32,000 bases of DNA from Nitrosospira multiformis ATCC 25196 (GTDB lineage: Bacteria; Pseudomonadota; Gammaproteobacteria; Burkholderiales; Nitrosomonadaceae). The position numbers and the translations under genes were made by a program. Of the stretch, positions 1 to 32,000 are shown piece after piece. The notes beneath the pieces are model-generated. The model saw nothing but the letters and a program-made list of their open reading frames with translations. It was not told the origin of the DNA and did not search any database. The number at the start of each line of letters is the position of its first letter. The first letter of the stretch is position 1. The DNA lies in assembly GCF_000196355.1 (NCBI RefSeq), contig NC_007614.1, positions 240,001 to 272,000 on the forward strand. The letters run 5' to 3'.

Positions 1-1
1 G

Positions 2-322
2 GATGATGTGATTTCCGCCGGCACATCGGTGCGGGAATCGGTCGAGTATATTCATGCCGCAGGTGCCACCCCCGCAGGGGTGGCCATCGCCCTGGACCGC
101 ATGGAGCGGGGCAAAGGCGAGCTTTCCGCCGTGCAGGAAGTGCGCTGCATGTATGGAATTCCCGTCACGAGCATCGTCAATCTGGAAAACATTGTCGATT
201 ACCTGCGTGAGCAGGGGAATCTGGCGCATCACCTGCCGGCTGTGGAGGAATATCGCGCCCGGTATTCCTCCAGAATGGTAGAACCGATTGAATGCGGAGG
301 CGGCACTCCACGCGCGGGCTGA
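2..322 (+). CDS. pyrE: orotate phosphoribosyltransferase, C-terminal fragment (5' end lies outside the window)
   Basis: The frame is open from the left edge (codons from nt 2). [13 protein letters not shown]...[27 protein letters not shown] matches the PRPP-binding loop and C-terminal half of PyrE as known from E. coli. Stop at 320-322. Confidence 0.85.
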
Positions 323-329
323 GGGTTTT

Positions 330-803
330 TTACCGGGCCCCCTCCGCCGGCAGGGCGGGGAGTGTGATTTCACCCTTTACATCAAAATGGCGGCCGATGG
401 CAAAGCCCGGCGCACCCAGCTGGCCCCGCAATTCGTAATCGGTCTTTCGGTGATCCCCCGCAGTCAGACGGAATGCATGACGAATGATAGCGGTGGCAGG
501 AACCGTTACCGGAACAATGATGACCGTTTCGCCAAAGCGGGGAATCGTGCCCTGCTGATCGCTTACTCCGCTGGCAAACCTCATTCCACGCACATCCAGG
601 TCGAGCGCAACGCCATCATAGTCCAGCGGAACCGCGCCATGGTTCTGGATTCTCAGGCTGACTGCAAAGCGCGCTTCCATGCCTTTTCCTTCAAGAGGCT
701 CAAGCCCGGCCACGGAGATTCGCAACGGCTCCTGCGGCCTGAGACCCGCACACGCGGAAAGGCAAAAAATCAGGGCTGATATGACCAGTACGCTTCGTCT
801 CAT
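330..803 (-). CDS. LEA_2 / WHy (water-stress and hypersensitive response) domain lipoprotein
   Basis: 157 aa. N-terminal signal with lipobox (LIFCLSAC). The body has the beta-rich LEA-14-like pattern (RFAVSLRIQNHGAVPLDYDGVALDLDVRG...). SD-like GGTGGA lies upstream of the ATG at 803. Convergent with pyrE. Confidence 0.65.
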   Translation of the reverse strand: MRRSVLVISALIFCLSACAGLRPQEPLRISVAGLEPLEGKGMEARFAVSLRIQNHGAVPLDYDGVALDLDVRGMRFASGVSDQQGTIPRFGETVIIVPVTVPATAIIRHAFRLTAGDHRKTDYELRGQLGAPGFAIGRHFDVKGEITLPALPAEGAR

Positions 804-928
804 GGTTCCACCCGTTTGGCAACGGGAAGATCATACCGAATATTTCATTTTGCGAGTTCACTGCCTGCACGCATTTTTATTCTGTTGAGCGTGCTCATCG
901 GAGATTGGAGACAGGGGAAGGGGGAGGT

Positions 929-958
929 TTGCGGTGCATACGGGCTTTAGGCTATCAT
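929..958 (+). promoter_or_regulatory. candidate sigma70 promoter for rnpB (TTGCGG-N18-TATCAT)
   Basis: -35-like TTGCGG at 929-934 and -10-like TATCAT at 953-958. The -10 lies 6 nt upstream of the predicted mature 5' end of RNase P RNA at 965. Confidence 0.3.
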
Positions 959-964
959 TGCACC

Positions 965-1265
965 GAAGCTGGCCAGACAGTCGCTGCCTGTCCTCGGTGA
1001 CGAGTGCAGGGAGAGGAAAGTCCGGGCTCCGCAGAGCAGGATGCCGGTTAACGGCCGGCCGCCGTAAGGTGAGGAACAGGGCCACAGAGACGAGCGTATT
1101 AAGTTACGGTGAAACGCGGTAACCTCCATCCGGAGCAAGACCAAATAGGCAGGCGATGATGCTGCTCGCTGAGCCTGCGGGTAGGTTGCTTGAGCGTGCG
1201 GGTGACTGCACGCCTAGAGGAATGACTGTCCTTGACAGAACCCGGCTTATCGGCCAGCTTCTTTC
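965..1265 (+). ncRNA. rnpB: RNase P RNA (bacterial type A, M1 RNA)
   Basis: 5' GAAGCTGGCCAGACAGTCGC pairs with 3' GGCCAGCTTC to form P1. Universally conserved P4 strands are present: GAGGAAAGTCCGGGCTCC and ACAGAACCCGGCTTATCGG. Also has CCGGAGCAAGACCAAATAGG and GGTAGGTTGCTTGAG, close to E. coli M1 RNA. The ends are approximate to a few nt. Confidence 0.92.
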
Positions 1266-1502
1266 CTCAATTTCTGATAGTTCTCACTCCATGAAGGCGA
1301 AAGCGACGACCCGCCGATTGGAGGTTCCCTGCATGTTCCAGGTAGCAGAAAACAGCAAAAATATCTCCCTCGCCATCCTTCCGCAGCTTGTTATGTGAAC
1401 ATTCTCTGTTTCCTTTTCCGGACAGGTTTGTTATACAATCGGCGATTGCTCCCGCTTGCGCGGGGCGTCAGATTAAATTGCGGACACAAAACCGGAGATA
1501 TT

Positions 1503-2099
1503 ATGAAGAAAATTTTTGAGTGGGCTGCCGGGCTGGCAGGGGCTATGATGATAGCTCTCGTCGTTGTTCCCGCCCATGCACAACTCATGCTTGCGCATGA
1601 AGGCCACCATTCAGGCGATTGTGCCATCAAATCGGGCGCCTTTCCTGTATCCTTCAGCGCCTATGAGAAGCCCAAGGGCGAGCTTCCGCCCACTCATGCC
1701 TATTGCGACCATGTTCCCGAAACCGGGGAGTTGTATTTCACCGTGGACCTGACCGATCCCGAATCCCGCGAAATTCCCATCGCGATGCGCCTGGTAATGG
1801 AAGGGCATGGAGAGGGGGGGCATGAAATCATGTCGATACCTGCCAAACCCTACCCTTCCGGAAGCATTACGTTTACCGTAAACCTGGAAGAACTGGGGCA
1901 GTACGCGTTGCTGCTGGAAACCGAGAAGGACGGTAAGATGACTCCCGCGGTACGCATTCCCGTACATGTAGGGGGAGGTGGCGGCCATGATGGACACGGC
2001 GGGGGTATCGGCATGACAGAGATTGCACTGATAGTGGGTGTGGCTGGCGTAGCAGCCTTCTTTCTGCTGCGTCGGCGGACGAGCGCCAAAATGTCCTGA
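1503..2099 (+). CDS. secreted His/Gly-rich protein with C-terminal transmembrane anchor (candidate periplasmic metal-binding protein)
   Basis: ATG at 1503 is preceded by GGAGA; the ORF-track start at 1395 is unlikely. Signal peptide MKKIFEWAAGLAGAMMIALVVVPAHA. His clusters HEGHHSGD, EGHGEGGHE and GGGGGHDGHGGG. C-terminal hydrophobic helix IALIVGVAGVAAFFLL followed by RRR. Confidence 0.6.
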   Translation: MKKIFEWAAGLAGAMMIALVVVPAHAQLMLAHEGHHSGDCAIKSGAFPVSFSAYEKPKGELPPTHAYCDHVPETGELYFTVDLTDPESREIPIAMRLVMEGHGEGGHEIMSIPAKPYPSGSITFTVNLEELGQYALLLETEKDGKMTPAVRIPVHVGGGGGHDGHGGGIGMTEIALIVGVAGVAAFFLLRRRTSAKMS

Positions 2100-2378
2100 G
2101 CAGGCGGAATCAGCGAGCGCTATTCAATCCACGATCCGCGAAATTAAAAGCACACTTCCGCGGATCCTCCTGAAAGAGCGGCGACGGGTTTTTAAGGGAT
2201 TATCTATTTTCCCTTCTTGACCTCGGCGCCGTTTTTTTATTCATCATCGGGCCTATTCCGGATCTTACAGCCTACTCGGGTGATTAACGTGGGGGGCGGT
2301 GTAAGGTAGGATAGTAAGGACGAGATCTTCCTTTCAGGCCGGCTTTCAATGCGAATGCGCCTGAAAAACGAAAGGTCC

Positions 2379-3566
2379 TTACTGGAAAATAGTCTCGCGC
2401 AACATGGCGAAAGTTTTGCCGACATGATCCATCTGCTCGCTGGTATGAACGGCACTTACACTGCAACGCACCAGCGAATTGCCCTCCGGCGTTGCGGGCG
2501 GCAAGACCAGATTCACATAGATACCCTGTTCAAGCAGTCCTTTCCACAGTGCCAGCGCCTGTTGCGGCGTTTCAAGGATTGTTGCGATAACAGGGCTGGG
2601 TTCCGGTCCCAGGCGATAACCCAGTTCCTTGAGTTGCGAGTAGAGCTGGTGCACATTCTTCCAGAGCTGTCGGCGTAATTCGACCCCCTCCCTCAGCAGC
2701 TTGAGAGCTGCACGGGTTGAGGCGATGGTGGCAGGCGTAGGCGACGCAGTGAAAATATAAGGCCGGCTCACATAGCGCAACTGATCCAGTTGCGGATGAT
2801 TGCTCACACAGTAGCCGCCGATCCCCCCCAAGCTTTTACTGAAGGTGCCTGTGATGAAGTCTACTCTATCGAGGAGGCCTGTTTCTTCTACCAGACCCTG
2901 TCCGGTCTCACCCAGTACCCCCAGGGAATGCGCTTCATCAAGAAGAAGCGTGCTGTTATACGCATCCTTTACCTTGACGATATCCGCCAGCGGCGCGCGG
3001 TCTCCCAGCATACTGTAGATGCCCTCGGCAATGATGAGGGTGGAGCGCGATCTTTCTCCCAGGCGGCGGAGACGCTTCTCCAGATCGGCCGCATCGTTGT
3101 GTCTGAAGCGGATTATTTCGGCGCCGCTCAAACGGCAACCATCGTAGATGCTTGCGTGGGAATCGCCATCGATAAGAACGATGTCGCCGGCCCCGGCCAG
3201 CCCTGAGATGGTTGCAAGGTTGGCCTGATATCCCGTGGTAAATACGATGCAGGACCCGCATTGATAAAACTCGGCAAACTCGCGCTCGAGGGCACGATGG
3301 CCGCTGTAACTGCCATTGGCCATGCGCGAGCCGGTTGTACCCGTGCCTTCATTGTGAATCGCTTCCTGCGCTGCGTCCCGGCATTCCTGAGCGAAGGTAA
3401 GGCCCAGATAATTATTTGTTCCCAGAAACAATATCCGGTGATCCCCGATCCTGGCCTCGGTCGAGGAATAAACTTCTTCTATGGGTGTTCCAAAAACCTC
3501 AACACCCTCAGGCAGCAGGGCTTTTCTCGCTGCCGCCACGGCATCCAGTTTATCTAGCAAACTCAT
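2379..3566 (-). CDS. spt: alpha-oxoamine synthase family PLP enzyme, serine palmitoyltransferase-like
   Basis: 395 aa. The PLP-lysine context GTFSKSLGGIGGY matches the GTFSKS signature I recall for bacterial SPT, as opposed to the T(F/L)GKA-type context of BioF/KBL. Other fold-type-I AOS motifs are present (LDEAHSLGVLG, TTGYQANL). The start overlaps the upstream ACP stop by 4 nt (ATGA). Confidence 0.75.
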   Translation of the reverse strand: MSLLDKLDAVAAARKALLPEGVEVFGTPIEEVYSSTEARIGDHRILFLGTNNYLGLTFAQECRDAAQEAIHNEGTGTTGSRMANGSYSGHRALEREFAEFYQCGSCIVFTTGYQANLATISGLAGAGDIVLIDGDSHASIYDGCRLSGAEIIRFRHNDAADLEKRLRRLGERSRSTLIIAEGIYSMLGDRAPLADIVKVKDAYNSTLLLDEAHSLGVLGETGQGLVEETGLLDRVDFITGTFSKSLGGIGGYCVSNHPQLDQLRYVSRPYIFTASPTPATIASTRAALKLLREGVELRRQLWKNVHQLYSQLKELGYRLGPEPSPVIATILETPQQALALWKGLLEQGIYVNLVLPPATPEGNSLVRCSVSAVHTSEQMDHVGKTFAMLRETIFQ

Positions 3567-3817
3567 TGTTTTTGAGACTTTATTCGGTAGATCAAGTTGG
3601 CGAGCTCATGAACGGTCTGTACATCCGCAAGAGCATTGATCGGTACGGAAATGTCGAACTCGTCCTCGATTTCCATGATCAGGTTCAGCAATTTTACAGA
3701 ATCGATTGCCAGCTCGTTAATAAGATCGCTCTGCGGTGTGATTTCCACCTCTGGACCGGCAAGCTGCTCAAGGTGATGGCAAAGTTTTTGCAGAACGTCG
3801 TTATAATCGTTCAACAT
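3563..3817 (-). CDS. acyl carrier protein (dedicated, pathway-specific)
   Basis: 84 aa, acidic. Phosphopantetheine attachment motif LAIDSVKLLNLIMEIEDEF. Sits between the SDR and Spt-like genes and is translationally coupled to the latter. Confidence 0.8.
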   Translation of the reverse strand: MLNDYNDVLQKLCHHLEQLAGPEVEITPQSDLINELAIDSVKLLNLIMEIEDEFDISVPINALADVQTVHELANLIYRIKSQKQ

Positions 3818-3846
3818 CTGGATTCAAAATGATTCGGTGATTGAAA

Positions 3847-4761
3847 TTAGACTGCTTGTGGTAAAGCGTCGCGAAGGTGGATGCAGGGTCGCCACCCTGG
3901 GAGTGCCCGAGTCAGGGGATCAATATCACAAACCCAGTCGGGGTGGCGCAATTCTCTCACTTTTCCCGGGGTCAGCATAGGTGAATAGCTTAGCATTCTG
4001 GCAGACCACAAGTTGATATTTGCGATCAATGAAACCAGTGGTGCGGGGAAAAAGACGCAGCGTACAGGGCGTTTCCACACTTCCTGTGCAATAGTGGCTA
4101 CCGCCTGGCTGTCGTAACCTCCCGGCATACCGTCATCAAGCTCGTAGGTACCTTGTACAGGCACCGCAGTCGAAAGCCAGCAGGTGATTGCCGCTACCAG
4201 ATCGGCGACATGCAGTAGTCCAAACCGCATCTCAGGTTGCCCCACCATTGGCAAGATACCGCGGCGCGTTATCCTGAACAGCGGGCTCATTTCCTTATCT
4301 CCGGGACCATAAACAGCCGTTGGACGAAAAATGGCACAGGCCATACCCGCCGAGCGCTCGTCTATCAGACGTTCAGCCATGTGCTTGCTCGTGGCGTACC
4401 AGGAAAGCTCGGGTTGCCGGGCGGCCAGAGAAGAAACCAGCAGGAAACGTGGAGGCGGGTTTTGTTCCAGAGAAGCCTGCATCAGGTTGGCCGTGCCTTC
4501 CACATTGGTACGGACAAAGCTCTCGAGAGAGCTTCCCCGAACCTGACCTGCGCAATGCACAACGGCCGAGACACCTGTTACGAGTTTTCGCAATGCATCG
4601 CGGTCATGTAAATCGCCTTCTATCCATTGCGTGGACTCGTCATCGACGCGCGCACGTCTTGTCAGAGCCCTGACTTTCCATCCTTCCTTTATCAGGGACT
4701 GCAGCAGAGCATTTCCGATAAAGCCAGTGGCGCCGGTAACGGCAACCCAGGACTCCGACAT
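3847..4761 (-). CDS. NAD(P)-dependent epimerase/dehydratase-family SDR, candidate 3-ketosphinganine/ceramide reductase (CerR-like)
   Basis: 304 aa. Rossmann motif VTGATGFIGNAL at the N-terminus and catalytic YxxxK (YATSK). The start is 7 nt after the FAAL stop, with GGGG as SD. Confidence 0.7.
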   Translation of the reverse strand: MSESWVAVTGATGFIGNALLQSLIKEGWKVRALTRRARVDDESTQWIEGDLHDRDALRKLVTGVSAVVHCAGQVRGSSLESFVRTNVEGTANLMQASLEQNPPPRFLLVSSLAARQPELSWYATSKHMAERLIDERSAGMACAIFRPTAVYGPGDKEMSPLFRITRRGILPMVGQPEMRFGLLHVADLVAAITCWLSTAVPVQGTYELDDGMPGGYDSQAVATIAQEVWKRPVRCVFFPAPLVSLIANINLWSARMLSYSPMLTPGKVRELRHPDWVCDIDPLTRALPGWRPCIHLRDALPQAV

Positions 4762-4768
4762 ACCCCGA

Positions 4769-6628
4769 TTATTTGTCCCCGGATTCGGCAGACAACTGGT
4801 CTGTCATCTGCGTTCGCTGGATAAAGCCCTGGCGGGCCGCAAAACGGGACAGTTTTCCAGAGGAAGTACGCGGCAGGGTGTGCGGTGGAACCAGTTCCAC
4901 CAGACAATTCACGCCAAACGCCATGTAGACCAGACGTTGCAGACGGCTGGTAAGGGACTGGCGATCCGTTATCGAGGTAAGTCGGCATTCGATGACCAGG
5001 ACAATGGTCGTGACGTCATTGGCGTCAGTAATGCCGAAGGCGGACGCTTCGCGCGTTCTCACTTCAGGTTGCTGTTCGGCAAGCTCCTCGATATCCTGCG
5101 CGCGGATGTTACGCCCATTGACGATGATTACATCGGTGCGGCGCCCGGTGATGTAAAGATCCCCTTCGAAGAGGAACCCCAGATCACCGGTATCCAGCCA
5201 GTTTCCGGGTTTGAGTGTTTTGCCGGTATCTTCCGGATTGTTGAAATAACCTGTCATGATACTGCTGCCCTGCACGAGTACGCTGCCTACTCGCAAATCC
5301 GGGAGTTGCTGGCCGGCCTCGTCGATCACTTTGACGATATGTCCCGGCAAGGCGCGGCCGCAATTGACAAATTCACTATACTTCCGGCCTTCCACCTGTA
5401 ACCGTACCGCCATTTTCCTGTCAACGAGGGTTGCCGCGTCGACGCGCAAACTCTGAAAACCTTGGCCAACTTCGGAGAAGGTAACGGCGAGCGTCGATTC
5501 AGCCAGCCCGTAGCAGGGGAGGAATGCGCGCGCGTCAAAACCGGCAGGCGCAAATTTTTCCGCAAAATTCCTCAAAGTGTCCGGACGGATCATTTCCGCG
5601 CCGACTCCCGCTGCACGCCAACTGCTGAGGTCAAGATCTTCCAAGTCGGAATCGCGCACGCGAAGCGTGCAGAGCTTGAGTCCAAAAGGTTGGCTGAATG
5701 CGACGGTAGCGCGATTTCTGCTGATCAGCCGCAGCCATTGCAGCGGCCTGATTGCAAAATCACGGGTAGCCAGATAATCAACGGAAACTTGCGCCACCAT
5801 GGGGGCCATTACCATGCCAACCAAGCCCATGTCATGATAAAACGGCAACCAGGATGCGCAGCGGTCTCCTGCCCGGATATTCAGACCGTGACGGACAATG
5901 CCCTGAAGGTTGCTCATTAGTGCACCTTCGGTAATTACTACTCCACGGGGCATGCGCGTGCTTCCCGAAGTAAATTGCAGATATGCGATTTCATCCGGAC
6001 TATTTGGCGCAAGCTCGGTGATCGACGCCGGCAGTTCCCCGAGTTGCTCCGGCGTTCCCACCCAACGCAGATATTGGGACCCCTCGGCCGCTTCTTTCAA
6101 GAAATCGACATAGTCGGCGTTCGCCAGAGCGGCGCTTGCCTGGCCCGCTTCCAGCATTCCGCGCAACTGCCGAACATAAACCGCATGGCTGCCGAGGTTG
6201 ACAGGAACAGGCATTGCATAAGGTACCAGCCCTGCATAGCGGCATGCATAAAAGATCTCCACGAACTCCGGCGTCGTGTCGGCAATAATCGCAACACGGT
6301 CTCCTCTCGCCAACCCAAGCCGCAGCAACTGCCGCGCCGCTGTTTGGGCATTTTGCCTTAATGCCTGATAGGGAAGAACAGAGCGGAGATTACCCTTGGC
6401 ATCGTAAAAGTTATATCCGGCTGTACCTGCCGCCGCATACTCGAGCGCAGCGATCAAGGTGTCGAAGTCGGCTAATCTCTGAGCTTGAGTGTTGTAGGTG
6501 GGTGTGGGGATCGCAGCTGCCGGCTGCTCGCTTGATAATTGAGGGTTAAACGCTTGCGTCAGCGGAGCGTTCAACTTTGCTATTGTTGAACTCAAGGTCT
6601 TCCCCTCCAAGTTAATCGTACTAGTCAT
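4769..6628 (-). CDS. fatty acyl-AMP ligase / acyl-ACP synthetase (AMP-dependent synthetase family)
   Basis: Adenylation motifs LQFTSGSTRMPRGVVITEGALMSNL, WLDTGDLGF and LPRTSSGKLSR. First gene of the four-gene minus-strand operon. Start is taken at the ATG at 6628; the ORF track extends to a TTG at 6661. Confidence 0.8.
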   Translation of the reverse strand: MTSTINLEGKTLSSTIAKLNAPLTQAFNPQLSSEQPAAAIPTPTYNTQAQRLADFDTLIAALEYAAAGTAGYNFYDAKGNLRSVLPYQALRQNAQTAARQLLRLGLARGDRVAIIADTTPEFVEIFYACRYAGLVPYAMPVPVNLGSHAVYVRQLRGMLEAGQASAALANADYVDFLKEAAEGSQYLRWVGTPEQLGELPASITELAPNSPDEIAYLQFTSGSTRMPRGVVITEGALMSNLQGIVRHGLNIRAGDRCASWLPFYHDMGLVGMVMAPMVAQVSVDYLATRDFAIRPLQWLRLISRNRATVAFSQPFGLKLCTLRVRDSDLEDLDLSSWRAAGVGAEMIRPDTLRNFAEKFAPAGFDARAFLPCYGLAESTLAVTFSEVGQGFQSLRVDAATLVDRKMAVRLQVEGRKYSEFVNCGRALPGHIVKVIDEAGQQLPDLRVGSVLVQGSSIMTGYFNNPEDTGKTLKPGNWLDTGDLGFLFEGDLYITGRRTDVIIVNGRNIRAQDIEELAEQQPEVRTREASAFGITDANDVTTIVLVIECRLTSITDRQSLTSRLQRLVYMAFGVNCLVELVPPHTLPRTSSGKLSRFAARQGFIQRTQMTDQLSAESGDK

Positions 6629-7288
6629 CTTTTTATAATATAAAGGATTCCAGTCGGGCAATCGTGTTTTTGGCCATCATCCGCTGTCGCGTCGTCCGAG
6701 TTCGAGATGCTGCTTGAAAATATCGGCCTTACCTGGCTCCCGGTAAAGGCAGTAGCTCCAAAAACAAAAAATAAATGCGTTAATCTGTGAAATCAACGAA
6801 CCTTCTTATACTCAGCTCTTATTATCGTAATAGAACAGCTTTATCATGCACTTCCGGCATTACCGGAGCATGCTCCTTCACGCGCAAGGGGCTGTCTCTA
6901 ACACGCGGTCCGCTTTCGATTATTTACAGAATAGGCGATAAGCTCCATTCTGTACGAGTTGGCAGACGATATAAAGAGGTTTTGGAGAATGGAAGGGAAA
7001 TGTGTGTCTTTTTTGCAACACTTGCCGGAATCGGACCCTTCAGCTTCGCGTTAGATCTGATCTCAATCTCTTTCGCAGCCGGACGGCATTTTACAGGATC
7101 CAGCTATCGATGGATCAACTCTTCTTTTATTTTCGAGGCGGATTATTGCAAGCCCCGGCGCGGTCTTGCGGAATCACTATACGCAAGGAATCTATACGGA
7201 ATCCTGGGAAAATTCCTCGCCTGGAATGGGTCTTCCCGCTGATTTCAAGTGCAAAGCTGGATTTACGCTCGCTCAGTAGCGGGTCGAC

Positions 7289-7633
7289 TCATCCTTCGAG
7301 CCATGTCTTTGCTGCGGCATAATCCCGGAATACCCGTATGTCGGCATCGACAAATAGATTGGATACCCAGGCCGCCCAGGCGCGCCACTGGTTTTCAGTA
7401 ATTATCGCGATGCGGTTGAATTCGCTGCCGTGTTCTCGCACGAATTTGATGTCCTCCCAAGCGACATCGATGGTGTAGCTCAGCATATCCCGCCAATCGA
7501 ACAATACATTCACCTTGCCCTCGCGGCCAGCCTTGCGGAGGACCTTGTCCTCGAATTCTTGGTAATCGGCCAAGGTGAATTCGCCGAAAACAGCGATACT
7601 GATCAGATTTTCCGTTTCCTCAATGGTTATCAT
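7289..7633 (-). CDS. STAS/SpoIIAA-like domain protein (DUF3478-type)
   Basis: 114 aa. Pattern FGEFTLADYQEFEDKV...VNVLFDWRDM...AWEDIKF...FNRIAIITENQW is typical of the small SpoIIAA-like STAS family. No partner kinase or phosphatase is adjacent. Confidence 0.55.
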   Translation of the reverse strand: MITIEETENLISIAVFGEFTLADYQEFEDKVLRKAGREGKVNVLFDWRDMLSYTIDVAWEDIKFVREHGSEFNRIAIITENQWRAWAAWVSNLFVDADIRVFRDYAAAKTWLEG

Positions 7634-7665
7634 GTCTTACCCACAATATAAAATTGCGCGGCCAG

Positions 7666-7709
7666 AGAAAAATCCGTCCAAAAAATTCGGGCTATCGAAG
7701 AAAAATCCG
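7666..7709. repeat. intergenic direct repeat AGAAAAATCCG(T/C)CC x2, 33-nt register
   Basis: Copies at 7666-7679 and 7699-7712 (13 of 14 identical). They lie in the 102-bp gap between the Rieske oxygenase stop and the STAS gene start. Confidence 0.5.
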
Positions 7710-7735
7710 CCCAGCAAGAGGATATCACTTATTGC

Positions 7736-8833
7736 TCAGATGTGCGGTTCAATTTCTCGCCGCAGAAACTTGTGGAAGTGCACCATGCCATCTTCCATCG
7801 GCGATTGGTACGGTCCGACCTCGCTCACGCCTTGTTTGTACAGCGCACGGCGCCCTTCCGTCATCAGCCTGCAGATTTCATCATCCTCGGCAGCGGTTTC
7901 GCGATAGGCGGCCTGTTCTGCTTCAATGAATTCACGCTCAAACAAAGCGATATCTTCAGGATAATAGAACTCCACCACATTGGTGCAACGCTCTGTTCCG
8001 GTAGGAAGCACCGTGCTGACGACCAATACATGGGGATACCATTCCATCATGACATTGGGATAATACAGCATCCAGATTGCGCCATGCCTCGGTATTTCGC
8101 CCGCTGTCTGCAGCAACAGTTGCTCGTGCCATTTTGCATAGACGGGCGTTCCCGGACGGGTCAGGGCGTTATTGATCCCCACAGTCTGCACGTTGTACCA
8201 CTCCCCGAACTCCCATTCCAGCGCAGCCGTGTCAACAAAGTTGCCCAGGCCCGGATGGTATGGCTCGACGTGGTAGTCCTCCAGATAAACTTCTATGAAG
8301 GTTTTCCAGTTGCAGGCGTATTCATCTATCTGGAGGCGTTCCAGCACATGGCCCGAGAAGTCGAAATTCTTCAGGACTTGCAAGTTGCCCAGATCGCGGG
8401 CAACATTCCGCCTGCCTTGAAACAGGAGTCCGTTCCAGTTCTGCAAAGGTGAATTGGAAAGATTGAGGCAAGGGTTTTCGGGGAAATGGGGCGCCCCGAG
8501 CAACGTGCCCTTCAAGTCATACGTCCAGCGATGCACCGGGCAAACGATGTTTCTGGTGTTGCCACTCCCTTTGAGCAGCAGTGACTGCCTGTGGCGGCAG
8601 ACGTTGGACAGCAGCTCGATACCATCCTTATTACGCACCAGCATTTTCGCGTTATCCATCCATTCGGGCACATAATAGTCACCAATGTTGGGCACCATGA
8701 TCTCATGACCGACATAGCCCGGTCCCTGGTCGAAAAGAATGCGTTTTTCCAGTTCAAGGATTTGAGAGTCGAGATACCAGTCAACCGGCAGTTGCGTTGG
8801 AGCCAATTGGCAAACATCAATCAGATCGACCAT
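7736..8833 (-). CDS. Rieske [2Fe-2S] non-haem-iron oxygenase, alpha-subunit family
   Basis: 365 aa. Rieske motif CRHRQSLL...x17...CPVHRWTY. Mononuclear iron motif EDYHVEPYHPG. Overall resembles the CntA/GbcA/choline-monooxygenase-type clade. No reductase or beta subunit is adjacent. Confidence 0.8.
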   Translation of the reverse strand: MVDLIDVCQLAPTQLPVDWYLDSQILELEKRILFDQGPGYVGHEIMVPNIGDYYVPEWMDNAKMLVRNKDGIELLSNVCRHRQSLLLKGSGNTRNIVCPVHRWTYDLKGTLLGAPHFPENPCLNLSNSPLQNWNGLLFQGRRNVARDLGNLQVLKNFDFSGHVLERLQIDEYACNWKTFIEVYLEDYHVEPYHPGLGNFVDTAALEWEFGEWYNVQTVGINNALTRPGTPVYAKWHEQLLLQTAGEIPRHGAIWMLYYPNVMMEWYPHVLVVSTVLPTGTERCTNVVEFYYPEDIALFEREFIEAEQAAYRETAAEDDEICRLMTEGRRALYKQGVSEVGPYQSPMEDGMVHFHKFLRREIEPHI

Positions 8834-8909
8834 ATGCTACTTTTCACCTTTCAAATAAAGATGGCTGGATTATCAAAACCAGGAACGGCAGGAAAGATCA
8901 GGAAGAGAA

Positions 8910-8921
8910 TGAGCATGCTCA
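8910..8921. promoter_or_regulatory. perfect 12-bp palindrome TGAGCATGCTCA in a divergent intergenic region (candidate operator)
   Basis: Read directly from the sequence. Located between the Rieske oxygenase start (8833, minus) and the xseB start (9074, plus). Confidence 0.25.
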
Positions 8922-9073
8922 CCTGCTCTCATGCCCTTGCCCTGAAACGCTTATAATCCGACTAAGAAACTTCTTTCGTGGGAAAGTTTCGTGTATTTAA
9001 TTGACCTGACACCACTTATTGCGTTATTTTTGCCGTTTGCCCGCGATACACCCATTCTGACAGCGTGTTTATC

Positions 9074-9328
9074 ATGACAAAGCCCGTCGACCCCGTCAAA
9101 TTTTCCCCTCCGGAAGGTTTTGAAGCTGCGCTGGCTGAGCTGGAAAGCATCGTTCTGGAAATGGAAGCAGGGCAGATGCCGCTTGAAGAATCCCTCGAAG
9201 CTCACAAACGTGGGACGGAATTGCTACAATATTGCCACTCCAAGTTGCAGGATGCTCAGCAGCAGGTACGCCTCCTTGAAGCCAACACACTGAAAAATTT
9301 CTCCCCTTCCGGTATTGATGACCGCTGA
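9074..9328 (+). CDS. xseB: exodeoxyribonuclease VII small subunit
   Basis: FEAALAELESIVLEMEAGQMPLEESLEAHKRGTELLQYCHSKL is the characteristic XseB helical hairpin. ATG at 9074 is preferred over the GTG at 9065. Followed by ispA and dxs, as in many proteobacteria. Confidence 0.85.
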   Translation: MTKPVDPVKFSPPEGFEAALAELESIVLEMEAGQMPLEESLEAHKRGTELLQYCHSKLQDAQQQVRLLEANTLKNFSPSGIDDR

Positions 9329-10211
9329 TTTCCAGGATTGGGCGAGAAGCCACCAGGTACGCATCGAAAATTCCCTGCAGACCCTGCTTCCCGCCGCAGA
9401 CGTCGCGCCTGAGCGCTTGCATGAAGCGATGCGCTACACCGTTCTGGGTGGGGGCAAGCGCGTCCGGCCTTTACTCGCTTTTGCAGCCGGCGAACTGAAC
9501 AAGGCGAATGAGGAGAGGGTAACGATTGCTGCTATCGCAGTGGAACTCATTCATGTCTATTCACTCGTGCACGACGATTTGCCCTGCATGGATGACGATG
9601 TATTGCGCCGGGGCAAGCCCACCTGCCATATCGAATATGGGGAAGCAATAGCGCTATTGACGGGTGACAGCTTGCAGAGCCTCGCTTTTCAGTTGCTGGC
9701 CGAATATTCCCTGGCCGACACCCCGAAGATGCAACTTGAAATGATCAGGCGCCTGGCGCAAGCGGCGGGTTCGCGCGGCATGGCGGGAGGGCAGGCTGTC
9801 GATCTTGCCAGCGTGGGCAGGACACTAAGCCTCCCCGAACTGGAATTCATGCATATTCACAAGACAGGCGCACTTATTCGAGCCGCGGTAATGCTGGGTG
9901 CCTATTGTGGGAGCAGGTTGGACGAAGCCCAGTTGGCAGCCCTTGATCATTTTGCCAAATGCATCGGTCTTGCATTTCAAGTTGTCGACGACGTTCTCGA
10001 CGCCGAGGCAACCACTGCCGCCCTCGGCAAGACTGCCGGCAAGGATGCCGAAAACAATAAGCCTACCTATGTGAGTATTCTGGGGAGCAAACGGGCCCGT
10101 GAACTCGCGGAGGAGTTGCGGCGGGAAGCCTATGCATCCCTGGAGATGTTTGAGGCAGCTGCGGGGCGGTTGAGGCAGGTAACCGACTTTATCATTCACC
10201 GGGAATTTTGA
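9315..10211 (+). CDS. ispA: farnesyl diphosphate synthase ((2E,6E)-FPP synthase)
   Basis: 298 aa. First and second aspartate-rich motifs LVHDDLPCMDDDVLRRG and FQVVDDVLD. Overlaps the xseB end by 14 nt. Confidence 0.9.
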   Translation: MMTADFQDWARSHQVRIENSLQTLLPAADVAPERLHEAMRYTVLGGGKRVRPLLAFAAGELNKANEERVTIAAIAVELIHVYSLVHDDLPCMDDDVLRRGKPTCHIEYGEAIALLTGDSLQSLAFQLLAEYSLADTPKMQLEMIRRLAQAAGSRGMAGGQAVDLASVGRTLSLPELEFMHIHKTGALIRAAVMLGAYCGSRLDEAQLAALDHFAKCIGLAFQVVDDVLDAEATTAALGKTAGKDAENNKPTYVSILGSKRARELAEELRREAYASLEMFEAAAGRLRQVTDFIIHREF

Positions 10212-10270
10212 AGAATTTTGACGACCAGCGTGTTTCCCGGAAAAAGGATTTTGTAATTTTCAAGGTTTAA

Positions 10271-12115
10271 ATGCACCCATTGCTCAATACCATTACCGAT
10301 CCTGTCAAGCTGCGGGCACTGGACCGCAAGTTGCTGCCACAGCTTGCAGACGAGTTACGCCAATTCCTGGTTGAATCGGTAGCCAAAACTGGCGGTCATC
10401 TATCCTCCAATCTGGGTACGGTCGAACTGACCATCGCGCTGCACTACGTTTTCAATACACCCTATGACCGCCTGGTCTGGGATGTGGGCCACCAGACTTA
10501 TGTCCATAAAATTCTGACGGGACGGCGCGAAGGCATGAGCAAATTGCGCATGCGCGGCGGTATCGCCGGCTTTCCCCGCCGGGATGAAAGTGAATATGAC
10601 GCTTTCGGCACCGCTCACTCGAGTACCTCCATCAGCGCCGCGCTCGGGATGGCAGTAGCGTCGCAGTGGGAAGGCAAGAAGCGGTCCGTAGTCGCGGTGA
10701 TCGGTGATGGCGCGATGAGTGCCGGCATGGCGTTCGAGGCTTTGAATAATGCCGGCGCCATGGATACCAACCTGCTGGTCATTCTGAACGACAACGATAT
10801 GTCGATTTCCCGGCCAGTGGGAGCGCTCAACAATTATCTGGCGCGGCTCATGTCCGGCCAGTTTTATGCAACCGCGCGGCGCGCGGGCGAGAAAATGCTG
10901 GGGGTGGTTCCACACGTGCTGGAACTTGCCAAGCGTGCCGAGGAGCATGTAAAAGGCATGGTGACGCCAAGCACGCTGTTTGAAGAGTTCGGTTTCAATT
11001 ATATCGGGCCTATTGATGGCCATGATCTTGACGTGCTTGTCAGCACGCTCAACAACATCCGGAATCTTCGCGGTCCCCAGTTTCTGCACGTGGTAACCCG
11101 TAAAGGGGCGGGGTACAAGGCGGCGGAAGATGACCCGATTCTTTATCACGGCGTGACCAGGTTCAATCCCGACGCGGGCATCATTCCCAAGGCTTCAGTC
11201 AAGCCGTCCTATACCCAGGTTTTCGGGGATTGGCTGTGTGACATGGCGGCATTGGACCAGCGTCTGGTAGGGATTACTCCGGCCATGCGAGAGGGATCGG
11301 GTATGGTGAGATTTTCCCACGAATATGCCGATCGTTATTTTGACGTGGGTATCGCCGAGCAGCATGCCGTCACCTTTGCAGCCGGGCTCGCGTGCGATGG
11401 GTTGAAGCCGGTGGTGGCGATCTATTCGACATTTCTCCAGCGCGCATATGACCAGCTGATTCATGATGTCGCCATTCAGAATCTTCCTGTCGTGTTTGCC
11501 ATAGACCGTGCCGGACTGGTGGGAGCAGACGGACCTACCCATGCGGGGAGTTTCGATCTGACTTACCTGCGCTGTATTCCGAACATTACCGTAATGGCTC
11601 CTTCGGATGAGAACGAATGTCGCCAGATGCTGTACACCGCTTTTCAGATGAATACCCCCGCTGCTGTGCGCTATCCCCGAGGTTCAGGTAGCGGGGTGGC
11701 TCAGCAGAAAGAGATGCAGATGCTGCCGCTCGGGCGAGGTGAAATACGGCGGGAGGGAGCGGAAATTGCATTGCTCGCGTTCGGCAGCATGCTCCAGCCT
11801 TGCCTTGAGGCAGCGGAAGAATTGAATGCGACAGTCGCCAATATGCGTTTTGTCAAACCCCTGGACGATGATCTCGTTGCATCGCTGGCGGCCAATCACG
11901 AATTGCTCGTTACGGTGGAGGAAAACACTGTCATGGGTGGCGCAGGCAGCGCGGTTCTGGAATCACTATCTGCCCGAGGTCGTACAGTTCCGGTATTGCA
12001 GCTGGGTCTGCCGGACACTTTCCTCGACCAGGGCGACCCTTCTCAGATGTTGAGCGAGTGCGGGCTGGATAGGGAAGGGATCGTACACGCCATAAGAGCG
12101 AGATTCCCGAAGTAA
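10271..12115 (+). CDS. dxs: 1-deoxy-D-xylulose-5-phosphate synthase
   Basis: 614 aa. [38 protein letters not shown], ThDP motif [18 protein letters not shown], and [14 protein letters not shown]. Confidence 0.95.
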
Positions 12116-12129
12116 ACCGCCCGCTTTTG

Positions 12130-12163
12130 CATCGCATGCCTTTGATATGCGATGTTCTTCCTT
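12130..12163 (+). terminator. stem-loop (CATCGCAT-N9-ATGCGATG) with a pyrimidine-rich tail between dxs and folE2; candidate terminator or attenuator
   Basis: Perfect 8-bp inverted repeat at 12130-12137 and 12147-12154, followed by TTCTTCCTT. The tail is not a clean U-run. Confidence 0.35.
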
Positions 12164-12176
12164 GCAATGGTACACG

Positions 12177-12968
12177 ATGAACAAAATGCTCATTGCAGAT
12201 GTGCAAAGTGTGGCCGATACGAGACGCATTGCCATCGACAAGGCGGGGATCAGGGCCATCCGCCATCCGGTAAGGATAATGGATAAGGCGGGCGTTCAGC
12301 ATACAGTGGCCGTATTCAACATGTATGTAAACCTGGCGCATCACCTCAAAGGCGTGCACATGTCTCGTTTTGTCGAGATGTTGAATGAGCATGATTCGGT
12401 AATCTCGGTGGAAACGTTTGAAAAGCTGCTGATTTCGATGGTGAAGAAGCTCGAGGCGGAATCCGGCGATATCGAAATGCGCTTTCCGTATTTCATCGGC
12501 AAAACCGCTCCGGTTTCCGGCATAAAGAGTCTGATGGACTATGACGTTACCTTCATCGGACAAACCAGGAACGGAGAATCCCGCTTCACTTTGAAAGTGG
12601 TCGTGCCCGTAACCAGCCTTTGCCCATGCTCCAAAGAGGTATCGGACGATGGAGCGCACAACCAGCGATCCCATATATCCATATCAATCCGGGCGAATCA
12701 TTTCGTATGGATAGAAGATCTGATCCGCATCGCGGAAGACCAGGCCTCCTGTGAGCTCTATGGATTGCTCAAACGCTCGGACGAAAAGTATGTCACCGAG
12801 AAGGCCTACGGTAATCCCAAGTTCGTCGAGGATGCAGTGCGGGATATCGCATCAGTGCTCGATCGGGACGAGCGGATAGACGCTTATACAGTGGAAGCGG
12901 AAAATTTCGAATCCATTCATAATCATTCCGCATATGCGCTGATCGAGTGCGACAAATTGAAGAATTGA
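12177..12968 (+). CDS. folE2: GTP cyclohydrolase I type 2 (FolE2/MptA family)
   Basis: About 263 aa. N-terminal [23 protein letters not shown] and [20 protein letters not shown] (Cys/His metal site) are typical of FolE2. Start is taken at MNKML (12177) rather than the ATG at 12147, which lies inside the hairpin. Confidence 0.85.
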
Positions 12969-13088
12969 CTCCCTCCCGTCTCGATCTGTTTCCCTGCCTC
13001 CGGCTGCTTCCCGTTCCCCCTTTCCGGGATAAGATGGAGTAATAAGCGCAATCCTGCGCTCAAACTGATTTTCTCCACGGAACCAAAA

Positions 13089-13117
13089 TTGACCTTTTAG
13101 CGGCGGAAAGGTATATT
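13089..13117 (+). promoter_or_regulatory. sigma70 promoter of the tRNA operon (TTGACC-N17-TATATT) with a GC-rich discriminator
   Basis: -35 at 13089-13094, a 17-nt spacer, and -10 at 13112-13117. The discriminator ATCGCCC follows, and tRNA-Pro starts at 13129. Confidence 0.55.
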
Positions 13118-13128
13118 ATCGCCCTTTC

Positions 13129-13205
13129 CGGGGTGTAGCGTAGCCTGGTAGCGCGCCTGGTTTGGGACCAGGATGTCGGGAGTTCAAATCTCTCCACCCC
13201 GACCA
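13129..13205 (+). tRNA. tRNA-Pro (anticodon TGG)
   Basis: Cloverleaf folded by eye. Acceptor CGGGGTG/CACCCCG, anticodon arm CCTGG-TTTGGGA-CCAGG, T-loop GTTCAAATC, encoded CCA. Confidence 0.93.
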
Positions 13206-13240
13206 TTCATGCTAATTCGAGGCGAAATCCGATTTGAGTG

Positions 13241-13317
13241 GTGCCCGTAGCTCAACCGGATAGAGCACCAGCCTTCTAAGCTGGGGGTTACAGGTTCGAT
13301 TCCTGTCGGGCACGCCA
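13241..13317 (+). tRNA. tRNA-Arg (anticodon TCT)
   Basis: Acceptor GTGCCCG/CGGGCAC, anticodon arm CCAGC-CTTCTAA-GCTGG, T-loop GGTTCGATTCC, encoded CCA. Confidence 0.93.
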
Positions 13318-13376
13318 TAAGCTATCTCGTCGTAGCCCTGCGGCGGTTTCGGAATTGTATTGCGATTTTCTCGGAT

Positions 13377-13452
13377 GGTGGCTGTAGCTCAGCGGTAGAG
13401 TCCCGGATTGTGATTCCGGTTGTCGTGGGTTCGATCCCCATCAGCCACCCCA
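13377..13452 (+). tRNA. tRNA-His (anticodon GTG)
   Basis: Has the extra 5' G(-1). Near-identical to E. coli tRNA-His (GGTGGCT.TAGCTCAG...GGATTGTGATTCC...GGTTCGA.TCCCAT.AGCCACCCCA). Confidence 0.95.
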
Positions 13453-14442
13453 AAACATCTGCCCATCCATTACATTCAATGCGAGCCTTTGCGCACCGCA
13501 GATCCTCGCTATTTGAACTTACCCTGCCCAGCGTGAAGTAAATGGCATACCCATTCTAATCAGTCGTGCAGAGCATGACGTACACAACCTTTCAGTTTGA
13601 AATCTTTTGTAGTAGAGTCTTAAAAGCGGGGAAGACTATGGGTAAAGTGTGACGAAACAACGAACTTTATCAGTCAGGATTTCACTCTTTTCCTGCTTGG
13701 GAGGCGAAAGCAATAACTCCTATACGTAACTCTCCATAAATTCAGATCATGATTCCTTCACGACTGGCCGAGGCTGCTTCTATTGTCAGCAATTTGCATA
13801 ACCCGTTTACGTACGCTGGCAGCGCAAGAAGGCTCTCTCTAGCCGGTACCCTGGTTTTTATCCAGTTGTCAGGCTTTACACTTGCGAAGCACGTGGCTCT
13901 GCTAGTCGCCCCTGAACAGCCCCTTGTCCAAGCATCCAATATGTCCTTCGTAATACCTGCTTCGAATCTTGACCCCGATTAGCAAACTTCCTCCCAAGCG
14001 GCAAATTTATATTTATATTGAGGTTATGTGAATTAACGAACAGACAGTCTTTTTATTACCGGTAATATTTGACCCCTGCCCTAGTGCTGTTCTCGCTCTT
14101 GCTCTTTTGCAGTAGCGCCGTGAGCAGGAAGGACTTTTCCCCTGCTCTCCCTGATGTTGATGGTAGCGGCCGGAAATACTTTGGTAACAGTAGTGAGTCA
14201 TTATTTCAAATACTCCCGATAAAGCGGAAGCCAAAAATGAAGCACAATGTCGAGCAGAACTCACAGCGTCCAACATTGGAAAGACCGAGGGGGAGACTAG
14301 CGACGTTTGTGCTGTATCAGAGAAAGAACAACTCCCTGCTGAATGTAACGGCAGCGCCCGCCCACAATTTACATTCGTTTTATCGCAGTATTAAAGCCTG
14401 AGTTATTAACCCATTCAATAAACCAATTACTCACAAAATAAA

Positions 14443-15246
14443 ATGGGTTTCTTCCCTCCGTTCACTGATGATCATCTTCAGCGTTACTTTCGCATCCTTC
14501 AGGAAGGGACAGCAGTTCGCCGCCATTTTGACCTATTGAAGTGGCTGCAAGGGGAAGTGCAGCATTATTTGCCCCACGAGATCCTGCTTGCGGCGTGGGG
14601 CGATTTCGGTTCGAACAATGTCCAATACGACATCATTTCTCCGCTGCCGGGTCTCAGGACGGCGCAATTGCAGTTGGCCCGGCTTTCTCCATTGCTGCGC
14701 GTATCCTACAACCGGTGGATTGAGGTGGGACGCATTCCTTGTGTATCCAGGGTTTGCGAGGCCCAGCTGGACGTGTCGGGGATTCTCCAGGGGGATGGGG
14801 CGGCGCACTGCCCTTTCGGAAGAGCGTTACGCAACATGCGTTCGTCACTGTTTCATGGTATCAGCGACGAGCGCGGGCACCATGATTGCCTTTACGTCGT
14901 CTTCAGTTCAAAGGATAAGCTTGACGATTCAACATTAATTGCAATGGAAATTCTGCTGCCCTACCTTGATACGGCTTTGCGCCGCGTGACACCCCTGCCG
15001 CAGCACTCCTGCCGGCCCTCCCTCCTCGCAGATGCACCGGAGTATGATCTCCATGGCCTGAGCGAGCGAGAGGTCGAAATAATGACCTGGGTAAGAAAGG
15101 GCAAAACAAATGCCGAAATCGGCAGTATCCTGCGCATCAGTTCTTACACTGTCAAAAACCACCTGCACCAGATATTCCGGAAACTCGATGTCTACAATCG
15201 GGTGCAAGCCATTTCCAAAATTGAACAGCGTGTTGGTCATGGCTGA
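14443..15246 (+). CDS. epsA: XrtB/PEP-CTERM-associated LuxR-family transcriptional regulator EpsA
   Basis: 267 aa. C-terminal LuxR/FixJ HTH LSEREVEIMTWVRKGKTNAEIGSILRISSYTVKNHLHQIFRKLDV. About 190-aa N-terminal domain with no motif I recognise. First gene of the eps locus. Its stop overlaps the next start (ATGGCTGA). Confidence 0.8.
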   Translation: MGFFPPFTDDHLQRYFRILQEGTAVRRHFDLLKWLQGEVQHYLPHEILLAAWGDFGSNNVQYDIISPLPGLRTAQLQLARLSPLLRVSYNRWIEVGRIPCVSRVCEAQLDVSGILQGDGAAHCPFGRALRNMRSSLFHGISDERGHHDCLYVVFSSKDKLDDSTLIAMEILLPYLDTALRRVTPLPQHSCRPSLLADAPEYDLHGLSEREVEIMTWVRKGKTNAEIGSILRISSYTVKNHLHQIFRKLDVYNRVQAISKIEQRVGHG

Positions 15247-16657
15247 GGCAAATCCTACATTTTCCGCTTCAACCGTTACCGCCCGCCAGGTGAAAGGCCC
15301 GCTGGCTAATAATATGCTGAGCGCGGTCGAGTCGGTACTTGATCCGGCAGTACTGACACTTTCGTTATGGCTGATAAGCACCAGTTTTGAAGGCGAATTG
15401 CTCCCGCCTTATTTGATCCTGTCGGTGATCGTATTCTCTATCTCCTTTCCAGGTGCGTCACATCTCCGGTCATCCGTCAAGGTTCTCATCTTCGACGTGC
15501 TCTACACCTGGTTCTGGATGGCTTTGCTACTGTTTTTTCTCGGTTTTGCGACCGGCTATATCGCCCAATTCTCCAGCCAGGTGCTCATTACATGGCTATG
15601 GGCTGCCCCCCTAAGTCAAATCGGCGTCCATCTGCTGTTTCGTATCGCCGCACCCTATCTTCTCATGCTCCAGGGTCCGCCACAGCGCGCCATCATCGTC
15701 GGCATGAACGAGCAGGGGGTCGCCCTCGCCCGTCGTATTCATGAGACGCGTTATTCGAATATGGAACTGTCCGGTTTTTTTGATGATCGGAATGAGAGCC
15801 GACTTTCGCATGCGCGGAATAATCCCTTGCTCGGAAGGCTTCGAGAGCTTCCCGAATTTGTCAAGGAGCATCGCATCCAGTTCATTTATCTGTCGTTGCC
15901 GATGGCTTCCCAGCCACGCATCCTGCATGTTCTCGAAGAACTGAAAGATACGACGGCCTCCATCTATTTCGTACCCGACATGTTTATTACGGATCTTATT
16001 CAGGCGCGAAGTGGCACAGTGTGTGGTACGCCGGTTATCGCTGTCTGCGAATCGCCTTTTACGGGCTCCAATGGGATGGTCAAGCGCGCAAGCGACATTA
16101 TCCTCTCCCTGCTTATACTGCTACTCATATCACCACTTCTGCTGCTCATCGCGGTTGCCATCCGGCTGGATTCGCCAGGGCCCATTATTTTCAAGCAGCG
16201 ACGCTATGGGCTGGACGGAGAGGAAATCCTTGTTTACAAGTTTAGATCGATGAGCGTCTGCGAAGATGGGAATACCATCCGGCAAGCACAAAGGAATGAT
16301 AACCGCATAACCCGCGTCGGGGCTTTCCTGCGAAGCAATTCCCTGGATGAATTGCCGCAGTTCATCAATGTATTGCAGGGGCGCATGAGCATCGTGGGCC
16401 CCAGGCCTCATGCAGTAGCGCACAACGAGATATATCGCAACCTTATAAAAGGCTACATGATCCGGCACAAGGTAAAGCCGGGAATTACAGGTTGGGCGCA
16501 GGTGAACGGCTACCGTGGGGAGACGCGGACCCTGGACAAGATGCAGGCGCGTATCGATCATGATCTCGATTATTTACGCAACTGGTCGTTGCGGCTCGAT
16601 TTGCACATCATCTGCAAGACTATCCTGGTAGTACTGAAAGATCGGGCTGCATATTAA
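15239..16657 (+). CDS. epsB: undecaprenyl-phosphate hexose-1-phosphate transferase (priming polyprenyl glycosylphosphotransferase, EpsB/WcaJ-like)
   Basis: N-terminal TM helices. C-terminal bacterial sugar-transferase domain [43 protein letters not shown]...[21 protein letters not shown]. Start is at the ATG at 15239, not 15110, which lies inside epsA. Confidence 0.88.
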
Positions 16658-16784
16658 ATGCTCTCTCATGCGCCGTAAAGCCTCCCAGCAGTCATTAACA
16701 CGAATAACACTTCCGCTATCCTCTCGTTAATCAAGGTGATACTCTTGCAGTCTCCTTTGTATCGGAAAGATAGAGATATCTAAA

Positions 16785-18104
16785 ATGAAAAAAAGATTGC
16801 CGTTAAATCTTTTCCTTGATTGCCGTCGCTGGATTGCAGTAATTGCCTCTTTGGGTTTTTTTTTGTTGGACATGCAACAGGCAATGGCTCAACAGACGAC
16901 GCCCCATCCCCCCAGGATGGTGCCCGACAAGACTTTCAGCGTGACCGCGGGCACCACATTTACGTATGACAGCAATGTCTTTCGTTTGTCTCCCCTCGTT
17001 AATCCGATTGCATTAACCGGCCAACCGCGGAGAGCCGATCAGATCATCATCACGTCTGCAACTCTTGGGTTTAATAAAAGATATTCCATGCAACGCTTCG
17101 AGGTAACAGGCACCCTGGTTGATAATCGTTACATGAATTTTGATTTCCTTGATTTTCTCGGAAAAAATTACAACGCGGCCTGGCACTGGTATGTAACCCC
17201 TTACCTTCATGGCAGATTGACTAGCCGCCACAGTGAGGCGCTTAACAATTTTGCAAACCTCTCCGGTTTTCTGAATGGCACGAATCGCAACCTACGCACC
17301 CTTGACAACTATCATTTCGATGGAGTTCTTGAGCTTAACCGGGCGTGGCATCTCATTGGAGGGCTTGACCATAGCATCATGAAGAACAGCCGCTTAACCA
17401 TTCAGGATTTCAACAACAAGGTTACCTCGGTGGAGGGGGGAATACGCTATGTCTCCAGTTCCGGCGGCTCGCTCACTTACAGAGTGAGAAGCGGGCGCGG
17501 GGAGTTCATCAATCGACCCGCGCCTCTTCCCGAGTTTCTCTTTGATACCCGTTTCGATGAAATGGAGCACGATCTCCGCATGCATTGGCCCGTCACGGTC
17601 AAGACCTCCATAGAAGGACGAATCGGCTACCTCGACCGCAAACATGCTCATTTTTCCCAGCGGGACTTCGCCGGCTTCGTGGGCGATCTCAATATAAGTT
17701 GGATGCCGACCAGCAAAGTGCAAGTGATGGGAGGATGGTCCAGACAATTATCCAATTATCAGACTGCACCATTTGCCTTTCAGCATTCTATCTTTGAGCG
17801 TTTCTCGAGTAGTTACATTGCCACCAATCGCTTCTCGATTGCCCCGACCTGGCAAATCACGGAAAAGACTGCATTGAGGGTGCGCTATGATTATGTTCTC
17901 AGTGATTTTCATGGCGCTGTTGTTCCTCTTCCTACAGAGAGCCGGAGCGATCAGATGCATTCCGGTCTGGTTGCTCTCGATTGGCGGCCACTTAACACAC
18001 TCTACTTAAGCGCCGCTTTTCATCGGGATCATCGCAGTTCCAACCATCGCGGCTTTGGTTTTGACAGCACCGCAGGAAGTGTGTCGGCCACGCTTAATTT
18101 TTGA
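16785..18104 (+). CDS. epsL: outer-membrane beta-barrel protein of the XrtB polysaccharide locus (EpsL-like)
   Basis: 439 aa. Has a signal peptide and an alternating amphipathic beta-strand pattern throughout. The C-terminus ...SATLNF ends in Phe, the OMP signature. Its position between the priming transferase and epsD matches EpsL-type loci. Confidence 0.7.
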   Translation: MKKRLPLNLFLDCRRWIAVIASLGFFLLDMQQAMAQQTTPHPPRMVPDKTFSVTAGTTFTYDSNVFRLSPLVNPIALTGQPRRADQIIITSATLGFNKRYSMQRFEVTGTLVDNRYMNFDFLDFLGKNYNAAWHWYVTPYLHGRLTSRHSEALNNFANLSGFLNGTNRNLRTLDNYHFDGVLELNRAWHLIGGLDHSIMKNSRLTIQDFNNKVTSVEGGIRYVSSSGGSLTYRVRSGRGEFINRPAPLPEFLFDTRFDEMEHDLRMHWPVTVKTSIEGRIGYLDRKHAHFSQRDFAGFVGDLNISWMPTSKVQVMGGWSRQLSNYQTAPFAFQHSIFERFSSSYIATNRFSIAPTWQITEKTALRVRYDYVLSDFHGAVVPLPTESRSDQMHSGLVALDWRPLNTLYLSAAFHRDHRSSNHRGFGFDSTAGSVSATLNF

Positions 18105-18366
18105 TGATCAAGCAATCCATGTTCGCTATTATTACTATTGAGAGGAGTTGGGAAAAGGTGATTTACAATGGGAGTCTGGTAGTACGAACGGACTATTGCA
18201 GCCAAATACCACCTCGGCTACCGTGGTTGTCAGCTACCTGAATTACACGCCGGTATTGACGAGAATCTGTACTGGCAGGAAGAGTGAACTGCTTGAAAAA
18301 AAGGATTGTTTTAAATTATTGTCCTATTCTTTAACCGAAAAGCCAATGGCTCAACAAATTGATCAT

Positions 18367-19338
18367 ATGAAAATGAATCGTCAGAAATTCATAACGCCAC
18401 TATTACTTCCGTTGCTTGTTTTAGGACTCGCAGCCTGCGACAAAAAAGAATCCTCACAACCGGCCAGCCAGGTAGCGGCCAAAGTAAATTCCGGCGAAAT
18501 ATCCGTGCATCAACTCAATTATGTTCTGGCCAGAGCCACGCGCAATAGCGCAAATTCTCCGGAAAATGCATCCAGGATTCGCCGGGAAGTTCTTGATCGC
18601 CTGGTCGATCAGGAACTTGCGGTAGAACAGGCTATCAATAAAAAACTTGACCGTTCGCCGGAAGTTCTCATGGCCCTGGATAATGCACGTAGAGAGATTC
18701 TTGCACGTGCCTATCTCGAGCAGATCACTGCGGCTACTCCAAAGCCAACCGTCGAAGAAGCAAAAACCTACTATTCGGAACATCCACAGCTTTTCGCGGA
18801 ACGGCGCATTTATAACATACAGGAAATTGTGCTTCCTTCATCAGCCGGCGTCGCGGACGAGCTGCGGGAAATGCTCGACTCAGGCAAACCCATGGAAGAC
18901 ATTGCGAAGTGGCTCAAAGGCAAGGACATAAAGTTTGCCGCTGGCAGCGCAACACGTTCCGCCGAGCAGATTCCCCTTGAGATCCTGCCCAAGATACATC
19001 CGCTGAAACCCGGCCAGGGCTTGCTCATCCAGGGTCCGCAATCGATTACCCTCATGCGGATCGCTGCCGCACAAACGGCGCCGATTACCGAAGCAGCAGC
19101 GTTGCCGCGCATCCAGCAGTTTCTTGGAAATCAGCGCGCGGCGGAAGCCGCCCGGGGGGAAATAAAGGCTCTCAAGGCAAAAGCCAATATCACCTACATG
19201 GGCGAATTCGCTGTTCCGGATAAAAATGCATCCGGGGGAGAAAATTCCGTTTCGTCAGTCGCCAGTGCTAGGGATTCAAGTTCGCCCCAAGCCGATAATC
19301 CCGGCCTTGAAAAGGGTGCGGCGGGTTTGTTGAGATAA
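18367..19338 (+). CDS. epsD: peptidyl-prolyl cis-trans isomerase, EpsD family (SurA/parvulin-like lipoprotein)
   Basis: Lipoprotein signal MKMNRQKFITPLLLPLLVLGLAAC. SurA-like N-terminal chaperone region followed by a degenerate parvulin-like domain. Start is placed at 18367; the ORF track extends 73 codons upstream to a TTG, which is unlikely. The exact start is uncertain (18346, 18367 or 18373). Confidence 0.75.
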   Translation: MKMNRQKFITPLLLPLLVLGLAACDKKESSQPASQVAAKVNSGEISVHQLNYVLARATRNSANSPENASRIRREVLDRLVDQELAVEQAINKKLDRSPEVLMALDNARREILARAYLEQITAATPKPTVEEAKTYYSEHPQLFAERRIYNIQEIVLPSSAGVADELREMLDSGKPMEDIAKWLKGKDIKFAAGSATRSAEQIPLEILPKIHPLKPGQGLLIQGPQSITLMRIAAAQTAPITEAAALPRIQQFLGNQRAAEAARGEIKALKAKANITYMGEFAVPDKNASGGENSVSSVASARDSSSPQADNPGLEKGAAGLLR

Positions 19339-19366
19339 CACAATTATCAAGAGGAAGTTCGACAAT

Positions 19367-20161
19367 ATGTTCCAAATTTTGGTTCGTACCTTGATTCTTT
19401 TATCCATGTTGTTTTCGGTTAAGGTTTTTGCCGAGAGTCCTGACTACCCGCTGGGTCCGGGTGATATCCTGCGCATTCAGGTTTTTCAAAATCCTGACCT
19501 TACTACTGAAACCCGGGTTTCCGAAAGTGGTTCCATCACCTTTCCGCTGGTTGGCGCTCTCGAGGTCGGAGGACTTTCTGTTGCTTCCGCCGAAAATAAA
19601 CTTGCAGCCGCCCTTAAAAAGGGAGGGTTCATAAAGCAACCCCAAGTGACCATTGTCCTCCTGCAGATGAGGGGTAGTCAGGTGAGTGTGCTGGGGCAGG
19701 TCAATCGACCGGGACGCTTTCCACTGGAAACCCTGAGCAGGGTGAGTGACATGCTGGCTGCCGCGGGAGGTACCACTCCGCTCGGCGACGATTTTGCAAT
19801 CGTTACCGGTACACGCAACGGACAGGCCTTCCGAAAGGTGATCGATATTCCCGCACTCTATCTGGAAGAGAGATCCGATGAAGATATCATCCTTGCTGGA
19901 GGAGACACGATTTATGTTCACCGGGCTCCCGTTTTCTATATTTACGGCGAGGCCCAGCGGCCTGGTGCTTATCGTATCGAGCGAGGCATGACCGTAATGC
20001 AGGCTCTGGCTCAGGGCGGGGGGCCGACTCCGCGTGGTAGCGAATGGTGGTTGCGCCTTCATCGCAGAAACGCGGATGGGGTCGTGGAGAAGCTTTCGCC
20101 CGACATGACCGATGCTGTCCAGCCTAATGACATAATTTATGTGCGAGAAAGCATTTTTTAA
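19367..20161 (+). CDS. epsE: polysaccharide export protein EpsE (Wza/Poly_export family, periplasmic)
   Basis: 264 aa. Signal peptide. Poly_export motif YPLGPGDILRIQVFQNPDLT...GSITFPLVGALEVGGLS, plus SLBB-type repeats. GAGGA is the SD. Confidence 0.88.
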   Translation: MFQILVRTLILLSMLFSVKVFAESPDYPLGPGDILRIQVFQNPDLTTETRVSESGSITFPLVGALEVGGLSVASAENKLAAALKKGGFIKQPQVTIVLLQMRGSQVSVLGQVNRPGRFPLETLSRVSDMLAAAGGTTPLGDDFAIVTGTRNGQAFRKVIDIPALYLEERSDEDIILAGGDTIYVHRAPVFYIYGEAQRPGAYRIERGMTVMQALAQGGGPTPRGSEWWLRLHRRNADGVVEKLSPDMTDAVQPNDIIYVRESIF

Positions 20162-20175
20162 GAGTCTTCCGGACT

Positions 20176-21567
20176 ATGACACTTCAACAATTTTTACTCA
20201 TCCTTCGTGCCCGGTATAAGGTAGTCCTCTATATTTTATTGTTTACGGTAATCGCTACCCTTGTAGTCAGTTTGCTATTGCCTAAACAATATACCGCTGG
20301 TACAGCTGTAGTGGTTGACATTAAATCGCCCGATCCGGTAGCGGGGATGGTATTGCCCGGTTTGACGTCACCTACTTACATGGCTACCCAGGTCGACGTG
20401 ATCAATAGCGACCGTGTAGCAGAGCGTGTCGTAAAAATGCTGCGCCTGGATGAAAGCCCTGTCGTAAAGGAGCAGTGGGAGGAGGACGGAAGCAAGGGTG
20501 AGCTTACCACCTGGCTGGCCAACTTGCTGAAAAGAAAGCTTGATGTCAAACCTTCCCGGGAAAGCAACGTAATCTACATTGAGTATACCGGGAATGATCC
20601 CAATTTTGCCGCCGCTGTTGCAAACGCTTTCGCTCAAGCTTATATCGACGTGAATCTGGATTTGAAGGTCGCCCCTGCCCGCCAGTATGCCCACTGGTTC
20701 AAAGGACAAACTGCCGCTGCCAGGGATGAGCTAGAGCGAGCCAAAGCTGCACTTTCCGCGTATCAACAGGAAACCGGTCTCGTCGCTACCGAGGAACGTC
20801 TGGATTACGAAGTAGCCAAGCTCAATGAACTTTCAAGTCAACTTACTCTTATCCAAGCCCAGACATCGGACAGTAGCAGTAAACGGAAAGCCGCTGAAGA
20901 TCCGGACACTTTAGCTGAGGTCATACAGAGCCCGCTAATAAATAGCCTCAAATCGGATATTGCGCGCCTCGACGCAAAGCTTCAGGAAAGCAGCGCCTAT
21001 CTGGGACCAAATCATCCACAAACCAAACGCACTCAATCTGAACTCGCGTCTCTCAGAGGCAAGCTATCCGCTGAAACACGCAAGATTCATAGCAGTATCG
21101 GCACTTCATATGAAGTGGGGAAGCGAAAGGAGCAAGAGTTGCTCGAGGCGATGGAAAGGCAGAAGGGGCGCGTGTTGGAGCTTAACAGACAGCGTGATCA
21201 GATGAGTGTTCTTCAAGGGGATGTGGAAGCTGCGCAACGCAATTTCGAAGGCATAAGCCAGCGTAGTGCCCTCACCCGTCTGGAAAGCCTTTCCGTTCAG
21301 ACTAACATAACCCCGTTGAACCCTGCTTCAGTCCCGAGTGAGCCGTCAAGCCCTAAATTGCTGCTCAATACATTGATCTCCATCTTTCTAGGTACGCTGT
21401 TGGGTGTGAGCGCCGCTCTGGTTATGGAATTGATGAATCGACGCGTGCGTTCTGTAGAGGACATCGTGGAAGCCATAGAGATTCCGGTGCTGGCGGTAAT
21501 GTCCGGCCCGTCTCGCAACAAGCTTTCGAGTCGTCTTCCCAAATTACCCAACCCGGAAACCAGTTAA
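20176..21567 (+). CDS. epsF: chain-length determinant protein EpsF (Wzz/GumC-type polysaccharide co-polymerase)
   Basis: 463 aa. N-terminal TM helix (VVLYILLFTVIATLVVSLLL), a long coiled-coil periplasmic region, and a C-terminal TM helix (LLLNTLISIFLGTLLGVSAALVM). Confidence 0.88.
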   Translation: MTLQQFLLILRARYKVVLYILLFTVIATLVVSLLLPKQYTAGTAVVVDIKSPDPVAGMVLPGLTSPTYMATQVDVINSDRVAERVVKMLRLDESPVVKEQWEEDGSKGELTTWLANLLKRKLDVKPSRESNVIYIEYTGNDPNFAAAVANAFAQAYIDVNLDLKVAPARQYAHWFKGQTAAARDELERAKAALSAYQQETGLVATEERLDYEVAKLNELSSQLTLIQAQTSDSSSKRKAAEDPDTLAEVIQSPLINSLKSDIARLDAKLQESSAYLGPNHPQTKRTQSELASLRGKLSAETRKIHSSIGTSYEVGKRKEQELLEAMERQKGRVLELNRQRDQMSVLQGDVEAAQRNFEGISQRSALTRLESLSVQTNITPLNPASVPSEPSSPKLLLNTLISIFLGTLLGVSAALVMELMNRRVRSVEDIVEAIEIPVLAVMSGPSRNKLSSRLPKLPNPETS

Positions 21568-21587
21568 TACTCAAACGGAGCTACATC

Positions 21588-22517
21588 ATGAATCCCGTAA
21601 GCGCCAGTTTGCCTGCCATCAAGCGGAGTCAGAATTCCAATTCCCGCGAGTCGTTCTTTGCTGGCCGAACTCAAATCATTGGAAATAGCAGTTCGATCGG
21701 AGCTATTCTCGTCAATGCGGGAAGGCTATCCGAGGAGAATGTGACCCGCATACTGGAAGCGCAAGTACAGCAGCAAAACCACTTTGGTGAAGCGGCCATA
21801 TGCCTCGGCTTGCTCACGGAAGACGATGTGCGCTTTGCTCTTTCGCGCCAGTTTAACAATCTCTATCTGCCAGCAGGGGACAGCAGCCTCAGTCATCATT
21901 TAATTGCGGCTTACAAACCGTTCAGTCCTGTCGTCGAACACCTGCGAAGCCTACGCAGCCAGCTCATGCTGCGCTGGTTCGAGCCGGATACTGACCGGAA
22001 CGTGCTTGCCATTGTCAGCCCAGGGCTGGGAGAAGGTCGAAGCTTCATAGCTGCCAATCTTGCCATCGTTTTTTCGCAGCTTGGCAAAAGTACATTGCTC
22101 ATCGATGCAAATCTTCGGGCGCCCCGGCAGCAGGAATTCTTTAAAGTGAATACAGGTGGGGGCTTATCCAGCTACCTTGCAGGCCGTGCTGGTTTGGAGA
22201 GCATTGTCAGAATTCCTTCATTGCTTGGACTTTCTGTCCTGCCCGCGGGTGCAGTACCGCCAAATCCGCAAGAACTTATCGGTCGACCCGTTTTCGCGGA
22301 TTTGCTGCAATCGGTTGGCTGCGAGTTTGATGTCGTTATCGTGGATACCCCCTCAGCAAGCGAATACGGGGAAGCGCAAATCATCGCAACCGAGGCCTCT
22401 GCTGCCTTGATTGTCCTTCGAAAGAATCATACCTCTCTATCACGCACCGTGGATCTTGCGCGACGTTTCCAGCAGACGGGCGCTGCGGTAGTAGGTTCTG
22501 TGCTGAATGATTTTTGA
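21588..22517 (+). CDS. epsG: EpsG, BY-kinase-like P-loop protein (chain-length regulator partner) with an MshEN/T2SSE_N-like N-terminal domain and atypical catalytic motifs
   Basis: 309 aa. Core IVSPGLGEGRSFIAANLAIVFSQLGKSTLLIDANLRAP...DVVIVDTPS aligns to the Walker A, A-prime and B motifs of bacterial tyrosine kinases, but with K->R and DxD->DxN. The N-terminal 110 aa carry a tandem repeat similar to GspE/MshE N-domains. Confidence 0.85.
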   Translation: MNPVSASLPAIKRSQNSNSRESFFAGRTQIIGNSSSIGAILVNAGRLSEENVTRILEAQVQQQNHFGEAAICLGLLTEDDVRFALSRQFNNLYLPAGDSSLSHHLIAAYKPFSPVVEHLRSLRSQLMLRWFEPDTDRNVLAIVSPGLGEGRSFIAANLAIVFSQLGKSTLLIDANLRAPRQQEFFKVNTGGGLSSYLAGRAGLESIVRIPSLLGLSVLPAGAVPPNPQELIGRPVFADLLQSVGCEFDVVIVDTPSASEYGEAQIIATEASAALIVLRKNHTSLSRTVDLARRFQQTGAAVVGSVLNDF

Positions 22518-22693
22518 ACAATAAAGGCGGTATGGATTTAGGGTAATACCCCATGGATGGTTCGCGTGATCGAAATTCCACGAACATCAGGCGCTAAACG
22601 AAAGGGATGGCATATATCTTATATTTTCTTCATTTTCTTGATTCGCTTGGGAAAACAGAGAGGAGGGCTATTGGCCCAGTTGGGAAGGCCGTA

Positions 22694-23158
22694 TTAATTC
22701 CGGCGCCGCCACTCTGCCCGGAGCAGGGCAATACCGATAAGGCTACCTGTCACATCAGCGGCAAAATCATCCCACCCCGGCTTGCGGCCGGGCAGATACA
22801 TCTGGTGACATTCATCAAACAAGCCGATCAGCGTTGCCCCGAGAAATGCGAGGCCCACCCGTCGCCAGCCAGGGATGCCGCTTGCTGCCCCTCCTATAGC
22901 CCCAGTAAGCACGGCGAAAATAACAGCGTGGACCAGCTTATCCCAAGGACTGGGTACCAGGTTTACGGCAACAGGGTGCGCTCCACCGGCAAATAGACCC
23001 GTCAGAATTCCCAGCACGAGCAACATGGAGGCAGTGCGAAGGTAGCGAGATGACAGATATTGTGAAAACAAAATGATTATAAATTCCTCAATTATCTTCA
23101 ATAGAAAAAACCCGCCAGCGGAACCCCGCAATCTCATGCTCATCTGGCTACCTATCAT
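22694..23158 (-). CDS. VanZ-like family membrane protein (antisense to the eps operon)
   Basis: DKLVHAVIFAVLTG...FDECHQMYLPGRKPGWDDFAADVTGSLIG fits the VanZ (PF04892-type) pattern. Four predicted TM helices. The start is uncertain: Met codons at 23158, 23143, 23137 and 23026. The 23026 start would give a 110-aa four-TM protein. Confidence 0.7.
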   Translation of the reverse strand: MIGSQMSMRLRGSAGGFFLLKIIEEFIIILFSQYLSSRYLRTASMLLVLGILTGLFAGGAHPVAVNLVPSPWDKLVHAVIFAVLTGAIGGAASGIPGWRRVGLAFLGATLIGLFDECHQMYLPGRKPGWDDFAADVTGSLIGIALLRAEWRRRN

Positions 23159-23987
23159 TGCCGGGTTAATCGTACTTTATTTACCAAGTCTGGTCGATCT
23201 TTTTCGCGGCGTCTGGTCCACAGATCAGCAAGCTCATGGTCCGATTGTGCTGAGTATCGCCTGTTGGCTTATCTACCGGAAGTGGCCGGAAATGTGGCAT
23301 CAGAGCGAGTCGGAGCCTTCAGCTCCGGCTGCAGGCTGGCCCATCTTTATTTTTGGCCTGATCCTCTATGTGATCGGGCGCTCCCAGGAAATCCTGCTGT
23401 TCGAAATCGGCTCGGTAATCTGGCTGCTTGCCGCCATTGTTTTGCTTATGCGCGGCTCCCGCGCGCTCAAGGTGCAATGGTTTCCGCTCTTTTTCATGTT
23501 GTTCATGATTCCTCTCCCCTCCGCCTTCGTCGATGCTCTGACAATGCCGATGAAAATGGCAGTTTCATATGTGGCGGAAACCATTCTTTTCTGGTTCAAC
23601 TACCCCATCGCGCGTACCGGAGTGATCCTGCAAATCGGGCAATACAAGCTGCTGGTAGCAGATGCGTGTGCAGGCCTTCATACTCTCTTTACGCTCGAGG
23701 CGCTCGGCCTGCTCTATCTTAATCTGGTTCGTCACGACTCGTTATTCAGAAACGTCGCATTGGCTATCTTCATTGTCCCGATATCCTTCACCGCCAACGT
23801 TATACGGGTAATGGTACTGACACTGATTACCTACCATTTCGGCGATGAGGCGGGGCAAGGCTTCCTGCACGGCTTCGCCGGCATGGTGCTGTTCCTCAGT
23901 GCCCTCCTGCTGATCATTGGGGTCGATTCACTATTACAAATGGCAGTCAGGTTGCGTGTTAGAAGCAACGCGCTTGGCGACGCATGA
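23136..23987 (+). CDS. xrtB: exosortase B (EpsH/XrtB)
   Basis: Polytopic membrane protein with the exosortase Cys/Arg/His signature: LLVADACAGLHTLF, FTANVIRVMVL, GFLHGFAGMVLF. N-terminal LYLPSLVDLFRGVWSTDQQAHGPIV. Alternative start at 23073. Its stop overlaps the epsI start. Confidence 0.88.
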   Translation: MLIWLPIIAGLIVLYLPSLVDLFRGVWSTDQQAHGPIVLSIACWLIYRKWPEMWHQSESEPSAPAAGWPIFIFGLILYVIGRSQEILLFEIGSVIWLLAAIVLLMRGSRALKVQWFPLFFMLFMIPLPSAFVDALTMPMKMAVSYVAETILFWFNYPIARTGVILQIGQYKLLVADACAGLHTLFTLEALGLLYLNLVRHDSLFRNVALAIFIVPISFTANVIRVMVLTLITYHFGDEAGQGFLHGFAGMVLFLSALLLIIGVDSLLQMAVRLRVRSNALGDA

Positions 23988-24667
23988 TGATGAATCCCTG
24001 GCTAAGAAACTGCTTACTTCTAGTACTCATGCTCGCTGCCTCAGGCCTCGCGCTTGCATTGAAGCCTACCCAAAAAATCGCCGACCAGGGTCCGGCAGTC
24101 GACCTCGAAAAAATAATACCGAAGGAATTCGGAGACTGGAGGGAAGAGCAGCACAACTTCATACAAATGGTCGATCCCCAGCAAAAGGAGCTGATCGAAC
24201 GTATCTACACCCAGACATTGAGCCGTACGTACGCGAATTCCAACGGCTATCGCATCATGCTGGCAATAGCCTATGGTGACGATCAAAGAGATTCCATGCA
24301 AACACACTATCCGGAGGTGTGTTATCCGGCACAAGGTTTTGAACTGATATCGAGAGAGAAAGGAAGCGTTGTCTCGCCAACGGGTTCGATTCCAGTTGTG
24401 CAGCTCGTAACCTCGCTGGAAAAACACAGGATTGAACCTGTCACGTATTGGGTAATGATAGGCGACATGCCAATAGTCCAGGGCTGGAAAAAGAAGCTGG
24501 CGGAGATGCAATATGGCTTGAGGGGGCTGATTCCCGATGGACTGCTTTTTCGGGTTTCATCCATTGATGAAGATAACCGGCACGCATTTGAAATGCACCA
24601 GGCATTCATAAACGATATCCTGGCCGCAATGCCGGTAATACAACGAAAGCGATTTTCAGGAACGTGA
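23984..24667 (+). CDS. epsI: EpsI family protein (exosortase-associated periplasmic partner)
   Basis: 227 aa. N-terminal anchor NCLLLVLMLAASGLALAL. Immediately downstream of xrtB and translationally coupled to it. The size and position are canonical for EpsI. Confidence 0.8.
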   Translation: MMMNPWLRNCLLLVLMLAASGLALALKPTQKIADQGPAVDLEKIIPKEFGDWREEQHNFIQMVDPQQKELIERIYTQTLSRTYANSNGYRIMLAIAYGDDQRDSMQTHYPEVCYPAQGFELISREKGSVVSPTGSIPVVQLVTSLEKHRIEPVTYWVMIGDMPIVQGWKKKLAEMQYGLRGLIPDGLLFRVSSIDEDNRHAFEMHQAFINDILAAMPVIQRKRFSGT

Positions 24668-24727
24668 TGACGCAGGGGTTAGCAGCTTTTTTCTGGTCAT
24701 CTTCCGGGGCTGTTTGAAACAGCGGAT

Positions 24728-26191
24728 ATGAGTTTAGCAGTCAAGAGCTTAAGCGCGGTCAAGAGTAGCTACGCCGGAACGATCATTCGGATCGGCGCGC
24801 AGTTTGGTGCTCAGATTTTAATCATGCGTCAACTCGATCCAGAATTAGTCGGCGCATTCGGATATGTGCTGTTGCTCCATGGTATCTTGGCCTTGATTAT
24901 CGACCAAGGTTATGGATGGTCTCTAATACAAGGACACTTTAACGACAAGCGCGAAATCGCCATTGTTTTTTCCAGAATCATGCTTTTATCATTTATTGGC
25001 ATGCTCTGTGTTTTCGCAATTTCTTACCCTGCCGCGGATTATCTGGAGAATGAGCTTGTCGGATCTATGTTCAGATATTCGGCCCCATCGTGTCTCTTCA
25101 TAGGATTCTTCAGTATCTCACAGGCTGCATTGAGAGCAGAGCTCAGGTTTCGGGAGATTCAAATAGCAACTACCGGCGCGTACCTGATCGCGTATCCCAT
25201 TGTAGGGGTCACGATGGCTCTAGGCGGGTTCGGGGTTTGGTCTCTGGTAGCTGCATGGTATGTACATTATATTCTCCAGGTTGTTATTGGTCACTATTAC
25301 AGCCCTCATTCTCTAAAGCTTGCAAATCCTTTCCTGCCAACCAAGAGTGGCCCGATGGGTCGTCAGGTGGCTGGAATCAATGTTTTGAACTGGGCTGTAG
25401 ACAATACCGGAGGCGTGTTCATCGGAGGCCTGGGCGCCTCCGCATTAGGGAATTTCAATGCCGCCATGATGCTGGCGCGCACTCCTGCACTTCATGCAGT
25501 CCAAACATTGCAATCGATCCTCTTTTCCACCGCTTCTGCAATCGGTGCTGATCAGCAACGAATAAAGCGCCTTTACCTAGCCGTGCTGGCGGCAGTCAGT
25601 TTTATCGTTTTTCCGACATATGGATACACCTTCACACATGCAGAGTTAGTGATCAAGATAGTGTTCGGGAGTAAATGGCTTGATGCCGCAGATATTTTTT
25701 CCGCTCTATCCATAGGAATGATTGCATTCTCGTTGAGTTTGCTTTCAGGGGCGATTCTTACCGCAACCGGGGATCAGAAAACGGTACTTTATTCACAGAT
25801 GGCTTGCTTGATGGTCATGATCTTCGGTTTGTCTCTCACCATAAATGTCAGTCTTGTCTATGTTGGACTTGCCATTACCGTGGCGTATACGGTCAGACTC
25901 TCTTTACAGTTGAAAGCAATCGCGGTGAGGGGCGGGATCACGCTGAAAGAATTCCTCGCGACACTAAGAGGGCCCTTTTTTGTCGCTATCATTATGGCTA
26001 TGCCGGTTACCTTATTCGGTGACTCTACGCTTGAGGTTATTCCAACTGAATTATTGGCGCTTGCCCTCAAAGGTCTCGTACTTTTGGTGCTGTTCAAGGT
26101 GTTTCCCAGTTTTTTCTTTAGTCTTGCCTCTATAGATCTGCTGAGCAGATTTCATGCAGGACGGCAAGTTGTCCATATGTTGGGTATCTGA
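24728..26191 (+). CDS. polysaccharide biosynthesis protein, Wzx-type flippase (MOP superfamily)
   Basis: 487 aa with about 12-14 hydrophobic helices. N-terminal region typical of Polysacc_synt proteins (GTIIRIGAQFGAQILIMRQLDPELVGAF). Confidence 0.75.
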   Translation: MSLAVKSLSAVKSSYAGTIIRIGAQFGAQILIMRQLDPELVGAFGYVLLLHGILALIIDQGYGWSLIQGHFNDKREIAIVFSRIMLLSFIGMLCVFAISYPAADYLENELVGSMFRYSAPSCLFIGFFSISQAALRAELRFREIQIATTGAYLIAYPIVGVTMALGGFGVWSLVAAWYVHYILQVVIGHYYSPHSLKLANPFLPTKSGPMGRQVAGINVLNWAVDNTGGVFIGGLGASALGNFNAAMMLARTPALHAVQTLQSILFSTASAIGADQQRIKRLYLAVLAAVSFIVFPTYGYTFTHAELVIKIVFGSKWLDAADIFSALSIGMIAFSLSLLSGAILTATGDQKTVLYSQMACLMVMIFGLSLTINVSLVYVGLAITVAYTVRLSLQLKAIAVRGGITLKEFLATLRGPFFVAIIMAMPVTLFGDSTLEVIPTELLALALKGLVLLVLFKVFPSFFFSLASIDLLSRFHAGRQVVHMLGI

Positions 26192-26223
26192 AGCATGCGC
26201 CCCCGCCTACAAAATTTAACCGT

Positions 26224-27717
26224 TTGCGAGGCTTCCTCGTGCTGACAGTCATTATTCTTTCGATAGCTGTCTTTGTTTTTGCGCTTGGTTCAATCGTTGC
26301 AATGAGCGCTGTGGCAGGCGCAGCTTCCCGCTGGCCAGGTCAAATGTTCAGCTATCTGATGTGGATGATAGTGATGGCAGGTGTGGGCGGTATCCTCGTT
26401 TCAGGGCGTATTCTCAGAATAGACGAAGAAGCTTTGGTTATGGGAGCAGTGGGCGAAGCTGGGGGCACGATAATTGCCAAATTGCTCCTCTCCGCTGTAA
26501 TCGGGGTTTCCCTCGCTTTATGCGTGACATGGATATTGTTGTCGAGCAAAAGGAAGGCAGGGGGTAACCGTTTTGAACAAAGGAGACTGAATTCGCCAAA
26601 TGATATCGTGATTGCGTTTATGGTGTTCTATATCGCGTTCAGCATTCTGCCGCTCATCTTTGGAAAGAGCCATCAATTTCACGTATCACTGTTTTATCCA
26701 TTTTTCGTGTTTATCGCCTTATTTCTGTGGATGCGGTTGTCGAAGGTTGACCCGGTTATCGTGGCGAAGCAGTGCCTGGGATTTATTGTATTGACTAGTT
26801 TGGTCATGGCCGTGCTAATTCCCCAGCTGGCCGTTCAGCCCAGCTATGTAGGACTTATCCCCGGATTCAATTCGCGACTTTGGGGGTTAACGGCAGGAGC
26901 AAACTCTCTTGGATCAGTCGCTGGCACTCTTCTCGTGCTGGAGGCCGCCGAGCCATCCGCCAGGAGATGGCTCGGCAATGGAATTTTTTTCACTGCTGCC
27001 CTAGCCTTGGTTTTAACTCAATCCAAGACCTCCATTCTGGCAGCGTTCCTGGGGCTTTTGATCATTTTTGGATATCGACTGGTGACCGGGCTTCAAGGAA
27101 AAAGCTTGAACGGACGTAATGAAAATTTAATTTTAATTATTCTAATAGCGTTTTTTATTTTGTTTATCACGGCAGTCAGTGCGTGGGTGATGTTCTTTGA
27201 TACAAGCGTCTTTACTTCACTTGAACGCAGCCTGGATTCGCGAGCGGTTAGCAAATTGGCAACGGCAAGCGGACGAACCTGGATATGGGAAGTTGCTTTG
27301 CGAGGAGGAATGGAGAATCCTCTGTTCGGACAGGGTTTAGGCTTCTGGAGCTTGGAGAATCGGCTTCGGTGGGGGCTGGGGGGTGCCGTACATGCCCATA
27401 ATTTGTTTCTTGACGTGTTTGCCCGTTCTGGATTTGTGGGCTTGAGCACACTATTGGTTTTTCTCTATTTTGTTTTTCGCTACTCCGTACGCGCGACCCG
27501 GTACACGCATGGAGGCAGCATTGCGTTGGCAGTCATCTTTCTCGTTCGAGCGACGTTTGAAGTGCCACTTCAACCAAATGCCATTCTAGGAGCGGAATCC
27601 ATGGCAATGTTGGCTTTTTTCCTCTATGTAATCGATAGAGGAGCCAAACAGCGCGACAAAGCCAATGAGCCCGTCCAAGTGCGGGCACATTTTTTAAGAG
27701 CAGGAAACTTCCGATGA
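26224..27717 (+). CDS. O-antigen ligase / Wzy-like polymerase family membrane protein
   Basis: Polytopic. Wzy_C-type loop and motif GRTWIWEVALRGGMENPLFGQGLGFW...AHNLFLDVFARSGFVGL. Only non-ATG starts (TTG 26224 or GTG 26239) preserve the first TM helix. Confidence 0.72.
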   Translation: MRGFLVLTVIILSIAVFVFALGSIVAMSAVAGAASRWPGQMFSYLMWMIVMAGVGGILVSGRILRIDEEALVMGAVGEAGGTIIAKLLLSAVIGVSLALCVTWILLSSKRKAGGNRFEQRRLNSPNDIVIAFMVFYIAFSILPLIFGKSHQFHVSLFYPFFVFIALFLWMRLSKVDPVIVAKQCLGFIVLTSLVMAVLIPQLAVQPSYVGLIPGFNSRLWGLTAGANSLGSVAGTLLVLEAAEPSARRWLGNGIFFTAALALVLTQSKTSILAAFLGLLIIFGYRLVTGLQGKSLNGRNENLILIILIAFFILFITAVSAWVMFFDTSVFTSLERSLDSRAVSKLATASGRTWIWEVALRGGMENPLFGQGLGFWSLENRLRWGLGGAVHAHNLFLDVFARSGFVGLSTLLVFLYFVFRYSVRATRYTHGGSIALAVIFLVRATFEVPLQPNAILGAESMAMLAFFLYVIDRGAKQRDKANEPVQVRAHFLRAGNFR

Positions 27718-28838
27718 AGAAACCCCGCGTTGTCCTGGTTGCCTTGCACTTTGCCGAATATGCTTTGAATTTGGCGCTCGCAGTAGCTGAAAGTCGAGAG
27801 GTGCTCCTTGTTCTGTATCGTGGTAACGCTGATCGCGAACTCGGCCCAGATTGGCTTAAGGGTATCCGTCATCCGTCCTTGATGCTACTGATACTGGATA
27901 GGCCGCGCTCCCCTCTGATGATTCTTGGCAACGCAAGACGGCTTGTACGCGCAATCCAGCAATTCAAGCCTGATGTAATTCATTATCAGGAAGATCCTCG
28001 CGATGAAGTAATTCTAGGACTGTATTTCCTACGTTCGATACCCATAGTACTTACCGTACACGATCCCACCCCCCATTCAGGGACAGATTCCAATCGTTTG
28101 CGCTATTCGCGCTTTAGGTTATACCTGCCCCTGATGAGGCGAGCTGCGGATATCGCCATTACCCACGGTGGTTTGCTTGCTGACAATTTGATCAAAGCGT
28201 TTCCTCATTTCAAAGATAAAGTCCAACCCATTCCACACGGTCCGCTAGGGCTTTTCAGCGGTACCCAACCATCACATCCCAGCGGGTTCCGCTTGCTGTT
28301 TTTCGGACGTATCTTCGAATATAAGGGGCTCAGTTATTTTGTCGACTCAGTCATAATGCTTCGAGACAAAGGCTACCCGGTGATTGGGGTAGTTGCGGGC
28401 TTCGGTACGGATCTAGCGCGGCATAGACAACGCATGGAAGAAGCCGGTTGTTTTGAAATTTTGGATAGATATATTGCCGCGAAAGAAGTCCCCGATCTGT
28501 TTCTCGACTCTTTTGCGGTAGTCCTTCCCTATGTTGATGGCACCCAAAGCGGCGTCGCGGCCATGGCATTAGGCTTTGCTCGACCTGTAGTAGCCAGCGC
28601 TGTGGGATCCATACCTGAACTAGTCAGAAATGGGGAAAACGGATTGCTTGTCCCCCCGTCGGATTCAATCGCTCTGTCCGAGGCAATCGAAACCCTTCTT
28701 AATGATACTCAGCTCTGGGAGCAATTGACCGCAGGAGCTCAGAGGCTAAGAGATCAGGAACTTTCTTGGGAATCCATTGCTGACAAAACAATTCGTGTTT
28801 ATGAATTGGCTGGAAAAATGCGACTGGCCTCAACATAG
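27714..28838 (+). CDS. glycosyltransferase family 4 (GT-B, group 1)
   Basis: 374 aa. C-terminal Glycos_transf_1 pattern LLFFGRIFEYKGL...PYVDGTQSGVAAMALGFARPVVASAVGSIPELVRNGENGLLVPP. ATGA overlap with the upstream gene. Confidence 0.85.
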   Translation: MKKPRVVLVALHFAEYALNLALAVAESREVLLVLYRGNADRELGPDWLKGIRHPSLMLLILDRPRSPLMILGNARRLVRAIQQFKPDVIHYQEDPRDEVILGLYFLRSIPIVLTVHDPTPHSGTDSNRLRYSRFRLYLPLMRRAADIAITHGGLLADNLIKAFPHFKDKVQPIPHGPLGLFSGTQPSHPSGFRLLFFGRIFEYKGLSYFVDSVIMLRDKGYPVIGVVAGFGTDLARHRQRMEEAGCFEILDRYIAAKEVPDLFLDSFAVVLPYVDGTQSGVAAMALGFARPVVASAVGSIPELVRNGENGLLVPPSDSIALSEAIETLLNDTQLWEQLTAGAQRLRDQELSWESIADKTIRVYELAGKMRLAST

Positions 28839-29101
28839 TCTACACTGGAATTAGGCTATGCTAAGGGTTAAAGTAGTGAGACATGGTGATGCAGTGATGT
28901 CGGGCCGAGCATAAATTGCTGGCAGTGAAATATGTAGGAAACAATGGTTTGAGCGTCGAGATTGCAATCAGCAGATGGAGTATAAAACCGCGCGCAATGT
29001 TTGTGCTTTCGGTATCCACGCCTGTGTTGCGGACGGGATTCATCACGGAAACGAAGAATACCTTCGTCACTCACTATCAAATAATTTAATGGCTATCCAT
29101 T

Positions 29102-31420
29102 ATGTTTAGAAAACCTACATTACAGGCCCTTGCCGTTGCCAGTCTGCTCGCTCACACTCAGGTTGGATGTCAACAGCTACCTCCAGAGAAAATCGACAAT
29201 CGAATGAGCGATTGGGCAGAGCCGACAGCCGCCGAACAGATTCCCGTCACGCCGGCGAATGGAGCCATAGTGAAACAGAACCCGCCGGATTTTGACTGGC
29301 GGCGCATAAACCTTTCCGCAGAGTACGTACTGGTGCTACAGCATGAAGGGGGAAAACGTTATGAGTGGCGGACTCCGCGGAATTGGTACTTGCCCTCCGC
29401 CAGTCTGCCGCCAGGTAAATACTCCTGGCAAGTTCGTCCGATTGGACCGGGAAGCGGAGTCGGCGAGAGCGCTTGGCGCCGATTCACAATATCCGAGGAT
29501 GCGATACCATTCGTTGTACCGGATAACGAAGATTTGTTGCGGGAATTACGAAACAAACCCCGGCCTCGTAGTTTCGTGCGTGGTAAGGATGAAAGCAAGT
29601 CGCGTTCACTCGTGCAGAGTGAGCGAAGCAATGTAGTGGCCACCGTGAAAAATCAGGTGAAAAAAAAGATGGCTCAGCCCGCACTTGCCGCACCCCCGAA
29701 ACTAGTTGACCGCAAAGTCGGCAAGGGGGCAGGCTGGGCGAATTCCTTATTTGCCATCCGAAACTATGTATCAGGAGAAGCGTATCAACTCAGGGCCACG
29801 GCTTTCCTCTGGCAGCTTAATCACGATCCGGCGCTGCTGGCAGAGGCATTGAGAACCGGCGATGCACTTGCTGCACTGGACCCGAACGGTCCTACAGGAC
29901 ATAAATCCCAGGATCAGGCATCCCGCGATATCGCAATTGGACTTGCCTCAGCCTTCGATTGGCTGGGAGATGCAGTACCCGCGGAATCCCAGCAGCTATG
30001 GCTAAAAGCCATCGCAGCGCGAGGCCAAGCAATCTATGACGACCTTCTGGGCGGGCAAAGGCGCTTCGAGTTGGCACGCTACGATTCGCACGGATGGACA
30101 AATCTGGGGTATCTCGCCGATCTTTCCGCGCTAATGGTTGGGACCCTACCGGTGGCTGATAACTGGTTTAATGATTCCTTCCGTTTTTATATTCATACCG
30201 TGAGCCCATGGGGGGGCGAGGAAGGAGGGTGGGCGAACAGTTCGGCTTACGCCATATGGTCGCTTAACTTGGGTATCATTCCGCGCTGGGACTCGATTCG
30301 GGCCGCGACGGGAATCAATATCTATAAGAAACCCTGGTCTCAGGGACTTCTCAAGTACTTTGTATATTTCGAGCCTCCCTCTTCACCCATCCAGCTTTTT
30401 GGGGATGGCGCAGAGATGCCTCCCGACTTCAGCCAGATTAAGGGCTACGCTTCGCGGCAGGATAGTCCGCTGGCCGCGTGGTACTTTCTCAATATTGATA
30501 AAAGAGAATATCCCCTACAGGTCTTGGAAGCCCCGATTCCTCTTCCGGTGGAAGGAATCAAACCTGAGCCACCTCGAGCAAATTCAATCGCTTTTCACGA
30601 TATAGGATGGGTGGCGATGCATAGCGCAATAGTCGATCCATTGAGAACATCCGTTTATTTCCGGTCAAGCCCATACGCGGCGTTTGGCCACAGCCACGCC
30701 GATAACAATTCTTTTGTCCTCGTATCCAGAGATGAGCCATTGCTGATCGCTAGCGGATACTACGACTGGGAAGGTTCTCCTCACTGGAAACAATGGTATT
30801 GGCAAACCAAGGCTCACAATGCCATCACTTTTGATGGAGGAAAAGGTCAAGCAGAGAAAACAGGTTCGGGAAAGATGACTGCAAAGGGACAATTGACGGA
30901 ATTCCAGAGTAACGGGAAAGTGGATTTCACGGAAGGAGATGCAACCCCGGCCTATGAGGGTGCCTTGCAACAGGCTAGAAGGCGTCTGTGGTACTTGCGG
31001 AATAAAAATGTGCTCATCATCCATGATTCCTTGCGCTCTGCCACTCCACGTCAGTTCGAGTGGAATATACATGCTCTCAACCCATTCGAGATCAAGGAAC
31101 CGGGATCAATCGAGGTCAAGCAGAAGGCCGCGCGCGCCTGTATCAACATGCTGCAGCCGCACGCCATTGAATTCGCGCAGAACAACAGATTTGACGCTCC
31201 TCCTCAAATACCTCCCTCGCGAAATGAAAATGACCAAGGTGGTGCACGCACGACCAATGATCAGTGGCATGGACGTTTCCAGACGAAAGAGCGAATGGCT
31301 GCCGTAGAGTTTCTGGCCGTAGTGGATATAGACTGTAAGAATATTCCGATAGAGATGGGAAATTTTGAAAGTAATCGGAAGATCAAGGTGGGGGACGAGA
31401 GCATTCATGTTGCCCGATAA
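29102..31420 (+). CDS. heparinase II/III-like family lipoprotein (DUF4962 N-domain plus alpha/alpha-toroid plus heparinase II/III C-domain)
   Basis: 772 aa. Lipoprotein signal ...LLAHTQVGC. N-terminal NPPDFDWRR...LPPGKYSWQVRP (DUF4962-like). C-terminal SPYAAFGHSHADNNSFVL, which is characteristic of heparinase II/III-type lyases. Confidence 0.78.
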   Translation: MFRKPTLQALAVASLLAHTQVGCQQLPPEKIDNRMSDWAEPTAAEQIPVTPANGAIVKQNPPDFDWRRINLSAEYVLVLQHEGGKRYEWRTPRNWYLPSASLPPGKYSWQVRPIGPGSGVGESAWRRFTISEDAIPFVVPDNEDLLRELRNKPRPRSFVRGKDESKSRSLVQSERSNVVATVKNQVKKKMAQPALAAPPKLVDRKVGKGAGWANSLFAIRNYVSGEAYQLRATAFLWQLNHDPALLAEALRTGDALAALDPNGPTGHKSQDQASRDIAIGLASAFDWLGDAVPAESQQLWLKAIAARGQAIYDDLLGGQRRFELARYDSHGWTNLGYLADLSALMVGTLPVADNWFNDSFRFYIHTVSPWGGEEGGWANSSAYAIWSLNLGIIPRWDSIRAATGINIYKKPWSQGLLKYFVYFEPPSSPIQLFGDGAEMPPDFSQIKGYASRQDSPLAAWYFLNIDKREYPLQVLEAPIPLPVEGIKPEPPRANSIAFHDIGWVAMHSAIVDPLRTSVYFRSSPYAAFGHSHADNNSFVLVSRDEPLLIASGYYDWEGSPHWKQWYWQTKAHNAITFDGGKGQAEKTGSGKMTAKGQLTEFQSNGKVDFTEGDATPAYEGALQQARRRLWYLRNKNVLIIHDSLRSATPRQFEWNIHALNPFEIKEPGSIEVKQKAARACINMLQPHAIEFAQNNRFDAPPQIPPSRNENDQGGARTTNDQWHGRFQTKERMAAVEFLAVVDIDCKNIPIEMGNFESNRKIKVGDESIHVAR

Positions 31421-31672
31421 AGCAAGCAGTGTGAGCTACTGTTTTATCCCTGAGATAGATATCAAGCCTGTAGAAATGAAATTGCGGCAAACAGTACTGA
31501 CCTTTCTCCATGTATACATGCCCTATATCCTATCGGGGCTACCTTACTGTTGCAAATACACGAGACTTTGGGTAACGGAAAACCTCCTTAAATAGAGAAC
31601 TGGTAAGATTTATGCTTGAGAAATAGTGCTCTAATCAAGAGGCAGCATTGAGCAATCCAAAATGGAGGCAAA

Positions 31673-32000
31673 ATGCAGAATCCCCGTAGAATTTGCGTGG
31701 CTGATCCTAATCATCGCTTAAGTCAAAAAAGATTTACCAGAAATTCCAGAGACATATTTATTTGTCCTGATTGTGGCTGCATCATGGCTGATGTTGACTT
31801 CGATCATGATCAATATGAGTCTGGAGATTACTATACCATGCAGCATAAAACAGTACAAAGTATCGAGGAAGTATGGGGATTCAGATGGCGCTATATTCTA
31901 GATCAGATTTTGAAAATTAATGGGCGTTCATCCTTGCTCGATGTGGGTGCGGGCAATGGATATTTTGTGGCTTTAGCTTCGAGAGAATTTTCTTTTGATG
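31673..32000 (+). CDS. class I SAM-dependent methyltransferase, N-terminal fragment (runs off the window)
   Basis: Not in the ORF track because no stop is reached. Translated by hand from the ATG at 31673 (GGAGG SD 8 nt upstream): MQNPRRICVADPN...FICPDCGCIMADVDF...GRSSLLDVGAGNGYFVALAS. It has a Cys pair (CPDCGC) and SAM motif I LLDVGAGNG. Confidence 0.7.
   Translation, partial: MQNPRRICVADPNHRLSQKRFTRNSRDIFICPDCGCIMADVDFDHDQYESGDYYTMQHKTVQSIEEVWGFRWRYILDQILKINGRSSLLDVGAGNGYFVALASREFSFD

Follow-up and report, generated by a model that had tools for sequence, protein, structure and literature searches.

A four-gene aasR-cerR-acpR-spt module, the predicted core of a ceramide pathway, in Nitrosospira multiformis

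The minus strand of the analyzed 32-kb stretch of DNA from the soil ammonia oxidizer Nitrosospira multiformis ATCC 25196 (hereafter, the window) carries four co-directional genes, aasR-cerR-acpR-spt, that run from position 6628 down to position 2379 in the list of open reading frames. This module has been described before, as the four genes central to the sphingolipid (ceramide) pathway of proteobacteria, and the assignment is correct but ordinary. We estimate at roughly 85% the probability that the four genes form a single transcription unit encoding the first half of this pathway, that is, an AasR-AcpR-Spt-CerR ceramide route that would be completed by an N-acyltransferase (bCerS) encoded elsewhere in the genome. 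The module consists of the following genes:

4769-6628, minus strand: aasR-type fatty acyl-AMP ligase (FAAL)/acyl-ACP synthetase, 619 aa, with an ATG start at 6628
3847-4761, minus strand: cerR/epi-type extended SDR of the NAD-dependent epimerase/dehydratase family, the predicted keto-reductase of the pathway, 304 aa
3563-3817, minus strand: acpR-type dedicated acyl carrier protein, 84 aa, pI 4.3 (4.33), with Ser40 in a DSV motif
2379-3566, minus strand: spt, predicted serine palmitoyltransferase, 395 aa, with the PLP-binding Lys244

The genes are tightly packed, with gaps of 7 nt between the FAAL and SDR genes and 29 nt between the SDR and ACP genes, and a 4-nt ATGA overlap of the acpR stop with the spt start. 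The first-pass annotation of this DNA had described the same four minus-strand genes with the same spacings, and its domain calls for the four proteins agree with the Pfam families that we detected, in gene order, AMP-binding, Epimerase/NAD-binding, PP-binding and Aminotran_1_2. Among the 71 informative loci, i.e., genome loci with sufficient upstream sequence, aasR-cerR-acpR-spt are colinear in 64, which come from beta-, gamma-, alpha- and delta-proteobacteria, and the ACP and Spt genes are adjacent in all 71. Given this recurrence of both order and strand, the arrangement is not due to chance. A scan for promoters and terminators gave no signal above the shuffled expectation, and the proposed operon boundaries rest on gene spacing, the convergent orientation of the downstream genes and the separate position of the upstream genes. 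The Spt of the window is 97-98% identical to those of N. multiformis strains Nl7, Nl12 and Nl18, and approximately 13 kb of flanking synteny is common to the window and N. multiformis strains.

The open reading frame of the FAAL extends to a TTG at 6661 (630 aa) but the shorter, 619-aa form, starting with the ATG at 6628, is the one picked by independent gene callers on identical contigs. This protein scores 876 bits against the NCBIfam model of fatty acyl-AMP ligases (NF006624, cut-off 600). Its best relative with a solved structure is the E. coli FAAL 3PBK (539 bits, in a nearly gapless alignment over residues 49-602), which is itself the product of the E. coli cluster gene, with 243 of the 245 sampled residues matching. 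The two orthologs are 46% identical, and the Nitrosospira protein has about 45 additional N-terminal residues. By these comparisons, the protein belongs to the FAAL subfamily rather than to the acyl-CoA ligases and is an ortholog of the cluster-encoded FAAL. Caulobacter AasR (CC_1165), for which alone this specificity has been demonstrated, acylates AcpR only, not CoA or AcpP (PMC9386255).

The product of acpR likewise fits the profile of a specialized sphingolipid ACP, judging from its small size, acidity, the DSx serine and distinctness from AcpP. It matches the Pfam PP-binding domain (6e-12), with the DSV motif at residues 39-41, scores below the NCBIfam cut-offs of all housekeeping AcpP models (e.g., 39 bits against 70 for TIGR00517), and is 46% identical to the ACP of the E. 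coli cluster.

The alpha-oxoamine synthase passes the equivalog-level NCBIfam model of the betaproteobacterial serine palmitoyltransferase (NF047599, SerpalmtaseBetaP, "serine palmitoyltransferase, BetaP") with 598 bits at a cut-off of 500; against the alphaproteobacterial Spt model, it scores 436, below the cut-off of 670. The first-pass annotation had called this protein Spt-like and noted the SPT-type GTFSKS lysine context, which is indeed present at residues 240-245 (Lys244), and had named affiliation with BioF or KBL as a finding that would overturn its reading. If the protein were a housekeeping paralog of the BioF/KBL type, its neighbors would serve biotin, threonine or polyketide-like metabolism. 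All alpha-oxoamine synthases indeed have one common fold, and the BioF and KBL models yield significant E-values. However, the scores for BioF (334 against a cut-off of 426), KBL (315/460), ALAS (230/339) and CqsA (221/428) all fall below the curated thresholds, and the ranking of PDB matches agrees, with the SPTs of S. wittichii (406 bits) and S. paucimobilis (380) well above KBL (225), cysteate acyltransferase (28eh, 190), ALAS, BioF and CqsA. Together with the linkage to a dedicated ACP, a FAAL and an SDR that is retained in most of the informative loci, these scores refute the BioF/KBL-type reading, leaving it a negligible chance.

The amino acid substrate had been considered unreadable from the sequence. 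It is true that sequence cannot prove substrate specificity, but the degree of doubt was overstated, and L-serine appears to be by far the likeliest substrate given the equivalog-level match, the invariant catalytic residues and the activity of the E. coli ortholog, which was assayed with L-serine. The residues in question, His137, Asp210, His213, Lys244 and Arg367, correspond to H159, D231, H234, K265 and R390 of S. paucimobilis SPT (SpSPT) and are invariant in all 86 homologs. The use of another amino acid, such as cysteate, glycine or alanine, would lead to a capnine/sulfonolipid-like or a 1-deoxy product. One difference could be taken to point that way, namely, the leucine that the window Spt contains at the position of SpSPT Arg378, a residue reported to contact the serine carboxylate. 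The whole ACP-dependent clade, however, has this leucine, E. coli Spt among its members. When SPTs from Caulobacter, E. coli BL21 and S. wittichii were assayed, all three favored acyl-AcpR and incorporated L-[14C]serine (PMC9386255); the leucine is thus shared with an Spt whose BL21 ortholog accepts serine. In addition, according to PMC9304779, the sulfonolipid enzymes fall in the Bacteroidetes branch. Taken together with the passed Spt cut-off, these data make a different amino acid substrate extremely improbable. A sulfonolipid/capnine cysteate acyltransferase identity was rejected on the structural matches, where the solved cysteate-C-fatty acyltransferase scores less than half as high as the best SPT.

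The SDR, whose best NCBIfam match is HpnA (76 bits against a cut-off of 368), there being no curated CerR model, fits the description of CerR/epi on several counts. It belongs to the extended SDRs (Pfam Epimerase, 1.5e-29), contains the TGxxGxxG and YxxxK signatures (TGATGFIG at residues 9-16 and YATSK at residues 122-126), and is 48% identical to the SDR of the E. coli cluster, which occupies the same place between the FAAL and ACP genes. NDUFA9 is among its best PDB relatives, and homology of CerR to NDUFA9 has been described (PMC11087976). Caulobacter CerR is reported to be periplasmic, with an unexplained route of export, and deletion of cerR leads to accumulation of oxidized ceramide (PMC11087976). 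Each of these two results suggests that acylation comes before reduction, which is the order that we favor. The SDR of the window is an awkward fit because its N-terminus (MSESWVAVTGATGFIG...) contains no signal peptide visible by eye, with the Rossmann motif starting already at residue 9, and the favored order of the steps is therefore tentative. Under the eukaryote-like order of the Olea-Ozuna/Geiger model, which is the working model in PMC9386255, a cytoplasmic SDR would act as a 3-ketosphinganine reductase to yield sphinganine, which would then be N-acylated by the distal enzyme. The lack of a recognizable export signal is compatible with this order, as are the requirement of the SDR for NAD(P)H, a cytoplasmic cofactor, and the co-transcription of the reductase with the genes for 3-KDS formation rather than with bCerS. 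Against the Caulobacter data, we consider this order possible but the less likely of the two.

In agreement with the first-pass annotation, no bCerS was detected in the 32-kb window by tblastn with E. coli YghO, and NCBIfam scans of 20 other open reading frames of the window gave no bCerS match; in the Nitrosospira and Nitrosomonas loci, the same tblastn search found none up to 10 kb from spt. That annotation had suggested a search of the rest of the genome and left three products open. A YghO/bCerS homolog, traced together with the members of its 90% cluster, is encoded in a second region of N. multiformis, in ATCC 25196 and several other strains, so that its presence is established at the level of the species; many genomes of Nitrosospira, Nitrosovibrio and Nitrosomonas encode homologs as well. 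Of the three products, the evidence thus selects a ceramide completed by a distal gene. In the second region of N. multiformis, the block reads bCerS-NTP_transf-LptF2-LptG2-CDP-OH-DAGK-hyp326, and in Azotobacter and Pseudomonas, with A. vinelandii and P. luteola as examples, as well as in further loci, this block, in the same order, directly adjoins the four-gene module. By domain type, the head-group genes of the second region fit CC_1152 and CC_1155-1161 of Caulobacter (PMC11324152). These observations show that, in Nitrosospira, the ancestral sphingolipid cluster, once contiguous, is now distributed over two or more regions. The bCerS region of N. multiformis also contains a private ketoacyl-synthase/ACP pair as well as NeuB-like and CMP-sugar-synthetase-like genes; in delta-proteobacterial loci, homologs of the latter two lie no more than 10 kb away from spt.

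The module alone, in a genome lacking an N-acyltransferase, would yield a free sphingoid base or some other non-ceramide lipid. The lack of bCerS near spt and the visible part of the source genome being 32 kb leave some room for this possibility but it is highly unlikely considering the spread of bCerS homologs across these genera, the physical fusion of the bCerS block to the module in other genera, and the published identification of aca in N. eutropha as Neut_1100 (PMC9386255).

For the ceramide route, the steps, substrates and final lipid can be predicted from the characterized orthologs. AasR would adenylate a free long-chain fatty acid and load it onto the phosphopantetheine arm of AcpR, attached to Ser40. 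Spt would then condense acyl-AcpR with L-serine, with Lys244 binding PLP, to produce 3-oxo-sphinganine (3-KDS), CO2 and holo-AcpR. In the favored order, the distal YghO/bCerS-type N-acyltransferase would add the amide-linked acyl chain, after which CerR would reduce the 3-keto group to give dihydroceramide. (Dihydro)ceramide is the most likely product because N. multiformis encodes bCerS in the second region and the respective block adjoins the module in Azotobacter and Pseudomonas. Further conversion to anionic phosphosphingolipids, of the ceramide-phosphoglycerate type, and their export to the outer membrane are probable considering the presence in the second region of genes of the ceramide-kinase and CDP-alcohol-transferase types, a nucleotidyltransferase and LptF2/LptG2.

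Ammonia-oxidizing bacteria are environmentally important, and their membrane lipids serve as biomarkers. Apparently, nobody has looked for ceramides or phosphosphingolipids in these organisms, and our search of the accessible literature recovered no lipid data from either Nitrosospira or Nitrosomonas. As a speculation to which we give low odds, Nitrosospira, and the ammonia-oxidizing Nitrosomonadaceae in general, might make outer-membrane phosphosphingolipids with a head group that is perhaps unlike the Caulobacter CPG/CPG2; a difference is suspected because of the ketoacyl-synthase/ACP pair and the NeuB-like and CMP-sugar-synthetase-like genes in the bCerS region. If so, a nitrifier would be shown to contain a sphingolipid for the first time, possibly one with a head group that is new among bacteria. 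A positive lipidomics result as such would be a modest advance, bearing out, as expected, what has already been predicted in print from genomes. Beyond correct annotation, the value of the present assignment is small: N. multiformis is one more species to be added to the alpha-, beta- and gamma-proteobacteria already listed in publications as carriers of the aasR-cerR-acpR-spt module.

The closest described counterpart is found in the same family, in Nitrosomonas eutropha C91, where Neut_0458-0461 have the same aasR-epi-acpR-spt order, aca/cerS is distal (Neut_1100), and the pathway genes are spread over several regions as in Nitrosospira (PMC9386255, Figure 9; PMC11324152, Figure 7). The novelty implied by placing the module outside the classical sphingolipid producers does not hold, since the identical cluster and distal acyltransferase had already been drawn for this betaproteobacterium. 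In the Nitrosomonas loci compared here, which do not include N. eutropha, Spt is 74-78% identical to that of the window whereas the chromosomal neighbors, in this other genus, differ from the Nitrosospira flanks. The correspondence with Caulobacter crescentus CC_1162-1165 (CCNA_01220-01223; spt, acpR, cerR, aasR), drawn already in the first-pass annotation, matches the published description, with the same four functions and adjacency; there, AasR loads AcpR, Spt uses acyl-AcpR and serine, and dihydroceramide requires all five genes including bCerS (CC_1154) (PMC9386255). Caulobacter thus serves as the reference system, characterized both genetically and biochemically. However, all 17 Caulobacter sphingolipid genes belong to one region, in contrast to the split in Nitrosospira. 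E. coli B/BL21(DE3) has the four genes in identical order (ECD_02850-02854: yghO, aasR, epi, acpR, spt), with 46-54% identity to Nitrosospira over all four proteins, a Spt assayed with serine and acyl-AcpR (PMC9386255), and a solved FAAL structure (3PBK). Of the 5426 complete E. coli genomes, 4068 carry the cluster, and it is PGAP-annotated in about 4000, whereas strain K-12 lacks the module. In the E. coli cluster, yghO is divergently adjacent and LptF/G paralogs follow spt, whereas in Nitrosospira these genes are in the separate region. The SPTs of Sphingomonas paucimobilis and S. wittichii (2JG2 and 2X8U) are the closest solved structures, with conserved catalytic residues, but differ from the clade of the window Spt in having arginine rather than leucine at position 378, and Sphingomonadaceae carry aasR far away from acpR-spt (PMC9386255). 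Most removed are the Bacteroidetes Spt and cysteate acyltransferase, which likewise adopt the alpha-oxoamine synthase fold and catalyze a Claisen-type condensation but form a separate Spt subgroup without dedicated ACP and FAAL partners and score much lower against the window Spt (e.g., 274 bits for the S. multivorum SPT).

The operon described here, aasR-cerR-acpR-spt, encodes a predicted sphingolipid core module. The mechanical ORF list contains all four of its claimed genes, co-directional on the minus strand, with the gaps of 7 nt and 29 nt and the 4-nt overlap that the first-pass annotation had reported. The operon ORFs (first four lines, from that list) and the adjoining genes are as follows.

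4769-6661, minus strand: aasR, fatty acyl-AMP ligase (FAAL)
3847-4761, minus strand: cerR, SDR
3563-3817, minus strand: acpR, ACP
2379-3566, minus strand: spt, alpha-oxoamine synthase (AOS)
1503-2099, plus strand: 198-aa predicted secreted protein, His/Gly-rich, with a C-terminal hydrophobic anchor
7289-7633, minus strand: 114-aa protein just upstream of the operon
7736-8833, minus strand: Rieske-type oxygenase upstream of the operon, with weak matches to GbcA and the sterol demethylase SdmA

The FAAL starts at the ATG at 6628 (619 aa) according to gene callers on identical metagenomic contigs, which is the start proposed earlier. The next downstream gene (1503-2099) runs convergent to spt, and the nearest upstream minus-strand gene stops ~660 nt short of the FAAL start; the four genes thus form a discrete unit. 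When 2000-7400 was scanned for promoter and terminator consensus sequences, 4 and 6 sites were found where 3.6 and 5.7 were expected, not above shuffled sequence, and Rfam detected no RNA element in or adjoining the operon; a bacterial class A RNase P RNA lies at 965-1265 on the plus strand (249 bits, Rfam), ~1.1 kb past the spt end. The Rieske oxygenase, the 114-aa and 198-aa proteins and the downstream LEA_2 protein were considered as accessory lipid genes and are taken as chromosomal context because their synteny is found only within Nitrosospira. The 198-aa protein has no family match and its conservation is confined to this genus; the oxygenase and the 114-aa protein probably have no part in the lipid pathway.

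Elsewhere in the window, a complete XrtB/PEP-CTERM exopolysaccharide (EPS) locus occupies 14443-28838. It encodes the regulator EpsA, a WcaJ-type priming transferase, EpsL, EpsD, EpsE, EpsF, EpsG, exosortase B and type B EpsI, all above equivalog cut-offs; next come genes for a MOP flippase, an O-antigen-ligase-like protein and a GT4 glycosyltransferase. The transferase ORF (15110-16657) overlaps epsA by 137 nt, so that its true start is probably further downstream. A tRNA-Pro(TGG), tRNA-Arg(TCT) and tRNA-His(GTG) cluster (13129-13452, plus strand) lies between folE2 and the EPS regulator gene, and a 772-aa ORF past the EPS locus (29102-31420, plus strand) has no NCBIfam match at E<=1e-3.

The operon products carry the expected Pfam domains, namely AMP-binding, Epimerase/NAD-binding SDR, PP-binding and Aminotran_1_2. 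The family assignment of the AOS was based on score rankings against curated NCBIfam HMMs and PDB entries, and in this comparison the protein groups with Spt. It passes the equivalog model NF047599, "serine palmitoyltransferase (BetaP)" (598 bits, cut-off 500), and falls under the NCBIfam cut-offs for BioF (334/426), KBL (315/460), ALAS (230/339) and CqsA (221/428). Among solved structures, the SPTs of S. wittichii (406 bits), S. paucimobilis (SpSPT; 380) and S. multivorum (274) score above KBL (225), cysteate-C-fatty acyltransferase (190), ALAS (180), BioF (175) and CqsA (113). Neither a BioF/KBL role nor another amino-acid substrate is supported. The GTFSKS context of the PLP lysine, noticed earlier, is present (Lys244), and the residues matching SpSPT His159, Asp231, His234, Lys265 and Arg390 are invariant in 86/86 homologues. 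At the position of SpSPT Arg378, just before the PPATP loop, the window protein has Leu (residue 355). This was considered as a substrate-specificity change and dismissed: 60 of the 86 sequences share this residue, the E. coli enzyme among them, which makes it a trait of the ACP-dependent clade. Across this clade the position is Leu, Met or Phe, and Arg is found in 0/86 sequences; a non-Arg residue here may be linked to acyl-ACP, rather than acyl-CoA, serving as the substrate.

The other three proteins fit the same assignment. With 876 bits, the ligase clears the cut-off of 600 for NF006624, "fatty acyl-AMP ligase", and its best solved relative, 3PBK (539 bits), is, as established here by sequence comparison, the FAAL of the E. 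coli sphingolipid cluster. The small, acidic ACP (pI 4.3) carries a DSV serine and falls under all NCBIfam cut-offs for housekeeping AcpP. The SDR, with the motifs TGATGFIG and YATSK, has no close solved relative in the PDB; its top matches include NDUFA9, a homology also reported for Caulobacter CerR (PMC11087976).

A scan with one genome per species returned 383 relatives. The closest are those of N. multiformis Nl7, Nl12 and Nl18 (97-98% identity), followed by other Nitrosospira (86-88%), Nitrosomonas (74-78%) and then gamma-, delta- and alpha-proteobacteria. The FAAL-SDR-ACP-Spt order is colinear on one strand in 64 of the 71 loci with sufficient upstream sequence, and the remaining 7 retain ACP-Spt. 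N. multiformis shares the gene order of the ~13-kb flanks (folE2, dxs, ispA, xseB, Rieske oxygenase, LEA_2, pyrE); Nitrosomonas does not. Together with the identities above, this places the window in N. multiformis or a population almost identical to it. In E. coli (NZ_AP022261.1), a PGAP-annotated five-gene cluster combines yghO with FAAL-SDR-ACP-spt; 4068 of 5426 complete genomes carry it at >=95% identity, and its products are 46-54% identical to their window counterparts. In K-12-derived strains only ~1.1 kb of yghO remains and the module is absent.

YghO is an N-acyltransferase of the bacterial ceramide synthase (bCerS) type; the discovery of bCerS was reported by Stankeviciute in 2022. 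With E. coli YghO as the tblastn query, no homologue of the missing ACYLTRANSFERASE was detected in the window, as previously noted, or in any of the Nitrosospira and Nitrosomonas loci; the homologue does lie divergently adjacent to the module in many loci of gamma- and some of beta-proteobacteria. The bCerS copy of one such locus (L027) matches proteins named N-acetyltransferase (65-73% identity) from N. multiformis, N. briensis, N. lacus, Nitrosospira spp., Nitrosovibrio and Nitrosomonas, and ATCC 25196 belongs to the N. multiformis cluster. This species thus encodes a bCerS homologue outside the window, which favors, among the products proposed earlier, a ceramide completed by a distal gene. 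The homologue matches 0 NCBIfam families and NCBIfam holds no bCerS model, so that its identification is based on conserved context and on homology to YghO of E. coli (~49% identity). In this second N. multiformis region (L087:10001-17540), the gene order is bCerS, NTP_transf_3, LptF2-like, LptG2-like, CDP-OH_P_transf, DAGK_cat and a 326-aa protein. In P. luteola, A. vinelandii and several MAGs, these genes immediately precede FAAL-SDR-ACP-Spt in an unchanged order. As the block adjoins the spt module in Azotobacter and Pseudomonas, what is one contiguous sphingolipid cluster elsewhere occupies two or more separate regions in Nitrosospira, and the window holds the half predicted to form and reduce the long-chain base.

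Divergent from bCerS, L087:7690-9608 encodes a FabF-like ketoacyl synthase and then a non-housekeeping ACP; on the other side of the block (L087:17497-21118) are NeuB-like, CTP_transf_3/HAD and 470-aa unknown proteins. NeuB and 470-aa homologues occur within 10 kb of spt in six delta-proteobacterial loci (L038, L040, L044, L055, L063 and L066). These flanking genes may provide extra acyl-chain or head-group chemistry. A ketoacyl synthase near spt in five Nitrosomonas loci, which seemed to mirror the L087 pair, was rejected as a functional link since Pfam identifies the genes of one of these loci (L017) as housekeeping fabH-fabD-fabG-acpP-fabF-mltG.

By orthology, AasR would adenylate a free fatty acid and pass it to holo-AcpR, Spt would condense acyl-AcpR with L-serine to 3-oxo-sphinganine (3-KDS), the distal bCerS would N-acylate this product and the SDR would reduce the 3-keto group. 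Published accounts disagree on which of the last two steps comes first. Acylation ahead of reduction is favored given that deletion of cerR in Caulobacter leads to the accumulation of oxidized ceramide and that CerR is described as periplasmic (PMC11087976). Both observations weigh against the eukaryote-like order, reduction and then acylation, which nevertheless keeps a modest probability because no signal peptide is visible in the Nitrosospira SDR, whose gene is predicted to be co-transcribed with the 3-KDS genes. Further along the pathway, the kinase, transferase and Lpt2 proteins encoded in the second region probably turn ceramide into anionic phosphosphingolipids and take care of their export.

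Altogether, the reading of the operon as a sphingoid-base/ceramide core module is supported by the Spt and FAAL models, motifs and synteny. Literature searches found no lipid measurement in any nitrifier. The system itself is already known, given the curated equivalog model, a published gene map from the sister genus and characterized orthologues. Caulobacter AasR (CC_1165) biochemically loads AcpR (CC_1163) only, and acyl-AcpR is the preferred substrate of the SPTs from Caulobacter, E. coli BL21 and S. wittichii, all of which incorporate L-[14C]serine (Padilla-Gomez et al., PMC9386255). By domain type, the genes of the L087 block match Caulobacter CC_1152, CC_1155/1156 (LptG2/F2), CC_1159 (the CDP-alcohol transferase-like CpgA) and CC_1160 (the ceramide kinase CpgB). 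Of the 17 Caulobacter sphingolipid genes, 13 occur in Nitrosomonas eutropha, distributed over three regions, and this species is predicted to make ceramide phosphoglycerates (Olea-Ozuna et al. 2024, PMC11324152). Its published map places aasR-epi-acpR-spt at Neut_0458-0461 and the N-acyltransferase far off, at Neut_1100 (PMC9386255, Fig. 9). The window, with the same four genes and the N-acyltransferase likewise elsewhere, therefore shows the published Nitrosomonadaceae layout.

Follow-up and report, generated by a model that had tools for sequence, protein, structure and literature searches.

Synthase-dependent exopolysaccharides are controlled post-translationally by c-di-GMP (cellulose BcsA, PGA, Pel, NfrB). 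On the Wzx/Wzy co-polymerase machinery, we know of no established direct c-di-GMP receptor. The MshEN_N domain is a 53-residue module that binds one c-di-GMP in V. cholerae MshE, T. thermophilus PilF and E. coli NfrB. The ligand bonds through its guanines to backbone amides at the two motif glycines and through its ribose-phosphate to two glutamines, and hydrophobic clusters are stacked on its bases. On its own, MshEN_N has a KD of 0.35 μM for c-di-GMP (Wang et al. 2016, PMC5013675). The GSPII-B module of PilF has a KD of 6 nM and tolerates Lys, Leu or Pro at motif position 1, showing that Arg is dispensable there. The MshEN domain of NfrB has a Kd of 1 μM, and binding activates this EPS glycosyltransferase.

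Homologues that do not bind are also known. The changes in XpsE include I19R, equivalent to R46 of EpsG, together with G11V, G40L and Q61V. GSPII-A of PilF carries a serine at motif position 1, flagged as a substantial loss, and has H33 and R62, losses among the motif glycines and glutamines. It is still a non-binder after restoration of the consensus residues, its site being occluded by an N-terminally extended helix α1. A good motif is therefore no guarantee of binding, owing in GSPII-A to the N-capped helix extension and to subdomain contacts.

Wang et al. (2016, Nat Commun, PMC5013675; Supplementary Tables 3 and 4, Supplementary Fig. 3) catalogued EpsG among the proteins predicted to bind c-di-GMP, in the MshEN_N-only class with the architecture 'MshEN_N - AAA_31' in β- and γ-proteobacteria. 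The combination of MshEN_N with a BY-kinase fold is thus already known, as a prediction catalogued in 2016 and now ten years old. The ITC table of the same paper (PMC5013675) does not include EpsG. No experimental follow-up combining EpsG, BY-kinase, MshEN and c-di-GMP was found in the open-access literature, a scope within which a subscription-journal paper could be missed. BY pseudokinases acting as scaffolds of PCP-2 proteins have been described (Blocher et al. 2025, PMC12004946), in a paper from which both c-di-GMP and EpsG are absent. In EcpK/EpsV of M. xanthus and HfsB/HfsA of C. crescentus (PMC12004946), a stand-alone BY-kinase fold without tyrosine tail or catalytic lysine is found beside a kinase-less PCP-2, as for EpsG; fused variants exist.

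The window, which is the whole stretch of 32 kb that was analysed, contains an XrtB/Eps operon with epsG directly downstream of epsF:

14443..24667, + strand: XrtB/Eps operon, consisting of epsA, epsB (wcaJ-like), epsL, epsD, epsE, epsF, epsG, xrtB and epsI.
20176..21567, + strand: epsF, membrane polysaccharide co-polymerase, a PCP-2 without kinase domain and the presumed partner of EpsG (TIGR03017, 745 bits).
21588..22517, + strand: epsG, 309 residues, comprising a disordered N-terminus, the MshEN_N domain, a linker and a BY-kinase-fold P-loop domain.
21588..21680, + strand: EpsG residues 1–31, N-terminal tail, poorly conserved and predicted to be disordered (pLDDT <50).

Every gene of the operon gave an NCBIfam equivalog match above cutoff. 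EpsA, EpsB, EpsL, EpsD, EpsE and EpsF are encoded upstream of EpsG, and XrtB and EpsI downstream, which is the operon context of the EpsG family. EpsG scored 490.2 bits against TIGR03029 in the NCBIfam profile search (cutoff 313.8) and is thus an equivalog of this family; its identity to the EpsG of Nitrosospira multiformis is 98%. The EpsG proteins from Methylobacillus sp. 12S (BAC55137) and M. flagellatus KT (Mfla_2024), both catalogued by Wang et al. (2016), belong to the same TIGR03029 family and have the same architecture and motif register. The AF2 model of full-length EpsG has a pLDDT of 87.5 and a pTM of 0.81, and orthologue matches begin mostly around residue 33. EpsF (463 residues) consists of the chain-length-determinant part only. 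When its C-terminal 113 residues were compared with the PDB in search of the α1-β1 docking element of Wzc/CapA, no significant matches were obtained.

The first-pass annotation had proposed, at 21693-21851, two tandem 24-residue motifs joined by a 5-residue spacer. The open reading frame reads exactly as it was quoted: residues 36–59 are SIGAILVNAGRLSEENVTRILEAQ, residues 60–64 are VQQQN, and residues 65–88 are HFGEAAICLGLLTEDDVRFALSRQ. The elements of this region are:

21693..21764, + strand: MshEN_N motif I, residues 36–59, helices α1-α2, S-I-G...G-R-L...V...L..Q, in register with MshE R9-Q32.
21765..21779, + strand: spacer VQQQN, residues 60–64, five residues.
21780..21851, + strand: MshEN_N motif II, residues 65–88, helices α3-α4, H-F-G...G-L-L...V...L..Q, aligned to MshE R38-Q61.
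21852..21935, + strand: linker, residues 89–116, QF(N/D)xxYLPxGDxSLSxxLVAAYKPF, conserved.

The two motifs and the spacer make up the 53-residue unit of MshEN_N. The MshE consensus and 5-residue linker given in the annotation agree with the source paper, and the departures that it listed are real: position 1 is Ser in copy 1 and His in copy 2, and copy 1 also has Arg at position 11. As a result, neither copy matches the published relaxed expression, [RKPN]hGxxhhxx[GAS]hhxxxxhxxxhxx[QNKRYWST], which is required of each copy; copy 1 fails at positions 1 (Ser36) and 11 (Arg46), and copy 2 at position 1 (His65). The key ligand-contact set (R, L, G, L, L, Q in each motif) is represented at five of six positions per motif, allowing conservative hydrophobic swaps, by I37, G38, V52, L56 and Q59 in motif I and by F66, G67, V81, L85 and Q88 in motif II. 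Both arginines are missing.

A resemblance arising by chance, or from low complexity in an amphipathic helical region, is hardly credible. With the motif loosened by leaving positions 1 and 11 free, single matches do arise in 1.5% of shuffles, but the tandem with exact spacing was found in 0 of 200,000, the expectation being about 7e-7 per protein of EpsG composition. The two EpsG copies are the only single-motif matches in a six-frame translation of the whole 32 kb. The profile E-values, the structural match and the deep conservation presented below are likewise contrary to such an origin, which was rejected on the basis of the shuffles, the PDB profile search and the structural overlay.

The model NF053729 ('c-di-GMP_motif, MshE-related') matches EpsG residues 37–88 over profile positions 2–53 of 53 (E = 1e-8). 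Against a curated cutoff of 38 bits, the score is 34.7 for whole EpsG, 37.3 for residues 1–110 and 38.3 for the isolated 82-residue domain, with E-values of 1e-8 to 9e-10. All 62 divergent EpsG N-domains tested match this model (best E = 1.7e-15), and 28 of the 62 also match the NfrB model. A profile built from EpsG orthologues and compared with the PDB detected PilF (E = 1.4e-25) and V. cholerae MshE (5HTL, E = 1.8e-10), the latter without gaps and in register. All 14 matches with E < 0.01 were MshEN/GSPII domains, whereas the known non-binder XpsE reached an E-value of merely 0.63. With the single EpsG sequence, PilF was found at E = 1.9e-6 and 5HTL at E = 0.025. The profile check suggested in the annotation thus came out in favour with NF053729 and with the orthologue profile, but not with Pfam PF05157 (T2SSE_N), which gave no match at E-values up to 10; the only Pfam signal was a weak one to DUF4388 (E = 0.004). 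The Pfam model of the time lacked the first three MshEN_N helices (Wang et al. 2016, supplement, PMC5013675) and EpsG lacks the T2SSE_N1 half, so that this non-match is not counted against MshEN_N. A full MshEN (MshEN_N followed by T2SSE_N1/MshEN_C) is not present, as the linker of EpsG runs straight into the P-loop domain.

The AF2 model of EpsG residues 28–115 (pLDDT 86.9) consists of four helices. Its top 14 Foldseek matches in the PDB are all MshEN/GSPII domains. It superimposes as a four-helix bundle onto c-di-GMP-bound MshE (5HTL) with an RMSD of 0.9 Å over 55 columns (probability 1.00), a favourable outcome for the structure prediction suggested in the annotation, and c-di-GMP-bound PilF GSPII-B overlays at 1.2 Å. 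Complexes of the X. citri PilB N-domain with PilZ are among the structural neighbours. In the model, the linker has no regular secondary structure except for a short helix (106–109), with a pLDDT of about 85; its residues 89–103 align with the part of MshE that comes after Q61, and close orthologues show no variation at F89, Y93, Y109 and P111. By profile and predicted fold, EpsG residues 36–88 are a genuine MshEN_N domain, of a kind that binds c-di-GMP in other proteins. EpsG and V. cholerae MshE have in common a 53-residue module of two motifs, its fold as a four-helix bundle and, among the ligand-contact residues, the Gly, the Gln and the hydrophobic ones. They differ in that EpsG has the MshEN_N half only, without T2SSE_N1, has a BY-kinase fold as output instead of the hexameric ATPase fold of T2SS/T4P, lacks Arg at position 1 of both motifs, and has Arg at position 11 of motif I.

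Conservation was examined in 121 close orthologues and in 150 divergent representatives (39–58% identity; 151 aligned family members). Residues I37, G38, I40, L41, G45, R46 and Q59 are invariant in the close set. In the divergent set, 144 sequences retain G38 and 128 retain Q59, and in motif II F66 is kept in 144, G67 in 143, L85 in 138 and Q88 in 144. The spacer is variable in sequence, but its length is five in 139 of 151 aligned members, and the domain length is 53 in 137 of 151. Both motifs and the 5-residue spacer are thus conserved among orthologues, so that the orthologue check suggested in the annotation also came out in favour. At least 17 of 19 core positions are kept in 132 of 147 full-length members, while 137 of 151 are without the Walker A lysine. 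Position 65 is Arg in 89 of the 150 divergent and 98 of the 121 close orthologues, so that His65 in the window's EpsG is a minority variant. Mfla_2024, for instance, has T-I-G... in motif I, with Lys at position 11, and R-F-G... in motif II. Compared with the Methylobacillus proteins, the EpsG of the window opens motif II with His in place of Arg and motif I with Ser, and therefore has neither of the stacking arginines. Across the divergent family the relaxed expression is passed by motif I in 10 of 145 and by motif II in 58 of 145 members; motif I fails at position 1 in 91 and at position 11 in 122 of the 145. The typical departures in motif I are Ser, Thr or Pro at position 1 and Lys or Arg at position 11.

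These conserved departures are what would be expected if EpsG had a genuine MshEN_N homologue that does not bind nucleotide and serves as a docking or spacer module towards EpsF, EpsB (the priming transferase) or adjacent EpsG subunits. Such roles are known for GSPII/MshEN domains that do not bind, the PilB/PilZ complexes are among the structural neighbours, and near-consensus non-binders exist (PilF GSPII-A). R46 corresponds to the I19R change of XpsE, and Ser36 is the change flagged in GSPII-A. Also contrary to a c-di-GMP sensor are the failure of both copies against the relaxed expression, the 34.7 bits of whole EpsG against the NF053729 cutoff of 38, and the finding of no GGDEF, EAL or HD-GYP domain, as a local source of c-di-GMP, among the ORFs scanned in the 32-kb window. 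However, the known non-binders have lost Gly or Gln (G11V, G40L and Q61V in XpsE; H33 and R62 in GSPII-A), whereas EpsG keeps all four almost universally, and the EpsG profile scores MshE at 1.8e-10 and XpsE at 0.63. No α1 extension of the GSPII-A type is predicted: I37 is the first residue of α1 in EpsG, and what precedes it is disordered. Q59 and Q88, polar residues whose role as described in MshE is to bond the ribose-phosphate of the ligand, are kept across the family, which favours a sensor. A docking module without ligand is consequently regarded as an unlikely, if reasonable, alternative.

Binding of another nucleotide (3'3'-cGAMP, c-di-AMP or a linear dinucleotide) is improbable. It would imply that Lys/Arg at position 11 and a residue other than Arg at position 1 have retuned the specificity. 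These family-specific substitutions do adjoin the site, and VcMshEN binds cGAMP weakly (Wang et al. 2016, PMC5013675, Figure 1 legend). However, the motif glycines that read the guanines are conserved in EpsG. In MshEN, guanine O6 and N7 are read by the backbone amides of the motif glycine and of the next residue (PMC5013675), a recognition that excludes c-di-AMP.

The P-loop half of EpsG (residues 110–309) is homologous to canonical BY-kinases (E. coli Wzc and Etk, S. aureus CapAB, B. cepacia BceF, V. cholerae VpsO), with E-values of about 1e-28 in sequence and 1e-18 in structure; the Foldseek E-values for CapAB, Wzc and Etk run from 1e-18 to 1e-17. Its motifs are:

21936..21956, + strand: ExxRxxR (E117, R120, R123), R120 invariant and E117 and R123 at least 90% conserved (128 sequences).
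22017..22043, + strand: degenerate Walker A, S-P-G-L-G-E-G-R151-S, in which Arg replaces the catalytic Lys; R151 aligns with the Lys of CapB and BceF.
22095..22118, + strand: Walker A', LLIDANLR, with D173 in 150 of 151 and R177 in 139 members; position 175 is Asp in 106 and Asn in 39.
22332..22355, + strand: Walker B, VVIVDTPS, with D253 in 141, T254 in 131 and P255 in 126 of 151 members.
22485..22517, + strand: EpsG C-terminus, ...VGSVLNDF-stop, without Tyr cluster.

From what is established for CapB and Wzc, we take ExxRxxR to be the ring-contact motif of BY-kinases. EpsG retains it along with Walker A' and Walker B as well as the BY-kinase fold, and its separate PCP recalls the CapA/CapB split. 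Unlike the canonical enzymes, EpsG has Arg for Lys in Walker A, no C-terminal Tyr cluster and an additional N-terminal MshEN_N, and the ORFs that were scanned in the 32-kb window included no phosphotyrosine phosphatase. Residue 151 is Arg in 120 of 121 close orthologues and Arg in 102, Lys in 14 and Ser, Cys, Ala or Thr in 30 divergent ones; in EpsG the canonical GxxxxGK[ST] is replaced by GLGEGR151S, and 137 of 151 divergent members are non-Lys. Of the 121 close orthologues, 116 are free of Tyr in the last 20 residues, and Tyr does not occur past position 300 in 118 of the 151 divergent members. The alignments with CapB and BceF stop two residues short of the EpsG C-terminus. Lys-retaining members were inspected for weaker MshEN motifs or for Tyr tails, and no trade-off was visible: the 14 Lys-bearing proteins have a mean motif score of 17.6 out of 19, and none has more than one tail Tyr.

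Without the Walker A lysine and the Tyr cluster, the label of kinase is doubtful for EpsG. The annotation of a candidate MshEN-like sensor fused to a BY-kinase-like P-loop module is supported by profile search, conservation and predicted fold. Judging from the motifs, the P-loop domain is probably a nucleotide-binding scaffold (a pseudokinase) and not an autophosphorylating kinase. In the Arg that replaces the Walker A lysine and in the missing Tyr cluster, EpsG resembles the BY pseudokinases of 2025, and it likewise lies next to a PCP-2, EpsF, without a kinase domain. EcpK is devoid of any Walker motif and of an MshEN domain, whereas EpsG has Walker A', Walker B, most of the P-loop and the putative c-di-GMP sensor. 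Since Walker A' and B are kept, unlike in EcpK, nucleotide binding by EpsG may persist.

The reading that we favour, with moderate confidence, is that MshEN_N of EpsG is a c-di-GMP-binding module that gates EpsF-dependent polymerisation and export on a pseudokinase-type P-loop scaffold. The analysis shows the domain's identity, register and fold, its conservation across the family and its gene context; that it binds the ligand, in which direction it regulates and that the P-loop domain is a scaffold are inferred. EpsG would work in the cytoplasm as the partner of EpsF, the membrane co-polymerase, in an exopolysaccharide pathway of the Wzx/Wzy type. Residues 36–88 of EpsG, folded as the four-helix bundle of MshEN_N, would putatively bind c-di-GMP; the bound ligand would alter the association of the BY-kinase-fold domain with EpsF or with itself, and the altered association would gate polymerisation and export. 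The nearest demonstrated case is E. coli NfrB, a GT2 glycosyltransferase with a C-terminal MshEN, where the domain is likewise on an exopolysaccharide machine and binding and activation have been demonstrated. However, NfrB belongs to a synthase-dependent pathway and has a full MshEN fused to the catalytic enzyme, whereas in the Wzx/Wzy pathway of EpsG the domain is on the co-polymerase partner.

If EpsG binds c-di-GMP, it would be a direct receptor on the Wzx/Wzy co-polymerase machinery. It could then also explain what drives PCP-2 cycling without tyrosine phosphorylation, the question left by the pseudokinase paper of 2025. More tentatively, the EpsG family could consist of c-di-GMP-gated BY pseudokinases, in which binding and release of c-di-GMP replace phosphorylation and dephosphorylation of tyrosine as the switch in the assembly and disassembly cycle of EpsF, so that polymer length and export in Wzx/Wzy pathways would be tied directly to c-di-GMP; this is possible but doubtful. 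No paper linking the domain catalogue of 2016 with the missing switch of the 2025 pseudokinases was found in the open-access literature. Hundreds of 50%-identity clusters, in β- and γ-proteobacteria and in metagenomes, make this a large family, and among its members are nitrifiers and floc formers that matter for biofilms in wastewater.

A strict tie of the architecture to exosortase B was considered and discarded, as one of the four informative loci (L001) is without an exosortase within the 8 kb upstream and 6 kb downstream that were covered. A Wzz/GNVR gene lies immediately 5' of the EpsG-like gene in all related loci examined, and the two genes are fused in P0138, P0170 and P0205.

The gene for EpsG belongs to an XrtB/Eps operon of canonical form, in which epsA, epsB (wcaJ-like), epsL, epsD, epsE and epsF lie on its 5′ side, and xrtB and epsI on its 3′ side.

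21588..22517, + strand: epsG, 309 amino acids (NCBIfam TIGR03029, 490 bits; cutoff 313.8)

The product is 98% identical to a Nitrosospira multiformis protein. The first-pass annotation had described two MshEN-like motifs at residues 36–59 and 65–88, separated by a spacer at residues 60–64 (window 21693–21851), and these residues and coordinates match the translation of the ORF exactly. When positions 1 and 11 were left free and the 5-residue spacing was kept exact, about 7e-7 tandem matches were expected by chance per protein of EpsG composition, and 200,000 shuffles produced none. Translated in all six frames, the window contains no single-motif match apart from the two EpsG copies. Chance does not account for the tandem motif.

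Four independent lines (a curated profile, solved structures, fold and conservation) identify residues ~33–90 of EpsG as an MshEN_N domain, bearing out the initial MshEN-like reading. NCBIfam NF053729 aligns residues 37–88 with profile positions 2–53 of 53 (E=1e-8). Whole EpsG scores 34.7 bits and the isolated domain 38.3 bits, the curated cutoff of 38 lying in between. This model was matched by all 62 divergent EpsG N-domains (best E=1.7e-15), 28 of which also matched the model of NfrB, a c-di-GMP-activated glycosyltransferase. A sequence profile built from the same 62 domains retrieved Thermus thermophilus PilF (1.4e-25) and the Vibrio cholerae MshE N-domain 5HTL (1.8e-10) from solved structures. 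The 14 matches with E<0.01 were all MshEN/GSPII domains, and XpsE, a known non-binder, reached only 0.63. EpsG and MshE align in register without gaps (S36/R9, G38/G11, Q59/Q32, H65/R38, G67/G40 and Q88/Q61). The AlphaFold2 model of residues 28–115 consists of a four-helix unit (pLDDT 86.9), and the top 14 structures found with it in the PDB by Foldseek are MshEN/GSPII domains. The best is c-di-GMP-bound MshE, with an RMSD of 0.9 Å over 55 columns and a probability of 1.00, followed by c-di-GMP-bound PilF GSPII-B at 1.2 Å; the E-values are weak (0.1–1), as expected because the match spans 55 residues. Pfam T2SSE_N (PF05157), against which the first-pass annotation proposed to check the domain, gave no match with EpsG. 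This does not count against an MshEN_N domain, since the Pfam model then in use did not include the first three MshEN_N helices, hence the binding site (Wang et al. 2016 supplement, PMC5013675), and since the T2SSE_N1 half that it covered is missing from EpsG.

Both motifs and the 5-residue spacer proved to be kept in close and divergent orthologues, as had been proposed for checking. The motif core is invariant and free of indels in the 121 orthologues with at least 60% identity. A divergent set was formed by 150 representatives of 50%-identity clusters, 39–58% identical to the query; the unit is exactly 53 residues long in 137 and the spacer has 5 residues in 139. Conserved in these representatives are G38 (144), G67 (143), F66 (144), L41 (143), L85 (138), Q59 (128) and Q88 (144). 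In the MshE structure, guanine O6 and N7 are recognised by backbone amides at the two glycines, and the ribose-phosphate is held by bonds to the two glutamines (Wang et al. 2016, PMC5013675). As ligand contact is the only described role of the polar Gln residues, their retention is, among the computational arguments, the strongest for a putative site that is still in use. Position 65 is Arg in 98/121 close and 89/150 divergent orthologues, and His65 of the window EpsG is, judging from these alignments, a clade-specific variant. R46 (motif I position 11, window 21723–21725) is invariant in close orthologues and Lys or Arg in 114/150 divergent ones, whereas MshE has the core hydrophobic Ile19 there; the retained positive residue implies a putative function peculiar to the family, for instance in contacting a phosphate or another domain. 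Directly after motif II, residues 89–104 FNNLYLPAGDSSLSHH (window 21852–21899) are also conserved. They correspond in the alignment to the part of MshE after Q61, where the MshEN_C (T2SSE_N1) half joins on, and may be a vestige of the T2SSE_N1 subdomain that is otherwise missing from EpsG. Tyr93 and Tyr109 of the linker are invariant in close orthologues.

Binding of c-di-GMP by this domain is predicted and rather probable. Isolated VcMshEN_N (1–62/65) binds with a KD of 0.35 μM (Wang et al. 2016, PMC5013675); the N subdomain alone is therefore sufficient. The Arg at position 1 is dispensable: PilF GSPII-B, with Lys and Leu there, binds at 6 nM, GSPII-C has Pro at motif position 1, and mutations of charged residues in MshE, including Arg9, changed the affinity less than fivefold (PMC5013675). 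Most EpsG orthologues have Arg65. According to the main alternative, which is possible and on balance doubtful, the domain is a degenerate docking module. Against binding, the published relaxed regular expression matches neither copy of the window EpsG, and motif I departs from it throughout the family, at position 1 in 91/145 and at position 11 in 122/145. I19R, at the MshE residue corresponding to position 11, is among the changes listed for the non-binder XpsE (PMC5013675). PilF GSPII-A does not bind even with consensus residues restored, its site being occluded by an additional, N-capped turn of helix α1, and the paper on this domain counted a Ser at the first motif position among substantial losses. 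In the EpsG models, helix α1 starts at I37 and all upstream residues are disordered, so that no occluding turn is predicted, which would be weak evidence for binding. Some nfrB operons have an adjacent diguanylate cyclase gene, whereas the ORFs scanned across the whole window (1–32000) include no GGDEF, EAL or HD-GYP gene; if EpsG senses c-di-GMP, its source is therefore encoded elsewhere. Domain identity, fold and conservation thus support EpsG as a candidate c-di-GMP sensor, as first suggested.

Residues ~110–309 are homologous to the BY-kinase domains of CapB, BceF, Wzc, Etk and VpsO (E ~1e-28 by sequence, ~1e-18 by structure). The Walker A′ (LLIDANLR), Walker B (VVIVDTPS) and ExxRxxR motifs are conserved. 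The Walker A Lys is replaced by Arg in GEGR151S (residues 144–152, window 22017–22043), R151 aligning directly with the Lys of CapB and BceF. Position 151 is Arg in 120/121 close orthologues; in the divergent set it is Arg in 102, Lys in 14 and Ser, Cys, Ala or Thr in 30, the Walker A Lys being missing in 137/151 members. In P-loop NTPases (e.g. RecA K72R), a Walker A Lys-to-Arg change usually leaves nucleotide binding and cripples hydrolysis; by analogy, EpsG with R151 would still bind nucleotide and be crippled in hydrolysis. The C-terminus (...VGSVLNDF, residues 300–309, window 22485–22517) ends where the Tyr cluster of BY-kinases would begin, and the tail lacks Tyr in 116/121 close and 118/151 divergent members. 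The window ORFs scanned include no phosphotyrosine phosphatase gene. At least 17 of the 19 MshEN core positions are kept in 132/147 full-length members, and by these alignments the MshEN core is better conserved in the family than the catalytic Lys. The family name "tyrosine kinase" is probably a misnomer. Lacking both the Walker A Lys and the Tyr cluster, EpsG fits the "BYK-like / BY pseudokinase" class defined in 2025 for EcpK/EpsV and HfsB/HfsA (PMC12004946), a paper that mentions neither c-di-GMP, MshE nor EpsG.

The MshEN_N domain of EpsG is already known, as a published prediction. Wang et al. 2016 (Nat Commun 7:12481, PMC5013675), who defined MshEN, listed Methylobacillus flagellatus EpsG (Mfla_2024) among predicted c-di-GMP binders in Supplementary Table 3, with a further EpsG row in Supplementary Table 4 and a printed alignment of residues 19–97. 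Their prediction rests on motif conservation only, and EpsG is absent from their ITC table. No later paper testing c-di-GMP binding by EpsG was found in an open-access literature search, and according to a 2021 paper most non-ATPase MshEN proteins were still uncharacterised. Only the link of MshEN_N to the pseudokinase problem is modestly new; it would make an open question directly testable.

In EpsG, a conserved linker joins MshEN_N to a P-loop domain of BY-kinase fold, and the epsG gene is paired with epsF, which encodes a PCP-2 co-polymerase that has no kinase domain. One c-di-GMP molecule would bind the four-helix bundle as in MshE, and would alter the association with EpsF and/or ring oligomerisation through the retained ExxRxxR contacts; the altered state would in turn control polymerisation and export. 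If high c-di-GMP activated the system, this would agree with NfrB and general EPS biology.

Every related locus that was readable has a Wzz/GNVR co-polymerase gene and a short OPX gene immediately before the EpsG-like gene. The co-polymerase and EpsG-like parts are fused into a Wzc-like single polypeptide of ~750–790 residues in P0138, P0170 and P0205, and the full-length EpsG match of the fusions takes in the MshEN_N region. Wzz and GNVR were scanned in these three. Fusions of EpsF-type and EpsG-type proteins comprise P0138 (749 residues; locus L003, 1113–3362), P0159, P0170, P0205 and P0246, and MshEN_N lies in them after the membrane part and before the P-loop domain. Exosortase and EpsI genes are adjacent in the window and in the related loci L003 and L005, immediately downstream in L003. 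Locus L001 encodes a β-barrel (BBP2_2), a short OPX, a PCP and the EpsG-like MshEN_N protein P0224 (40% identical to EpsG), and the next genes are those of a flippase, a pyruvyl transferase and Wzy. The 8 kb upstream and 6 kb downstream fetched for L001 contain neither exosortase nor EpsI; the module is therefore part of the OPX/PCP core and not strictly of exosortase B (XrtB).

Further features of the window are the following.

13129–13452, + strand: tRNA-Pro(TGG), tRNA-Arg(TCT) and tRNA-His(GTG) cluster, ~1 kb upstream of epsA
22694–23158, − strand: VanZ-like membrane protein, 154 amino acids (PF04892, E=1.3e-9), between epsG and xrtB

Housekeeping genes (ispA-like, dxs, folE2) lie on the other side of the tRNA cluster from the eps locus. 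The longest xrtB ORF shares its first 86 bases with the VanZ-like gene, so the real start of xrtB probably lies at a later codon; the XrtB profile matches from residue 25. A short OPX protein of 264 residues is encoded by epsE (19367–20161), near epsL (16785–18104), which encodes a dedicated outer-membrane protein (BBP2_2 family in related loci). This arrangement looks like a composite OPX/β-barrel translocon, reportedly described in 2022, unlike a Wza-type channel. At the distal end of the locus, the protein encoded at 26224–27717 (+) matches the O-linking oligosaccharyltransferase TfpM weakly at residues 311–420, with a score far below the cutoff, and its E. coli-type assignment is tentative. 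Also at the distal end, 29102–31420 (+) encodes a 772-residue heparinase II/III-like protein that may act as a lyase on the polysaccharide made by the locus.
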